Origin: a virus
Virus record (IMG/VR): IMGVR_UViG_3300050011_000099
Strand: one strand, 5' to 3'
DNA: 42,884 nt
Both the position numbers and the translations under genes were made by a program. Of this stretch, positions 1 to 42,884 are shown piece by piece. How positions within the stretch are numbered: the first letter of the stretch is position 1; each line of letters opens with the position of its first letter. The notes under the pieces were generated by a model. The model saw only the letters and a program-made list of their open reading frames with translations, did not search any database and had not been told where the DNA came from.

Positions 1-144
1 GGCGGCACTCTCGGCGGCACTCTCGGCGGCACTCTCGGCGGCACTCTCGGCGGCACTCTCGGCGGCACTCTCGGCGGCACTCTCGGCGGCACTCTCGGCG
101 GCACTCTCGGCGGCACTCTCGGCGGCACTCCAGGCGGCACTCCT
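1..144 (-). repeat. 12-bp tandem repeat: ggcggcactctc x10 (1-120), then variant units ggcggcactcca and ggcggcactcct. It is coding (E-S-A-A per unit on the minus strand).
   Basis: Read directly from the sequence. Bases 1-130 are identical to bases 42755-42884. Confidence 0.95.
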
Positions 145-579
145 GGCGGCACTTCGTTCTGGTTCGGTCGCCTCACCATTCGCGAAGCGTCGAGCCACGT
201 CGATGCAGTCGCGAACTCGCGTTTCATTGGGCAGGAATGTTTCAAAGGCGGCCAGGGAATCCTCGGCGCAGTCGCACGCGAACAGACGCAGTTTACGTTC
301 GGTCGCTTCTCCCACGACGTATTTGAACCTCATCGATTCGGCGGCGAACTTGTCATCACCATGGTCGATCTCACCCCGAACCTCCACCTCGTAGAGCACC
401 GCGCCGACACCGGGCAGGTGAGTGAGAACGTCCTTCTCCTCCATCCCGTGCCAGCCTGCCGCGCAGATGACGGGCTTCACATTCGGCGTCCAGAGCAAAT
501 CATCGACGGGCCATGGCTTTCCTTGAATCGGACTCGTCCGGTCGGCCAATAGCCATTTGTAGAGCGATTCTTTACTCAT
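1..579 (-). CDS. 5' part of a gene that wraps around the window edges (paralog A). It has a C-x2-GWHG N-terminal domain, a CAED...ARRFANG helical segment and an (E-S-A-A)n array.
   Basis: The ATG at 579-577 is preceded by GAGGAG (585-590, minus strand). The frame stays open for 193 codons to base 1, so the ORF track misses it. My translation: MSKESLYKWLLADRTSPIQGKPWPVDDLLWTPNVKPVICAAGWHGMEEKDVLTHLPG..DDKFAAESMRF..RLFACDCAEDSLAAFETFLPNETRVRDCIDVARRFANGEATEPERSAARSAAWSAAE(SAAE)n. It aligns along its length with the product of 714..1523. Confidence 0.8.
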   Translation of the reverse strand, partial: MSKESLYKWLLADRTSPIQGKPWPVDDLLWTPNVKPVICAAGWHGMEEKDVLTHLPGVGAVLYEVEVRGEIDHGDDKFAAESMRFKYVVGEATERKLRLFACDCAEDSLAAFETFLPNETRVRDCIDVARRFANGEATEPERSAARSAAWSAAESAAESAAESAAESAAESAAESAAESAAESAAESAAESAA

Positions 580-713
580 TTGCTCTCCTCTCGTAGCGGT
601 ACGGCGGCAAGATTTGCTCCACAGGGTGGCGGCCAATCAATTTGGCGGAGAACTTGACGCAGCCGAGGCCGAACTGGCGCGGGCGGTCGAGGTAGGGGTA
701 GGGAGGTCGCTCA

Positions 714-1523
714 TCAGTCGTTTCCTTCCAGACGGATCACAAGCCAGTTGGAGTATTTAGCCCCGGTTGCCTCCCAGGCTGCGGCCCTGGCTGCGGCCCC
801 GGCTGCGTCCCAGGCTGCGGCCCTGGCTGCGGCCCCGGCTGCGGCCCAGGCTGCGTCCCTGGCTGCGGCCCAGGCTGCGGCCCAGGCTGCGGCCCAGGCT
901 GCGTCCCTGGCTGCGGCCCCGGCTGCGTCCCAGGCTGCGGCCCTGGCTGCGGCCCCGGTTGCGGCCCTGGCTGCGTCCCCGGCTGCGTCCCCGGCTGCGT
1001 CCCTTTCCTGGATCGTCGCCTGTCCATTAGCGAAGAGTCGAGCGATTCGGATCGCCTCGGCGGGTCGGTTGTCATCCGGACGGACCTTCAGGAAGAGTGG
1101 CAGCACGTCTTCAGCACAGTCAGCAGAGAAGAGACGAAGATTACAATCGTTCGTGGTCCCCACTGGACGTATCAGCCGCATTGATTCGACAGAAAACTTG
1201 TCGTCACCATCTACCCGAGCCCCGCGGGTTTCAACGACCCAGAGGGTCGCGGTCTCTACCGGAAGGTGAGTGAACACGTCCTTGCCCGTCATACCGTGCC
1301 AGCCTGATTGACAGATAACCGGCTCGCACTTCGGCGTCCAGGCCTTCACCCGCACCGGCCAGCGAAGGTTACGAGTGGGAGATATCTTGTCGCCCACCAG
1401 CCACTTGTAAAGGACCTCGTCGTCGGGTTTCACACACGGCCCTTGCACGATGCATTTTTCGGCTTTCAGCACCCCTATTGCTGTAGCCCGTGAAATCAGT
1501 TCTTCGCCCTTCATGTCACTCAT
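714..1523 (-). CDS. Paralog B of the repeat protein. It has a C-x2-GWHG domain, a CAED...ARLFANG helical segment, a ([W/R/G][A/D]AA)n array and a conserved KYSNWLVIRLE tail.
   Basis: 269-aa ORF. LYKWLVGDKISP..PVICQSGWHGMTGKDVFTHLP..DDKFSVESMRL..RLFSADCAEDVLPLF..AIRIARLFANGQAT matches paralog A. The C-terminal KYSNWLVIRLEGND matches KYSNWLVVRIESEL at 42692-42740. Confidence 0.85.
   Translation of the reverse strand: MSDMKGEELISRATAIGVLKAEKCIVQGPCVKPDDEVLYKWLVGDKISPTRNLRWPVRVKAWTPKCEPVICQSGWHGMTGKDVFTHLPVETATLWVVETRGARVDGDDKFSVESMRLIRPVGTTNDCNLRLFSADCAEDVLPLFLKVRPDDNRPAEAIRIARLFANGQATIQERDAAGDAAGDAARAATGAAARAAAWDAAGAAARDAAWAAAWAAAWAAARDAAWAAAGAAARAAAWDAAGAAARAAAWEATGAKYSNWLVIRLEGND
766..1005 (-). 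repeat. Twenty degenerate 12-bp units of the form gctgcgNcccNg, coding.
   Basis: Units were listed by hand. Units 2-16 differ only at unit positions 7 (g/t) and 11 (t/c/a). Confidence 0.9.
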
Positions 1524-1659
1524 GGGCCGCTAACTTTCGCTTCAGTTCGACAATTTCAGCCTCTAGGCGCTGTATCGTCTCTTCGGCTACTTCCTTGGCA
1601 TTGCGCAATTGGCGCTTGTATTCGTAGAGTTCGCGGCTGTGTTCAAGGTCCTCAGTCAT
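1516..1659 (-). CDS. Small coiled-coil protein of 47 aa, below the ORF-track size cutoff.
   Basis: ATG at 1659-1657 and TGA at 1518-1516. It has 8-nt overlaps with both flanking genes (ATGACTGA and ATGAGTGA). Translation: MTEDLEHSRELYEYKRQLRNAKEVAEETIQRLEAEIVELKRKLAAHE. Confidence 0.55.
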   Translation of the reverse strand: MTEDLEHSRELYEYKRQLRNAKEVAEETIQRLEAEIVELKRKLAAHE

Positions 1660-1924
1660 AATACGGGCTTTCGTAAGTTTCTAATTGGTCAAACAGCTTC
1701 TGTACCTCACGACGAGCGACCAAATACTTCAAGTGAACCACTTGGACCTCGGCGTCAAAGCCCCGATTTACCTCGTCAATCGTGTCCTCGTATTCACTCG
1801 GAGAGCCACCTTCGCGCATCTTCACTGACGCCGCCCGGAGAAGTGTATTTCTCCTTCCTTGCGCACTGCCGACTTCCTCATTGACACAATCAGCCAGTTC
1901 TTCCCTGGCTCTCTCAACACTCAT
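1652..1924 (-). CDS. Hypothetical protein (90 aa).
   Basis: The ORF fills the gap in the coupled minus-strand gene train. No motif recognised. Confidence 0.65.
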   Translation of the reverse strand: MSVERAREELADCVNEEVGSAQGRRNTLLRAASVKMREGGSPSEYEDTIDEVNRGFDAEVQVVHLKYLVARREVQKLFDQLETYESPYYD

Positions 1925-1926
1925 CT

Positions 1927-2199
1927 TTAGCCTTTCTCTACTTCACGTTTCACAAAGCTGGCGTCAGTGTGGGATAACTCTGCTAGTTCGTGGAGATTCA
2001 AATCCCCCAAAAGTCTGCGCCAGATCTCTCGTCGTTCCTCGGTTAACGACGCTGAGGACGTTCTACGGCGCTCTAAAGTCCGGCGGATGACCTTTAGGCG
2101 GTTCATGTCCTCGTGGACGCTTTGGGATACGTCGATAGAGCGTAAATCCCTACGTCGTAAGGGTTTTACCGCGTCGTCAGGGTCGTTAAGCCTAGCCAC
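1927..2199 (-). CDS. Hypothetical basic protein, possibly with a C-terminal HTH. The start is uncertain and the ORF is open to 2286.
   Basis: An in-frame GTG at 2199 lies just after the upstream stop (2192-2194). The longer ATG start would overlap the upstream gene by about 95 nt. LNLHELAELSHTDASFVKREV looks like an HTH. Confidence 0.45.
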   Translation of the reverse strand: MARLNDPDDAVKPLRRRDLRSIDVSQSVHEDMNRLKVIRRTLERRRTSSASLTEERREIWRRLLGDLNLHELAELSHTDASFVKREVEKG

Positions 2200-2518
2200 G
2201 CTTGGCGCACCACACCGTCGCCTGTCGGCCTGATTTGGTAGCCCTGGTACCACCAGAGATGATCCTTCCGGCCTTTTGCAGTTCAATCCTTCGAGGACGG
2301 GCGGTGTTTCCAGCGATTCCAGTAACGATGGAGATTTCCTCGTCGGTCAGTCCGCCCATAGCAGCGCAAATGTAGGTGTAAATAATCTCGCGCAGGGCTT
2401 GGGCGTTGGGCTTCACGCTTACCGCCGCGTCGATGGAAGGCTGAGAGTGAATCTGGAATGGGAGCAGGGGTTCCGGGGCACCCCATAGTTGAGCGATGTT
2501 GAGTCCTCGTTTTTTCAC
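2192..2518 (-). CDS. Small DNA-binding protein, winged-helix-like.
   Basis: The GTG start overlaps the upstream stop (GTGA). LTDEEISIVTGIAGNTARPRRIELQKAGRIISGG has an HTH-plus-wing pattern. Confidence 0.55.
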   Translation of the reverse strand: MKKRGLNIAQLWGAPEPLLPFQIHSQPSIDAAVSVKPNAQALREIIYTYICAAMGGLTDEEISIVTGIAGNTARPRRIELQKAGRIISGGTRATKSGRQATVWCAKRG

Positions 2519-2889
2519 AGCATCTCCAGTTCTCCAGCACTAAGGGCCAGTCCTAACAGGTTGGCCGATTCTCCAAAACCCCCATGAGCGTGAATCCACT
2601 CGTGGTGCGCCAGACAGATGTCCAAGAGATTGGTGATCTGGTTCGACCCTCCCCGGCTCCGATACTTGCGATGGTGGATGTGGACCGCGTAAATACCACA
2701 TCCCACATCGAGGAAATCATCGAGGGCAATCTGAGTCTCTGGAGTGCGCAGCAAGTGATAGAGCACAAAGGTCGCTGCTTCGCAGATTCCTTTAGAACGT
2801 ATCCTGACCAGGGGTTTATACGCTTCAAACTCATTATCGTACGCAGCTTGACGAGCAGATTTACCCTGCTTCATCGGTGTTCTCTTCAT
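2515..2889 (-). CDS. HNH endonuclease.
   Basis: HIHHRKYRSRGGSNQITNLLDICLAHHEWIHAH is a classic H-N-H core. The RBS GGAAAGGAG precedes the ATG. Confidence 0.85.
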   Translation of the reverse strand: MKRTPMKQGKSARQAAYDNEFEAYKPLVRIRSKGICEAATFVLYHLLRTPETQIALDDFLDVGCGIYAVHIHHRKYRSRGGSNQITNLLDICLAHHEWIHAHGGFGESANLLGLALSAGELEML

Positions 2890-2992
2890 AGCACTCCTTT
2901 CCGTTGAACCTTAGTCTACACCTAATATCGGAAGGGATAGACCTGTCCGAAGGAGATATTTTTCTAAGAATCCTTCTTACAATTCATTACAC

Positions 2993-3057
2993 TTATCCAC
3001 AAGTTATCCACAGGGTTATACACAGCCTGTGGCGTACTTATCAACAAGAAATCAACA
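2993..3057 (+). promoter_or_regulatory. Phased cluster of DnaA-box-like 9-mers. Candidate replication origin or DnaA-responsive control region.
   Basis: The boxes are TTATCCACA (2993-3001), TTATCCACA (3004-3012), TTATACACA (3016-3024), TTATCAACA (3038-3046) and the weak AAATCAACA (3049-3057). Starts are spaced 11, 12, 22 and 11 bp apart. All lie in a 275-bp non-coding gap. Confidence 0.6.
3008..3032. other. 7-bp inverted repeat CCACAGG/CCTGTGG that brackets the third DnaA box.
   Basis: ccacagg at 3008-3014 and cctgtgg at 3026-3032, read directly. Confidence 0.6.
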
Positions 3058-3061
3058 AGAA
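3040..3061 (+). repeat. Direct repeat atcaacaagaa x2.
   Basis: 3040-3050 and 3051-3061 are identical, followed by a partial third copy (atc). Confidence 0.85.
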
Positions 3062-3164
3062 ATCCTCAGATTCAATCGCTTGACCAACAAGTTTCGTGTA
3101 GTAAAAATGGTTTCTTTCACTACCCGCGAGAGGTTCTACCGCGCTCCGCTTGCTCTCCGCGTCA

Positions 3165-3350
3165 CTACGTTCCTTGGCTCAGAACAGTTGATATATCACC
3201 GAGTGAAGCGTCCGCCAGAGTCTCGGTGAATATTGCTTTCGAATAAGTCTGGACAAGGCGTATGAGTTCGTTACGTTCCTCCTGGCCCAGAGTTCCACCG
3301 AGTTCTTCCACGAAGTCAACGATGTCGAGCATGGCTTCGGTCCCAGTCAT
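3165..3350 (-). CDS. Hypothetical acidic protein (61 aa).
   Basis: ATGA overlap with the upstream gene at 3347-3350. Confidence 0.6.
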   Translation of the reverse strand: MTGTEAMLDIVDFVEELGGTLGQEERNELIRLVQTYSKAIFTETLADASLGDISTVLSQGT

Positions 3351-3976
3351 GAGTTCATGATCTTGAAAGCAGCCTTAACACCGGAAACCAACTGCTTGTC
3401 GCTTAGTGATCCACGAGACTCAATCTGCCTCGCTAGATCGTGGATGAAGTCGTTATCGCTCAAAGTCGCGGCTTGGAGGATTTGGTCGAAGTCATCGTTT
3501 CCAGAGCCGTGAACGTACGGAGTACCGGTAGGACGATTGTCGGAGTAATCGTAAGGTTCAGGAGCATTTCCCGATTCCAGACGAGTGACCTTTCGATTGC
3601 TGACGTACTCGCCAGGCTCGCGCGATGGGGTGTTACCCGAACGGTTGGTGACTTCCTCGTGAGAAGCGATGCCGTTCTTGGTGGAAGCTCCAATAGCGAT
3701 TAAAGCCCGCCCCCACGCTGCTGTTTCGGCGTTCTGGACCTCCGAATCCTTGGTGAAGGGTGTAGGTCCAGGAATGGGCTCCCAAGCTGTTCCGATGCCA
3801 GGCCGGGGATCATCCGGGGTTCGGTAAGCCGCAGCCGTGTAGACCACCCACGACGTTCCCGCCACCACCACGAACTCCATGTTCACTTGAGTCATGGTTA
3901 AATCGGGGAACTTATCCCTCATCTCTGTCAATCGAGTCGCCACGTCGATGTAATCCATCTGTCGTTCGTAAGCCAT
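3347..3976 (-). CDS. Hypothetical protein, possibly a Rad52/Sak-like single-strand annealing protein.
   Basis: The RBS GGAAAGGAAC precedes the ATG. The helix motif NAETAAWGRALIAIGAS resembles the (E/K)xAxxxAxxRAxxxxG helix of Rad52-type annealing proteins. This assignment is from memory of that motif only. Confidence 0.45.
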   Translation of the reverse strand: MAYERQMDYIDVATRLTEMRDKFPDLTMTQVNMEFVVVAGTSWVVYTAAAYRTPDDPRPGIGTAWEPIPGPTPFTKDSEVQNAETAAWGRALIAIGASTKNGIASHEEVTNRSGNTPSREPGEYVSNRKVTRLESGNAPEPYDYSDNRPTGTPYVHGSGNDDFDQILQAATLSDNDFIHDLARQIESRGSLSDKQLVSGVKAAFKIMNS

Positions 3977-4040
3977 TGTTGTTCCTTTCCGTAGGTGTAG
4001 ACCTCAGTTTACCATAGCCGTGTAACAGAGGCTTGGAAAC

Positions 4041-4080
4041 TGCAATAGGTGACGCCTGATTGGGAACGTCACCTATTGCA
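4041..4080 (-). terminator. Perfect 14-bp inverted repeat with a 12-nt loop, downstream of the last lysis-cassette gene.
   Basis: tgcaataggtgacg (4041-4054) pairs with cgtcacctattgca (4067-4080). On the minus strand it is followed by GTTTCC, which is only a weak U-tract. Confidence 0.45.
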
Positions 4081-4114
4081 CGGAAAGGAAGAGAGTGGTC
4101 TTCCGTACTTCAGA

Positions 4115-5257
4115 CTACACCGGAGGCGGGCTCTGCGCGTTCAACTGAGTGATGAGCGCGGCAACCAGGGCTTCAAGTTGAGCGATCTGGGTGCTTTGAC
4201 TGACCTTGGTGGATGGTGCGTAGACCGGAGCGCCGATGTAGCCCAGGAAGACTCCGACCCACGGCCACTGACTCTCTGCGGCGTGAAGAAGAAGCGTTAA
4301 GACACCTCCGGCGATGCCCAGGATAGCGATGGTGGTGGTGAGGGTTACGTGGTAACCCAACCGGGCGATTAAGGCCGCCGCCCCGGACTCAATGAAGGGC
4401 ATCAAACTACGAACAATGGCCTTAAAGGTGTTGGACGCTGGTTTGGCTACGACGACGGTTGGCACGACGAGCATGGGAATACCTCCTGATTTAGGTACGG
4501 GTGGCGAAACGGGGCTCACAGGGGCCTCTGGAAGGATTCCGTGGACCTCAGCCAAGGCGGATTCTAAAGCATTCCAGTCCACGTTGGGATCGTCGGCGTC
4601 GAAGATTATCCAGGCGTCGGTGATGTTGGTTTCACGAAAGAACAGGGTGAAGGGTTGAACCCCTCCCCAGGTTATTAACGCCCCGGAACCGTCAGCGTGG
4701 GTCTGGATTAACAGCGTGTCGTGTCCGTCAGTTTGGGCCATGGAGTTCCAAGGCGTTCTTGGGGTGGTGTTAAAATCCCCTATGGCTTCTTGAGCGTCTA
4801 GGGACAGTCCGAGAATCACCCCTCTACCCGTTTGAGCGAAGGAATCCAGGCTGTCCAAAGGCACTTCGCCGTAACCTTTGATGATTCCCTGCTTGTAGAG
4901 GAACCCTAGCCAGGAAGCATTATCCACCCCTTGGTCGGGAATCAGTCCTACCGGAGAGGGTACTAAGGGAAGAAAGCCCATGGCTAGGCCGTAGGCCCCG
5001 TAGGTACCTAACGTTCCTTCGTACTTGGGCATCCCCAGTTGGCCGTAGGCAGAGTAGGACTGGAGTTTGGCCATGTTGTAATGATCCGCTGCGCTGCCAC
5101 CACAGCAGCTGAACCGATCATTAAAATCCATGCCCCACTGTTCACCTATGCCGGTAGTCCCGTCCCACTCCAGGTATCCAGGTCCCGCGGGCATGAACTT
5201 GGTGGCCAATAGTCGAGGTTCGTGACTTTCACGATGAGGCCCAACGCGCAGGCTCAC
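4115..5257 (-). CDS. Putative papain-fold cysteine peptidase with a C-terminal multi-TM anchor. Candidate membrane-tethered lysin.
   Basis: GTGA overlap with the upstream gene. Motifs are WGMDFNDRFSCCGGSAADH and GHDTLLIQ..GALITWGG, which gives a Cys...His...W order. A PVSPVSPPVP linker is followed by 3-4 hydrophobic helices. Confidence 0.45.
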   Translation of the reverse strand: MSLRVGPHRESHEPRLLATKFMPAGPGYLEWDGTTGIGEQWGMDFNDRFSCCGGSAADHYNMAKLQSYSAYGQLGMPKYEGTLGTYGAYGLAMGFLPLVPSPVGLIPDQGVDNASWLGFLYKQGIIKGYGEVPLDSLDSFAQTGRGVILGLSLDAQEAIGDFNTTPRTPWNSMAQTDGHDTLLIQTHADGSGALITWGGVQPFTLFFRETNITDAWIIFDADDPNVDWNALESALAEVHGILPEAPVSPVSPPVPKSGGIPMLVVPTVVVAKPASNTFKAIVRSLMPFIESGAAALIARLGYHVTLTTTIAILGIAGGVLTLLLHAAESQWPWVGVFLGYIGAPVYAPSTKVSQSTQIAQLEALVAALITQLNAQSPPPV

Positions 5258-5601
5258 GTGAACCTTCCCTTCTCGTTACGCGCCTGACCGGGAGCAGGTT
5301 TGCCTAAGGCGACCATGTGTTCGGCGTGATGCTTCCTCGCCAGGGCCAAGGCTTCCTTGTGGTGATGAGCAACGAGGCTCAGGTGTTCCTCGTGCTGCTC
5401 GTCCAACTTGTCGTGGATGGACTGGACGTGGCGCTTGGCGAAGGCTTCGATGGCGTGTCTCGCCCGAGGCCAGAACAGCGACATGACGAGGAAGACCACG
5501 ATCCCGGCGCTGATGTTGCCTATCCACGAATACCACACCCACGAGTAGGCGGCGTCGTGGCGAAAGACATCCAGGTAGTGAACCACCAGGTGCCCGCTCA
5601 T
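5254..5601 (-). CDS. Single-TM membrane protein with a His-rich helical tail. Lysis-associated by position.
   Basis: The hydrophobic segment is WIGNISAGIVVFLVMSLFW. The gene lies inside the lysis cassette. Confidence 0.6.
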   Translation of the reverse strand: MSGHLVVHYLDVFRHDAAYSWVWYSWIGNISAGIVVFLVMSLFWPRARHAIEAFAKRHVQSIHDKLDEQHEEHLSLVAHHHKEALALARKHHAEHMVALGKPAPGQARNEKGRFT

Positions 5602-5670
5602 TTACAGATACTTCACCAGAAGGACGATGATGATTACCACTATCAGCAGTCCAATGAGTGAAATCCCCAT
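5602..5670 (-). CDS. 22-aa hydrophobic peptide, not in the ORF track.
   Basis: The ATG at 5670-5668 directly abuts the upstream TAG. Its TAA (5604-5602) directly abuts the next ATG (5601). Translation: MGISLIGLLIVVIIIVLLVKYL. Confidence 0.4.
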   Translation of the reverse strand: MGISLIGLLIVVIIIVLLVKYL

Positions 5671-5841
5671 CTACGGAATAGTGCTGGGAATCGGCAAGAA
5701 CGAGGCAAAGAAGACCGCCGCACCGATCAAGCCAAGGGCAGTCAGGTCGAACAGGTGCTTGAGGGTGTCCGTAGTGGTCAGCATCAAGATGGCCGCGATG
5801 AGAACGATGACGATGGAGCCAATCAACAGTACGAGCTTCAT
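5671..5841 (-). CDS. Two-TM holin-like protein (56 aa).
   Basis: The internal ATG at 5841 forms an ATGA overlap with the upstream stop. Two hydrophobic helices are LVLLIGSIVIVLIAAILML and LTALGLIGAAVFFASFL. Confidence 0.6.
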   Translation of the reverse strand: MKLVLLIGSIVIVLIAAILMLTTTDTLKHLFDLTALGLIGAAVFFASFLPIPSTIP

Positions 5842-6323
5842 GCGTTGGCTACTGGCGCTCCAGGCGTCAGGGTCAGGGCCGTAGGAGCACTGGCGCCTAC
5901 GTCGAAGGTACATGTGCCCGAGAACGCTGCGCCACCGACGGTGCAGGAAACGGTCACGACTACGGCTGCGTCAAGCGCTCCGTCAGCGGTAGCGAGCACT
6001 GACGCTCCGCCCGCGTCCACGGTAACCGCTACCGAGGCGGGGTCCGAGGACGTTGCTGAAAGCGATCCGGCGTCGATGGCGTCGGTGACCGGGTTCCCAG
6101 CCGAGTCCTCGAAACTGATGGCGATGTCGCTGTTCTGGTTGTCTTCAAGTCCAAATGTGCTCATATCTAATCCTTCTGTTGGTTGGTTTTGCTGGGGTGG
6201 TTCGGGTGTTAATACCAGGTGGACGGCGCTAGGTGCGTCCACCAATTGAATCTCAATCGGTCCGTCAAAGTGATGGTACACGTGGATGAGGAGTTTCTTA
6301 ACGTGGTCGTCATATTCATCCAT
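5838..6323 (-). CDS. Hypothetical protein with an Ig-like (Big_2-like) C-terminal half.
   Basis: The Ser/Thr/Ala/Val-rich beta-type segment SATSSDPASVAVTVDAGGASVLATADGALDAAVVVTVSCTVGG resembles bacterial Ig-like domains. An alternative start lies at 6164. Confidence 0.5.
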   Translation of the reverse strand: MDEYDDHVKKLLIHVYHHFDGPIEIQLVDAPSAVHLVLTPEPPQQNQPTEGLDMSTFGLEDNQNSDIAISFEDSAGNPVTDAIDAGSLSATSSDPASVAVTVDAGGASVLATADGALDAAVVVTVSCTVGGAAFSGTCTFDVGASAPTALTLTPGAPVANA

Positions 6324-6332
6324 TACCTGACT

Positions 6333-6860
6333 CTACTCGTGCGTGGTGTCTAAGTTGGCGACCGCGTTAAGCACCGACAACTGGCTATTCTTAGCCTGCG
6401 TAGCCAATTTCTCTGCGGCCTCGTCCAGAGCGTCCTTCGTGACCTGGGTTTGCTCGTCCAACGCACTCTTGGTGGCAATCCCTTCGTCAACCAGGGTGAC
6501 AAGGATGTGCTCAATTTTGGAGACCTTCCCATTCTGGGCTACCTGGTGATCAGCCATCGTTTTCACCGCCTGCGCTGTTTCCAAGATGGCCTGGGTATGC
6601 CCAGAAGCCACGGCGATAAGCCCCGGAGCCGGGTTGGGGACCAGATCAGTGGGAGGGCGCCCAGCAATTGAGTCATGGACCTCCTCAACCTTTTCCACCG
6701 TGGTGTCCATCTTCTTAGCGAACCCCGTAATGGAGCGAATAAGCACCGTTCCGATTCCCCCAAGAATCAATACAATTAATCCGGCAAACACCTGTCCCAA
6801 GGTCGAGGAAAACAAACCATTGTTGACCACCGTCGTATGGGGGACGATGGCCCAGATCAT
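6333..6860 (-). CDS. N-terminally anchored membrane protein with a long coiled coil.
   Basis: ATGA overlap with the upstream gene. The TM segment is VFAGLIVLILGGIGTVLI, and the rest is helical and charged. Confidence 0.65.
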   Translation of the reverse strand: MIWAIVPHTTVVNNGLFSSTLGQVFAGLIVLILGGIGTVLIRSITGFAKKMDTTVEKVEEVHDSIAGRPPTDLVPNPAPGLIAVASGHTQAILETAQAVKTMADHQVAQNGKVSKIEHILVTLVDEGIATKSALDEQTQVTKDALDEAAEKLATQAKNSQLSVLNAVANLDTTHE

Positions 6861-7366
6861 AAATGCCGATTCTTGGTGCTAAAGCGCAGGAAGGTCGGTC
6901 CACCCAGGAAGGTCATGCTTGACACCCGCGCCGCCGCCGGTTGACCCTGCTCACCCATGCTTGAAGTAAGAGGGTCAGTGCCGGGTTCGATGATGAGGGC
7001 TGTGTGTACTCCGGGGGGTGGTCCGAACACCACCACATCACCAGGTAGGCATTGACCTACTTCAATGCGCTCACCATGCTCTAGGAGAGTTCCGGTCCAG
7101 CCCTCACCATCGAAATTAAGTTGATTCGGGTCCTCGCCCCCGGCCCAGGCGAAGCAGTAGGTAACCCACGCCGAGCAATCGCAGTAGATCTTGGAAGTCC
7201 AGTGCTTAAGGGGAGCCTTGCCCACGTGGCTCATCCGTAGGGCGCCTTCGGTGTAGATGAACCGGGCGTGGTGGTTGATTCCCCACTTGGCCCAGACCGC
7301 CAGTTGATTGCGGATATCGGGGATGGGTGGGCGCGGGTCGATAGGGGGCGCGGGGAGGTCGGTCAC
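6857..7366 (-). CDS. NlpC/P60-type cysteine peptidase, acting as endolysin or tail-associated lysin.
   Basis: YCDCSAWV supplies the catalytic Cys context. LPGDVVVFGPPPGVHTALII supplies the GD...H motif. GTGA overlap with the 930-aa tail gene. Confidence 0.7.
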   Translation of the reverse strand: MTDLPAPPIDPRPPIPDIRNQLAVWAKWGINHHARFIYTEGALRMSHVGKAPLKHWTSKIYCDCSAWVTYCFAWAGGEDPNQLNFDGEGWTGTLLEHGERIEVGQCLPGDVVVFGPPPGVHTALIIEPGTDPLTSSMGEQGQPAAARVSSMTFLGGPTFLRFSTKNRHL

Positions 7367-10155
7367 GTTAGCAATCCACTTGAGGCGGTCTTGAGGGTCA
7401 CCATACAGATTCCGATAAATCCTCCGGTGGGCAATGAACTCGGCTCATATTCCACGAAGTCTATTTCGTCAACCACCACGGACCACGTATTGGTCCCCTC
7501 CTGGTAGGTAACGACACTCTGGTTTTGGCGCAGGTTTTCCATGAAGGCCAGTTCCGAGTAGACGTTCATCTGACGGCGCCCCGCTTTGGTCTCGATTTGG
7601 TCCCAGAACCGTAAGGCGGTGATGATGAACTTACCTGCGGTGATGGCGGGGAAGGATTGCAGGGTAGCCCTACGGACCGTCGTAGGTACGGTGTTTGAAC
7701 TGGTGGCGTTAAGGGTCAGGTCCGTTTCAAAGAGTTCGCCGTAGATTTGGGGTACCGAGAACAGATTGGTTGCTCCGGTGTTGGTCCCGAGCGAGTAGTT
7801 CGTCTCATCATCCTGATTTATTGAAGCCGTTACCGAACCCGAGACTGATGTGGTATCAACCGAGTAGGCAATCAGAATCTTCTGGTCGGGGATTCTGAAA
7901 CCAATGTAGCCCGAGTAGATATTCCCACTGGCCACGTAGGTTGAGGCAGCGGTGTAGACCCCTTTGCCCGAGACCGTGAAGATGGGCGCTCCGTTGAACC
8001 AGTCCAAGGACGTTATCTCCCCGGCTCCCGAGACCATGAGGTTGCTGGAGTAGGCCGGAGTTTGGTCCCCGGTGAAGTTAGCAATGTCCAGCCATCCCAG
8101 ACCGGTGCAGGTATCGGTGGCCAAGACGCTGGAAGCCGAGTAATTCGACCATCCGAAGTAGACGAAGCGTTGATTGGCTGTGAAACAACGGACCGGTTTA
8201 GTCGTAAGTTCCTGGAGGTTTGGGATGATCGGACCAATCTTTAGAAGCCCGGTGTCCTGTCCGGAGGGGTCTATTAAACCAAGCGTCTGACAGAACCTCA
8301 TGCCTAACGACGTTCCCATAAGGATGTAGTTCACGAAGGCAAAGAGGCTGTAGACAATTTCGCCGGGAGGCAGAGGCGTAGCAATCGCCGGGGCACCCAA
8401 CGTCGTGCCGTCCGAGGCGAACTGGGTCTTAAAGACTGAGGACAGCGACGCACTTCCCCCTACGGCTCCGGCGAATCCTCCAATGTAAATCCAACCATTC
8501 CCACCGCAGGCGCAGTTCCACGTCCACGCCGCTTGGGCCTGGGTGATGAGTGCGGTAGGCCAGGAGGTTATGGACGTACTCACCTGGTAGAGGGAGGGTC
8601 CGTTGGCTACTAACAGGACATTGGAGGCGTAGGCCACGAAGTACACGTTCTGGCTAGTCACGTTGACCAGGTGGGCAACAGCGGCGACCGTGCCGCCTAC
8701 CGCGGTATAAACCCCGCCCGTACCGCAGGCAATGTAGACCGTCGCGCCGTCAGAACACATCATTACCGGTGTACCGCTTAGTCCAGTAATCGCCGTGTAG
8801 GTCGCGCCGTCGGTGGAATACTTCACACCGCTGGCGTTGAGTTTAAAGACGTAGCCGTTCACTACCAGGACCTGGCACGTGGTGTCGGTGTCGGCAATCA
8901 ATTGTGTCGTGTCAGGCAAGAGCGAGGCGTACCATTTGTTGGTAAAGGCGTCTACTCCCTGGCTGTGGTGATAGCGGTTGGGCACTGAGTCCTTACGATC
9001 AGCGAAGAGTTGACCCGAACCCATTGACCAGTCGTTGAACTCGCTTCTCCAAAGCCCTTGAGGGTTTATGGTCGCTTCTCCAGGTTGATTGGAGATGTCC
9101 GTGGCGTCCCTTTGAGCCGGAATACTGGAGTGCCTGAAGGAGTCCCTACGCCCGAACTCGAAGGTGGTGTCAATCATGTAGCCGTGACCACCTATAGCCA
9201 CGTCGTAGGTTCCCGGTACTTCAGCGATTGCACCTGAAAGCGTCGTGGTGCTGTAACTCCACGAACTCGTCCACCCGACCGACTCGGTGACTCGCACAAA
9301 CACTCGATAGGTGTTCGGCTGTAAAGAGATAGCGCAGGTAGCAGTGAGAGATGCCGACGCCACCAGCCCGCTACTCCACGCGGTAGCGCCATTACCCGGA
9401 ACTATTCCGTAGTTGCCAAATTCCACGATTACTTCGTAGGCGGTCTGGGACGCTCCTGCATCAAGCGTTTCCGTCCAGGTAACCACCGGGTAAGCGTCGG
9501 TGGTTAAACCAATCGGGGCTGTCACGACAACTTCAAGGGCAGTGGAATATAACATCCCCACCGCTAGCGAATAGTAAGTACCCAAACCAAGTGTCCACGC
9601 GGGCGTCTGAGCGGTGGGGTTCGATACGCTTAGGTTGTAAACAATCTGCATGGTCCCATTGGTTCCGTTTCCATTGCGGTAGACGAACCCAGAAGTTGAG
9701 CCTCCTTGGGTGATGTTGCTACCTCCCAATACCCCCAGATACAGTTCGGCGGCTCCAGAAGGCGTCACGGAAGGATAATTACCCGACGACGCGGAACCGT
9801 AGGCACTGCTCACGGATGAGTCGGCGGCCCATGTCCCAATTCCCCCGGTGAACTGGAGAGCCGCAAGCGTCTCTTGGACCGTACCGGAGCCACCCGTGGC
9901 CGTTATCGCGCTGGCACCAGTGATAGTGATAACACCCCACCAGATATCTGCCGAACCTTCTTGGCTATTGGTCCCAGCAACATTCTTTAAGAGATTCCAC
10001 TCTGCTACACCGCCCCCAGTAACAGATGTAAGGACCAAATTAGCGTTGTCGGACTCCGCGAACAACACCAGAATGTCCCCAAGTGTGGTAGGCGATACGT
10101 CGAGAGGCGCCGCCTGCGAACCATAGACGATTGAACCAACGGCGGTAATAGCCAC
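7363..10155 (-). CDS. Large tail protein (930 aa). It has an N-terminal domain shared with the fibre gene at 13439..14518 and a repetitive beta-rich body. Possible nozzle or tail tubular B analogue.
   Basis: Size and position support a tail role. The N-terminal GDILVLF..VTSVTGGGV..SADIWW..AELYLGV is paralogous to the 359-aa protein. Functional placement is by synteny only. Confidence 0.55.
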   Translation of the reverse strand: MAITAVGSIVYGSQAAPLDVSPTTLGDILVLFAESDNANLVLTSVTGGGVAEWNLLKNVAGTNSQEGSADIWWGVITITGASAITATGGSGTVQETLAALQFTGGIGTWAADSSVSSAYGSASSGNYPSVTPSGAAELYLGVLGGSNITQGGSTSGFVYRNGNGTNGTMQIVYNLSVSNPTAQTPAWTLGLGTYYSLAVGMLYSTALEVVVTAPIGLTTDAYPVVTWTETLDAGASQTAYEVIVEFGNYGIVPGNGATAWSSGLVASASLTATCAISLQPNTYRVFVRVTESVGWTSSWSYSTTTLSGAIAEVPGTYDVAIGGHGYMIDTTFEFGRRDSFRHSSIPAQRDATDISNQPGEATINPQGLWRSEFNDWSMGSGQLFADRKDSVPNRYHHSQGVDAFTNKWYASLLPDTTQLIADTDTTCQVLVVNGYVFKLNASGVKYSTDGATYTAITGLSGTPVMMCSDGATVYIACGTGGVYTAVGGTVAAVAHLVNVTSQNVYFVAYASNVLLVANGPSLYQVSTSITSWPTALITQAQAAWTWNCACGGNGWIYIGGFAGAVGGSASLSSVFKTQFASDGTTLGAPAIATPLPPGEIVYSLFAFVNYILMGTSLGMRFCQTLGLIDPSGQDTGLLKIGPIIPNLQELTTKPVRCFTANQRFVYFGWSNYSASSVLATDTCTGLGWLDIANFTGDQTPAYSSNLMVSGAGEITSLDWFNGAPIFTVSGKGVYTAASTYVASGNIYSGYIGFRIPDQKILIAYSVDTTSVSGSVTASINQDDETNYSLGTNTGATNLFSVPQIYGELFETDLTLNATSSNTVPTTVRRATLQSFPAITAGKFIITALRFWDQIETKAGRRQMNVYSELAFMENLRQNQSVVTYQEGTNTWSVVVDEIDFVEYEPSSLPTGGFIGICMVTLKTASSGLLT

Positions 10156-11061
10156 CTAGCGCCCGGCCTGACCACCGAATAATTGCTTGAGTCTGGAGGC
10201 TTCCGCGTTAATCCTTCTCGCACGTAGAGCTAAGACTTGGGCTACCGAGTTCATCACCGCACCGGGCGGGACTTCGGTTGCTCTGCGAGAGTCCGGCGCC
10301 ATGTCAATCTGATTACGCTTCACTTCGCGCGGAGCGACCATGGCTACCATCGCGCCCAAAGGAGGCAGGTCGTACATGGTGTTGGATAATCCACAAACCG
10401 CCGTGGCGTCGTCCGTCAAGTTGACGAAGGGTTGGAAGGTTGTCTTGTAGGTGACCCGGAAGGGCATCCCGGGATACCCGCCTTCGTTAAGTCGTAAGGC
10501 GTAGCCCGAAGGGAACGAAGTGGTATCGGCCCCCGCCGTTAAGGTCCACTTGCTTCTGGGGAAGGGCACCCAGTAGCCAACGGGGTAGGGCTGCTTCTGC
10601 TGAATCGAGAGGATATCGATTAACCCCGTCACCCCCGTTAGGTCATAGCCAGCGGTCGCGGGGTTGTAGGTGAGTTCTACGGAGTTGACTTGGTAGAGAT
10701 TATTTTCAGGAGAACACAGGTCGTTTAGGTCATCGTTGATGGCCTGCATGATGTCGAAGGCGCTGAAGCGTGGGTTGAGGTACACCATCTCACCCGAAGC
10801 GTGGTTGGCTGGCAAGGAACCCAGGTAACCAGGGACGACCGTGGCCGTCGTGCCGGAGACCGCTTGGCAGTAGAAGAGTTCCAGGTCGATTGAAAGAACC
10901 GTCTCGGGACGAAGGGACGGAAGGATTGTCCCCGCCGGGTCAGAGAGTAACAAGGACGTTGCACCAGCGGTGTAGGGACTCGCGAGTGTCAGGGCTTCCA
11001 CCTGTTGGCCAGGTTGGATTCTCCGAAAGACTTGAGCAATCATCGAGCCTAGAGTTGCCAC
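10156..11061 (-). CDS. Virion protein (301 aa). Possible adaptor or tail tubular A analogue by position.
   Basis: It lies directly upstream of, and abutting, the 930-aa tail gene. No motif recognised. Confidence 0.4.
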   Translation of the reverse strand: MATLGSMIAQVFRRIQPGQQVEALTLASPYTAGATSLLLSDPAGTILPSLRPETVLSIDLELFYCQAVSGTTATVVPGYLGSLPANHASGEMVYLNPRFSAFDIMQAINDDLNDLCSPENNLYQVNSVELTYNPATAGYDLTGVTGLIDILSIQQKQPYPVGYWVPFPRSKWTLTAGADTTSFPSGYALRLNEGGYPGMPFRVTYKTTFQPFVNLTDDATAVCGLSNTMYDLPPLGAMVAMVAPREVKRNQIDMAPDSRRATEVPPGAVMNSVAQVLALRARRINAEASRLKQLFGGQAGR

Positions 11062-12479
11062 GCGCTCTCCCTTGGCATTGGCATTGCCTCAACCTCTTCA
11101 AGCGTGGGATTGTTCGTGTTCAATTTTTGCCCGCAGGTGATACAGAGAGCATGAGAAGCGGAGTAGTTCGGTATGCGTTCAAACTGCTCTGGGGTGAGAC
11201 CGGATTCCAGAAGGACCATGTTCGGCGCACCGTCTTCCGCATCACCGTTCACCATCATGTTCTGAGGCAGGCACGAGAGGTCCAACAGTCCTGCATCAAA
11301 GAGAACACGCTTCACGTCCGCTGGCTCCCAGTAGTCCTTACCCGGCTCAATTCTGTACTGCAATCCCCCGACTTCAAATAAATGAGGTTTAATCGAGCGC
11401 ACCAGGTAACGACGGGGTGTGGGTTCCAACCACGTCACCGGTTCTACGTCAGGAAGTCCAAGGTGATCCCGGCCTATTGCATCAAGGTATTTCCGTGCCG
11501 TTTCATCCCAGGTGAACTCTCGGCCTATGACTTCGGCGATGACTCGTGCCCTGAATACCGCTTTGTCGTAGTTGAGATAGGCGTCTTCCATCGCGAGACA
11601 CAACTCATCGAAATCCGGCTCCCACCATGATCCGGCGGGTCCGTGATGGAATGCTTGGGGCGGAGTTTCCTGTAGTGAGAACCCCAGCGGGTACGTGATT
11701 AGGTCCCCGAATGCGGCGTGGCCGTGAGCGTTGGTGGCGATTGTCGGCATCCCTTGAGCCATGGCCTGCAAGGGTCGAAGCCCAAAACCCTCTCCTCGTG
11801 ACGGCTGAACGTAAACGTGGCACATGGCGTACAGAGCACGCTCTTCATACGGGTCCAACTTGCCGGTGATGAGTTCAATTCGGTCATCGTTGGGCGTCTC
11901 ATCTCGCTTGGCTGAGTGGAGGAATAGACGTGGACGAGGGCCATCAGGGACACGACCATCGAACACCTTACGGAATGCTTTGATTACGAGGTCTGAGCCT
12001 TTGCGATGGCCACCACCAGAGATGAGGAAGGTGAAGTATTCCGGGTCTAACTTCGGGCGCACCACCGGGAACCATTCAGTCGGGTCAATGCCGAGAGGAA
12101 CGAATTTCACGTTGTCGTGGTAGCGAGAAAACAACTCCTGGTTCTGCTGGCTGGGGACGACGATGGTATCGAATACATCCAACGACTCCCTAAAGGGTTC
12201 AGGCAAAAGGTTCGATTCCCACATCGTCAGGATGGATGCGCTCTGACCCTCCCATCTGCCTCGATAATGTCCTGGGGTTGAGACCCAAGAAGCGTGAGCA
12301 CACACGCCGGTACGACCGTTGGTGTGGGGTATGAATTTCTGAGCGTCAGAGCCTTGAGGGTTTGGCAGGTCGTCGAAGATTTCTACGCCCGCACGCTTAA
12401 CCGCGGCTGCAAGACAAACTCCTAATCGGCCATAGCCGAGTTGGTCATTATGGACGTATAATAAATTCATCTTAGGCAT
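11049..12479 (-). CDS. GT-B fold glycosyltransferase (GT1/GT4-like) with a C-terminal extension of about 130 aa.
   Basis: SRGEGFGLRPLQAMAQGMPTIATNAHGH matches the E-x-F-G...E-A-M-A-x-G-x-P motif of the Glycos_transf_1 family. Confidence 0.75.
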   Translation of the reverse strand: MPKMNLLYVHNDQLGYGRLGVCLAAAVKRAGVEIFDDLPNPQGSDAQKFIPHTNGRTGVCAHASWVSTPGHYRGRWEGQSASILTMWESNLLPEPFRESLDVFDTIVVPSQQNQELFSRYHDNVKFVPLGIDPTEWFPVVRPKLDPEYFTFLISGGGHRKGSDLVIKAFRKVFDGRVPDGPRPRLFLHSAKRDETPNDDRIELITGKLDPYEERALYAMCHVYVQPSRGEGFGLRPLQAMAQGMPTIATNAHGHAAFGDLITYPLGFSLQETPPQAFHHGPAGSWWEPDFDELCLAMEDAYLNYDKAVFRARVIAEVIGREFTWDETARKYLDAIGRDHLGLPDVEPVTWLEPTPRRYLVRSIKPHLFEVGGLQYRIEPGKDYWEPADVKRVLFDAGLLDLSCLPQNMMVNGDAEDGAPNMVLLESGLTPEQFERIPNYSASHALCITCGQKLNTNNPTLEEVEAMPMPRESAWQL

Positions 12480-12504
12480 AGAAAACCCTTGCTATAGTTG
12501 GTAT

Positions 12505-13029
12505 ATGTACTACGGCAAATGGGACACAACAAGTCTCCAAAGTTTTATCTATTCTTCGCTCGACACGTCCGCAGGTCTTCACGAATGCTGGCCATTCATG
12601 GGGCAATGCAACGATATCGGATACGGAATTTTCAAACGACGTGGAATCCGATATCGCGCTCACCGGGTCGCATACGAACTGGCGTATGGAGCGATACCAG
12701 AAGGAAAGAGCATCTGCCACTCGTGCGACAACCCTCCGTGTTGTAACCCTGAGCATCTTTGGGCTGGGAGTCACCGCGAGAACATGGCAGACATGGGCCA
12801 GAAGGGTCGAGTCATTAATAATCCCCGGTGCGGAATCGCGAGCATCCAAGCCAAACTCACCGACGATCAGGTCCGTTCCATCCGAAGCGAGTACGTGCGC
12901 CAGAAGCCAGGGCCAAGGGGGAAGAACGCGGTTGGCCTCAGCCGATATGAACTCGCTGCCAAGTACGGTGTCTCTCGGTCGCTGATTGACCATGTTCTGG
13001 ACCGCACAGCGTGGAAGCACGTTGACTAA
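12505..13029 (+). CDS. HNH_3-type homing endonuclease with a C-terminal HTH, on the opposite strand inside the structural operon.
   Basis: Motifs are CWPFMG..GYG..AHRVAYELAYGAIPEGKSICHSCDNPPCCNPEHLWAGSHRENMADM, with the tail LSRYELAAKYGVSRSLIDHVL. Confidence 0.85.
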   Translation: MYYGKWDTTSLQSFIYSSLDTSAGLHECWPFMGQCNDIGYGIFKRRGIRYRAHRVAYELAYGAIPEGKSICHSCDNPPCCNPEHLWAGSHRENMADMGQKGRVINNPRCGIASIQAKLTDDQVRSIRSEYVRQKPGPRGKNAVGLSRYELAAKYGVSRSLIDHVLDRTAWKHVD

Positions 13030-13031
13030 TC

Positions 13032-13439
13032 TCACTTCAGCCCCTCCGGAACGCCCAGCATCTCCTTGGCAGCGTTCATCTGTGATTCCATCTCTTTGCG
13101 GATATTGGGAGCCATCACTACCTTGTGCTCTACTTCAAACTTTGAATGGGCTTGGGCGGCGAGTTCTGCCGAGCCAAAGATGTTCTTGGGCTGATAGCCC
13201 TGGTGACGAAGATTCTTATACTCACGCATATCCCTGTCACGTTCTTTCTCCGTGAAGCGGTGTTGCCCTGCCTCCATGCCCTGGAATTGCACGGTTCTTA
13301 GTTTGATTGCAAAACAGGGCGGACAATTTTGATGTTGGCCGGTGTGAGCCTCGTAAATTTGTTCTTGCGCCACCACCACCTGTTCGTCGTTGCCCTTGGG
13401 GAGGAGGGATTCTTCGTACTCTTCAAAGATTGTTTTCAT
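13032..13439 (-). CDS. Hypothetical protein (135 aa).
   Basis: An ORF in the gene train. No motif recognised. Confidence 0.65.
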   Translation of the reverse strand: MKTIFEEYEESLLPKGNDEQVVVAQEQIYEAHTGQHQNCPPCFAIKLRTVQFQGMEAGQHRFTEKERDRDMREYKNLRHQGYQPKNIFGSAELAAQAHSKFEVEHKVVMAPNIRKEMESQMNAAKEMLGVPEGLK

Positions 13440-14518
13440 TAGTACCCCGCTTCTACATTTAAGGCTCCGAGGGCGCTAAGTCCCGTGGTTCCCGCAAGTG
13501 TATTGCACACCGCGTCCAAACCGAGGTTGGTGGTCCCGGCTTTTGCGTTCAAGGCTGCGAGCAATCCCAAGTTCGTGGTGCCCGCGTAGGCGTTCGCTGC
13601 TGCCAGTTCGCCAAGGTTCGTGGTTCCTGCGAGAGAGTTGAGCACGAACTGCCAGCCCATGGTTGGCGCGCCACCGCTGCCTCTAGTCACGACCCACTGG
13701 GCGTACAGTGTGACAGAAGCGGTGAATGGGTATGTCGCACCGTTGGCATAGGCCGTCCCGCTCCCGTTGGCTGCGGTATTCCAGCCGGTGAAAGTATGCC
13801 CGGTGCGAGTGAAAGTGTTGGTGGTGAGGGCCGTCGGTGCACTTTCAACCTGGGCCGTCATGCTTCCCGCTCCGCCGTTGTTGTTGAAGGTGACGGTGAA
13901 ACTCTGGAGCGGCTTAATGCTTATCATCACTTCGTTCCAGTAAGCGGTTCCCGTCAACGGATAAGTAGTAGTATGGGCCAATGAATCAGTAGAAATCAAT
14001 GTGGCCGAGGCAAGTATGTCTGGCGATCCTCCGTTATTGATTCGAACCGTGAAACCGTTAGTGGGCGAGATCGTGGTAATCGTCGCAGTCGCTGCCGTCG
14101 CGACAGCTATCCACATTTCGTTAGCCACAGCGGGGGTTGCGAGCGTCGGCGCAACCATCGTTGAAGTGTCGGCGTTATTCACGCCAGCCTGATCGACCCA
14201 TGAAGAAGTGGCACAGCCCGAGAGTTCAAGTACCTCCGCAATATATACGTAACTTGTTATGGCGACACTGATCGACGTGACCGATGACGTGCAGAGGCAC
14301 GTCCAGATTTCGGCACTTTTGTAATTTGCAGTTGCAGCGATTCCTGCGGCTTTAGTCCAGGTGCCGCCTCCCGTTATACTCGTTACTCCGGACCCGGCCA
14401 CGGTCAGCGTGCCGAACAGAAGAACCAGTATGTTTCCGACGGTCGTCGCGACTACCGTGATGGTTGGGTTTTGTGTAGCAAAATATTCCGGATTGTCATT
14501 GACTACCAAGATTGTCAT
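13439..14518 (-). CDS. Tail fibre or receptor-binding protein (359 aa) with a Listeria-Bacteroides repeat (Flg_new-like) domain and C-terminal AGTTNLG repeats.
   Basis: The ATG at 14518 forms an ATGA overlap with the tailspike stop. FTVTFNNNGGAGSM..FTRTGHTFTGWNTAANGSGTAYANGATYPFTASVTLYAQW fits the Flg_new pattern. AGTT(N/G)L occurs four times at the C-terminus. Confidence 0.65.
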   Translation of the reverse strand: MTILVVNDNPEYFATQNPTITVVATTVGNILVLLFGTLTVAGSGVTSITGGGTWTKAAGIAATANYKSAEIWTCLCTSSVTSISVAITSYVYIAEVLELSGCATSSWVDQAGVNNADTSTMVAPTLATPAVANEMWIAVATAATATITTISPTNGFTVRINNGGSPDILASATLISTDSLAHTTTYPLTGTAYWNEVMISIKPLQSFTVTFNNNGGAGSMTAQVESAPTALTTNTFTRTGHTFTGWNTAANGSGTAYANGATYPFTASVTLYAQWVVTRGSGGAPTMGWQFVLNSLAGTTNLGELAAANAYAGTTNLGLLAALNAKAGTTNLGLDAVCNTLAGTTGLSALGALNVEAGY

Positions 14519-16737
14519 CAGCAGGTAATCGCCGTCGCGGTCCACGCCGCCGTAGTACCAGTCGTAACGGCGATGTACCAACCTGCCGGGAGACGAACGG
14601 TATAGAGGTCTCCTATGGCCGCAGCCAATCCGTTGACAATCACCGTTGCTACCCCAGACGTTGGCCCTATGGCCACGGTCAAAGTCCCGGCGGTTCCCAC
14701 GGCGATGTAGAGCATTGCGTCGGCTATGGTCTGGGCTAATTGCGCCGCTGCTCCGAGGGTTGGAGTAGCGACCGCCGCAGAACCAGAAGTGTTGCTGTTG
14801 GAATACCGCCAAAGTCCAGTCGCCCCGTTGAAGATGAAGTTGAGAGTCAGGGGCAACGTGGTTGAACCCGCGGATTGAACGGGGGGGCCGTTTTCGGTGT
14901 TGGTCCACGACAGGGTTTGGGGGACGTTACTAAAGTCGTAGATTCTAAGAGTGAGCGGTTGCCCGTCTCTCGCCCCGGCGACCGAGAGACTGAGCGACAT
15001 GATCGAAGCGGCGTAGTTGGTTACCGAGACGTTGCCGTAGGTCGCCTGGACCAACAGGTACGTGGAGGTCATCACCTGGGCGAGCATGTACTTCATGCCG
15101 TTGAACGTCACAGAGTTGGCGTTCGATGGCGAGCCGATCAGAGAGTCGGGCGTCAAGAACGTTCCTGCGGTGCTTCCGGCGATTCTCACGTCATTGCGAG
15201 TGGCGATATTGACAGTGCGAAGCACGTACGAGGCAGCCCCATTGCCACCAATGGCGATGTCACAGATCGCGCCGCTGCAACCGTCTAAGACCAGATCAGC
15301 GTAGTTGTAGGCGTTGGTGGTGTTGACCGCCACCGCGGCGTTGGTGCCGTTCGAGACGTTGACGAAGTTGCTCTTGAACGAGCAACCGCTAATGGTCACC
15401 CCGCCGCCAGTAGCAGAGCCACCAAATCCCTTTAGATAGAAATTAGACGCACTGTTTTCTTGACAGTCCCATTGCGCCGTAATTTCACCCGAGTTGGAAT
15501 CTAGATAAATTCCCGTCCCCCACGCCTGGGGGCTGGTAGCGGGAAGAACCACGAAGTTGGTCGAGTCGAGGCTCGGTTGGGTGGTGGACGATGCAAGAGA
15601 ATTGATCGCTTGGCATATCTTGGTCGCAGCCTGGTCGTAGATCAACTGACCCGCGTAGACCGCCATGCCACTAATCCAAATGGCGTTAAAACCGTTGTTG
15701 TACGACTTGTTGGCTGCCCCTTGGCCAGAGCCGTGATTGAAGTAGCCGCCCCCAACACCATTAAATCCTGACTGGCAGTTAGAGAATTGAGTGTCGAACG
15801 AAGGGGTGATTCCGTTGCCCAAGTTATAAAGAAAATCACAGTCTGCGAAACTCGTGCCTGAGCGGCCGTTGGCGTAGAGTCCGTCGCCAGTGCAGGAACG
15901 CACGTAGACGTTGCGGTAGTAGCACTTCGGGTCGAAGTCAGGGTCGCCGGTGCCGGTCGAAGTGAGCGGGTTGGTCTGCGCATTGATGCCGTAGTGGTAA
16001 CCACCCAAAGTCTGCTCTCCGTTGTTGCCGTGGATACACAAGTCTTGGGCGCCGGAAAAAAACGCATTACGGAGCGTGCTCGCGGTTACCCCTAGCAACG
16101 AGGATTGGCTTGAACTGTTGTATTGCATGTGCTGGAGAACATCGCAATTCGCGCCAGCCTGAATTTCAAGCGCCGTCGCGTACTTGCCCTGACCGATGAG
16201 GTTGACTTGCGGGGGGAGAATCAGCGTCTTTGAGGTTCCGATGTATCCGGCGGGCAAAATAATCTTGTACCCCGCTCCGGTCGATGCGCTGATGTACCAA
16301 CACAGCATCATCAGCCCTTGAAGGGCACCCCAGTTGTCCGTCACAGCGTTGTCTCCGACTACGCCAAAATCGGTAGCGTGGAACACGTCCCTTGAGCCGA
16401 TATTGATGTAGTCAACCGAACTGATGAATGGCTGTCCCGTGGTCCCCGCGCCAGTCGTGACGGTCGTGGTGAAATAGATGAGGCGCCCGTAATAGATGAC
16501 TAAATCCCCGCGGTTGTAAGTCGTCGAGTAGGCAATCGGGCCGCGAGAGTTAAAGGTCGTGGCGAACTTTGGTGCCGTAGTCGTCCCGATAAAGGTTTGG
16601 ACGGCCACCATGGCATCATTGGCGTCGGTATGTTGTCCCGAGTGAGATGGAGAGTTCATCGGCTCGTTCGGTGTCGGGTCGGTGAACGAATCTATTGCGC
16701 CAGGAAAGTCAGTCGCCACTAGGTCACCACCATGCAA
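14518..16737 (-). CDS. Tailspike or depolymerase with a right-handed beta-helix of the pectate-lyase superfamily.
   Basis: FHATDFGVVGDNAVTDNWGALQGLM matches the DFGA-GDG-TDD-AIQ entry motif of pectate_lyase_3-type spikes. The body is Gly/Asn-rich and repetitive. The N-terminal FPGAIDSF..AMVAVQTFIG motif is also present. An alternative GTG start lies at 16719. Confidence 0.7.
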   Translation of the reverse strand: MHGGDLVATDFPGAIDSFTDPTPNEPMNSPSHSGQHTDANDAMVAVQTFIGTTTAPKFATTFNSRGPIAYSTTYNRGDLVIYYGRLIYFTTTVTTGAGTTGQPFISSVDYINIGSRDVFHATDFGVVGDNAVTDNWGALQGLMMLCWYISASTGAGYKIILPAGYIGTSKTLILPPQVNLIGQGKYATALEIQAGANCDVLQHMQYNSSSQSSLLGVTASTLRNAFFSGAQDLCIHGNNGEQTLGGYHYGINAQTNPLTSTGTGDPDFDPKCYYRNVYVRSCTGDGLYANGRSGTSFADCDFLYNLGNGITPSFDTQFSNCQSGFNGVGGGYFNHGSGQGAANKSYNNGFNAIWISGMAVYAGQLIYDQAATKICQAINSLASSTTQPSLDSTNFVVLPATSPQAWGTGIYLDSNSGEITAQWDCQENSASNFYLKGFGGSATGGGVTISGCSFKSNFVNVSNGTNAAVAVNTTNAYNYADLVLDGCSGAICDIAIGGNGAASYVLRTVNIATRNDVRIAGSTAGTFLTPDSLIGSPSNANSVTFNGMKYMLAQVMTSTYLLVQATYGNVSVTNYAASIMSLSLSVAGARDGQPLTLRIYDFSNVPQTLSWTNTENGPPVQSAGSTTLPLTLNFIFNGATGLWRYSNSNTSGSAAVATPTLGAAAQLAQTIADAMLYIAVGTAGTLTVAIGPTSGVATVIVNGLAAAIGDLYTVRLPAGWYIAVTTGTTAAWTATAITC

Positions 16738-17210
16738 TCGCCGTAGCCGATGCCAAATTCCGTGTAATCAGTGAGAAGCGTGGCTACGTCCTCGCTCACG
16801 GGATAGGTCGATGCGCCGTAAAAGTTCATCACGGGATAGACAGCGTGCGAGACCGTGTGGGCTGAAGGTATCTGAGGATTAACTCCAGAGTCAATGAAGT
16901 ACGAAGTCACGTACGGCGCAGCAGCGTTATTCACATCCCACGGATAAACCCCAGACATGTCGGTGTTGGAATTTTCAGGCGTAGCGGTGTCCTGAACCAC
17001 GCTGCCGTCCGACATAATCCACACGTTCACTCCACGGTATCTGTTCTCGAAGTGAAGCCAGAGAGACTTTTGTAATTCAGTGGAATCGGGAAGAAACGGA
17101 GGGCGGTCTTTCACCAGCGGCGGCGTGAACAAATACGTAGTCGTGACGGCGATGTCGTCGTAGGTAGTTGTGGAATCGTAGGTGGTGGTGGAGTCATAGA
17201 GAAGTGTCAC
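16719..17210 (-). CDS. Hypothetical virion-module protein (163 aa) with an N-terminal YDSTTT x2 repeat.
   Basis: An ORF in the gene train with an ATGA overlap at 17207-17210. Confidence 0.65.
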   Translation of the reverse strand: MTLLYDSTTTYDSTTTYDDIAVTTTYLFTPPLVKDRPPFLPDSTELQKSLWLHFENRYRGVNVWIMSDGSVVQDTATPENSNTDMSGVYPWDVNNAAAPYVTSYFIDSGVNPQIPSAHTVSHAVYPVMNFYGASTYPVSEDVATLLTDYTEFGIGYGDCMVVT

Positions 17211-17866
17211 TTCATCGCCTCCGTCACTCCGCCCACATCCATCATCCGGTGGTGATCGACTATCCCGTGGACATGCGGTTCAAACCCGGCTTCTCGCAAG
17301 GTCTTGCCTAGCCCGGTGGAGACGTGATGCCAGTCGCGGAATCGCCATTCAAGGTCAATGAGAGCGTTAGGAACCGCGTCGATTATCTCCCTACGGAATC
17401 TCGTGCAACCCAAGATTCCATAGTGCCACGCTTCGGCGTCTTCGTCACTGAAGTTGCTGTAGCGAAATGTGCACCACGCCTCCGGGCAGAGATAGAACTC
17501 GTAAAAGACTTTCCGGTTCGCTCGTACGTCGTGTTCGATAATGGTGAAGTAATCGCTCCACCAGTCACATAGCGCTCTCCAGTAGTCGTAGGGGGAGTGC
17601 GAGACATCAATCCACGAGGCGTCCATCCCGTCCAATCCCTGCTCCGTGAAAGGGTGCTTGACGGTGTAAGGCACCAAGACGTTGCCTTCGCGTTCGCACA
17701 CCTTCACGTACTCGCGCGGCTCGTCTTTCACTAACGTCATGGAACTGTTGCCTATCTCGTCTTTGATGACTTCAAGATACTCGCCATTAGGGAGTAAATC
17801 GAAGTGGCTCTCCGTGACCAGGAACGGTCCCCGTCGCTCTCCTATCTCATAGAACGCTTGGGCCAT
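17207..17866 (-). CDS. Hypothetical protein, possibly a GT-A-like glycosyltransferase (219 aa).
   Basis: The ATG at 17866 lies 13 nt after the upstream stop. The longer ORF to 18145 overlaps the upstream gene out of frame. IIEHDV and ILGCTRFRREIIDAV resemble the acidic motif and G-x-x-x-x-RR-E segment of GT2-type enzymes. This is a weak call by eye. Confidence 0.35.
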   Translation of the reverse strand: MAQAFYEIGERRGPFLVTESHFDLLPNGEYLEVIKDEIGNSSMTLVKDEPREYVKVCEREGNVLVPYTVKHPFTEQGLDGMDASWIDVSHSPYDYWRALCDWWSDYFTIIEHDVRANRKVFYEFYLCPEAWCTFRYSNFSDEDAEAWHYGILGCTRFRREIIDAVPNALIDLEWRFRDWHHVSTGLGKTLREAGFEPHVHGIVDHHRMMDVGGVTEAMK

Positions 17867-17879
17867 CTGCGCCCCATTT

Positions 17880-18536
17880 CTAGGATAGGTAAATGAGAGG
17901 CGCTGCGGCGGCGGCGGTGGGCGTCGTGAACGTAGAGCCAACGGCCAGAACAGTTGTCTGACCCGTGGCGCACGGCCCGGAGTTGAATGGCGGGACGTTG
18001 CCGCGTCCGTGAGAACCCAACGTCGTTGCCGCAGCGAACGTCGGTCCCGTAGTCCCGGCGATGCAGAAGAAAATCCAATACTGCCCAGCCGTTGGAACGG
18101 TGTAGGGGGCAGCGAAGGCAAAGGTCTGCACCGCATCAGCAGCAACCACCGCAGTCAGCGTGTCTGCGGTAACAGCCAAAACCTTGGAAGTCGTTGCTAC
18201 CGACGCAATTCCGGCCCACTGGTGGGTGGGCGTCGAGGTCGCGGTGACGGCATTGATGAGGCTGACGTTGTTGAGGATGAAACCTGCGGGCAAGGTCATA
18301 ATCGAAGCGAACACGGTCCCTGCGGTAGCGGTGAGTGACGAGGTTGCGAGTTCGTCCGGGAACGTCTGGGCCGTGACACCAGTGAGTGCCGAAGGCCCGG
18401 TGTATCCACCATAGAACGCCTGCATGGCCATGACCGCTGGCCCGATGTTAGGGTCGTACGCCCTGTTGAGCGTGTCGAGGGCGCCCGGAAAGACCGAACC
18501 CGCGTTACCACCCGTGACCTGATCTTCTGTTGCCAT
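17880..18536 (-). CDS. Virion protein (218 aa) carrying the tail-fibre-type N-terminal FPGALDTL motif.
   Basis: The ATG at 18536 follows AAAGGAG at 8-nt spacing. FPGALDTL..AVMAMQAFYG parallels FPGAIDSF..AMVAVQTFIG of the tailspike. Confidence 0.6.
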   Translation of the reverse strand: MATEDQVTGGNAGSVFPGALDTLNRAYDPNIGPAVMAMQAFYGGYTGPSALTGVTAQTFPDELATSSLTATAGTVFASIMTLPAGFILNNVSLINAVTATSTPTHQWAGIASVATTSKVLAVTADTLTAVVAADAVQTFAFAAPYTVPTAGQYWIFFCIAGTTGPTFAAATTLGSHGRGNVPPFNSGPCATGQTTVLAVGSTFTTPTAAAAAPLIYLS

Positions 18537-18538
18537 TT

Positions 18539-18799
18539 CTATTCTCCTTTTGTGACTTTGATTTCGGGCACCAATGGCGCGTTGATACCACCTGCGGGAG
18601 CATTTACTCCCCACACGGGGTCTGAAACAAGGTTCTGCGGGGTCATTATCTGGGACGTGAAGTTATCCATCTTGTGTCCGCCAATGCTGGTATCAGCATC
18701 AGCGTAAGGGCGTGCGTCTCCGGCAGTTGGGGTGTAGCCCGCCTGGTCCGCTCCACCAGATTCTGGCTCTCTCGCGGCGCTCGCTGGGGCCGTCATCAC
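18539..18799 (-). CDS. Hypothetical small virion-module protein (86 aa).
   Basis: ATGA overlap with the upstream gene. Confidence 0.55.
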   Translation of the reverse strand: MMTAPASAAREPESGGADQAGYTPTAGDARPYADADTSIGGHKMDNFTSQIMTPQNLVSDPVWGVNAPAGGINAPLVPEIKVTKGE

Positions 18800-19236
18800 A
18801 TACCGTCGTGATCTGTGTCGGGCCCGGTATCGCCGTCACCGTCTTGGTCACCGTTTGCCGGGTAATGCTCACCGAACTTGGTGAAACTTCCAACCTGAGG
18901 CCAGTCGGGCACTACGTCATGCGCGGTACGCTGCGCGACCTGCCAGCCATCGGGAGCCTCTCCGTCAACGTCGCCCAGTTGGTCCTGGGGAGCGTTGAAG
19001 ACTTCACCCCTCGGGACTTCAGAGCCGAAGGTCTGGGTAATTACAGGTTCTCCGAATTGACTCGGAGCGTCGATTGAGGTGTTGGGTTCAATCCCACGCA
19101 GGTTATCAGTCGGCCCAGGGTTGGTAGCGGAAGTCTCGGGAAGATTCACCCCGTACCCGTCTTTGCCCCTGGAGCCTTCAACGTCCATTGGTGACAACGG
19201 GCTGACGCCTACCTGTCGGGCTGCTGCTAAATCCAT
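18796..19236 (-). CDS. Hypothetical acidic virion-module protein (146 aa).
   Basis: An ORF in the coupled train. Confidence 0.6.
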   Translation of the reverse strand: MDLAAARQVGVSPLSPMDVEGSRGKDGYGVNLPETSATNPGPTDNLRGIEPNTSIDAPSQFGEPVITQTFGSEVPRGEVFNAPQDQLGDVDGEAPDGWQVAQRTAHDVVPDWPQVGSFTKFGEHYPANGDQDGDGDTGPDTDHDGM

Positions 19237-19484
19237 GGAATCGTCCTCTCAGGATTGATTTCTCCATCCATCCTACCTTCAGCAATAATCCCGTGGTCGA
19301 ATGCCGCGTCATTGGCTGCGGCCCTTACTGGGCGAGGAGGTAATGGGACCTCTTCTTGACCGGCGATCATGAGTAAATCGGGCTTTAAGCCCAGCCCTGA
19401 TTGGGCACCCGACCACGGAACCTCTGCGGGAAGACGTGAACCCGTCGTCTCGGTGTTAAGTACTACGTCTGCTTCGTCAGCCAT
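19227..19484 (-). CDS. Hypothetical protein (85 aa).
   Basis: An ORF in the coupled train, with overlaps at both ends. Confidence 0.55.
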   Translation of the reverse strand: MADEADVVLNTETTGSRLPAEVPWSGAQSGLGLKPDLLMIAGQEEVPLPPRPVRAAANDAAFDHGIIAEGRMDGEINPERTIPWI

Positions 19485-19746
19485 GAATTACCTCTTTCTT
19501 GCAACGTGAACAGCGCCAATCGGCGGGGCTAGCAGCTACGCCCCATCTGTGAATCCCAAGAAAACAACGAAGCCGAGAAGATTTCTTAAAGGCCCATCGT
19601 TCGTAGCGGCGAATGAACCACGAAAGTTTCTTGTCTCTCGACATTCCTATCGGTTCGGGAGCGTCGTTAATCACTTTGCGCAACTCGTCTTGGGATTTGC
19701 AAGCATTGATTTTTGCAGCAAGGTCAATCAAGTCAGCGTCAGCCAT
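19477..19746 (-). CDS. Hypothetical protein (89 aa) with a C-terminal CxxC.
   Basis: An ORF in the coupled train. The motif is WRCSRCKKE. Confidence 0.6.
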   Translation of the reverse strand: MADADLIDLAAKINACKSQDELRKVINDAPEPIGMSRDKKLSWFIRRYERWAFKKSSRLRCFLGIHRWGVAASPADWRCSRCKKEVIHG

Positions 19747-20227
19747 TGGCGATTGCCTCGATTTCTGCTACTTGTTCGGGGGTGAGTTTGGTCAGGTCAA
19801 TGCTCGTGGGAACGGGCTCAGAATCGGCTTCTGGGGCCGTCTCAACCGCACCTGCGGCCTCAACCGCTTCGGGCGTCAATGTCGCTAAGTGCGAACCATC
19901 TTCGTCGGGAACTTCCTGAACCGAGGAATCGCCGGTCTCTCCAGAGACATCGAAGGTTCCGGTGGTCCCGGTGAACTCTGCGGGGGGTCGGTCTTCGTCG
20001 CCTGGACGGTCGCGACGATTGAAGTCGTTGGGTTCTGCCTCTTGGATGTCCTTGCTCAGTTCAGGGACAGGAAAGCCCATGACCGAGAGTTCCGCGTTCT
20101 GGGCAACCGGGGTAACGACTTGACCCGTCTCGATGCTCGTGAGTGAGCCACAGGCGAGACATTGAAAGTTAGCAATGTCCGCTGCGAGTAAATCAGCCCT
20201 GCCACAGTTGGCACATTTTTCAGCCAT
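19739..20227 (-). CDS. Zn-ribbon protein with a long acidic tail (162 aa), immediately after the capsid gene.
   Basis: The ribbon is CANCG..(15)..CLACG. The RBS AAGGAG precedes the ATG. Confidence 0.65.
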   Translation of the reverse strand: MAEKCANCGRADLLAADIANFQCLACGSLTSIETGQVVTPVAQNAELSVMGFPVPELSKDIQEAEPNDFNRRDRPGDEDRPPAEFTGTTGTFDVSGETGDSSVQEVPDEDGSHLATLTPEAVEAAGAVETAPEADSEPVPTSIDLTKLTPEQVAEIEAIANG

Positions 20228-20245
20228 GTAAACTCCTTGGTCTTA

Positions 20246-20274
20246 GGTCGGGAGAGTTTTTACCCCTCCCGACC
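20246..20274 (-). other. GC-rich stem-loop between the capsid gene stop and the next RBS.
   Basis: ggtcgggag (20246-20254) pairs with ctcccgacc (20266-20274). No U-tract follows on the minus strand. Confidence 0.4.
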
Positions 20275-20284
20275 AGGACAAACG

Positions 20285-21295
20285 TTACAGGTCCTCCGTG
20301 GGCGTGTCAACGCCAGCGGTCGTGTTTTGACCAATCGAACTAGCGGATTCTTGACGCCAAATGGAAGCGGAACGGAACACCCCATAGGCGCCCATCCATT
20401 TAAATCCAAGCGGCTGGAAGCGGCGGAGGTAGTCAGTGATCGGGCCCATGACGATGACCGGGTGAGGGCCGTTGCCATCCTTCATTGCCCACACCTTGGC
20501 CAAGGCTTGACGACCTAGGAACAGGGTGCCGTAGACATCGGTGTCGGTGGTCGAAGACCCGGCGTCCGCGAACAGCGGAGCCGTTGGGGTCTCGATGAAC
20601 CTCGCACCAGCGAAGGCGCCGATTTCACCACGGAACACTTCCTCGGGAGCCGAGTAGATGTGCGGGGCGATGAGCGCCTGGTTACCCGACTCTTGCCAGA
20701 GGTCGAAGGACACGTCCGGGTGGATGAAGGTGAGGTAGTACCCACCGTATCCAGGGACGTTGTTGCGCTTCAGGGCCGCCACGTTGTAGCGGATGTCGTA
20801 GGCACGCATCGTGTCCAGTGGGGTGATCTGGTTCCTCGCGGTCGGCGGCTGTCCGGCCGTGCCGACAGTGACGCCAGGACCAGCGGAGTAGTTCACGTTC
20901 GAACCGCCCTGAAGCTGAATCTTCGCCACTTCGTCAACGGTTCGTCCGGCCCAGTAACCAACGGCGTTGGCCTGTACTTCGTCAATGGAGACAAAGGACT
21001 GTGCGCGAACGTCAGCCGTGGTGATGGTGCCACCACCATACTCAGCCAGAGTCAGGGTGACTTGGCTAGAGGTGAGGGCTACCGGCGTGATGTCGGTTGA
21101 CTCATTGAGCGAGGTCGTTGCCAGCGCAAGGTCGTTCTGGACGTTAAAGACAACGCTAGAACCGGCCATTGACTGGTTGGTGGGCTTGATGTCCGCCACT
21201 TGGTCGAAGTACAACTCCGGTCGAAGGGCGTAGTAGGCCAGCATGTCGTACGCAGTCTGTACGTAGTCAACTGTCCCCGTGGTGGTATATGCCAT
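20285..21295 (-). CDS. Major capsid protein, HK97-fold, resembling the N4 gp56-type family.
   Basis: The 336-aa ORF lies directly after the scaffold gene. The TAYDMLAYYALRPELYFDQVA N-terminus, EYGG, IHPDVSFDL and GEIGAFAGARFIETP segments match my memory of that capsid family. Confidence 0.8.
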   Translation of the reverse strand: MAYTTTGTVDYVQTAYDMLAYYALRPELYFDQVADIKPTNQSMAGSSVVFNVQNDLALATTSLNESTDITPVALTSSQVTLTLAEYGGGTITTADVRAQSFVSIDEVQANAVGYWAGRTVDEVAKIQLQGGSNVNYSAGPGVTVGTAGQPPTARNQITPLDTMRAYDIRYNVAALKRNNVPGYGGYYLTFIHPDVSFDLWQESGNQALIAPHIYSAPEEVFRGEIGAFAGARFIETPTAPLFADAGSSTTDTDVYGTLFLGRQALAKVWAMKDGNGPHPVIVMGPITDYLRRFQPLGFKWMGAYGVFRSASIWRQESASSIGQNTTAGVDTPTEDL

Positions 21296-21320
21296 GTATT
21301 AAGGGCCTCCTAGCCCCGAA

Positions 21321-21812
21321 TTAAATCGGTTCGGGCCAGACTCCAACGAGACCATCCCGGTTCTTGAAACCCGGCTGACCTACGACTTCACCAATAATTC
21401 CCATCAACTCCTGCTTGGACTTGGCGTTCCTCATGGCAATTGCGAGGTCAACATCACCTGATGCGGCTGGCGCTCCACCACCTGCGTTAAGAATCTGCCT
21501 CTGAGCAGCGATTTCCTCAGCCGAAGGGCCTTGGTTCTCTGCTTGAACTGCGACGATTCCGTACTTCTCGGCGTACGCCTTGATGTTCTCGGCGTCCATT
21601 GGACCGTCGTAATTCTCAAAGACAACTTCTCGTGCGGGGTGATTCGGAACTCCTGCTGCGACAACTACGTCCATCTTCTCCCGCTTCGCATTGAGCAAAG
21701 TGGCGGCTTCTAAGTCTCTGGCGGCCTTGCGCCCTTGACGAAGTTGAGCCTGGATTGAAGGGGACAGTTGCTGTTCTTCTGGTGATAGTTGTTCTTCGTT
21801 CTGATCTGACAT
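21321..21812 (-). CDS. Scaffolding protein (163 aa).
   Basis: The ATG at 21812 follows AAAGGAG. The protein is acidic and helical (MSDQNEEQLSPEEQQLSP...) and lies immediately upstream of the capsid gene. Confidence 0.6.
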   Translation of the reverse strand: MSDQNEEQLSPEEQQLSPSIQAQLRQGRKAARDLEAATLLNAKREKMDVVVAAGVPNHPAREVVFENYDGPMDAENIKAYAEKYGIVAVQAENQGPSAEEIAAQRQILNAGGGAPAASGDVDLAIAMRNAKSKQELMGIIGEVVGQPGFKNRDGLVGVWPEPI

Positions 21813-21984
21813 TTCAAATTCTCCTTTGGGTACGCGCCATCGTCGGAGTAACGACGCGGGATAGCCGAACATGGCTTCACATGCGAACAACTCGCGAACT
21901 TGACGTGGCATGGATTGTCAAGCCGGAATCGCACCGCACCTAGGTCAAACTATGACGCCAAGGCAACAGACATGCTTGGTGAGA

Positions 21985-22013
21985 ATTACAGCATGGTTAT
22001 TTAGAAAAGTCAA
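21985..22013 (-). promoter_or_regulatory. Candidate sigma70-type promoter TTGACT-17-TGTAAT, upstream of the scaffold and capsid genes.
   Basis: On the minus strand, TTGACT lies at 22013-22008 and TGTAAT at 21990-21985. This is the only gap of about 200 bp in the structural train. Confidence 0.35.
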
Positions 22014-22018
22014 GCACC

Positions 22019-23254
22019 CTAACTTGTGCCGAAGCCCGCGCCCGCTACGCCGCCTTGATCGGAGGCGAATCCGCCGCCGCCTTCTGACGGAGCAGCGCGA
22101 GTCTGCGCGGCGCGTTGCGTCGCTTGTAGGGCTTGAGCGTTACCTTCACCAGCGGCTAAGAGTTGTTGCTGGCTCACAACGCCAGGACCATTGGCCGCGG
22201 TTCCAAGTTGCGCCTGCTCAAAACCCGAGGCAGCCATGACGCCCAAACTCGCGAGACCTGAACCCGGAGAGGACGAGAAGAAGTTGGCGGCCTGCTCGGG
22301 AGACAACTGGTTCTGTCCCGAGTTAGAGAGGAAGGCTTGCAGGGCGTACGCCTGGGATTGTCCGATTTCCCCGAATCCCGTAGTCACCCCTTCGCCACCG
22401 GCCACCGCGGAGTTGAACTGTTGCTGCAACGTGTTGATGGTGTTGGCTGGGTTGAGGTAATAGGAAGCCAGTTGGCCGGTGGAAAGTCCTTGGGTATAGC
22501 CGTAGTTCTGTAATTCAGCCTGAATCTGAGGCTGAGCGTTTATCGCGTTGGTGTATTCCGTAGTGATTCGGTCACTCATCTCGGAAGTAGATACGTCCCC
22601 GGCCCAGGCGTTTCCGATGTCTTGGGAAGTAAGAGTTCCCGGAACCAATCCCGCGGTTTCGGCCATGGCCTGAAGTTGCTGGCGATAGGCCATGTAGCCC
22701 GCAATCCCCGCTCCGGTATTGGCGTCAGTGTTGGTGTAACCATTGGTTATGCGCTGGTTGTAGCCCGGCATAATGGCGTCGAAGCCCGGCGCGTTGTTGA
22801 TGGTCGCGCCAATCTGGGTCTGGATATCGCCCGCCGTCATGCCTTGACCGGCCAGCAGGGTGATCTGGGAATTGACCCAACCAGCGAGTGAACCCAGGCC
22901 GAAGGTCTGCATCTGCGCGTCAACGGTTGCCGTGGCTGATTGGGCGCTGGAGGTGTAGTTCGATCCAACGGTCCCCGGAATAACTGAACTCGTGCCGTCC
23001 GACATAATCTCGGTAACGGTGCCATCGGGACCGGTGGTGGTGGAAACTACCGTGGGCGCGGCGAGGGTCGGGGCTGGTCCAGCGGGAGCCGGAGCAGCGG
23101 GAGCCGGAGCAGGGACCTTTTTGTCAGCGGCCACGCGATCAGATAAAGCCTCTACCGCGGCGGTGGTTGCTGGGGTCGGGTTCGCCTTCGCGGCGGCCTG
23201 GCGTACTTTAAGTTCAGCCTCGGCCGTTGAGAGAGCAGTAGAGATATCAGTCAT
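22019..23254 (-). CDS. Low-complexity virion protein (411 aa). Putative internal or ejection protein.
   Basis: The ATG at 23254 forms an ATGA overlap. A PAPAPAAPAPAGPAP linker is followed by a Q/N/T/G/A-rich body. Confidence 0.55.
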   Translation of the reverse strand: MTDISTALSTAEAELKVRQAAAKANPTPATTAAVEALSDRVAADKKVPAPAPAAPAPAGPAPTLAAPTVVSTTTGPDGTVTEIMSDGTSSVIPGTVGSNYTSSAQSATATVDAQMQTFGLGSLAGWVNSQITLLAGQGMTAGDIQTQIGATINNAPGFDAIMPGYNQRITNGYTNTDANTGAGIAGYMAYRQQLQAMAETAGLVPGTLTSQDIGNAWAGDVSTSEMSDRITTEYTNAINAQPQIQAELQNYGYTQGLSTGQLASYYLNPANTINTLQQQFNSAVAGGEGVTTGFGEIGQSQAYALQAFLSNSGQNQLSPEQAANFFSSSPGSGLASLGVMAASGFEQAQLGTAANGPGVVSQQQLLAAGEGNAQALQATQRAAQTRAAPSEGGGGFASDQGGVAGAGFGTS

Positions 23255-24933
23255 CAGACCCCACCGAAGCCCCACTGCTTGCCCAGACCCGTCATCACAC
23301 TGTCCGACATTTGCTGGGCGTTATTAGACGTATTGAACTGCGGCATCGTCACCAGTTTCTGCTGCACCTGGTCCAAGGTTAGAGCCTGCTTCACTCCCGT
23401 CTTAGCATCGGGGGTGGCAATGACCCAGTTCCAGTCGGGAGAAGTGTAGTTAATGCTGCCCGGAGCGATTCCGAGGGTATTGGAAATCATCTGTGAGTAA
23501 GGCTGAGTGTACTGCGTCGGGGTTATTCCTTGGGCAATGGAACTAGCCAGACTGGGATACATCTGGCTGGCCTGGGTTATCATCTGTTGAGTGAACTTCG
23601 CTTCCGCACCGGCGATGAGGTTCGATGAACCAAAGGAAGACCCCGAACCGGTGTAATCCTGCAAGGTCGATTCCACCTGATTCATCAGGCTCTGATTGGT
23701 CAAGAGACTGGCTCCGGGATTAGTGGGGTTATACATCAAATACTGCTGGGCGATGTTCTGAAACCCGGCGTACAACTGGGATGAGATACCGCTCAGTCCG
23801 GTGGGTGCGCCCGTTCCGCTCGGGGTGGCCATTTGGGTGAAATCACTCTGACCAGGAGCCAAGGTGGAGAAGTCCAAGGGGATTTTCCCGGTGTTCTGGC
23901 CTTGGATGTTTTCTAAAGTATCCACGATGGCCTGGTCCAGCCACTCCGCCGCCGTCCCTGAGGCAGTACCAAAACTTCCCGAAGCCACGTAGTTGTTCTT
24001 CGCGTAGGCCAGAGCAATGGCGTCGAGTTGCTGTTTACTAAGAGTTACGCCTATTTGGTTAGCATCCGCCAGGACTTTCTCCTGGGCGTTCTGCAACGCT
24101 TGGTTGGCCTGGGCCGGGTCGGTCCCTGGCGATCCATTGGTCCCGTACGCCTCATCCCAATAACGACCATTGGAAGTGGTGGTCTTCCACCAATTCGTCT
24201 GAGCGAGCATGGACTGAAACTGGTTGGTCGCGGCGGCGTCGGTGGTGGACGGGTCTAGGTTCACCGCCGCATAGAGCATGACCGCATTCACCTGAGGAAT
24301 GTTCTTCCACCAATTCGTCTGGTAGCCGTACTGCGTCTCCAGTTTCGTGTCTATCGTTTTCGCGTAACCAGGATCCTCGACATATTGCTTGATGGTCTGT
24401 TCCATCTTGCCGAGTTCAGTGGAATTGTTAAAAGGCGTCAGGTCGTAGCCATAGAAGCTCTTGATATTGGCACCCGCTATCGGGGCGACGGTCGGGGCCT
24501 TGGGAATGTTGACGGCGCCGACTTCTCCGGAGCCTCCTCCGCCTCCAGTACCTGCCGCTGTAGCCAGATAAGCGTCTAAACCCCCGTAGCCATTGGGCTT
24601 GCCGGTATTCCATATTGATGCTTCGACCTGCTGATTAATGTCTGATACGGAGCCAGCCTTAAAAGCGCTAATAATCGCCGGATAGTTCTTGAGGTTGGCG
24701 ACGGTCGCGTTAATGCCTCCTTGGACGTTCCCAGAGGCTCCAGCCGCGTGCCCGGCCGGATTACCTACTCCGAGGGGGTTGCCCTTGTTGGCCTCAAATG
24801 CAGTGAGGTTCGGGCCGCCCTGTTCGTTAGCGAGCCAGTTGACGAACCCCTGCACGGTCGTAGCGTTTACCGGCGCACCGATACCCTTGAGTACTCCATC
24901 AATGAACTGAGTCGCAGAGGCTGGGATTGTCAC
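23254..24933 (-). CDS. Low-complexity virion protein (559 aa). Putative internal or ejection protein.
   Basis: An ORF with ATGA coupling at both ends. It contains an internal QTNWWK duplication. Confidence 0.55.
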   Translation of the reverse strand: MTIPASATQFIDGVLKGIGAPVNATTVQGFVNWLANEQGGPNLTAFEANKGNPLGVGNPAGHAAGASGNVQGGINATVANLKNYPAIISAFKAGSVSDINQQVEASIWNTGKPNGYGGLDAYLATAAGTGGGGGSGEVGAVNIPKAPTVAPIAGANIKSFYGYDLTPFNNSTELGKMEQTIKQYVEDPGYAKTIDTKLETQYGYQTNWWKNIPQVNAVMLYAAVNLDPSTTDAAATNQFQSMLAQTNWWKTTTSNGRYWDEAYGTNGSPGTDPAQANQALQNAQEKVLADANQIGVTLSKQQLDAIALAYAKNNYVASGSFGTASGTAAEWLDQAIVDTLENIQGQNTGKIPLDFSTLAPGQSDFTQMATPSGTGAPTGLSGISSQLYAGFQNIAQQYLMYNPTNPGASLLTNQSLMNQVESTLQDYTGSGSSFGSSNLIAGAEAKFTQQMITQASQMYPSLASSIAQGITPTQYTQPYSQMISNTLGIAPGSINYTSPDWNWVIATPDAKTGVKQALTLDQVQQKLVTMPQFNTSNNAQQMSDSVMTGLGKQWGFGGV

Positions 24934-26573
24934 GGTGCTCCAGCCCCAACAGTGGTGGGTGCGGTCGTTCCCGCTTGATCGGCTACCGGTCCGGTGAAGG
25001 CATCAGACGCATTCTGGTTGTACATGCTCGTAGTGCCAGAGAGCATCTTGTTAAGGACCTCGCCCCAACTAGCTGACTGCGCGGCGTAGTAACCAGTGGG
25101 GTCAGACTGCTTGGCGGCTAGGTCCGCCTCCGCCGTGGCGTCGGGTGCCGTTGTTTTCACCGTAACGGCATCGTTGTTCACCTGATTCTGCAACGCGGTG
25201 ATCTGATTATTCACTTCGCTGGCAACTGAATCACCAAAAGTCGTGAGGTTGGCGCCTTTAGAAGTCCCCAGCGGAGTGCCGGACGCAATGGCAGAAATGG
25301 CCTTGCTCCAACTTCCACCGTTCGCGTCGTAGGCGTTGGAGAGCAGAGAAGTAAAAGCGCCAAGTTGAACAGACGAGGGGGCGAGTCCCGGTGAGGTGAA
25401 CTTCTTGGCCGCCGGGTAGAGTTTCTGCGCCTCGGTCCAGTCCGCCTGGTTAAGTGCATACGCACCGCCGTAGGTGGTAGAAGTCGGTTGAGCGAAGTGG
25501 GTGGGGGCGATTTGCTGATTGCCGCTCTTTACCTTCTCGTTCACGGTTCGGCTGAACTTCGAAGTAACCACCGGCTGGCGCGACGTTACCGGCGCTCCCA
25601 AGCCACCAATATTGGGAAGCCCTTGGGAAAACTCTGACTGAGCATTCTGCATCGACGTGGTGTTGGTCGCACCCTGAGGAGTAGGAAAGCCGGGAGGAAG
25701 TTTGGCGGTGGTCGTCTGGTTGACCGGTATCGACGCCGTTCCGTTCGCCGCAAACACCGGGCTCGTTCCCTCCAGGTTCGTTTGCGCGGGACCTTGCGTA
25801 GTTCCCGCTCCCGGTAGTTTGGTCCCTGTCACAGCCGCCTGGTAAGCAGAGATGACTGAATCAATCCCGTCAGGACCTAGTTTGTTTAAGGCCGAGACTT
25901 CCGAGTGCGCTTGGGCAATCTCAGCCTGCGCCGCGGCCCTTGGACCTTCGGCGTAAGACGCGTCCTGTCCCTGAACCTGGCTGATGAAGGACTGAATCTG
26001 GGCCTGGTCGGGGGAGTAACCGAGAGCGTTCTCAAACGCTGAAGTTAAGGTTGCCGAGAGAGTAGTCGGATTCTCCTGATTTACAATGGTAGGCGCAGTG
26101 GCTGATTCTGTTGCCTTGGTGAGATCGGCGGAGATTTGGCTCCCGATGGCCGCGGTCGGGGTAGCGTTCTGAGTGAGGAACGAAATGACATCGGTTCCCT
26201 GCGATGCCGCGTCACCCTCCAATGACTTGAATGCAGAGACATTGGTGGAATTTGATATCCCGGTAGCAGCCGTCGTAGACAGAGCGCCTATCGCCACCAT
26301 CTGGTCTTGAATGCTTTGACGTTCTTGCTGCGTCATGGCGACGTACGAGGCCAAGTCCGCGGCCTGCTGGTTCAACTGTCCATTGGTGAGGAAGAACTGC
26401 TGCTCGGCTGAAGTTATGCCGTAGGCCGGATCAGAGAAGAACTCCGCAGGAGTGGTGGACTTTTGGAACGCTGCTAGTTGCGCCGACGTGGTGCCATCAG
26501 AACCACCGGCGAAAGAACCCGAGGTCCCGGCTGTTGAATTTCCGGTCGGGTTGTAGGCCGCGATGGCACCCAT
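24930..26573 (-). CDS. Low-complexity virion protein (547 aa). Putative internal or ejection protein.
   Basis: TAATG coupling to the 1496-aa gene. The composition is Q/N/T/S/A/G-rich. Confidence 0.55.
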   Translation of the reverse strand: MGAIAAYNPTGNSTAGTSGSFAGGSDGTTSAQLAAFQKSTTPAEFFSDPAYGITSAEQQFFLTNGQLNQQAADLASYVAMTQQERQSIQDQMVAIGALSTTAATGISNSTNVSAFKSLEGDAASQGTDVISFLTQNATPTAAIGSQISADLTKATESATAPTIVNQENPTTLSATLTSAFENALGYSPDQAQIQSFISQVQGQDASYAEGPRAAAQAEIAQAHSEVSALNKLGPDGIDSVISAYQAAVTGTKLPGAGTTQGPAQTNLEGTSPVFAANGTASIPVNQTTTAKLPPGFPTPQGATNTTSMQNAQSEFSQGLPNIGGLGAPVTSRQPVVTSKFSRTVNEKVKSGNQQIAPTHFAQPTSTTYGGAYALNQADWTEAQKLYPAAKKFTSPGLAPSSVQLGAFTSLLSNAYDANGGSWSKAISAIASGTPLGTSKGANLTTFGDSVASEVNNQITALQNQVNNDAVTVKTTAPDATAEADLAAKQSDPTGYYAAQSASWGEVLNKMLSGTTSMYNQNASDAFTGPVADQAGTTAPTTVGAGAP

Positions 26574-29500
26574 TATGGAGTCTTCCAGTTCTTAGCAGTG
26601 AAGGTTCCCGGCGTAGCGTTCGCAATGTTCACCTGTGGAGCAGTAGCCGTAGGTATCGACATGAAGAGTCCGGTAATAACGTTAATCATCTCCGGGTCCG
26701 AGGTAGCAGTAGACACCAAGTAATTGTCCCACGAGTCCTTGGCTTCGGTTTGCATAGTGCTGGAACTTCCATCAGTAGTAAGGGTGGTTATCTGGTTCTG
26801 GTAGGCGGCGTAACCCTGCAATAAGGTCCGGGTGTTGTTGGCAATGTCCGACGTAATGCCGGGATTCTCGTTGAGTAGTTTGGTCATCTGGATTATCGCC
26901 TGACCTCTTTCGGTCTCCCTTGAGTCAGAGTTGAACCAGTTGCCCCAGACGGGATTCTGCTGGGCGTACTTTCCTATCGTCCCACTACCTAAAGTACCGT
27001 TGCCCCAAAACGCCTGGTCAGCGTTGTATTTATCCGTTCCGGAAAGACTCTTGATCTGCGCTTCGTACTGCGCCAGCCACTTGTAGAAAATCGAATTACC
27101 GGCCGCGATGTACAAAGCATCGATGTACGAAGGCACCGAGCCGTTCTGCGTCCACTGCTCAGGGTCCAACTTGGACCTTAAGTTCTGGGCGATCTGCTCG
27201 TTGTAGACGGCCGCGTTGTACTTGGTCGATAACCCAGTGGTCGGCATCAGGAGAATCCCGGCATTGGGATAGCGGGTTATGAGGTCGTAGTTCTGGTTAA
27301 TCCAATTCTCCGCCGCCGTTGAAGAGGGCACGCTCATCCCTGTTTGCTCCGAACTCTGCCAGACCGTGAACGGCGTAGCGTCGGGATGCTTGGAAAGGAA
27401 CTCCTGCAAGCCCGCGCTCACAGACTTCTTCGCAGTGATATCAGCGGACAGTTCTTGAGAGAACTGGTTATAGACCTGGTTGGTCAACTCAGGCGAGACT
27501 GGAGTAACCGCACCAACTAATGCTTTCATGGTGTAGAGAATCCTGGTCTGCATTCTCACCCGGTCCATGAACGCTTGCATCACTCGGTAGTTACTCCCCG
27601 CGGGTGGAATCTTGCCTTCGTAGTCGAGCGTCGCCAAGGTCTGCATCATCGTGGAGTCAAAACTTCGTGTATTGAATCCTGGCATCCACGCTGTGAGCAG
27701 GCGCTGTGCAACGGTGTTAGGGATCATCTGCTCGTAGATGGGTTCGGTAGAAGTCGGGCCAAGAATGGTAGAGGCATCTGCCGACAGGTCAGCCTTCAAT
27801 ACTGGAGACAAGGTTTCGGGAAACGCTTGGGCGATGGCAGAAACGGCAATGGAAACCAGTGGGCCAATATCTGGACGCACTCCTGCCGAGAGAGGGAAGA
27901 TGACGCTAGAACTTGAGAGGTTCCAACCCATCCCAACGGGAGTAGATGAGTCAGCATCGACCCCCATCATCGAAAGACCAGCGACTGCACCGGAAGTTAA
28001 GAATCCAGTCCCCGGCATCACTAGGTAGCCTTGCCCATTCTTGCCAGAGAACACTTGGCCCACGTCGTGCATGTTGGAAATCATCAACTGGTACTTGCGA
28101 AAGGCTGCGGGGTCTTCGGCTAGCAACCTCCCCATCCTGCGATACGCCTGCTCTTGAGCGAAGTAGAACGGTGCCCAGTTCCTGAACGTCTCAGTCCACT
28201 GGGTTCTATCGGTCAGGTTGTGGACGTTCTTGATGACGTTCTGAGTCGAGGTAATCATGGCTTGAGCGTGCGCCTCTTCGTCAGTGCGTATGCCATCTTC
28301 TACTGACTGTTCCAGTATGCCTCGCTGCGCCCTGTACTCCGCGAAGGCAATTGGTTCACGAGAGAGGAAGTTGACCATTGGATTGAGGACCCTGCGAAAT
28401 CCCGAGTTCGCGATTCTCTGTAATCTCGGATCACCGTTGGGCAGTGGCAATCTACCCGACACCATTGCGGGTCGGTCCTCACCAGAAATGTTGCGCAGTT
28501 CGTTGTCGTCAACGGTCTCGCCGTTTCTGATGTGGTCTAAGAGTTCCGTGCGTACAGTGCCGTTCTTTCCCGTCACGAGTCCTCGTACATTGTCCGTGAC
28601 GGCTCGCGCCCATTCGTCGTACTGGTCCATGTCCGGAGGGCGAGGTGTCTCCTTGGGAAACGATGTGATGGTCTCCTTGGAACGAAGCATCTTGCCGCGT
28701 TCCTTTAACGGCATGTTGCGCTGGAAGTCGGCAACGTCAGGGTACGCCGCGTGCGTCGCTTCATCAAGGCTGAGGCCGCTGTCTAATCCATCGCGCAGTT
28801 TGCCCGCGGCCAACTGCGAAGCATCGTCGTTACCGACTTCATGCAACCTTGCCTGCCATGCATCGTTGAACTGCGCGTGACCATCTTGGAAGATGCCGAA
28901 GTCGTCGCCCGTCTTGGGCTTCTTGGGAGAGTTGAAAAAACTGCTGCGCAACGCATTAGTGGATTTCTCGTCTCGCGGAGTCAGGTCATCAGCGAATGAC
29001 TCCGAACCATGCCCCGCAGCCACGTTCAGAGGAACGCCAGTGGGGTCAGTTCCTTCTATGAAATCAACGGCGTAGTTGAGGTCCTTCTCCGTCGTGTTAT
29101 CTATTACGCCCGGAGTCACCGCTCTCGCCCCACGAATGAGTTTCCACGCTAACGCCGCTACCACCGAGGCATCGCCCTCACTGACCTTCACGCCGATCTT
29201 GGCGGCGGACAGTTCCATGCGCGAGCGAACCATGTTCACTATCCCCAGACGAAGGGTGTTGGGTATCAACTCCGCGAGTGCAATGTGTAGCGCATACGAA
29301 GGCGACATCAGGACCCAGCGTTTGAAAATCGGCGCGGTCAGATGGTCGAAGGCAAAGTCATCGAGCCCGCCAATCTTTGCCATTATCTTCTGATCGCCCA
29401 AGATGCGTGAGACGCGACGGGCCTGCAACATATCAAGACCGGAAATTGGACCCGTCTGATTCTTGGTTATCCCGGCGCTCATCGTCGTTCCGGTCTCGGT

Positions 29501-31063
29501 GTCGCGAACCTTGGAGATGTCAGCCATTGGATCGCCGCCCATCCCGTACACCGCGTCCTTGCCGAACATCCCCGTGTCAATGAAGCGAGTAATAGCATCG
29601 CCCCACATCTGTTGCACCTTGGGGTCCTCAGATTTTGACGCGAGGAAATCCTCCATTGAGATGCCGCGCATCTTGGCCGTGTTCGCCAATGTGGACCACA
29701 CGAGCTTGCGCCAAATCTTTATCTTTCCCGGAAGGTCGGCGTTCGCGTACTCCGTCATGATGGCCGCAGCGACGGTTCGGTTCTCTGTGAATAACGCGGT
29801 ACGTCCAACGAACAACGTCCCGTCATCTTCACCAACGGGGTTGAACTCTTTGTTGGTCCACACTTTCGTCGCGTCGTCAATTGATTCAGGTAAGCGAGAA
29901 GTCGCGTGATACAGCCGTTGCATTCCCGGCAATGTTGAATCGCCCATCGCTTCATGCGCCAACTGAAATGGCAGACGAGTGACTGACAACGTAGGTAACT
30001 TGTCGAAGTACACCATCTCGTGTGTGCGCACGATGTCACGGAATATCTTGGTTACGTCTTCTTCCGTATTCGCATCACCTAACGCTTTTAGCAATTCACT
30101 CTGTTGGGCCAACGGTTTGTACGCCGAAGTGAGAGCAATCTCACCCGCGTTCTTCGACGCGATATCCGCGAAGGCCCTACGGACGTTCCCACCACTGAAC
30201 GAACCAAGGAGGTGGTCGAATGCCTCGGTCGTCTGTGGCGATTTTCCGGGGAACATATCACCCAGGGTTCCGCCTAATCCTGCTGCTGAATTTGCCTTAC
30301 CCGCGAGCCCAAGTAACTCCGTTCCGCCCACGTTCATGTCGAAGATTCCGTCAATGAGGCCTGAAGTTATTTTAAACGCTGGACCGTTACGTTCAAAGCC
30401 GGGGACGCCGAGGCTGTCAAGTTCCGAGGTTAAGTCTCTACCTATGGACACCTGTTGGTGGGTATTGGGGTCGGCGTAGGAAGCCTTGGCGGTGCGATCC
30501 CAGGAGTCCTTGTAAAAGAGTTGGCTCTCTATTCCAGTTGCCGCCTCGGCTCCCAAGTCAGCGCCGTAGAAACTACCGGTGGTCATGGCCCCCGCCACTG
30601 CTCCACCGGCTATGCCCAAACCTTCCAATAGCGCCGCGGTCATGCCGTGGGTGGCTTCCACATCATGCAGATACCGATACTCGTGTTGAACAATTTGCAT
30701 GGGTTTGTTCATGGTCGAAAGAACTTTGCTTCCTACGTCGATAGCGCCTTGCACTACGTCGTGTCCCACCGCGCCAACGTCAGCAACGACGTGATTTCCG
30801 AACCAGTCCAGAGCGTGCTGCAAGGTGTCGCTTCCCCCAACGGCAGTGGAAACGGCGGCGTGAGCGTTGGTATCCGAAAGGATGTTCGTCCCTCTGGCAA
30901 CCGCTTGAGAGTTGCCCTGCACGTCACCACCGGCGCTGGCAATCCCTACGCTAAGACCCGGCGATTTGCTTAATTCCGGCGCTGTGTTAAGAACGGTGTT
31001 AAGAGAAGTAGCGAATGCGCTCGGATCACTAGGAGGTGGCGCTTGACTAGAAGTGTCGGTCAC
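26573..31063 (-). CDS. Giant virion protein (1496 aa) of unknown function. Putative internal or ejection protein.
   Basis: A long uninterrupted ORF with a GTG start. I could not recognise any enzymatic motif by eye. Confidence 0.6.
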   Translation of the reverse strand: MTDTSSQAPPPSDPSAFATSLNTVLNTAPELSKSPGLSVGIASAGGDVQGNSQAVARGTNILSDTNAHAAVSTAVGGSDTLQHALDWFGNHVVADVGAVGHDVVQGAIDVGSKVLSTMNKPMQIVQHEYRYLHDVEATHGMTAALLEGLGIAGGAVAGAMTTGSFYGADLGAEAATGIESQLFYKDSWDRTAKASYADPNTHQQVSIGRDLTSELDSLGVPGFERNGPAFKITSGLIDGIFDMNVGGTELLGLAGKANSAAGLGGTLGDMFPGKSPQTTEAFDHLLGSFSGGNVRRAFADIASKNAGEIALTSAYKPLAQQSELLKALGDANTEEDVTKIFRDIVRTHEMVYFDKLPTLSVTRLPFQLAHEAMGDSTLPGMQRLYHATSRLPESIDDATKVWTNKEFNPVGEDDGTLFVGRTALFTENRTVAAAIMTEYANADLPGKIKIWRKLVWSTLANTAKMRGISMEDFLASKSEDPKVQQMWGDAITRFIDTGMFGKDAVYGMGGDPMADISKVRDTETGTTMSAGITKNQTGPISGLDMLQARRVSRILGDQKIMAKIGGLDDFAFDHLTAPIFKRWVLMSPSYALHIALAELIPNTLRLGIVNMVRSRMELSAAKIGVKVSEGDASVVAALAWKLIRGARAVTPGVIDNTTEKDLNYAVDFIEGTDPTGVPLNVAAGHGSESFADDLTPRDEKSTNALRSSFFNSPKKPKTGDDFGIFQDGHAQFNDAWQARLHEVGNDDASQLAAGKLRDGLDSGLSLDEATHAAYPDVADFQRNMPLKERGKMLRSKETITSFPKETPRPPDMDQYDEWARAVTDNVRGLVTGKNGTVRTELLDHIRNGETVDDNELRNISGEDRPAMVSGRLPLPNGDPRLQRIANSGFRRVLNPMVNFLSREPIAFAEYRAQRGILEQSVEDGIRTDEEAHAQAMITSTQNVIKNVHNLTDRTQWTETFRNWAPFYFAQEQAYRRMGRLLAEDPAAFRKYQLMISNMHDVGQVFSGKNGQGYLVMPGTGFLTSGAVAGLSMMGVDADSSTPVGMGWNLSSSSVIFPLSAGVRPDIGPLVSIAVSAIAQAFPETLSPVLKADLSADASTILGPTSTEPIYEQMIPNTVAQRLLTAWMPGFNTRSFDSTMMQTLATLDYEGKIPPAGSNYRVMQAFMDRVRMQTRILYTMKALVGAVTPVSPELTNQVYNQFSQELSADITAKKSVSAGLQEFLSKHPDATPFTVWQSSEQTGMSVPSSTAAENWINQNYDLITRYPNAGILLMPTTGLSTKYNAAVYNEQIAQNLRSKLDPEQWTQNGSVPSYIDALYIAAGNSIFYKWLAQYEAQIKSLSGTDKYNADQAFWGNGTLGSGTIGKYAQQNPVWGNWFNSDSRETERGQAIIQMTKLLNENPGITSDIANNTRTLLQGYAAYQNQITTLTTDGSSSTMQTEAKDSWDNYLVSTATSDPEMINVITGLFMSIPTATAPQVNIANATPGTFTAKNWKTP

Positions 31064-31149
31064 AACTGGGCCTTAATCATCGTGTGGTCGTGGTGCGCCG
31101 TCGTGTGGGGTGGAAGCCTTATTGGCTTTGCGCTGTTCACTTGGCACCA

Positions 31150-31605
31150 CTAGGCGGCTCCCCCTTGAGCCCTTGCTGCTAAATCTTTAATCGCTGAGGT
31201 CGCGTTGGGTTGCGCGGCCAGCGAAGTAAGCAAGTGACTTAGCGTTCCCTGTTCAACTGCACCCTGACGTGCCGCTGCGCCAATACCTTGCAACGCTTCC
31301 GGACCCGCGCCCGGTCCCATTGGCAGTCCGTGGGTGACGGGTTCGTTGGGACGTTCGGTGGGACGAGTGAGAGGACCATTGGCACCAGGGACTGCTAAAG
31401 GCTGTTGAGGTGCTTGGGGCTGCGCCTGCGGAGGAGTCTGAGTCGGCGCAGCCCCAAGAGGTGGTTGACCCATGGGGATTGCTTGTGCTGCTGCACGCTG
31501 CGCGGCAGCGACACCGTAGGGTTGGTTCGGTACTGCTTGCGCGGAGGGCTGCGTGAGGTCAGCGCGATTCGGTTGCAGTTGGCGAGAGGCGCGAGCGTGT
31601 GGCAT
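31150..31605 (-). CDS. P/Q/A-rich protein (151 aa).
   Basis: ATGA overlap with the endonuclease VII stop. It shows colinear similarity to the portal C-terminal tail. Confidence 0.6.
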   Translation of the reverse strand: MPHARASRQLQPNRADLTQPSAQAVPNQPYGVAAAQRAAAQAIPMGQPPLGAAPTQTPPQAQPQAPQQPLAVPGANGPLTRPTERPNEPVTHGLPMGPGAGPEALQGIGAAARQGAVEQGTLSHLLTSLAAQPNATSAIKDLAARAQGGAA

Positions 31606-32114
31606 CAGCGAAACCGATCAAGGTACGCGATGGCATTGTGCAACAAAAGGGGACTGTCACGCAAATGACCAAGCCCGGAATTGCACGGGCGGCAAAGAAG
31701 TCCGCGAACACATGCGCCGCAACTCTTCTTTCCGGGACAGCATGAATGGTCATGGTCTACAGCCCAGCCGCCTTTCTTGGTACCGGGATCGTCGCCCCCA
31801 CAGATAGCGCAAACCCCTCCTTGCGAAGCCAGAAGATCTAAATAGTCCTGTTCAGTGAGGTTATAGAAATTACGTAGAGCAATGATGCGCTGTTTCGCGT
31901 TCAATTCATCTTTGTTCGCTTCGTAATAAGCCCTGTCGTTTTCCTTGATTCGCTCGGCGTTACGCACACGCCATTCACGATGGTAGGAAGCCTGATATTC
32001 CTTGCGTCCAGAAGTCAATCGACGCTCAGCATCTCGTTCGCGGCCTCGGCGTAGCACCTCCTCGCGATTCGCCTCGCGGTACGCGCGCTGGCGCTCGGCG
32101 TCGTATTTGCTCAT
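31605..32114 (-). CDS. Recombination endonuclease VII family nuclease.
   Basis: CAICGG..WAVDHDHSCC..CVRGLLCRPCNSGLGHL is the Endonuclease_7 signature. It has ATGA overlaps on both sides. Confidence 0.85.
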   Translation of the reverse strand: MSKYDAERQRAYREANREEVLRRGRERDAERRLTSGRKEYQASYHREWRVRNAERIKENDRAYYEANKDELNAKQRIIALRNFYNLTEQDYLDLLASQGGVCAICGGDDPGTKKGGWAVDHDHSCCPGKKSCGACVRGLLCRPCNSGLGHLRDSPLLLHNAIAYLDRFR

Positions 32115-33985
32115 TGGGCTAGAGGACTCGGCGCTTGTTGACTCATGCTTTGTTCTGGACCGCTTTGTGCCGCTGGCTTTCTCAAGTTAGAAAGAATGCT
32201 TGCGAGTGCGCCTTGACCGGGAGGTGGCATCGGAACTCCGCCTTGCACACCGGGAGCGCCCGTCATACCGGGCATCTGTCCCGGAGCCGGGGGTTGACCG
32301 GGAGGCGGTGCGGCTGCTTGCTGCGCGGCTTGTTCCTTTTGCATCTCGGCGTGGACCTTTACCAGAGCGTCTTCAGGATTCGTCTTTCCATCCTGCAACG
32401 CCTGAGCGAAGCGAGCAATGAACGTGGGGTCGATCTGACCCTGTGATGCACCGGTTTCGACACTGCTCATCATGGCCCGGCGAGCACCGCCGATGTTGAT
32501 ACGGGCCATCTCTTCCTGCACGTCTTCGACTACCGGGTCCATCTCCATGAACGTCTCTTGAGAGATCGTTTCCATTTGCAGACGTTGGCCCATGGCGATG
32601 ACAAAAGAGTTGGCGTCGGTCCCGGTCATCCCATACTTCACAACGTTCTGATCGTTGAAGAAGACTTCATCCGGAACGTAGTCGTTCTGAGTTATTTTTC
32701 CGGTTCGTGGGATGTAGAAGGAGAACTGCTTTTTTCCCCAGTGACCCTTGACAACAGCCATCGCCCGGCGGTTCTCGGCTTCCATGGAGTCTTCAAATAT
32801 CTCTTGATGCTCCTGAACCGGCATATCAATCGCTGCACCTAGGACCGCCTCTCCCCTTCGGGCTGTACGGATATTGGTCGCACTTTCTCCGCCCAGTTCC
32901 GCAGGAAGTCCACCTGCCAAACGTCCGGTACGTTCAAGTCGGTCCTGCATTTGGGCTGCTTGAATACTTGGCTGGGTCTGGGTGTCTTGAATCTGGCCAT
33001 TGCGTATCTCTCCGATTGTGTTGGTCAACCCGTCGGCGTAGGTGATTATCTGGGCCTGTCCGGGGGAGTTGGGATGTGAGACCAGCCACCTATCGGCAAA
33101 GATGCTTTGCTTGATTGCGATGTATTCCAGCGCAGCTAACTTCGATGCGTTGTGATAGAGCGGCATCAACTGGTCGAACATGCCGCAGAGTTTGTTGAGT
33201 GTCACACGTCCGGGATAGACCGTTAACGGAATCCCCGCCCGGTTCGGTACGCGAGTCAACTGCACACAACTTTGCGTGCCGACGTTCTCTCTCGTGAACC
33301 CTCCATACTGAGGTCCTTCATTGACTTTCGTTTGTCCTAAAGCCACCAAGACCGTTTCGTCACAGTCGTTGTATTCCAGAATCTCGAACATCGTTGACGG
33401 ACTGGCGTTCTTGCCCTTGTAGAGAACATTAGCTTGGTCGGGATACAGGCTCTGGAGCCACGAGAGGGGTTGTAAGTAGGCGTTGATGCAGTCACTGGGT
33501 TCGATGTCGTTGATGTCCACCGTGGGGGCGGGAAAGACACTCATGGGATTCAACACTCGCCAGTGGGGAATCTCTCTCTTGTCCAACGGATTCACCGCGA
33601 GGAAGGAGATTGACACCGGCGAGGCCCCGTAGCCCAACAGATACCGCGCCCGGCGACGCAGGATCATGTCCATGCGGTTCATATCCCAGTAACTGAGCAA
33701 CGCTTTGCGTTTTGAATCAGTGACGTTCTCCGACCCTTTTTGACCGGGCTTTAAAGGGTCACAGGAGATGTCCGGCATCGTCGAGGCAATACGCATGGCC
33801 AGTTGGTCGAGGCCCGGACCAAGCAAGTTGACGGCCATGGATTTCTCGTCTTTGTCTAATTCACTAACGGGCACGACGACATCGCCATCGGCCTGACGGT
33901 TGACCTCCGCCCAACGAGTGAGGAGAGGTCCGCGCTCTGCTTGACGTTCTCGGTACCAGTTCTCGATCTGGAAGATGTCAATCAC
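32111..33985 (-). CDS. Portal protein (624 aa) with a P/Q/G-rich C-terminal tail.
   Basis: The call rests on position directly after TerL and on size. No specific motif was verified. Confidence 0.7.
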   Translation of the reverse strand: MIDIFQIENWYRERQAERGPLLTRWAEVNRQADGDVVVPVSELDKDEKSMAVNLLGPGLDQLAMRIASTMPDISCDPLKPGQKGSENVTDSKRKALLSYWDMNRMDMILRRRARYLLGYGASPVSISFLAVNPLDKREIPHWRVLNPMSVFPAPTVDINDIEPSDCINAYLQPLSWLQSLYPDQANVLYKGKNASPSTMFEILEYNDCDETVLVALGQTKVNEGPQYGGFTRENVGTQSCVQLTRVPNRAGIPLTVYPGRVTLNKLCGMFDQLMPLYHNASKLAALEYIAIKQSIFADRWLVSHPNSPGQAQIITYADGLTNTIGEIRNGQIQDTQTQPSIQAAQMQDRLERTGRLAGGLPAELGGESATNIRTARRGEAVLGAAIDMPVQEHQEIFEDSMEAENRRAMAVVKGHWGKKQFSFYIPRTGKITQNDYVPDEVFFNDQNVVKYGMTGTDANSFVIAMGQRLQMETISQETFMEMDPVVEDVQEEMARINIGGARRAMMSSVETGASQGQIDPTFIARFAQALQDGKTNPEDALVKVHAEMQKEQAAQQAAAPPPGQPPAPGQMPGMTGAPGVQGGVPMPPPGQGALASILSNLRKPAAQSGPEQSMSQQAPSPLAQ

Positions 33986-33994
33986 GTTGGCATT

Positions 33995-35869
33995 CTAAAC
34001 TCTCTGCGGGGATTTTCCGAGCCATGATGGACGACGACTGGTTGAGGGTGATTTGGACACCGGCACCACCAAGTACTGCATCTGGAACATCGCGAACCAG
34101 GTGGACATGGTTAGGTCCGTAGTCGAGGATTCCGGGTAGCGAGTCACTTCATCGACAAGTCGCATAGATATTGCCCTGCCGATTCCTTTACCCGGTAAAC
34201 GAACCCGTCCGAACTTGAAGTTCGGCGCAATCATCTGGACCCCATACTCCTCGTCAGTCTTGTTCCTATGGGTGTCGTGGGGGATAATCATCACACTGTT
34301 TTTGCTCTGCCACCTTTGGGTGAAGTCGTAGGCGTAGAGGTACTTCTGCGCCCCGTTGCGTTCAATAATCCAGTGGCTTATCGGTATCCCCAAGTCCCGA
34401 GAGGTCTGTTGCCACTCATCCATCAAACCTGAGAACGTCCCGTTGTTCTGGTTCCAATCTAAGAAATCAGGCGCGTCCATGCCCTTTTTTTCGAGGTCGA
34501 TTAAAAACCATTGGTCCGAAGGTTCGTTATAGAGCCACCAGGTGATCCCCCAGTACCTACTAGGGCTTGGGTCCACCGAGACGATGGAATAGGACGGACT
34601 AGCAAGATTCCGAGGGAACTCCAACCTCCCGCGGTCCTTGTCCCAACACCCCAAGTAATTGCCGTAGCCGTTAATCCAGGCGGGGTCCACTAAGACTGAG
34701 GAAGCCGCCACGTCCTCTTGCTGATAGACCTGCGCGTACTTGTCGGGGCGGTTCTTCAGCATGGAAGAAATCTCGCGCCAGGCGCACCTTCTTGGGCTTA
34801 AGAGGCATCCCTCGGGATAGGGCGGCGTGTTCTGCTTGTGCTTTCCCTGACACAGTTCCTCGTAGTGGGCTCTGTAGACGATGTGGTGGTACTTCCTCGG
34901 CAACCCGTCTTCGCTTACCCGTAACTCAATCTCTTCTTCCTCGTCGTCATCGTCATCCTGGGTCACTTCCATGTCGAGGCAGTATCTATATAAGTCGTTG
35001 GCCCCCATCCGCTGGCCCTGGAGGATGAGTAAACCGCCGGGTTCCAAACGTCGTTCGGCGTAGGAGTCCCACCAGTCCCGGTCCTTCTCGATCATCTCGA
35101 TGGTCCGTAATCTGTTAGACGTAACGAGGTCGTCCCAGATGCAGAAGTCGTACCTTCCCCCAATGAACTCCTGATCCCTACCTACCGCTGTCCACGTTGG
35201 TTCCTTCGAGGTAATAGAGGCCCCGTCAAACTGCTGGACGATGAAGGCGTCCTTGGTCCAGGACTCGTGATCTACCGGTTTGAACCTGCCAAAGTCCTCG
35301 GAAAGAGTAGCGACGGCATCCACGGCGACTCCTTTGAGTTTGTCCTCGTCGTCGGCCAGGATGGGTAGTGTCGCTTCAAGTGCCCTCCTTACAAGTGCTG
35401 TGTACTGCCCGGCCAACTTCGCAGTCGCGCTACCTACTAAGCCTCTAATCGCCCTATCCTTGACAGTCAACCACAGGGGTAGGGCGTAGGTGAAGTGCGA
35501 GGACTTCCCAGCCCCCGGAGGGGCATTCACAACCACGTACTCCTTCTCCTGGGTGACCAGCAGGCTCTCAATCTCGTGAGCCGATTGCTCCTGCCACGGC
35601 AGTCCAATCCGTCCTAGATACCGCAACTGGAAGTAGTTGAAGTCCGTCAACGCCCTTTTGGCCTCCGGGCACAGTTCCCTCGCCCTGATTGGATCAGGCT
35701 GGTTTCGAGCCAGCCGGGCGGAAGTCGTATATTGCCCTCTGTCGGGATGGCGGTTATCGTGATTCTTCGCACTACCTATGGATATCGAGGCAAGCCGGGC
35801 GGCCTTGGTCTGGTTTAACCCCTTGGCCCTGGCTTCCTCATAGATCGTCCACTGCTGCTGGGAAATCAC
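33995..35869 (-). CDS. terL: Terminase large subunit with an N-terminal HTH extension.
   Basis: Walker A is VVNAPPGAGKS and Walker B-like is FCIWDDLV. The nuclease-domain segment is IVSVDPSPS. The N-terminal LNQTKAARLASISIGSAKNH is an HTH. An acidic insert reads DDDDDEEEEIE. The start is GTG with no clear SD. Confidence 0.9.
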   Translation of the reverse strand: MISQQQWTIYEEARAKGLNQTKAARLASISIGSAKNHDNRHPDRGQYTTSARLARNQPDPIRARELCPEAKRALTDFNYFQLRYLGRIGLPWQEQSAHEIESLLVTQEKEYVVVNAPPGAGKSSHFTYALPLWLTVKDRAIRGLVGSATAKLAGQYTALVRRALEATLPILADDEDKLKGVAVDAVATLSEDFGRFKPVDHESWTKDAFIVQQFDGASITSKEPTWTAVGRDQEFIGGRYDFCIWDDLVTSNRLRTIEMIEKDRDWWDSYAERRLEPGGLLILQGQRMGANDLYRYCLDMEVTQDDDDDEEEEIELRVSEDGLPRKYHHIVYRAHYEELCQGKHKQNTPPYPEGCLLSPRRCAWREISSMLKNRPDKYAQVYQQEDVAASSVLVDPAWINGYGNYLGCWDKDRGRLEFPRNLASPSYSIVSVDPSPSRYWGITWWLYNEPSDQWFLIDLEKKGMDAPDFLDWNQNNGTFSGLMDEWQQTSRDLGIPISHWIIERNGAQKYLYAYDFTQRWQSKNSVMIIPHDTHRNKTDEEYGVQMIAPNFKFGRVRLPGKGIGRAISMRLVDEVTRYPESSTTDLTMSTWFAMFQMQYLVVPVSKSPSTSRRPSWLGKSPQRV

Positions 35870-35872
35870 AGG

Positions 35873-36229
35873 TTGATACTACAGCGGTACAGCGTCAGGA
35901 TTATGAACACGTGTTACTATGTACAAATGGGCACACGCGAGATGATCGTCGATTGGGAACTTAAAAGGATGATGCGCAAGGTCCAAGTCACAGATTCGTG
36001 CTGGGTGTGGATGGGAGCAACCAGTCACCACGGGTACGCAATGACGACGGTCGCTGGTAAGCAGCGGGTGGCGCACAGAGCCTTCTATGAGTTGATTGTG
36101 GGCGAGATACCGGAGGGTCTGGTACTTGACCACCTTTGTCACGGATGGGACCAGGAATGTCGCAAGGGGAGCCTGTGCCCTCATAGACGATGTGTGAACC
36201 CAGATCACCTAGAGCCATTAACCTCATAA
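35873..36229 (+). CDS. HNH_3-type homing endonuclease on the opposite strand, abutting the TerL start. Its own start is uncertain (35873, 35903 or 35927).
   Basis: CWVWMGATSHHGYAMT..AHRAFYELIVGEIPEGLVLDHLCHG..CVNPDHLEP. It is a paralog of 12505..13029. Confidence 0.8.
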   Translation: MILQRYSVRIMNTCYYVQMGTREMIVDWELKRMMRKVQVTDSCWVWMGATSHHGYAMTTVAGKQRVAHRAFYELIVGEIPEGLVLDHLCHGWDQECRKGSLCPHRRCVNPDHLEPLTS

Positions 36230-36296
36230 TCAAGGCGTCGTAAATAGATAATGCCTGGTCAAAGTCCCTGGTCGGCGCACTATCTGCATGTTAAAA

Positions 36297-36367
36297 TGGT
36301 GGAACTAACGGGAATTGAACCCGTCGGAAGCCCGTCCAAATGGTCCCCCGGCGAACCTGCTAGTCCC
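36297..36367 (-). other. tRNA-like 3' fragment with a T-arm, acceptor strand and encoded CCA. It is not a foldable canonical tRNA.
   Basis: The minus strand reads ACGGG-TTCAATT-CCCGT-TAGTTCC-A-CCA (36324-36297). A possible 5' acceptor strand GGGACTA lies at 36367-36361. The 36 nt between them cannot form D and anticodon arms. Confidence 0.35.
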
Positions 36368-36424
36368 GGAAGGGGGAAGTGATCTGACACCCGTACGATG
36401 GGCGACCAGATCACTTCCCCTTCC
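36368..36424. other. Long hairpin with an 18-19 bp stem (one bulged G) and a 20-nt loop. Possible terminator or RNA element.
   Basis: ggaagggggaagtgatctg (36368-36386) pairs with cagatcacttccccttcc (36407-36424). On the plus strand it is followed by TTCTTTC. Confidence 0.5.
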
Positions 36425-36520
36425 TTCTTTCGGGACCAGGAGAGAGAACGAAGAATGCGGGTAATTGTACCTGTCTAGAAGCAGTACAGTACTACTATTT
36501 TCTCTGGTCAAAGGGCACAT

Positions 36521-36899
36521 ACCCGGTTAACGATTATTCACATACAGACGATCTGAAACAACTGTACTCATTGACTTATTAATCATTGTTGCATTGAATA
36601 TGTAGTTGATAACAGTAGTTCAGTTGTTAATAAGCAATGTCATCAGGTGATATGTGTATATAGTAAACGCCGATATCGACCGTTATGTCAACTACAACGT
36701 TGTAACTCGTATTCAGAATGATCCATGAGCTTTCAAGTGGAATTGAGCATTTAATCACTGGAATGCAAGAAATGTATGCTCATCCCTTACCTAAGACATT
36801 CATTAGTGATTAATTGCTCAGAAGTGACGTATTAATGCGATCACTGAATAATCAGAAGAATTTCGCTCGCTTTTTGGTAGAAGTTCTAGCACAGAATGA
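36521..36899. other. AT-rich non-coding island.
   Basis: My hand count is 129 G+C in 360 nt (36541-36900), about 36%. One coding line I counted for comparison (20401-20460) was 60% GC. No ORF of 60 aa or more lies here. Confidence 0.7.
36534..36542 (+). promoter_or_regulatory. Isolated DnaA-box match TTATTCACA (TTATNCACA) at the edge of the AT-rich island.
   Basis: Read directly. A single 9-mer could occur by chance. Confidence 0.3.
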
Positions 36900-37319
36900 C
36901 TAGGAATGTTCACTCCGTTTACGTTGCTTCGGATTGTTGACACCGTTGGATATCAAACAAGTGTCAGTGAGTCGTAAACACTTGCATTCACGACGCTCTT
37001 CGAGTGAATCGCTCCAGTGCATAATCCGCCGATCAAGCCCTACACGGTTCAAAGGTGGTTGGCAAAAGAACACCAATCCAGCTTCGCGATTCTTAGCCTC
37101 ACGCCTGGTGTTAAATGCCTCAAGCGTAAAGAAAGATAATCCCATAGAACGCTTAGACCGCCAGTGATCGTTAAGCCGCGAGACAACGTGCTCGGATTGT
37201 CCAACGTACATGATTTTGCCATCAGTATCGTAGAGCCGATAGACGTAAAAGTGTTCATTATCAACGAAATCTCGTAGTTGGTACATCACGTCAGGGAATT
37301 TGCAGATGATTTCTTCCAT
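36900..37319 (-). CDS. GIY-YIG nuclease (139 aa), a free-standing homing-endonuclease-like gene.
   Basis: FYVYRLYDTDGKIMYVGQS..SRLNDH..REAKNREAGLV..PPLNR supplies the GIY, YIG, R, E and N motifs in order. Confidence 0.8.
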   Translation of the reverse strand: MEEIICKFPDVMYQLRDFVDNEHFYVYRLYDTDGKIMYVGQSEHVVSRLNDHWRSKRSMGLSFFTLEAFNTRREAKNREAGLVFFCQPPLNRVGLDRRIMHWSDSLEERRECKCLRLTDTCLISNGVNNPKQRKRSEHS

Positions 37320-37350
37320 TCACCAACACTAACAGTTGGCACAATAATTG

Positions 37351-37379
37351 TTGAGAAATAGTGCATGCTCTTATGTAAC
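37351..37379 (+). promoter_or_regulatory. Candidate promoter TTGAGA-17-TGTAAC for the plus-strand operon.
   Basis: TTGAGA lies at 37351-37356 and TGTAAC at 37374-37379. It has the same TGTAA -10 core as the candidate at 21985-22013. Weak. Confidence 0.25.
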
Positions 37380-37433
37380 TCTTAACATTCGTCTGTATCT
37401 TGGTTCTATCGCAGTACTAATGAAAGGACTGAA

Positions 37434-37715
37434 ATGGGTAAATTCGGAAGTTGTGTGGGGCGCGAGCCTGGTCCAGGCGAATTAAAAGCGCTGGAAATGA
37501 TGACCAAAGCGCAATCGCGTAACGAAGTCGTTGAATGCGATGAATGTGGTTTCAACCAAGGGGTTCGCAGTGAAATAGCTGCTGAGTTTTTGGGGTGGCG
37601 CTTCACTGATGAGGGTACGAAGTGCTCAAGGTGCGCTACGACGCCCAACCGGGCTTGCCGGTCAATTGTGATTGGTCTGCCCAGCAACGATTTTGGGAGT
37701 TCGCACACGTTCTAA
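37434..37715 (+). CDS. Zn-ribbon protein (93 aa).
   Basis: The RBS AAAGGA precedes the ATG. The ribbon is CDECG...CSRC. Confidence 0.65.
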   Translation: MGKFGSCVGREPGPGELKALEMMTKAQSRNEVVECDECGFNQGVRSEIAAEFLGWRFTDEGTKCSRCATTPNRACRSIVIGLPSNDFGSSHTF

Positions 37716-38092
37716 TGAGAAAAGAAACCGAAGAGGTGATTGCGGCGATTCTGGAGCGTTATCCGGACGATCCCTACGCTATCCACCTAACCCATGAAAT
37801 CTGGAAAATGCTTGAAATTCACGAGGGGTACGCCCCTACCGTAGAAAGCGCCAAAACTCGCGCCGTTAACCACGTATCAATCGACAAGGTGATACTTGAG
37901 CACGAGGCAATTATGACGCCCTACGAATTGAAAGTCCAAGCCGAGATTGAGGAAGCCCGGGCCCAGTATTTTAAAGCGAATCATCCTAACCACGTCCTTG
38001 CTCGCGAGGTCTACACAATGGACGATAATGCTCGCTCCTATTACGCGGTGATCGTAAACAAGTTTTGCCCGGAATGTGGAGCGAAGCTATGA
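37715..38092 (+). CDS. Hypothetical protein (125 aa) with a C-terminal CPEC.
   Basis: The ATG at 37715 overlaps the upstream stop (TAATG). Confidence 0.65.
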   Translation: MRKETEEVIAAILERYPDDPYAIHLTHEIWKMLEIHEGYAPTVESAKTRAVNHVSIDKVILEHEAIMTPYELKVQAEIEEARAQYFKANHPNHVLAREVYTMDDNARSYYAVIVNKFCPECGAKL

Positions 38093-38514
38093 CTGACGCC
38101 GAACACTTTACGACCCCTAAAGACATGATTGAGTATTTCGGCCTTCAGCACCGTTATCCGCTCCTCTACGCCCCGAAAAACAATGGTTGCGACGTTACAT
38201 GGGTAACTGGCATCCAGAGCCACAACTGCGAATTGCTGAAGGGTCACAAAGAATTGCATCGTTGCGGAGTGTGCAAAGGGCAGTTTTCAAACAAGCCCGC
38301 TGACGGATTTCGTTGGGATATGGCAACATTCGACGAAATGAGCGACTATTTGAGCGACGAGGAACTGGACGCGCTCTTTGAGAACTGCGACCACCGTTTT
38401 AGAATGCCTGGCGTCATGTTTGAGTCTTGCACCAGTTGCGGGGCTACCTTACGACGTTTGCCTCACATCCCCGAGCCTGAGCAAACAGATCGTGAGCCGG
38501 ATTCGAAAGAATGA
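38089..38514 (+). CDS. Cys/His-rich protein (141 aa).
   Basis: ATGA overlap at 38089-38092. Motifs are HRCGVCKG and CTSCG. Confidence 0.65.
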   Translation: MTDAEHFTTPKDMIEYFGLQHRYPLLYAPKNNGCDVTWVTGIQSHNCELLKGHKELHRCGVCKGQFSNKPADGFRWDMATFDEMSDYLSDEELDALFENCDHRFRMPGVMFESCTSCGATLRRLPHIPEPEQTDREPDSKE

Positions 38515-38620
38515 CTGGACAAAATCCACGTTGGGCGAGTTTCACAGAAACCAAGGTCTGTGATTCTCAGCCAAATTGGCTGGTGCAGTAAAAATGGGAA
38601 GGAATTGGAAGGAATGGGAA

Positions 38621-38920
38621 ATGAGTGAAATCGAGATTCTTGAGGCCGAATGTGACCGCCAGGAAGCGAAATATGCGAAACTCCAGGAGGATTTTCTAAC
38701 CGCAAGCGAGCGAATTGACACGCTAGAGCGCGATTGTGAGTCGCTAGACCAGGATAAGCGCGACATTGAGTGTCAGTACAACGACTTAGTTGTGATTTGC
38801 GACAAGGTGGACATCCAGCTACGTGATTTGTCGTGGGCCGTCAATATCGGCCAGTCCGTCACCGCTCCACAATTAGAGAGCATTTCGCAGGTCTTCACCG
38901 GATTGACAGTGTTCGCATGA
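38621..38920 (+). CDS. Coiled-coil protein (99 aa).
   Basis: The ATG at 38621 follows GGAAGGAA. The ORF is open from 38576. The sequence has a heptad-like acidic pattern. Confidence 0.55.
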   Translation: MSEIEILEAECDRQEAKYAKLQEDFLTASERIDTLERDCESLDQDKRDIECQYNDLVVICDKVDIQLRDLSWAVNIGQSVTAPQLESISQVFTGLTVFA

Positions 38921-39069
38921 CAGAGAGAGAGGCTCTCGTAGATCAGGCCAACGAAATATTCTCACGTCATGGGAAATTTGGCCTGGTTTTCATGCGCAAC
39001 CGTGACCTAAACGTCATTCGAAATGCAATGGTTCACCTGGAACGCATTATCGCCGGGAGAGCCCTATGA
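38917..39069 (+). CDS. Hypothetical protein (50 aa).
   Basis: ATGA overlaps at both ends. Confidence 0.55.
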   Translation: MTEREALVDQANEIFSRHGKFGLVFMRNRDLNVIRNAMVHLERIIAGRAL

Positions 39070-39503
39070 GTCGCCATGACGGAGACGCAACTGGCAAAGA
39101 GTCACTTGAGTGGCTTTCCAAGGGTTACCAGACACTGGCGAAGGTAGAAATCGAAACCGTTGACTTCCCTCGCGTTAATTCAAAAGCGGAATTGGAGCGC
39201 CAAAAGGGTCTAACTCCGAAAGTTTGCGACCTCCCCCACATACCCGAGACACCGGAAAACGGCGAAACGCGAGAATTTAATTGGATCGACACTTTTGAAA
39301 CGCCAAACCCCTTGCGCCACATCTCCGAGTCGGAGAAGCGTCAAAAAGAGCCGGGAATGGGAGTTTCAGTGGACGCGAAAGTTCGCACCTACACGAGCGA
39401 TTGTCCTTTGTGTGAATGGAAATCGCGCAAATTCAAGAAACAGTCCTTAGCGTCGATGGCATATCTACAGCACCGCCAAGAGCATGGAATGGGAGGGTTC
39501 TAA
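39066..39503 (+). CDS. Hypothetical protein (145 aa) with a C2H2-like motif.
   Basis: The motif is CPLCEW...(18)...HRQEH. ATGA coupling. Confidence 0.6.
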   Translation: MSRHDGDATGKESLEWLSKGYQTLAKVEIETVDFPRVNSKAELERQKGLTPKVCDLPHIPETPENGETREFNWIDTFETPNPLRHISESEKRQKEPGMGVSVDAKVRTYTSDCPLCEWKSRKFKKQSLASMAYLQHRQEHGMGGF

Positions 39504-39781
39504 TGAGAAAAAGGCAGATGCGCGCGATAATGGCCGAGGCCAGCGAGAAAGTCGCGTACATTTTTGATTACATTCCACGCGGTTTGATTCTTTTGAAAAT
39601 AGAGCAAATTGAACACGACAACCTTCGCTGCGCCTTTGTCATTAAAAAAGGAGCGTATGAGAAACTGGTGTGCCAAACGTGTCGTTTTGCTGGTGTGTGG
39701 CCCTTCGGGGCTCCGGATTGTTTCACGCCGGTGACGCTGACGTGTGTCGCCCATTGCTCGCATTGTGACGAGGCTATCTAG
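39503..39781 (+). CDS. Cys-rich protein (92 aa).
   Basis: TAATG overlap. Motifs are CQTCRF and CVAHCSHC. Confidence 0.6.
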   Translation: MRKRQMRAIMAEASEKVAYIFDYIPRGLILLKIEQIEHDNLRCAFVIKKGAYEKLVCQTCRFAGVWPFGAPDCFTPVTLTCVAHCSHCDEAI

Positions 39782-40404
39782 TGAGAACACGCTCGAAAGT
39801 CGCAATCGGAGCGTCATTGGCCGTAGGTTTCGGCGTTCTGTGCGTAGTTGGACCTGGACCAGCCGGAGCTTCCACCCAAACACTTGATTCCACGCAGGCC
39901 GAAGAGCAAATGTTTTTGGCCGCGAATCCTGCATCTCCGGTCTCGATGTACGGAGTGTGGGATAACAACCTGCTCCCCGATTGCCAGTATGCCGCGGCCG
40001 CGAACCTCGTTATCGCCGAGTTTCCCCAAGCCGTCATCACCACGGATGAGGTCGTAACGGCCTTTGACACCTACGGCATAGGTTGGATCGGTTCGTACTG
40101 GGCCGGTCAGTGGTATGTGGTGAACGTGGGTTTTGACGGCCACCAAGCAAATTCAGTGACGACCATAAACGAAAGCCAAGTTCTACCAGCCGCGAATCAA
40201 GGCGGGGTTGAGGTACAGATTTCGGAGCAAGCGTGGGGCCAACCAGCGAACTTGTCCCACGACATCGCCATCGTCAAGGCTACGTCAACCGACGTGTTCA
40301 TAGTTAATTCCTGGTACGCCACCGTCCAGGATTACAGTTGGGCTAATTGGAACACCATGATTGCTCCCTACGTCATTGCGTATTCTGCGGTTACCTGGAA
40401 TTGA
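39781..40404 (+). CDS. Secreted papain-fold cysteine-peptidase-like protein (207 aa).
   Basis: The GTG start overlaps the upstream TAG. The signal peptide is MRTRSKVAIGASLAVGFGVLCVVGPGPAGAS. Motifs are VWDNNLLPDCQYAAAAN, SHDIAIV and VNSW, colinear with 4115..5257. Confidence 0.5.
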   Translation: MRTRSKVAIGASLAVGFGVLCVVGPGPAGASTQTLDSTQAEEQMFLAANPASPVSMYGVWDNNLLPDCQYAAAANLVIAEFPQAVITTDEVVTAFDTYGIGWIGSYWAGQWYVVNVGFDGHQANSVTTINESQVLPAANQGGVEVQISEQAWGQPANLSHDIAIVKATSTDVFIVNSWYATVQDYSWANWNTMIAPYVIAYSAVTWN

Positions 40405-40472
40405 CCATACGAGAGGGCCAGGCCCCTTAGGTTACTGGCCAGTATTGGCTTCACAGAATCGCTGACAGGCTT

Positions 40473-40799
40473 CTAGTACCCTGCACAACCGTGCAAATCA
40501 GGCCAACCGTATCTTTTAGCGAATTGCCACAAGGCCCAGGATTGTTCTACCGGAGTGGCTAAATCCATTCTTGACGGCATGGAAGGCGCTTTGAACTCTT
40601 GCCAGGTGGAATTAAGCCATCCCAAGCCACCAAAGTAGCGAGGGCCATGCACATGCCATCCGGCGGCGGATTCTTCACAGACGTGCACCTTCATGGTCAT
40701 CTGCATGATCTTGGGCGTCACCAAAGGACTAGCAGCGCAGTTGGTGGCGAGAACTAACGAAGCGGTAAAAATCAGGACTGAAACGGTTCGGCGTATCAA
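40473..40799 (-). CDS. Secreted transglycosylase-like (Rpf-like) protein (108 aa).
   Basis: TTG start with the signal peptide MIRRTVSVLIFTASLVLATNCAAS. VCEESAAGW..YFGGLGWLNSTW..EQ..GW..C follows the CES-G-W...YGGLQF...TW...EQ...GW...C pattern of Rpf domains. Confidence 0.6.
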   Translation of the reverse strand: MIRRTVSVLIFTASLVLATNCAASPLVTPKIMQMTMKVHVCEESAAGWHVHGPRYFGGLGWLNSTWQEFKAPSMPSRMDLATPVEQSWALWQFAKRYGWPDLHGCAGY

Positions 40800-40858
40800 T
40801 GGAGGCCTTTGAACGAGGGACGGGCACCTTCTTAGGGCTTATATTCACGTACCTCCCT

Positions 40859-41017
40859 TCAGACTCTCGGTTCCGGACAATCGTAACGGATGATGTTCTC
40901 ATCAACGGTGCATAGGGATGGGCACATGCAAAAGCCCATGACGCATCCTGCTAAGACGTGCTGATCCAGTGCGCTTTCGGATTCCAGCTCGACATTTTTG
41001 ATTTCCGCATCGCTCAT
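40859..41017 (-). CDS. Cys-rich small protein (52 aa), not in the ORF track.
   Basis: ATGA overlap with the upstream stop at 41014-41017. Translation: MSDAEIKNVELESESALDQHVLAGCVMGFCMCPSLCTVDENIIRYDCPEPRV. AGGGAGG follows its stop. Confidence 0.45.
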   Translation of the reverse strand: MSDAEIKNVELESESALDQHVLAGCVMGFCMCPSLCTVDENIIRYDCPEPRV

Positions 41018-41184
41018 TCAGGGGGTTCTCCTGAAATGCCGGACACTGGAATTTGTGCTTCGCCGTAAAGCAGAAGCTCTCTATAGAGTCGTTTGTCGGC
41101 TTTCTTCAATCGAAATTGCCACCAATGACGCGGTTTCTTGAGCGTGACAATCGGATCGTCAATGAAAATGTAGTCCCGGCTCAT
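41014..41184 (-). CDS. Hypothetical basic protein (56 aa).
   Basis: The internal ATG at 41184 forms an ATGA overlap with the upstream stop. The longer ORF to 41307 overlaps out of frame. Confidence 0.5.
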   Translation of the reverse strand: MSRDYIFIDDPIVTLKKPRHWWQFRLKKADKRLYRELLLYGEAQIPVSGISGEPPE

Positions 41185-41510
41185 TCCCCCACCTCTCCTG
41201 AAATGGCCGAAAAAGCGGAAATTGCAGCCGCCAACTTCACGACCTCTTGAGCGTCCATCACCGCAATAACGTCGGGAGTGTATGGCGCGTGAGGTCCGTA
41301 GTTGCAATATGAACGGCGCCCTTCAACCCAATCTTCCAATCGGGCCAAAAGTTCGTCGCGTCGCGTCACAACCACGTCAAGCCCAATCGCCCAATAGCCG
41401 TTGTCCTGTCGAAATTGCTCTCCGACCTTCACCGACTTGCCCCACTGGTCCTCAATCTCAACGAACTCCATGTGCGGTCCTTCGCCCGAAAGCACGATAT
41501 TTATTCTCAT
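41181..41510 (-). CDS. Hypothetical protein (109 aa).
   Basis: The ATG at 41510 follows GAGGAA and forms an ATGA overlap with the upstream stop. Confidence 0.6.
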   Translation of the reverse strand: MRINIVLSGEGPHMEFVEIEDQWGKSVKVGEQFRQDNGYWAIGLDVVVTRRDELLARLEDWVEGRRSYCNYGPHAPYTPDVIAVMDAQEVVKLAAAISAFSAISGEVGE

Positions 41511-41722
41511 TTCAGTTCCTCTGGTTGAACGACTGGGGGAGCCAAAAGGCAAGTTTCACCGGTTGGATCAAAGTCGCTACATTCGGCGTGTGAGCAAGTT
41601 TCTGGCGTTTCCGGCTCTCTAACGACTGGGGGAGTGGACAAATCTGACATGTCGTTCCCGTCTAGCACCGTCCCGAATCGTTCGAGAATTTCGTAAAGTT
41701 CAGTTGGGTCGCGGTCACTCAT
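41507..41722 (-). CDS. Hypothetical acidic protein (71 aa).
   Basis: ATGA overlaps at both ends. Confidence 0.6.
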   Translation of the reverse strand: MSDRDPTELYEILERFGTVLDGNDMSDLSTPPVVREPETPETCSHAECSDFDPTGETCLLAPPVVQPEELK

Positions 41723-42009
41723 TCGCGGGGCTCCCCAGGCTCAGAAAACGAAACGCACGCGGGCCATTTCAGCCTGATGTCTGTTGCAGGACCGTTCGTG
41801 GCGTTCAGTTCGCATTTGATGTAGCGCCCGTGACGAACGCAGTGAGCGCACTCGCCGCAGATTCCTTCTCCCCTCAGAGCGCGGCGCGAAACGGGATGCA
41901 TCCCTCTGTCGAGCCACGCCTGATTTCGCAGCGTCCGACGCTTGTCAATACTGAGTTTCTCGTCAAGCGGCTTCTCTATCGCTGGCAAATCGAAAAGTGC
42001 GTCGCTCAT
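41719..42009 (-). CDS. Hypothetical Cys-rich protein (96 aa).
   Basis: ATGA overlaps at both ends. The motif is CGECAHC..KC...PAC. Confidence 0.6.
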   Translation of the reverse strand: MSDALFDLPAIEKPLDEKLSIDKRRTLRNQAWLDRGMHPVSRRALRGEGICGECAHCVRHGRYIKCELNATNGPATDIRLKWPACVSFSEPGEPRE

Positions 42010-42695
42010 TCTTGCGGCCCTACAGAAAACGTCACGAAATCCCAGTCCTCGTCGTACGATTCGGCGGTGAAGGTGTAGTTAAGTTCCATCGCCAGGAGTT
42101 CCAACTGAGGACGAAGCGCCGGGCACTCGTAGTCGCTCAGAACGGTCGGGCGTCCACTTTTCAGTCGGTGGCGCAGGTCCGAATAGCGAACGCCGCACAC
42201 GAAGGCGTGGTCATCGAGCGTGCCGCCTCCGGATTTACACACGACGAACGGGACCACCAATTCGTGCTCGTGCTCGACAGGTGGCGCCAGCGAAGTTCCG
42301 CAGTCGGGGCAGAATGCATAATCAATAGATTCGTCCGACCAAAGAATGGTGGTCAAGTCTCCATTTTCATCATAAGAATCCAAGCATGTGTGATTTGTCG
42401 GGCACCCCCCCACGCTCGGTGCAACGGGAGGCGCGGACGATTCAAGTTCATTGATTTGCTCAATGAGTTCCGAGTACACGGTCTTTGCGATTCGGCTTCG
42501 GACTCGGGCGACCGTGTACAACATCGCCAGTCGGTTTGCTTCGGGCAGTTCTTCAAACGAGACTGGCGTTTGTGACTGCCAGCCAAATCGAGCAGCTTCC
42601 TCCTCGTACACGTCGTGGAAGAGTCGCGCCATTTCAAGATTTTCAGGGCTCCACGCTATCGGCGGTACGGGTGATACATCGGGGGTGGGGGTCAT
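42006..42695 (-). CDS. Protein (229 aa) with an N-terminal RyR-like domain and a Cys-rich C-terminal half.
   Basis: LFHDVYEEEAARFGWQSQTPVSFEELPEANRLAMLYTV resembles the H-x-W...GW-x-G...(Y/F)-x-x-L-P-E pattern of bacterial and phage RyR domains. The call is from memory of the motif. Confidence 0.5.
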   Translation of the reverse strand: MTPTPDVSPVPPIAWSPENLEMARLFHDVYEEEAARFGWQSQTPVSFEELPEANRLAMLYTVARVRSRIAKTVYSELIEQINELESSAPPVAPSVGGCPTNHTCLDSYDENGDLTTILWSDESIDYAFCPDCGTSLAPPVEHEHELVVPFVVCKSGGGTLDDHAFVCGVRYSDLRHRLKSGRPTVLSDYECPALRPQLELLAMELNYTFTAESYDEDWDFVTFSVGPQE

Positions 42696-42884
42696 AGTTC
42701 GCTCTCGATTCGCACGACGAGCCAGTTTGAGTATTTGTTCCAGACGGCACTCCTGGCGGCACTCTCGGCGGCACTCTCGGCGGCACTCTCGGCGGCACTC
42801 TCGGCGGCACTCTCGGCGGCACTCTCGGCGGCACTCTCGGCGGCACTCTCGGCGGCACTCTCGGCGGCACTCTCGGCGGCACTC
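42692..42884 (-). CDS. 3' part of the wrap-around repeat gene (paralog A).
   Basis: The frame through the 12-mers reads (SAAE)n SAARSAVWNKYSNWLVVRIESEL, then TGA at 42694-42692. That stop overlaps the next ATG (ATGA). The ORF track lists only the wrong-frame PPRV ORF here. Confidence 0.8.
   Translation of the reverse strand, partial: SAAESAAESAAESAAESAAESAAESAAESAAESAAESAAESAARSAVWNKYSNWLVVRIESEL
42743..42884 (-). repeat. 12-bp tandem repeat: one variant unit gacggcactcct, then ggcggcactctc x10.8.
   Basis: Read directly. Bases 42755-42884 are identical to 1-130. Confidence 0.95.

Follow-up and report, generated by a model that had tools for sequence, protein, structure and literature searches.

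Tandem phage paralogs carry hypervariable Ala-Ala-x-y repeat arrays on an Imm5-like scaffold

Two adjacent minus-strand genes, here called paralogs A and B, share one architecture in a 42,884-nt phage sequence (the window, meaning the whole stretch of DNA analysed; IMG/VR virus record IMGVR_UViG_3300050011_000099). Terminase, portal and major head protein genes identify the window as that of a tailed phage. Each paralog combines a DUF7666 domain, Imm5-like helices, an array of four-residue repeats encoded by 12-nt units, and a conserved C-terminal tail. The features, in window coordinates, are as follows.

1..153, minus strand: upstream (5') part of the paralog A array; units with CGA-AGT (R), AGG-AGT (R) and TGG-AGT (W) precede a perfect run of GAG-AGT-GCC-GCC (ESAA) that continues past the window start
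154..579, minus strand: N-terminal part of paralog A, with the DUF7666 domain and Imm5-like helices (translation; Pfam; 52% identity to paralog B)
580..713, minus strand: spacer between paralogs B and A, with the ribosome-binding site GAGAGGAGAG ahead of the paralog A ATG
714..1523, minus strand: paralog B coding sequence, 269 aa (ORF listing and translation)
714..767, minus strand: degenerate last unit TGAK of paralog B, conserved tail KYSNWLVIRLEGND and stop codon; the tail is kept in paralog A and close homologues
768..1007, minus strand: paralog B array, 20 x 12 nt, GCC-NGG-GNC-GCA = A-[W/R/G]-[A/D]-A (unit table, TRF, pattern search, GC profile)
1008..1148, minus strand: Imm5-like helical core of paralog B, residues 126-172, LRLFSADCAEDVLP...RPAEAIRIARLFANG
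1155..1418, minus strand: beta-rich DUF7666-type domain of paralog B, residues 36-123, with LYKWL, C71-x2-G-W-H76 and GDDKF
42692..42744, minus strand: paralog A tail WNKYSNWLVVRIESEL and stop codon, the stop overlapping the ATG of the next ORF (42695..42006)
42745..42884, minus strand: downstream (3') part of the paralog A array; the same perfect ESAA run, then an RSAV unit

Paralog B encodes 20 in-frame repeat units whose variation is concentrated at two amino acid-changing nucleotides. From N to C terminus, the protein consists of an N-terminal extension, the DUF7666 domain, the Imm5-like helices, the array and the tail; its start overlaps the stop of an upstream 47-aa ORF (1516..1659). Our unit table confirmed the initial annotation, which had described 20 units of 12 nt with two nonsynonymous variable positions, all six W/R/G by A/D combinations and fixed wobble bases. 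Core units show zero synonymous differences from one another, all six combinations are present and, two edge units aside, the single further deviation is a GCC-to-ACC (Thr) change at 948-959. The double-unit pattern occurs 19 times, against 0 expected from shuffles. TRF detected 12-nt arrays in both paralogs and an additional 36-nt super-period in paralog B, whose array forms a sharp peak of about 82% GC. Arg in this array is encoded only by AGG, Gly only by GGG, and one Ala codon is always GCA, codons that account for 16%, 20% and 12% of their own synonymous sets in the phage's large genes. Because the codons used exclusively here are minor ones in the genome, the units are copies of each other rather than an outcome of codon usage.

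Paralog A carries a homogenised array that is interrupted by the ends of the window. Its N-terminal part lies at 579..1 and its C-terminal part at 42884..42692. Translation agreed with the earlier description of at least 10 identical ESAA units next to RSAA and WSAA units: 10 such units are seen at each window end, with RSAA/WSAA on one side and RSAV on the other. The further claim that the gene wraps around the window ends stood in part. A literal join of the ends yields 772 nt and is out of frame. The two ends form one 130-nt perfect repeat (1..130 = 42755..42884) and overlap by 10+12n nt, with a maximum of exactly 130 nt, so the contig broke within the array and the count of at least 10 units is a lower bound. 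In an independent contig, L001, which reads through the junction, paralog A is an intact 197-aa protein containing 7 ESAA units. Since this contig spans both genes, paralog A is one gene, continuous over the window ends.

The paralogs are related in sequence and probably expressed together. Outside the arrays they are 52% identical over 135 residues, both end in the KYSNWLV tail, and the LYKWL, C-x2-GWHG, DDKF and CAED..AR.FANG motifs annotated as common to the pair are indeed present in each. Scanning the B-A spacer revealed no terminator and no minus-strand promoter, and its RNA fold is unremarkable (z = 0.47). As the spacer contains no terminator-like site, the two genes are probably co-transcribed. 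Pfam and PHROGs searches of the neighbouring ORFs returned only an HNH endonuclease and families of unknown function, with no toxin, no defence or anti-defence gene and no other immunity domain among them.

Both globular parts of the paralogs belong to recognisable families. The N-terminal C-x2-G-W-H domain is DUF7666 on three grounds: a PF24703 HMM score of 23.5 bits in paralog A, below the gathering score of 27 bits (paralog B had no reported match); precomputed PF24703 matches in many close homologues; and Foldseek matches in BFVD to DUF7666 proteins of Pseudomonas phage PspYZU05, Sylvanvirus and Hyperionvirus (E 3e-4 to 1e-3, probability 1.00). This assignment names the C-x2-G-[FW]-H domain that the initial annotation had placed in an uncharacterised phage family. 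Its comparison with Imm5-like helices also proved correct. PF21805 (Imm5_like) matches the helical segment together with the array and exceeds its gathering score of 25 bits in both paralog B (37.4 bits, residues 128-204) and paralog A (32.5 bits, residues 91-177). Most homologues have precomputed PF21805 matches and some also match PF14423. C71, H76 and W62 (paralog B numbering) are invariant among 51 homologues, and R130, L131, F132, A133, D135, C136 and A137 of the Imm5-like core are nearly so.

Paralogs A and B resemble Imm5 and Imm5_like proteins (PF14423, PF21805) in their helical core RLFAADCAE...RP..AI..AR.FA.G, in a mostly alpha-helical make-up with conserved R and D residues (described for Imm5 in PMC3482391), and in multi-copy arrangement. 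Unlike Imm5 proteins, they are phage-borne, fused to DUF7666 and without a neighbouring toxin, and a long, hypervariable run of tetrapeptides extends their last helix. An immunity function for this subfamily is putative. A literature search found no papers on DUF7666, PF21805, Imm5_like or PF14423. NCBIfam returned only low-complexity noise, and a PDB sequence search with the family profile gave only chance-level matches.

Structure prediction resolves the flanks of the array with confidence. In the AlphaFold model of paralog B, the N-terminal domain (strands 38-123) scores a pLDDT above 90 and the helices at 126-147 and 153-165 about 90. The array falls below 50; the single long Ala-faced helix that the initial annotation had proposed looking for was not obtained with confidence. 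The tail helix scores 75-89 in paralog B and about 90 in a short-array homologue, whose model is well defined (pLDDT 89.9, pTM 0.83) except in the array. These confidence values suggest that the tail helix may dock back on the protein body; if it does, the array would be a variable-length excursion between two fixed anchors. Foldseek searches of the PDB with both models yielded nothing at E <= 0.001. For paralog B, the best match to the helical core was SsdAI (7jtu_B) at a non-significant E = 0.98 (probability 0.66, 63 columns), and the short-array model hit the same chain at E = 2.9. A match to the Arr rifampin ADP-ribosyltransferase was likewise non-significant.

Ala-Ala-x-y (AA-x-y) arrays occur throughout the DUF7666 and Imm5-like family and are therefore not the peculiarity of this locus that they first seemed. 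The family comprises about 1,400 clusters at 50% identity and is environmentally widespread, with relatives in metagenome-assembled genomes (MAGs) of many phyla. Counts in 213 family proteins run from a few units to 30; some members have 2-3 units or none. Across 31 independent arrays of at least 10 units each, minor bases make up a mean fraction of 0.46 at unit nucleotide 1, 0.41 at nucleotide 5 and 0.00-0.04 in the Ala codons. The x codons of these arrays are TGG (159), GGG (106), AGG (100) and CGG (65), and the y codons are GCY and GAY. Family-wide, x residues are R (347), W (346) and G (279), and y residues are A (559) and D (439). Other single-step neighbours are rare, namely TTG, TCG and TGT at the x codon and GGC and GTC at the y codon.

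Judged by these sequence patterns, the family's arrays evolve in concert, because the Ala wobble bases are uniform inside each array yet differ from array to array. Homogenisation of Ala and wobble positions is seen in each array examined, and the load of x/y variation varies from one to the next. The contrast between a diversified array in paralog B and a homogenised one in paralog A, initially singled out as special, fits this family-wide picture.

The arrays of paralogs A and B are hypervariable at the strain level. Outside the arrays, contig L001 and the window share about 99.9% identity; 1681 non-array nt contain 2 substitutions, against 10 in the 225-nt paralog B array (odds ratio 39, p = 2e-8). 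The same array also differs by a 24-nt indel (18 versus 20 units), and the paralog A array has 7 ESAA units in L001 versus at least 10 in the window. In a second pair of relatives (L110 and L003), flanks that are 98.8-99.5% identical enclose 3 versus 25 units, a difference that, like some others in apparent length, could be an assembly artefact. All comparisons between relatives draw on short-read metagenome assemblies, in which such arrays can be collapsed or mis-ordered, and 13 of 80 related contigs end inside the gene. Since arrays break short-read assemblies, the array lengths found in databases are not to be trusted.

The initial annotation had suggested comparing related genomes for unit-number and pattern polymorphism, and both pairs differ in unit number. 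Its proposal of slippage or gene conversion, selection at two positions and variable length gains support from the near-identical relatives together with the family-wide unit statistics. A contingency locus in the classical, phase-variable sense is not supported. The 12-nt unit lies within the ORF and every length variant observed stays in frame, so array variation changes length and sequence rather than switching the gene on or off.

A phage protein with the same kind of array has a reported function, where the initial annotation knew of none for such an architecture. Gp54 of mycobacteriophage Tweety, whose array was described in 2007, has 48 AA-x-y units, each 12 bp long, in which Ala and third codon positions do not vary (PMC2884959; recomputed here). 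Unit number differs between near-identical phages of this type, at 48, 26 and 15 (PMC2884959). Two reviews citing Dedrick et al. 2017 describe changes in repeat number as tuning counter-defence, with escape mutants that have gained or lost units overcoming the prophage-encoded defences of Phrann (gp29/gp30) and MichelleMyBell (PMC9262239, PMC8549241). In the searchable literature, a function has been reported for gp54 alone among AA-x-y array proteins, by a mechanism that PMC8549241 describes as obscure.

The gp54 type (phrog_3416, including Che8 gp57 and PMC gp51) shares the array device of paralogs A and B and differs in its scaffold. In both, a central array of 12-bp AA-x-y units keeps its Ala codons and third positions invariant and varies at first and second codon positions. 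GC content peaks across the array in each case, the N- and C-terminal flanks are conserved, the gene lies among small non-structural genes and unit number is unstable (20 versus 18, at least 10 versus 7, and 25 versus 3 in the A/B family). Members of the gp54 family such as P0080, P0082 and P0106 carry AAES, AAWS and AARS units, identical as tetrapeptides to ESAA, WSAA and RSAA in paralog A. However, gp54 lacks DUF7666 and Imm5_like and has no Pfam match, and its alphabet is G/W/Q x S/Y compared with W/R/G x A/D in paralog B. Its hosts are Actinobacteria, whereas relatives of the A/B family occur in MAGs of many phyla. PADLOC had no match for paralog A, paralog B, the downstream ORF or gp54.

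Homology between the A/B scaffold and the gp54 flanks is rejected at present sensitivity. With hhalign, the A/B family profile paired with gp54 itself only in the array, and aligning the two family profiles gave 19% probability over 26 columns; the phrog_3416 match of paralog A vanishes once the array is removed; and tblastn of the 181 non-array residues against 50,697 GenBank phage records found no match. Because the flanking domains are not detectably homologous, it is the array by itself that carries the functional analogy with gp54.

Other variable repeats offer more distant parallels. VR2 of bbp36 in Bordetella phage BMP-1 is likewise described as an in-frame tandem repeat in a non-essential gene, with 9-20 copies across isolates (cited in PMC2884959); it has a 24-bp unit and a different peptide, unlike those of A and B. 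Variable-number tandem-repeat proteins in general gain and lose units in frame and homogenise silent sites within each array. Paralogs A and B stand apart from that class in their four-residue unit, two fixed Ala residues and diversity at two nucleotides per unit.

We favour, with a probability of about 0.55, the interpretation that paralogs A and B are tandem, probably co-transcribed accessory genes of a tailed phage, in which slippage-driven AA-x-y arrays on an Imm5-like scaffold make tunable inhibitors by analogy with gp54. The arrays would change through in-register slippage or unequal recombination between 12-nt units. Such events would hold Ala codons and wobble bases identical within each array, and would resize and reorder the arrays at a rate far above that of change elsewhere in the genome. 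Lasting diversity would be limited to base 1 of the x codon (NGG = W/R/G) and base 2 of the y codon (GCY/GAY = A/D), residues that most likely occupy exposed positions on an excursion held by the docked tail helix. The proteins would most likely serve in counter-defence or neutralise a toxin of host or prophage origin. Target specificity would then depend on how long the array is and which x-y pairs it holds, and two paralogs with different arrays would cover two targets.

The strongest competing account, though improbable, is that A and B are classical immunity proteins that counter a specific polymorphic toxin delivered by competitors or the host, for example a DYW/BaDTF2-type deaminase or a CdiA-CT. 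Two copies would protect the infected cell or lysogen, with the array a mere appendage. Imm5_like scores above threshold in both paralogs, and PMC3482391 lists Imm5 both as protecting against DYW deaminases and CdiAC and as part of polyimmunity proteins. The best, non-significant PDB fold match is SsdAI, which confers immunity to the deaminase toxin SsdA (PMC7901873); giant Imm5-like proteins with several modules exist, and the tandem pair itself resembles a small polyimmunity locus. However, no toxin gene or toxin domain lies nearby, and near A and B we recognised no polymorphic toxin gene or polyimmunity locus, the pair being the sole multi-copy feature. The Foldseek support is non-significant and the PDB sequence search was empty. 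Classical immunity would also leave unexplained why the arrays of phage members are hypervariable and evolve in concert. It overlaps the favoured reading of tunable inhibitors and does not exclude it.

We consider it doubtful, more so than an immunity role, that the arrays are neutral, unstable low-complexity linkers in which slippage varies length, homogenisation erases silent changes and the alphabet is simply the tolerated neighbours of a founder unit. The variation can indeed be reached by single-base toggles (NGG, GMC), array models have low confidence, and family members with 2-3 units or none exist. Against this, the same x/y alphabet recurs across differing wobble backgrounds and on scaffolds only 35-40% identical, a recurrence that is hard to explain without selection on the alphabet. 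The other single-step neighbours named above are rare at both codons. In Tweety, moreover, changes in repeat number are reported to have a strong phenotype (PMC9262239).

It is very unlikely that the repeats work as nucleic acid, DNA or RNA, with the coding pattern secondary; they might for instance be iterons of a replication origin, a hotspot of recombination or a tract that forms G-quadruplexes. The coding strand of the paralog B array has GGG tracts at 12-nt intervals, GC content peaks sharply over the array, and contigs of related phages start or stop at it. Yet the paralog A array, which has no G tracts, behaves alike, and short-read assembly failure accounts for the contig ends. Arrays with different wobble bases keep the same residue periodicity and alphabet, which argues for constraint at the protein level.

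The least likely proposal, that the variation stems from targeted mutagenesis or that the arrays are assembly artefacts, can point to variation at only two nucleotides of the unit, with A possible at one of them, and to the break of the window itself in array A, but a diversity-generating retroelement is rejected since the window holds no second copy of the unit pattern as a template, no scanned ORF matched a reverse transcriptase and GGC and GTC are almost absent from a y codon that is nearly always GCY or GAY (not A-to-N mutagenesis), and an artefact is countered by arrays that recur in separate assemblies of many samples and in the genomes of isolated phages of the gp54 type.

The paralogs place a gp54-like 12-bp AA-x-y device, with the same nucleotide signature and strain-level instability, on a different scaffold, one that Pfam recognises as toxin-immunity-like. 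This offers a lead to the binding partners of AA-x-y proteins, which would be toxin-like effectors. Uncultured phages from many environments commonly carry the device, and the A/B family supplies a natural series of lengths and compositions for relating repeat number to specificity.

A bolder and much more tentative extension is that Ala-Ala-x-y arrays form a portable module for tuning, which phages joined in separate events or through exchange to two or more unrelated binding scaffolds, that of gp54 and that combining DUF7666 with Imm5-like helices. How many x-y pairs an array holds and in which order (W/R/G x A/D in paralog B, E/W/R-S in paralog A) might then serve as a rapidly rewritable specificity code for host or prophage defence or toxin effectors, and tandem paralogs would extend its range. 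If so, the family would represent a large, unexplored class of evolvable anti-defence proteins on a toxin-immunity fold.

Two adjacent genes of a tailed phage, paralogs A and B, carry arrays of 12-nt units, each encoding a tetrapeptide with two fixed alanines and two variable residues, x and y. The genome holds large terminase, portal and major head genes, which identify it as that of a tailed phage. The features referred to are:

714..1523, minus strand: paralog B, an ORF of 269 aa
768..1007, minus strand: B array, residues 173-252, 20 in-frame units of 12 nt
from 579 off the window start, minus strand: paralog A, N-terminal part, leaving the window inside a perfect (GAG-AGT-GCC-GCC)n array
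42744..42692, minus strand: end of paralog A, RSAV-WNKYSNWLVVRIESEL
2515..2889: HNH endonuclease
20285..21295: major head protein
32111..33985: portal protein
33995..35869: large terminase

Variation in the B array is concentrated at two nucleotides per unit. Units take the form GCC-NGG-GNC-GCA, or A-[W/R/G]-[A/D]-A, and all six W/R/G by A/D combinations are present. Two edge units set aside, the sole further departure is one GCC>ACC at 948-959. Units show no synonymous differences, in keeping with the initial annotation of paired repeat genes varying only at two amino-acid-changing positions. Arg is always AGG, Gly always GGG and one Ala always GCA, minor choices that make up 16%, 20% and 12% of the respective codon sets in large genes of the phage. 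Such exclusive use indicates that B units were copied from one another and are not the product of codon preference. TRF detected the 12-nt array and a 36-nt super-period, and a two-unit pattern occurs 19 times versus 0 in 100 shuffles. GC over the array peaks at 82%. Over 760..1004 the super-period outscores the 12-nt period (elsewhere in our analysis it is described as the weaker), and units tend towards an R-W-G order; together these suggest recent duplication of three-unit blocks.

Paralog A is a real, continuous gene. Positions 1..130 and 42755..42884 hold an identical 130-nt perfect 12-nt repeat, with different unique sequence bounding each end, so the contig was cut in, or circularised through, the tandem array of A. 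Because the break lies within the array, the number of ESAA units in the window's copy is only bounded, at 10 or more. The initial annotation had A wrap around the window; joining the ends literally gives 772 nt, out of frame by 1 nt, and any overlap of 10+12n nt restores the frame. Continuity of the gene was nonetheless confirmed by L001, an independent JGI contig of 2713 nt that spans the junction and encodes B, an intact 197-aa A and the beginning of the gene that follows. Over 135 non-array residues A and B share 52% identity, and their tails are also alike.

Sequence change is far quicker in the arrays than around them. Between L001 and the window, 1,681 non-array nt contain 2 substitutions and the 225 nt of the B array contain 10 (odds ratio 39, p = 2e-8), all 10 at first or second codon positions of x or y. 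The B arrays further differ by a 24-nt indel, and the A array has 7 ESAA units in L001 versus at least 10 in the window, plus one differing WSAA unit. Two other related contigs, L110 and L003, have flanks 98.8-99.5% identical and 3 versus 25 units; like all our length comparisons, this one draws on short-read assemblies, and individual array lengths are to be taken with caution. These differences are consistent with existing unit types being reshuffled by in-register slippage or unequal recombination; one L001 unit (TGG-ACC) needed a point change. The arrays clearly defeat short-read assemblers systematically: contigs end within 300 nt past the ORF at 18 of 80 related IMG/VR loci (L002-L081) and inside the gene at 13, and three related ~42-kb contigs (the window, L003 and L110) all start or stop in this gene (L003:3-737; L110:9792-9869).

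The same pattern extends across a widespread family. A word-indexed search with the non-array part of B returned 79 homologues, essentially all bearing AA-x-y arrays of differing length, and phmmer, run exhaustively, picked up 1,417 cluster representatives with E <= 1e-3. IMG/VR contains at least 124 relatives and GTDB genomes 27, mainly on MAG contigs from many phyla; GenBank phage records gave no match. Among 213 family proteins, arrays have a median of 6 units and a maximum of 30, with x being R, W or G (347/346/279) and y A or D (559/439). At the DNA level, in 31 arrays of at least 10 units each, the mean within-array minor fraction is 0.46 at unit nucleotide 1 and 0.41 at nucleotide 5, versus 0.00-0.04 in Ala codons and 0.08-0.09 at the third bases of the x and y codons. 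Ala wobble bases vary between arrays (GCA-GCC, GCT-GCG, GCC-GCT, GCG-GCG and others). This uniformity within arrays and divergence between them is concerted evolution, with two nucleotides staying diverse. In these arrays x codons are NGG (TGG 159, GGG 106, AGG 100, CGG 65) and y codons GCY or GAY; other single-step neighbours (TTG, TCG and TGT at x; GGC and GTC at y) are rare, and their scarcity speaks for selection at the residue level. With the L001 comparison, these statistics largely support the earlier reading of slippage or gene conversion combined with selection.

Both paralogs match an immunity-type family. Pfam Imm5_like (PF21805) scores 37.4 bits in B and 32.5 in A (gathering score 25); the DUF7666 match of A, at 23.5 bits, is below the gathering score of 27. 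We modelled B with AlphaFold2 and a 51-sequence alignment, obtaining a beta-rich N-terminal domain (38-123, pLDDT >90), confident helices (126-193) and a better-defined tail helix. Whether the array forms one long helix had been raised as a question; the model gives no confident single helix there, the array being poorly defined (pLDDT <50). Foldseek matched B to annotated DUF7666 proteins among viral models (BFVD, E 3e-4 to 1e-3) and found no significant match in the PDB. The earlier assignment to a C-x2-GWH phage domain and an Imm5-like family was largely right. The top, non-significant PDB match of the helical core (E = 0.98, prob 0.66) is SsdAI, which confers immunity to SsdA, a deaminase toxin of the DYW-family/BaDTF2 type (PMC7901873); this is no evidence on its own, and agrees with a listing in which Imm5 is the immunity partner of DYW deaminases and CdiAC (PMC3482391). 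In the model of P0013, a short-array homologue (163 aa, 3 units; pLDDT 89.9, pTM 0.83), the tail helix reaches ~90 and the array segment is the sole undefined part. These models suggest a tail docked on the protein body, in which case the array would be a variable-length excursion between two anchored points.

Arrays of this kind have a phage precedent in Tweety gp54, contrary to the earlier view that none had an assigned function. Pham et al. 2007 (PMC2884959) describe 48 tetrapeptide repeats in 12-bp units that make up the central, high-GC core of gp54. The first six positions (Ala-Ala) and third-codon positions are invariant, and the variation lies in first and second codon bases; the authors report 48, 26 and 15 units in near-identical relatives and interpret the pattern as selection for variation. 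We re-derived the nucleotide signature from EF536069. According to reviews citing Dedrick et al. 2017 (PMC9262239, PMC8549241), Tweety defence-escape mutants gained or lost gp54 repeats, a change that tunes counter-defence against the prophage defences of Phrann (gp29/gp30) and MichelleMyBell; the mechanism is given as unknown. The gp54 family (phrog_3416) is large, with 1,209 matches, and many members use AAES/AAWS/AARS units, the tetrapeptides of paralog A. The scaffolds, however, show no detectable relationship by Pfam, profile-profile or array-removed PHROG comparison: gp54 has no Pfam match, the profiles align at 19% probability over 26 columns adjoining the array, and the phrog_3416 match of A is lost once the array is removed. 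Judged by sequence and analogy, the window genes probably work like gp54 at the array level, yet lie outside its family. AA-x-y 12-bp arrays in a phage protein were thus already known; their presence on a different, environmentally widespread scaffold is new. Many gp54-family members (P0108, P0110, P0114 and others) lack an array and have instead a globular helical segment beginning ...AAWDAADRAARA..., which suggests that a short Ala-rich helix expanded to give rise to the arrays.

We favour, at a probability of about 0.55, reading A and B as tunable inhibitors on an immunity-type fold. Slippage would quickly rewrite array length and x-y composition, which would determine how well the inhibitor fits an effector of host or prophage, and the two paralogs would cover two targets. 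A plain toxin-immunity role with the array as an incidental appendage overlaps with the tunable-inhibitor reading and is a tentative alternative. That the arrays are neutral unstable linkers is doubtful given the conserved x-y alphabet. That the repeats act as DNA, for instance as iterons or G-quadruplexes, is quite improbable: the coding (minus) strand of the B array (768..1007) has a GGG or GGGG tract every 12 nt, with G-quadruplex potential in coding-strand DNA and mRNA, whereas the A array has none. DGR mutagenesis or artefact is hardly credible, searches having found no template repeat in the window and no reverse transcriptase match among the scanned ORFs. We rejected a classical phase-variable locus because every length variant is in frame.

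An HNH endonuclease, a 47-aa coiled-coil-like ORF and the DUF7666/Imm5-like gene follow in the same order in the window (1516..2889) and in L110:7428-8492, whose copy of the last is ~79% identical. The stop of the 47-aa ORF overlaps the start codon of B; a scan of the spacer between B and A found no terminator-like site, and a strong ribosome-binding site precedes A. L001 and the window are ~99.9% identical up to a sharp mosaic junction at window ~42277 (L001 ~2029), within ORF 42695..42006, and unrelated past it, so that the gene downstream of A has a common 5' part and differing 3' parts (229 aa in the window, 144 aa in L001). On another phage-sized contig (ENA contig_70416, 44,887 nt; L111:6001-8163), the Imm5-like gene P0012 is succeeded by P0050, a related ORF that is shorter at its N terminus, and then by an ORF of 151 aa; a 42-aa ORF comes after each of the first two, which suggests repeated tandem duplication of the module.

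Both domains recur in other contexts. In the DUF7666 domain (B residues 36-123, window 1155..1418), Cys71 and His76 of C-x2-G-W-H and Trp62 are invariant in 51 homologues and K40, E98 and K109 near-invariant, which hints at a putative metal or catalytic site. Among PDB structures it resembles only the rifampin ADP-ribosyltransferase Arr, at a non-significant E of 0.15. BFVD proteins often have the domain fused to other repeats (pentapeptide, ankyrin, DUF4116). Giant proteins without long AA-x-y arrays (P0213, 2410 aa; P0244, 3069 aa; P0224, 1789 aa; P0212; P0218) contain 3-11 tandem Imm5-like helical modules and resemble the polyimmunity proteins of polymorphic toxin systems.

Follow-up and report, generated by a model that had tools for sequence, protein, structure and literature searches.

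A phased array of DnaA-type boxes upstream of an HNH and winged-helix operon in a phage genome

The phage genome described here carries a one-strand array of DnaA-type boxes in a non-coding gap, upstream of an operon composed of a gene for an HNH endonuclease, a gene for a small winged-helix (wHTH) protein, and downstream small genes. The boxes keep an 11-bp register, and their number differs between related phages. We tentatively read the array as a lineage-specific, DnaA-responsive upstream control module of this operon, with DnaA titration as a by-product, a reading to which we give slightly less than an even chance. Host DnaA itself is the likeliest binder of the array, and we consider its binding probable. 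Throughout, the window denotes the whole stretch of DNA that was analysed (42,884 nt).

The box array and its promoter frame

The first and last 130 bp of the contig are the same 12-mer tandem repeat, which closes it into a circle with a unique length of 42,754 bp and a G+C content of 56%. Almost all genes of the window lie on the minus strand, and structural assignments were limited to TerL (33995-35869), the portal and the major capsid protein. The array region was identical across five independent assemblies, which ruled out an assembly artefact. In strain L315, which is 97.9% identical, the block 1000-4250 is almost invariant as a whole and hence uninformative on strain-level constraint.

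Re-reading of the region bore out what the initial annotation had described, namely five boxes of given sequence and position in one orientation at 11- and 12-bp spacing, a 275-bp non-coding gap, and a third box placed in the loop of a 7-bp inverted repeat (Table 1). The start-to-start distances of boxes 1 to 5 are 11, 12, 22 and 11 bp, and a sixth box follows another 11 bp on. Three exact matches to TTATNCACA and one site with a single mismatch to TTATCCACA fall within 54 bp (2993-3046). A 22-nt unit, ACTTATCCACAAGTTATCCACA, has a second copy 45 bp downstream with 82% identity. The arms of the inverted repeat, CCACAGG (3008-3014) and CCTGTGG (3026-3032), pair around an 11-nt loop, GTTATACACAG, which contains box 3. 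Because the same CCACAG(c)CTGTGG junction is found in the relatives L001, L212 and L258, the arm looks like a degenerate inverted box. At 3027 the register misses a forward box, and an inverted TGTGG remnant stands there instead.

Table 1. Coordinates of the array, its promoter frame and the neighbouring genes
Feature	Coordinates	Strand	Remarks
Small winged-helix (wHTH) protein, 108 aa, phrog_1123	2192..2518	-	second gene after the array
HNH endonuclease, 124 aa	2515..2889	-	heads the operon that follows the array
Non-coding gap, 275 bp	2890-3164		between the 61-aa ORF and the HNH gene, both on the minus strand
RBS of HNH gene, GGAAAGGAG	2894..2902	-
Putative -10 hexamer, TAGACT	2913..2918	-	TAGCCT in L001, L003 and L092
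Least stable 40-bp duplex of the genome	2956..2995		z = 4.1, rank 1 of 42,714
Invariant element, ATTCTTAGAAAAAT	2958..2971	-	contains palindrome TTCTTAGAA; exactly 22 nt from box 1
Palindrome-type half-site, second copy, TTGTAAGAA	2974..2982	-	12 nt upstream of the invariant element
DnaA-type box 1, TTATCCACA	2993..3001	+	perfect consensus; promoter-proximal, about -87 to -95 from the putative transcription start
DnaA-type box 2, TTATCCACA	3004..3012	+	2-bp gap after box 1
DnaA-type box 3, TTATACACA	3016..3024	+	fits TTATNCACA; 3-bp gap after box 2; in the inverted-repeat loop
Slot 4 of the 11-bp register	3026..3034	-	forward box absent; CCTGTGG, reads as a degenerate inverted box
Box 4, TTATCAACA	3038..3046	+	1 mismatch to consensus
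Box 5, AAATCAACA	3049..3057	+	3 mismatches; 2-bp gap after box 4
Box 6, AAATCCTCA	3060..3068	+	very weak; 2-bp gap after box 5; last register slot
61-aa ORF	3165..3350	-	ends at the upstream edge of the gap; in the L082 lineage, missing from L001
Single-strand annealing recombinase, 209 aa	3347..3976	-

Next, the clustering of these 9-mers was compared with what the composition of the window would yield. TTATNCACA was observed 6 times, against 0.69 ± 0.83 expected from 100 dinucleotide shuffles, none of which reached 6 (0/100); the chance of finding three same-strand copies in 35 bp was estimated analytically at about 3e-8. Together, the shuffles and the estimate ruled out a chance origin of the cluster. 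The isolated box, TTATTCACA, reported beside the AT-rich island of 36.2-37.6 kb is indeed present at 36534-36542, but two further isolated copies lie at 16927 and 29786, and the island holds no box cluster. As its weak boxes are only in mild excess (10 versus 4.1 ± 1.9) and a cluster is absent, the island was rejected as a better DnaA origin.

Several other assignments were rejected as well. For attP or integrase arm sites there was no integrase-sized candidate and no tRNA; for a cos or pac site nothing spoke in support, TerL being 31 kb distant; and for a partition site the window is without ParA or ParB genes. A 108-aa protein at 40473-40799 was considered as Rpf-like, which Pfam did not confirm.

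On the coding strand, the recombinase gene is followed by the 61-aa ORF, a spacer of about 95 nt and the six box slots, which read TGTGGATAA. The order then continues with 22 nt, ATTCTTAGAAAAAT, 39 nt, TAGACT, 10 nt, GGAAAGGAG and the ATG of the HNH gene. The least stable 40-mer covers the invariant element and the 22-nt spacer and touches box 1. The element ATTCTTAGAAAAAT occurs once in the genome; five lineages have it in identical form and also share the block TGTAG.CT.AGGT...GGAAAGGA without change. Being unique in the genome, ATTCTTAGAAAAAT was rejected as a general phage promoter motif; it is better regarded as a putative operator or upstream promoter element.

Spacing in this frame is kept more strictly than sequence. 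The spacer between the boxes and the palindrome is 22 nt long in the window, L001 and L003, with only 3-6 of its 22 bases common to the window and the others. The distance from the palindrome to the -10 is either 38/39 nt or 49 nt, that is, lengths one helical turn apart, and the distance from the -10 to the RBS is 10 nt in all lineages. These three spacing rules point to protein complexes that would face each other on the DNA.

A relative without boxes, L338, has a TTGACT-15-TATACT promoter whose -10 stands at the position of TAGACT/TAGCCT, and about 47 nt upstream of this -10 it has an ATTCT-n5-AGAAT palindrome. Given this homologous promoter and palindrome, TAGACT may be taken as the -10, with a putative transcription start about 7 nt further on, and the invariant palindrome as an operator upstream of it. 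A sigma-70 scan did not pick up a coding-strand promoter, which leaves conservation and a single homologous promoter as the basis of this assignment; terminator scans of the same strand gave nothing useful either. On the plus strand, the sigma-70 scan gave one match, TTGACC-17-AAAAAT at 3080-3108. The RNA fold upstream of the array was no better than that of shuffled sequences (z = 0.57).

Natural variation at the site and the likely binder

The homologous site in relatives carries 5, 2, 1 or 0 boxes. L001/L146 have five (TTGTCCACA, AAATGCACA, two copies of TTTTCCACA, and TTATCCACA), L004/L092 have two (TTATCCACA and TTCCCCACA), L003 has only TTATACACA, and L082 and L338 have none. In L082 the boxes are replaced by five phased [AG]TAAGA[AG] sites at spacings of 11, 22, 11 and 11 bp, which resemble a half-site of the invariant palindrome; the slot thus takes interchangeable phased arrays. 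In the more distant relatives L005/L006 there is no intergenic gap, and the recombinase, HNH and wHTH genes abut. The early region of the phage L005/L326 is entirely free of boxes, and none of eleven closer TerL relatives has a box cluster within 10 kb of TerL. A scan of metagenomes with an anchor pattern added one contig, whose array is identical to that of L001. The arrays of the window, L001 and L003 are homologous and therefore do not count as independent evidence. Judged from these genomes, the array is a dispensable, lineage-specific module.

The initial annotation took the boxes for genuine DnaA-type sites, and both their consensus enrichment and their register, which is the one that DnaA needs, agree with it. 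All boxes are on the plus strand, and the gaps within the pairs 1-2, 2-3, 4-5 and 5-6 (2, 3, 2 and 2 bp) are those of a double DnaA box. In E. coli, ChIP-seq and mutagenesis have found a double DnaA box with a 2-3-bp gap to be required for binding at nearly all sites (PMC11317965). Stable non-origin binding of DnaA in B. subtilis involves about four or more dense intergenic boxes, and such clusters regulate adjacent genes up or down (PMC2533591). The window has four boxes with at most one mismatch at 2993-3046, inside the non-coding gap. In E. coli as in B. subtilis, stable binding by DnaA depends on such a geometry, which makes the DnaA of the host the most likely binder here. The variation among boxes is roughly the tolerance known for DnaA: no change is seen at positions 8-9, and hardly any at positions 6-7, in the 14 boxes compared from four lineages, while position 3 is the most diverse (A, G, T, C) and position 5 varies too.

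An alternative is that the repeats are iterons or operators of a DNA-binding protein encoded by the phage, with a specificity that coincides with the DnaA consensus by accident, so that host DnaA has no part. Phased direct repeats before an operon with small HTH proteins are typical of operator or iteron arrays, most early proteins are without known function, and the different phased repeat in the L082 slot looks as if it tracked a phage protein. Nevertheless, none of the candidate binders covaries with the array. The window and L082 differ completely in their arrays, but their wHTH proteins are about 80% identical; with L001, which has the box type of the window, the identity is only about 35%. 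The wHTH protein was therefore rejected as the box binder. The N-domain of the recombinase was rejected because L005/L006 have the same recombinase type and no boxes, and the 61-aa ORF because it is missing from L001. No match to the Pfam DnaA C-terminal domain was found in the scanned proteins.

Further evidence against this alternative comes from viruses outside the clade. L212 and L258 have only TerL and portal in common with the window (44-48% identity), and no early protein in the DNA compared; both nonetheless have TGTGGATAAccTGTGGATAA and CCACAGCCTGTGGATAA, ahead of another operon. At least 120 other, unrelated viral contigs of 32-65% G+C contain the exact tandem pair TTATCCACAnnTTATCCACA, likewise with gaps of 2-3 bp and in arrays of up to 11-13 boxes, and no DnaA-like gene motif was found at those loci. 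Nearly all of these arrays lie in non-coding DNA, only 3 of 97 non-redundant ones being inside an ORF of at least 100 aa. A universal host factor is the economical explanation for the same 9-mer and register in so many unrelated viruses, and we consider it quite unlikely that the boxes are sites of a phage-encoded protein.

The wHTH protein has a separate place in the frame, as a candidate that may bind the invariant palindrome. It belongs to a family of stand-alone proteins about 100 aa long. The AlphaFold (AF2) model (pLDDT 77, about 90 in the core) weakly matches ROK, MarR, ArsR and PadR regulators (best E = 1.8e-3), and there was no Rep, lambda O or DnaD among its top 50 matches. By its model, the protein looks like a generic repressor rather than an initiator, which also argues against an iteron origin beside it.

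The host is probably a member of the Actinomycetota. This follows from the cellular homologues of the recombinase domain, which are almost all actinobacterial (Microbacterium, Gordonia, Brevibacterium, Arthrobacter, Mycobacterium, Nocardiopsis, Acidimicrobiia). The actinobacterial DnaA-box consensus is TTGTCCACA, a sequence present in the relative L001. A prophage search with the capsid protein returned zero matches.

Replication genes, origin activity and transcriptional control

The 209-aa product upstream of the array, previously noted as possibly Rad52/Sak-like, turned out to be an ERF/Rad52-type recombinase. A Pfam ERF domain (E = 5e-24) takes the place of its N-domain in L082, on the same C-terminal tail, and relatives have a Mu-Gam gene just upstream of the recombinase (E = 8e-16). 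No initiator, helicase, primase or polymerase was recognisable with Pfam, PHROGs, NCBIfam, PDB sequences and motif scans, and TerL was the sole protein with a Walker-A motif. The statement that the genome has no recognisable replication genes thus withstood these searches. The step from there to initiation by DnaA did not, since the box-free phage L005/L326 is without recognisable replication genes too; their absence is therefore a trait of the clade that is not tied to the boxes.

Could the array nevertheless be an origin? On a DnaA-dependent origin, DnaA bound to the array would load the host helicase and the adjacent AT-rich DNA would melt, possibly helped by transcription from the neighbouring promoter, in a phage without an initiator of its own. 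In addition to the missing replication genes, several features would fit. The global minimum of the cumulative GC skew lies at 3431, about 400 bp from the array; the least stable 40-mer of the genome touches box 1; the gradient from strong to weak boxes in an 11-bp register resembles a DnaA oligomerisation region; and the array is located in the early region beside recombination genes. Furthermore, the five phased direct repeats of the L082 slot, together with an inverted repeat before a wHTH gene, are reminiscent of an iteron origin.

The details, however, speak mostly against an origin. Basal unwinding requires a run of three or more DnaA-trios (3'-NAN-5') in 16 bp of the 5'-tail strand, located 3' of TTATCCACA (PMC8287927). 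The sole run, GTA-CTT-ATC, lies 9 nt after box 3, is the bare minimum under a weak criterion and overlaps box 4; there was no trio run after boxes 1, 2, 4, 5 or 6. The AT-rich, melt-prone DNA is located 5' of TTATCCACA, opposite to the polarity of box then trio, and an AT-rich unwinding element is absent from the 3' side, where the flank at 3070 ranks 1035th of 42,714 in instability. The skew check gave a divided answer: its minimum is indeed near the array, but its amplitude is low (mean about 0.03), its arms are grossly unequal (36.8 versus 5.9 kb) and few genes drive the short arm. The comparative pattern weighs most heavily against an origin: L003 is down to a single box, L082 and L338 have lost or never had any, L005/L006 are without the intergenic region, the early region of L005/L326 is box-free, and the eleven TerL relatives lack a cluster. 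The repressor-like appearance of the wHTH protein and the position of the equivalent T5 clusters away from the T5 origin count against it too. With an unconvincing trio signature, melt-prone DNA on the wrong side and a variable, dispensable array, the suggestion of an oriC-like element that recruits DnaA is poorly supported, and we regard an origin here as unlikely.

A more elaborate form of the same idea combines these features. The phage, and perhaps its whole clade, would be without an initiator and would replicate through host DnaA on the array, melting the adjacent unstable 40 bp. The element would then mimic oriC with a non-canonical polarity of box to DUE, and sister lineages would hold another cassette of initiator sites in the slot. 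We consider this joint reading rather improbable.

The proposal of a DnaA-controlled switch for the HNH gene and the early genes downstream best fits the anatomy of the region, with its 22-nt spacing, palindrome, -10 and RBS. In the control module that we favour, ATP-DnaA would nucleate on the three strong boxes (2993-3024) and, following the 9+2/3-bp register, extend over the three weaker ones (3038-3068) as an oligomer on one face of the DNA. The complex would be fixed 22 nt from the invariant palindrome, which probably serves as operator for a phage regulator, for instance the wHTH protein, and which keeps a constant helical phase to the putative -10 TAGACT, 38/39 or 49 nt downstream of it. 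Depending on the DnaA status of the host, the complex would raise or lower transcription of the operon. As a side effect, DnaA would be soaked up as the phage genome multiplies. The module would be optional, sister lineages having fewer boxes, none, or another phased repeat. The sites, their register, the anatomy and the comparative pattern are observed; from these we infer that DnaA binds, where the promoter lies, and how and in which direction the operon is regulated.

Besides the negative sigma-70 scan of the coding strand, several observations count against the control module. The boxes lie at about -87 to -162 from the putative start, a long way off for a simple activator or repressor. 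The 97 unrelated viral arrays have no orientation bias relative to the facing gene (16 versus 18), and promoter coupling is thus not a general property of such arrays. Finally, the GC-skew minimum and the least stable 40-mer beside the array would suit an origin as well.

The missing orientation rule would also suit a role in which the array acts as a sink or tether, either sequestering DnaA, as in a datA-like shut-off of host initiation, or tying the entering phage DNA to DnaA at the membrane. With three high-affinity boxes on every phage copy, much of the cellular DnaA would be bound. Titration clusters are known from E. coli (datA) and Streptomyces, according to references in PMC11317965 and PMC2533591, and T5-like phages conserve eight boxes, the TTATCAACA variant among them, in non-coding DNA that is not their origin. 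However, the 22-nt spacing to the invariant element is strict despite sequence divergence, which argues for local coupling; the single box of L003 would be useless as a sink; and the tether model for T5 is itself a proposal. Such a role as the main function of the array is, in our view, very unlikely.

If host DnaA binds the array, the phage would read or disturb the replication-initiation status of the cell through a compact, portable DNA cassette. For a virus with very few regulatory genes, this would be a simple way of coupling an early operon to host physiology. The locus is tractable, as natural variants with 0, 1, 2, 5 and 6 boxes exist on an otherwise conserved promoter frame. The array site might or might not help explain the missing replication genes of the clade.

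Comparison with known systems

A bacterial oriC with a basal unwinding system shares with the array its tandem consensus boxes, 11-bp register and gradient from strong to weak boxes, as well as an AT-rich, melt-prone patch beside the boxes and a GC-skew turning point nearby. It differs in that no convincing trio run is found here and the melt-prone DNA is on the wrong side. DnaA boxes are combined with RepA iterons in P1 oriR and with Rep iterons in the origin of pSC101. In contrast to oriC and to the P1 and pSC101 origins, the array has no adjacent Rep gene and is not conserved in relatives.

In phage lambda, host DnaA acts as a transcription factor at a phage promoter region, as is proposed here: according to references in PMC3985674, DnaA footprints on lambda DNA and stimulates transcription from pR, which activates ori-lambda, the boxes being near pO. 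The two boxes of lambda are isolated and weak, and lambda encodes an initiator (O) and a helicase loader (P), whereas the present phage has a dense consensus array and no recognisable initiator.

The T5-like phages offer a second viral parallel. They have eight conserved DnaA boxes with a putative function in the injection-stop (iss) region, which is not an origin; the TTATCAACA variant is among the T5 DnaA* boxes, and a tether to membrane-bound DnaA has been proposed (bioRxiv 10.1101/866236). Both loci are non-coding and have consensus and TTATCAACA-type boxes, pairs with short gaps, and inverted repeats. T5, however, is a proteobacterial phage with its own replication genes, and its eight boxes form two inverted-repeat modules in the terminal repeat of a linear genome. 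Here, an unrelated phage has beside a putative promoter one array of 5-6 boxes, all pointing the same way, and only one 7-bp inverted repeat, on a contig that closes as a circle and has no paired inverted-repeat modules in a terminal repeat.

The control module resembles chromosomal clusters, namely those upstream of sda, ywlC, yydA and dnaA in B. subtilis and the double-box regulon of E. coli (PMC2533591, PMC11317965). Like them, the array is intergenic and upstream of an operon, has at least four near-consensus boxes with same-orientation pairs 2-3 bp apart, and differs in box number between related genomes. Unlike them, it is on a phage genome, where binding and regulation are predicted; its boxes are further from the putative promoter (about -87 to -162); and it keeps a fixed spacing to a second, phage-specific invariant palindrome. 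Viral tandem DnaA-box arrays seem to have been barely studied beyond T5, lambda and P1. In conclusion, DnaA-box clusters on phage DNA are already known from the T5-like phages and lambda, and the present case adds to them an unusually clean natural allelic series of boxes together with its tight coupling to a promoter frame.

DnaA-box arrays in other viral contigs

The tandem box pair TTATCCACAnnTTATCCACA was present in at least 120 viral contigs of IMG/VR (loci L195-L314), with a GC content ranging from 32 to 65%; four examples are given in the table. Among the matches listed, these arrays held up to 11-13 boxes with an 11-bp period, and nearly all of them were non-coding, with only 3/97 located inside ORFs. 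Relative to the gene that they face, the arrays among the matches listed had no preferred orientation. In one sub-family among them, the array lies beside an AT-hook protein of 128 aa and a member of the GP88 family.

The AT-rich island and homing-type nucleases

Among stretches of 60-100 bp, the one of lowest stability in the phage genome is found roughly 30 bp to the 3' side of the isolated TTATTCACA box. The polarity of this box to the unstable stretch is that of a canonical box and DNA unwinding element (DUE), but only one good box is present there. The AT-rich island holds a perfect 14-bp inverted repeat and, within window 36300-36420, GGGAATTGAACCCGT, which is similar to a tRNA T-arm; neither ARAGORN nor Rfam found an RNA gene in this interval. 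Homing-type nucleases are numerous in the genome: they comprise HNH_3, GIY-YIG, the antisense HNH_3-like ORF and the HNH gene that follows the array. In the related locus L092 a GIY-YIG gene is inserted immediately beside the boxes.

Coordinates of the features described in the text
Feature	Sequence	Coordinates (strand)
Recombinase gene	window	3347-3976 (-)
Recombinase gene	L082	4783-5547
[AG]TAAGA[AG] repeats	L082	5830-5910
TTATCCACAnnTTATCCACA array	L238	483-675
TTATCCACAnnTTATCCACA array	L201	3860-3998
TTATCCACAnnTTATCCACA array	L244	1467-1703
TTATCCACAnnTTATCCACA array	L272	1524-1674
Isolated TTATTCACA box	window	36534
Least stable stretch	window	36567-36666
14-bp inverted repeat	window	36373-36386 / 36407-36420
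HNH gene following array	window	2515-2889 (-)
HNH_3-like ORF, antisense inside structural block	window	12505-13029 (+)
HNH_3	window	35873-36229 (+)
GIY-YIG	window	36900-37319 (-)
GIY-YIG gene beside boxes	L092	477-785
Imm5-like repeat-protein gene	window	714-1523 (-)
Imm5-like gene across contig junction	window	
12-mer and 36-mer tandem repeats	window	1-153, 773-1003, 42745-42884
1496-aa ORF	window	26573-31063 (-)
TTGACC-17-AAAAAT	window	3080-3108 (+)
Hairpin	window	4040-4078
AGGTGTAGAC upstream of HNH gene	window	2915-2924
AGGTGTAGAC, inverted, upstream of recombinase gene	window	3995-4004

Other signals and repeat-protein genes

The only sigma-70-like match in the array region, TTGACC-17-AAAAAT, lies just past the weak end of the array, is directed away from it, and is antisense to the 61-aa ORF and recombinase genes. 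The HNH and recombinase genes have the RBS context ACGGAAAGGA in common, and each is preceded by a copy of the 10-mer AGGTGTAGAC. A hairpin with a 13-bp stem follows the lysin gene.

Long tandem repeats are located within the Imm5-like repeat-protein genes (AAWDAAG-type repeats), of which relatives carry two; the repeat number is uncertain because contig closure runs through one such repeat. An ORF of 1496 aa, flanked by the genes for portal and capsid, matched nothing in Pfam, PHROGs, NCBIfam or the sequences of the PDB.

The recombinase and the repeats of the sister lineage

The whole window and the box-free relative (L005 plus L326) both lack recognisable genes for a replication initiator, a helicase, a primase or a polymerase. 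The recombinase, a single-strand annealing protein, has undergone a domain swap. Its N-domain in the window is phrog_23738, which is common in actinobacterial prophages, whereas in the sister lineage L082 a Pfam ERF domain substitutes for it and the C-terminal tail is kept. In relatives, a Mu-Gam gene lies upstream of the recombinase.

In place of the DnaA-type array, L082 has five [AG]TAAGA[AG] repeats spaced by 11, 22, 11 and 11 bp, and such repeats also occur in L333, L334 and L336. The L082 repeats are similar to the half-site of the invariant TTCTTAGAA palindrome. Together with the downstream wHTH gene, their layout looks like that of an iteron or operator system.

Follow-up and report, generated by a model that had tools for sequence, protein, structure and literature searches.

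The closest described relatives of the locus reported here belong to the Beephvirinae, which are podoviral by electron microscopy (PMC11536984). In these Streptomyces phages (Olicious, Immanuel3, Kumquat and Abafar), the portal gene is followed by small ORFs, a giant gene (about 1645 aa), mid-size genes, the scaffold gene and the capsid gene. SEA-PHAGES annotators label two products of this cassette (gp11 and gp12) as “minor tail proteins”.

Podoviral ejection proteins, also called internal virion proteins, include T7 gp14-16, P22 gp7-20-16 and SU10 gp20-24. The long helical body of T7 gp16 is preceded by a transglycosylase domain at the N-terminus (aa 1-156; PMC8954989), and in the kuravirus SU10 the proteins gp20-24 are lost from the virion upon genome release (PMC9509320). 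Known ejection proteins have themselves been paired mostly through size and synteny, and phi29-like podoviruses lack them (review, PMC8954989). In Pascal, a Bacillus phage of the Pagevirus group, a lysin (the “lytic tail protein” gp18, encoded with gp17) is paired with a giant Cys-free protein (gp19, 1672 aa), as in the locus described below. Minor head proteins of the SPP1 gp7 / Mu gpF type are head-internal and portal-associated.

The window (the whole stretch of DNA analysed, 42,884 nt) is a complete phage genome with a 130-nt terminal repeat. Positions 22019-31063 hold four consecutive minus-strand ORFs encoding 1496, 547, 559 and 411 aa, together 9045 nt or 21% of the window, in agreement with the “roughly a fifth” estimated in a previous sequence-only reading. 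These genes and their neighbours are, in the order of transcription:

32111..33985, minus strand: portal gene (phrog_104, E 5e-9), the upstream boundary of the module neighbourhood
31150..31605, minus strand: g151, a small Pro/Ala/Gln-rich, Cys-free protein directly upstream of g1496 (phrog_8200, E 9e-15)
26573..31063, minus strand: g1496, 1496 aa, GTG start
24930..26573, minus strand: g547, 547 aa
23254..24933, minus strand: g559, 559 aa, GTG start
22019..23254, minus strand: g411, 411 aa if started at the ATG, 418 aa if started at a GTG upstream of it
20285..21911, minus strand: scaffold-position gene (196 aa) and major capsid protein gene (336 aa), the downstream boundary

Read directly, the junctions are TAATG (g1496/g547), GTGA (g547/g559) and TGATG (g559/g411), and overlaps of 1 or 4 nt are seen again in relatives. 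The sequence-only reading had described four coupled, low-complexity giant genes joined by TAATG and ATGA overlaps; it was right about the coupling, the place, the size and the TAATG, but the supposed ATGA is a GTGA with a GTG start, only one of the proteins is giant, and “low-complexity” is inaccurate, because low-entropy windows take in only 4-17% of the residues of the four proteins. The fixed stoichiometry that it proposed is a deduction from the overlaps and is not supported. Its description of three proteins dominated by Q/N/T/S/A/G with few charges holds for g547, g559 and g411 (QNTSAG 0.57-0.63, charged residues 0.09-0.11), but the tail proteins of the same phage are alike (0.51-0.54 and 0.09-0.10, respectively); the composition of g1496 is ordinary (QNTSAG 0.44, DEKR 0.20). 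That no catalytic motif could be seen by eye was borne out, since Pfam, NCBIfam and PDB searches with g1496, g547, g559 and g411 gave no match.

Judged from their homologues, all four ORFs are real genes (80 homologues for g1496, 57 for g547, 66 for g559 and 603 for g411, the last counted as cluster representatives at E <= 1e-3). Those of g1496 are about 1450-2336 aa long, lie on 40-45 kb contigs and are conserved in length and sequence from end to end. The order terminase, portal, small protein, giant protein, two to four mid-size proteins, scaffold and capsid is shared by the window, by L003 (a distant relative of the window phage), L004, L014 and L015, and by the Beephvirinae, the module being homologous and syntenic to Streptomyces podovirus gp9/gp11-12/gp13 and to loci of many 40-45 kb metagenomic phages. 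The giant gp9 corresponds to g1496, to which its homology is traced through the intermediate L004_1522 (gp9 against L004_1522, E 3e-9; L004_1522 against g1496, E 1e-144; the profile match is collinear); gp11 and gp12 are homologues of g559 (family profile, E 1e-21 to 1e-27) and gp13 of g411 (E 1e-57). The module family is uncharacterised and is also present in known Streptomyces phages; with a layout conserved in the Beephvirinae (>30 isolated phages) and in a large metagenomic clade, the arrangement is not one of a kind.

The major capsid protein (PF13252, E 4e-21; phrog_1357, E 1e-60) is 37-40% identical to Beephvirinae capsid proteins and the portal is 41% identical to the L004 protein in the portal position, while the 196-aa protein matches phrog_7813 and owes its scaffold label to position only. 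Homologues of g151 adjoin the giant gene upstream in L004 (154 aa, E 2e-12), L003 (139 aa) and L014 (161 aa), and its C-terminal motif AAQPNATS..IKD is recognisable in Olicious gp7 too, the similar Beephvirinae protein; g151 is probably a fifth module member. The four genes, probably with g151, make up a conserved cassette, coupled in translation, that lies between portal and scaffold. The Beephvirinae nevertheless differ from the window in several respects: the g559 type is represented by two paralogues, a 272-aa gp10 stands where the window has g547 (which has no counterpart in them), 15-35 tRNA genes lie between gp13 and the scaffold (none in the window), and an endolysin gene occupies the interval from terminase to portal, in place of the endonuclease VII gene of the window. 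In addition, their copies have recognisable NlpC/P60 and SLT domains, whereas those of the window do not.

The T7 proteins gp14, gp15 and gp16 of the internal core, or ejectosome, are likewise encoded in a clustered operon, range from small to very large and have helical, Cys-free bodies; T7 and the module both have Gly/Ala-rich, moderately hydrophobic segments, and the lytic transglycosylase at the N-terminus of gp16 resembles the SLT-bearing members of the g559 family, although here the hydrolase sits on mid-size carriers and not on the giant protein as in T7. The sizes of SU10 gp20-24 (260, 350, 322, 551 and 1473 aa) are similar to those of the window proteins (151, 411, 547, 559 and 1496 aa); all are Cys-free, one SU10 member is a transglycosylase, and gp21/22 are similarly QNTSAG-rich and charge-poor (0.66-0.67 and 0.07-0.09 DEKR). 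L003 moreover has an SU10-type capsid protein, and Pascal, which infects a Gram-positive host, has a capsid protein about 30% identical to that of the window. Yet the T7 genes come after the tail-tube genes (in a phage whose host has two membranes), the SU10 genes end the tail module (host E. coli), and Pascal gp17-gp19 are encoded after the tail genes, beside the lysis cassette, and annotated as tail-associated, whereas the module lies between portal and scaffold; against these three gene orders, the location was correctly called unusual. HMMs of the four families gave nothing significant against T7 gp13-16, SU10 gp19-24 or Pascal gp17-19, and Foldseek searches of the PDB with the g559 and g1496 models gave no match at E <= 0.001.

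The g559 protein divides as follows:

24544..24933, minus strand: g559 N-terminal domain (aa 1-130), eight helices, the slot filled by cell-wall hydrolase domains in relatives
23254..24485, minus strand: C-terminal part of g559 (aa about 150-559), the “carrier” domain, which is conserved and all-alpha and has FGFGG at its end

The AF2 model predicts a well-folded g559 (pLDDT 86.6), with an N-terminal domain at around 90, a disordered linker (132-144) and a C-terminal part of high confidence. Close homologues are 68-78% identical over the C-terminal 75%, yet carry SLT_3+SLT (PF18896/PF01464) or NlpC/P60 (PF00877) at the N-terminus; SLT/SLT_3 occurs in 14 homologues and NlpC/P60 in one, and further members have SLT- or glucosaminidase-like N-terminal domains below threshold. 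The family profile also matches phrog_6654 and a 557-aa L003 protein with a Peptidase_M23 domain (profile E 1e-21; domain 7.6e-19), and its Beephvirinae matches carry NlpC/P60 (Olicious gp11, 3.6e-30) and SLT (Olicious gp12, 6.6e-5). In the same way, the g411 core (aa about 100-410), which in the Cys-free window protein follows a helix and a Pro/Ala linker, represents a broad phage family whose members often have N-terminal wall-binding or wall-hydrolysing domains: Glucosaminidase (3), Transglycosylase-like (3), SLT (2) and SLT_3 (1), as well as LysM (4.9e-15) in a 470-aa L003 protein (profile E 4e-73); L004_339 (4e-63) and phrog_8424 match too. By these comparisons, both families are carriers with an exchangeable N-terminal slot, in which relatives place peptidoglycan-cleaving or -binding domains. 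Pfam, NCBIfam, PDB-profile and Foldseek searches found no peptidoglycan-cleaving domain in g559, g411, g547 or g1496 themselves, although homologues do have them (SLT, SLT_3, NlpC/P60, M23 and glucosaminidase). The window has the operon and the giant protein with its helices; a hydrolase function is demonstrable in homologues alone. In the window-type N-terminal domain of g559, the conserved positions are E37, N52-P53-L54 and W108. This domain found no match in Pfam, in the PDB or with Foldseek (lysozyme-like folds included), and hhalign did not relate it to the SLT type. As for g547, a Cys-free, QNTSAG-rich protein specific to this clade and variable in its central region, neither it nor its 57 homologues have a Pfam domain, it gave no PDB sequence match, and profile comparison did not link it to g559 or g411; it is presumed to be an ejection-module subunit.

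The features of g1496 bearing on its role are:

30644..30688, minus strand: most conserved N-terminal motif in the alignments (aa 126-140, QHEYRYLHDVEATHG)
30518..30643, minus strand: Gly/Ala-rich helical hairpin (aa 141-182), moderately hydrophobic, with AF2 helices at 141-162 and 165-182

In a 24-sequence alignment, Q126, H127, Y129, R130, Y131, V135, A137, H139 and G140 are invariant and E128, H133, D134 and E136 nearly so; with 59 sequences, only Y129, R130, Y131, V135 and G140 of the motif remain invariant, the others being at least 90% conserved. The columns with the lowest entropy are those of this motif and of aa 951-1000. The hairpin reaches a Kyte-Doolittle maximum of 1.40 (1.34-2.03 across 24 homologues and 2.1 in L003_2336), comparable to the peaks of T7 gp16 (1.44) and SU10 gp24 (1.49); a value of 1.4 is weak for a true transmembrane helix, and we regard the segment as a candidate membrane-active one. 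The AF2 model of aa 1-1200 consists mainly of helices. Its confidence is moderate (pLDDT 66.5), and a fold match may therefore have been missed: Foldseek found nothing in the PDB with E below 0.28 and, in BFVD, one match to an uncharacterised phage protein (E 3.6e-6).

Several known identities were considered for the giant protein and rejected. A tape measure is contradicted by the lack of any TMP match in Pfam or PHROG, by a gene upstream of the capsid gene and by relatives that are podoviral by electron microscopy; BFVD matches of the model to TMPs were not significant (E 0.0096 at probability 0.16, others weaker), and the window phage showed neither tape-measure nor sipho-type tail genes. 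For an N4-type virion RNA polymerase, there was no Pfam or PDB-profile match, and Foldseek with aa 1-1200 gave no such match above noise in the PDB or BFVD (best match labelled “RNA polymerase”, E 1.6). The four proteins showed no homology to RNA polymerases, tape measures or catalytic domains. Likewise, a MuF, SPP1 gp7 or LPD identity has no Pfam match in g1496, g151 or the 80 homologues, and only the post-portal position fits: SPP1 gp7 / Mu gpF-type proteins are also encoded directly downstream of the portal, but they are far smaller and have no wall-enzyme partners, and the module has no PF04233 match.

We consider, with a probability of roughly 0.6, that the module encodes ejection proteins carried inside the capsid, with a slot for wall enzymes that can be exchanged, in a Beephvirinae-like short-tailed phage that probably infects Actinomycetota. 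Among the possibilities raised in the sequence-only reading, a capsid-internal ejectosome, or a conduit spanning a Gram-positive wall, is the one best supported, if indirectly, by the hydrolase swaps, the avoidance of cysteine, the alpha-helical models and the likely hosts. In the proposed mechanism, the module proteins would co-assemble into the procapsid near the portal and, after adsorption, would be expelled partly unfolded through the portal and the channel of the short tail, either before the DNA or together with it. The heads of g559 and g411 would then open the thick wall locally, and g1496 (with its Gly/Ala-rich hydrophobic hairpin), proposed as the main conduit or pilot protein, would together with g547 lengthen the short tail into a conduit reaching and perturbing the membrane. 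The weakest step is the presumption that the unrecognised, all-alpha N-terminal domain of g559 performs the function of the hydrolases swapped in elsewhere.

The module members are essentially Cys-free and predicted to be alpha-helical. Cysteine makes up 1.43% of 34 other ORFs but is absent from the 3013 aa of the four window proteins (naive P about 1e-19), and the four families hold two in about 111,700 residues, of which one is the catalytic Cys of NlpC/P60, a pattern shared with the Beephvirinae cassette, which is Cys-free but for a catalytic Cys; T7 gp15/gp16 and SU10 gp20-24 also have none. Avoidance of cysteine would also suit any extracellular protein.

In the main rival, which we hold to be unlikely, the proteins would be external tail-tip or tail-knob components, acting as tail-associated lysins that digest the wall from outside, and the head would contain none of them. 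Such an arrangement would parallel phi29 gp13 or the Pagevirus “lytic tail protein”, which in Pascal adjoins the 1672-aa giant where the tail module ends. In phages that infect Gram-positive bacteria, tail-associated lysins typically show wall-hydrolase fusions, the minor tail protein annotation of Beephvirinae gp11/gp12 comes with peptidase or glycosylase notes, and the absence of ejection proteins from phi29-like podoviruses counts in the same direction. However, the tail cluster of the window phage comes after the capsid gene, while the module lies separately, upstream of scaffold and capsid; the g559 and g1496 models are all-alpha or mostly alpha, unlike the beta-rich folds of fibres and spikes; p930 and p739, both tail proteins, contain 10 and 13 Cys, and the module none; a helical protein of 1496 aa is hard to fit on a short tail; and no homology was found to the Pascal or phi29-type proteins tested.

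Less probable still is that g1496 is a packaged “polyvalent” effector that enters with the DNA and counters host defences or serves takeover of the cell instead of building a conduit, with the wall-enzyme carriers as independent accessory lysins. MuF-type head-internal proteins and toxin fusions are encoded just after the portal, where the very large g1496 also lies, and two motifs of high conservation in it (aa 126-140 and aa 948-992) may represent functional sites. The BFVD Foldseek matches to “Large polyvalent protein associated domain” proteins of uncultured phages are weak (E 0.04-1) and not significant (probability 0.16-0.30), though, and neither g1496 nor any of its 80 homologues has a Pfam domain, enzymatic and MuF ones included; moreover, g1496 is conserved end to end, unlike mosaic polyvalent proteins.

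Very improbable is an internal assembly core or auxiliary scaffold that helps to build the head around the portal and is removed before or during packaging without being ejected, since, despite translationally coupled genes between portal and scaffold and window copies devoid of a catalytic domain, the wall-hydrolase and LysM fusions of homologues would make no sense in a purely cytoplasmic factor, the extreme Cys avoidance suggests an extracytoplasmic phase, and a separate scaffold-position gene is already there.

One further element, read from the sequence, lies in the 107 nt that separate g411 from the scaffold-position gene:

21985..22013, minus strand: promoter-like element, TTGACT, 17 nt, TG-extended TGTAAT

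The promoter scanner passed over it because it demands an A at position 2 of the -10 hexamer. As a candidate promoter, the element gives a hint that scaffold and capsid may have a transcriptional boost of their own.

The passage of DNA from short-tailed phages through thick Gram-positive and actinobacterial walls is poorly understood, and the block of four genes between portal and scaffold (about 20% of the genome) provides candidates for this task: a giant helical protein and two carriers with interchangeable wall-hydrolase heads, with a near-total avoidance of cysteine as their signature. We read this block as a capsid-internal ejection module, with a probability of roughly 0.6. Every gene between about 700 and 35,869 lies on the minus strand, and the order around the module (whose proteins are named by their length in residues) is the following.

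Gene order from the large terminase to the major capsid protein
35869-33995, minus strand: large terminase (phrog_38, E 1e-41)
33985-32111, minus strand: portal (phrog_104, E 5e-9)
32114-31605, minus strand: endonuclease VII gene (PF02945, E 1e-21)
31605-31150, minus strand: g151, a Pro/Ala/Gln-rich protein of 151 aa
31063-26573, minus strand: g1496, 1496 aa
26573-24930, minus strand: g547, 547 aa
24933-23254, minus strand: g559, 559 aa
23254-22019, minus strand: g411, 411 aa
Downstream of g411 and before the capsid gene, minus strand: scaffold-position gene, 196 aa
After the scaffold-position gene, minus strand: major capsid protein (PF13252, E 4e-21)

The block amounts to 21% of the genome, in agreement with the fifth that the sequence-only reading had estimated. 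Direct reading of its junctions gives TAATG, GTGA and TGATG, so the proposed coupling through overlaps stands, with the correction that one start codon is GTG, giving GTGA instead of ATGA. The window is a complete genome, since it ends in an exact 130-nt terminal repeat (nt 1-130 identical to 42755-42884), being either circularly permuted or bounded by a direct terminal repeat. The endonuclease VII/HNH-type gene (31605-32114, minus strand) overlaps both of its neighbours (portal and g151), is absent at that position in three related contigs (L003, L004 and L014) and is likely a mobile homing endonuclease. Between g411 and the scaffold gene there is a gap of 107 nt (22019-21911), with promoter-like TTGACT and TGTAAT elements (17 nt apart, extended -10). 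In the Beephvirinae, a subfamily of Streptomyces podoviruses, 15-35 tRNA genes occupy exactly the interval between gp13 and the scaffold gene (about 13300-15400 in L001/L002), whereas the window has no tRNA gene.

It is with the Beephvirinae, podoviral by electron microscopy (PMC11536984), that the cassette can be aligned. Their capsid proteins are 37-40% identical to that of the window, and their annotated layout runs from portal through small ORFs, a hypothetical gp9 of ~1645 aa, gp10, gp11-gp13 and the tRNA genes to the scaffold-position gene and capsid, with gp11 labelled "minor tail protein; peptidase" and gp12 "minor tail protein; glycosylase". The g559 profile matches both gp11 and gp12 (E 1e-21 to 1e-27), the g411 profile matches gp13 (E 1e-57), and g151 shares a C-terminal motif with gp7 of phage Olicious. 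The giant protein reaches gp9 through the intermediate L004_1522 (E 3e-9 to gp9, 1e-144 to g1496), the profile match between g1496 and gp9 being weak but collinear; for g547 no counterpart was found beyond its own clade. Metagenomic relatives on contigs of 40-45 kb (L003, L004, L014 and L015) preserve both this order and the overlaps of 1 or 4 nt, with two to four mid-size genes, and the g411 family comprises 603 representatives. Both isolated Streptomyces phages and many uncultured phages have conserved the cassette, and sequenced Streptomyces phages already contain the module, mis-annotated or unannotated. Its location, rightly called unusual in that the equivalents in T7, SU10 (a Kuravirus) and Pagevirus come after the tail genes, is not a singular layout, being the norm in Beephvirinae and in the metagenomic clade. 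The slot following the portal is also home to genes for proteins that sit inside the head in association with the portal, SPP1 gp7 being an example.

Searches of the phage collection gave no match with the window at the DNA level or with g559 and g411 by tblastn (low-complexity filter on), and g1496 matched one unannotated uncultured phage. The nearest cultured relatives infect Streptomyces, and the host is probably a member of the Actinomycetota. Also pointing to such a host are homologues of the giant gene inside MAG contigs of 790 kb (Acidimicrobiaceae; L011, 10001-14097) and 220 kb (Actinomycetota; L012, 10001-13980); these copies are split over several reading frames, so that either the prophages are decaying or the long reads contain indel errors. 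The clade may be temperate, a tyrosine integrase being encoded by one relative of 64% identity (L014).

The link to the cell wall comes from the N-terminal regions of the g559 and g411 families. In the former, the C-terminal ~420 aa are conserved and the N-terminal ~130 aa are swapped: 14 homologues carry SLT_3 plus SLT or one of them, one carries NlpC/P60, further ones have sub-threshold SLT- or glucosaminidase-like domains, and, beyond the swapped part, some of those bearing hydrolases share 68-78% identity with the window protein. Olicious gp11 carries NlpC/P60 (3.6e-30) and its gp12 SLT, and the g559 orthologue in L003 carries Peptidase_M23 (7.6e-19). Among g411 relatives, the L003 orthologue has an N-terminal LysM (4.9e-15) and members with extended N-termini have glucosaminidase, transglycosylase-like or SLT domains. 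It follows that g559 and g411 are carriers of enzymes or binders directed at the wall. The four window proteins themselves gave no Pfam, NCBIfam or PDB sequence match, even with family profiles: Pfam, PHROGs and NCBIfam returned only function-unknown PHROGs, and profiles of g1496, the g559 N-domain, g547 and g411 matched nothing among PDB sequences. The g559 N-domain is confidently predicted as eight helices (pLDDT of the g559 model 86.6) followed by a disordered linker; Glu37 is nearly invariant in it, and it contains an N-P-L motif. Pfam, PDB and Foldseek searches with this domain gave no match, and hhalign did not relate its profile to the SLT type; a lysozyme-like fold is unsupported, as the g559 model found no PDB structure below E 1.6. 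Recent domain replacement suggests that it may be equivalent to the hydrolases, and it may represent an unrecognised wall-active fold. No relation among g547, g559 and g411 was detected by hhalign, and paralogy is rejected. The unrelated g559 and g411 families both have C-termini that are Gly-rich and aromatic (…WGFGGV with the family consensus FGFGG in the former, …GAGFGTS with GxGxA…G in the latter), a feature that could be a shared signal for packaging, portal docking or processing. Across the window ORFs scanned, which took in only part of the small ones, no endolysin or other peptidoglycan-hydrolase domain was recognised, whereas the Beephvirinae have an endolysin gene between terminase and portal.

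The earlier description of the proteins as low-complexity was overstated, with low-entropy windows covering only 4-17% of residues; g1496 is ordinary in composition, and g547, g559 and g411 are rich in QNTSAG (0.57-0.63) and poor in charge (0.09-0.11), as are the tail proteins, and the g559 model is a confident one. More distinctive is the absence of cysteine from all 3013 residues of the four proteins, against an average of 1.43% in 34 other ORFs of the genome (naive P about 1e-19). The four family alignments contain 2 Cys in about 111,700 residues, one of them the catalytic residue of an NlpC/P60 head (DCSGLV), which is also the only Cys of Beephvirinae gp11, and every cassette protein of L002-L004, L014 and L015 is Cys-free. 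The same holds for T7 gp15 and gp16 and for all five SU10 ejection proteins, gp21/22 of the latter also being QNTSAG-rich and charge-poor. The main alternative is that the proteins are external tail-associated lysins, as the SEA-PHAGES annotation implies and as occurs in phi29 and Pagevirus. We consider this unlikely, since the module genes are separated from the tail cluster, their predicted folds are not beta-rich, and Cys is tolerated in this phage's tail proteins (10 and 13 residues in p930 and p739).

Helices make up most of the model of the giant protein, which covers aa 1-1200 at a pLDDT of 66.5 and is better over 280-560 and 720-950. Two motifs are strongly conserved (aa 126-140 and 948-992), and so is a hairpin at aa 141-182 that is rich in Gly/Ala and moderately hydrophobic, with a hydrophobicity close to that of segments in T7 gp16 and SU10 gp24. 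Foldseek against the PDB, a check proposed with the sequence-only reading, found no homologue for the g559 model and no structural neighbour for g1496 aa 1-1200; in BFVD the g1496 model had one significant match, an uncharacterised phage protein, and its matches to entries named "large polyvalent protein" or tape measure were not significant. Tape-measure, virion RNA polymerase and MuF readings were rejected, there being no domain evidence for them. A packaged anti-defence "polyvalent" effector, which would be compatible with an ejection module, seems improbable for g1496. A core that serves only during assembly is very improbable.

The functionally closest analogues of the module are the ejectosomes of T7 (gp14-16) and SU10 (gp20-24), and the SU10 size set (260, 350, 322, 551 and 1473 aa) resembles that of the window. 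HMM searches against T7, SU10 and Pascal (a Bacillus Pagevirus) proteins found nothing, and a blastp match of L003_2336, the giant homologue in L003, to the SU10 gp24 N-terminus (E 2e-4) was discounted as Gly/Ala-rich sequence. Ejection proteins have been matched mostly by size and synteny in the literature (PMC8954989); those of SU10 were found experimentally in virions and are lost upon genome release, gp20 being a transglycosylase (PMC9509320). No virion proteomics for Beephvirinae was found in the literature. L003 (NCBI GCA_041438375.1, contig JAYKKA010000340.1), a distant relative, has a 2336-aa giant with a long Gly-zipper stretch of strong hydrophobicity (KD up to 2.1) and a capsid protein of the SU10 type (PF17236), and its carriers bear M23 and LysM heads; it is possibly an evolutionary bridge from this clade to Kuravirus-like phages.

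Based on the coupled cassette beside the portal, the Beephvirinae homology, the wall-enzyme slot, the helical predictions and the avoidance of Cys, the putative capsid-internal ejection module, the first option named in the sequence-only reading, is the best supported interpretation; that account, which described a real feature, was only partly accurate in its details. In such a mechanism, the proteins would be packed around the portal as the procapsid assembles. They would leave in extended form by way of the portal and the channel of the short tail, and such an exit would account for the counter-selection of Cys as well as for an architecture of helices that can refold. The heads of g559 and g411 would then digest or bind the wall locally, and g1496, perhaps with g547, would lengthen the short tail to reach and perturb the membrane. 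The set consists of uncharacterised families whose task is probably one already known, performed from an unusual place in the genome and in an unusual class of hosts. Current reviews place ejection proteins essentially only in phages of Gram-negative hosts, and for phages of Actinomycetota-type hosts they have been said to be absent. More tentatively, the module may be a true, portal-adjacent ejectosome in podoviruses of single-membrane, thick-walled Actinomycetota, built from families unrelated in sequence or fold to those of T7, P22, N4 and SU10, with a plug-and-play N-terminal slot and, in the 130-aa all-alpha domain of the window type, a new peptidoglycan-cleaving or -binding fold. An ejectosome in actinobacterial podoviruses would extend the concept. 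The assignment of the cassette would correct "hypothetical" and "minor tail protein" labels in >30 Streptomyces phage genomes, and the swapped domains constitute a natural library of wall-active enzymes.

Outside the module, the tail-gene cluster includes a GT4-family glycosyltransferase (11049-12479, minus strand; PF00534, PF13692 and PF20706 "GT4-conflict") and two candidate receptor-binding proteins (13439-14908 and 7363-10155, minus strand). The first of these (489 aa) has a Listeria-Bacteroides repeat (PF09479, E 1.6e-13) and overlaps a 739-aa ORF (14518-16737) by ~390 nt, so its start is probably mis-called; the other (930 aa), a homologue of Beephvirinae gp44/46, contains an Ig domain of the Rha78A type that scores below threshold. 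Near the genome end, a 269-aa protein (714-1523, minus strand) contains a putative immunity domain resembling Imm5 (PF21805, E 2.8e-9) and may be anti-toxin or superinfection-related.
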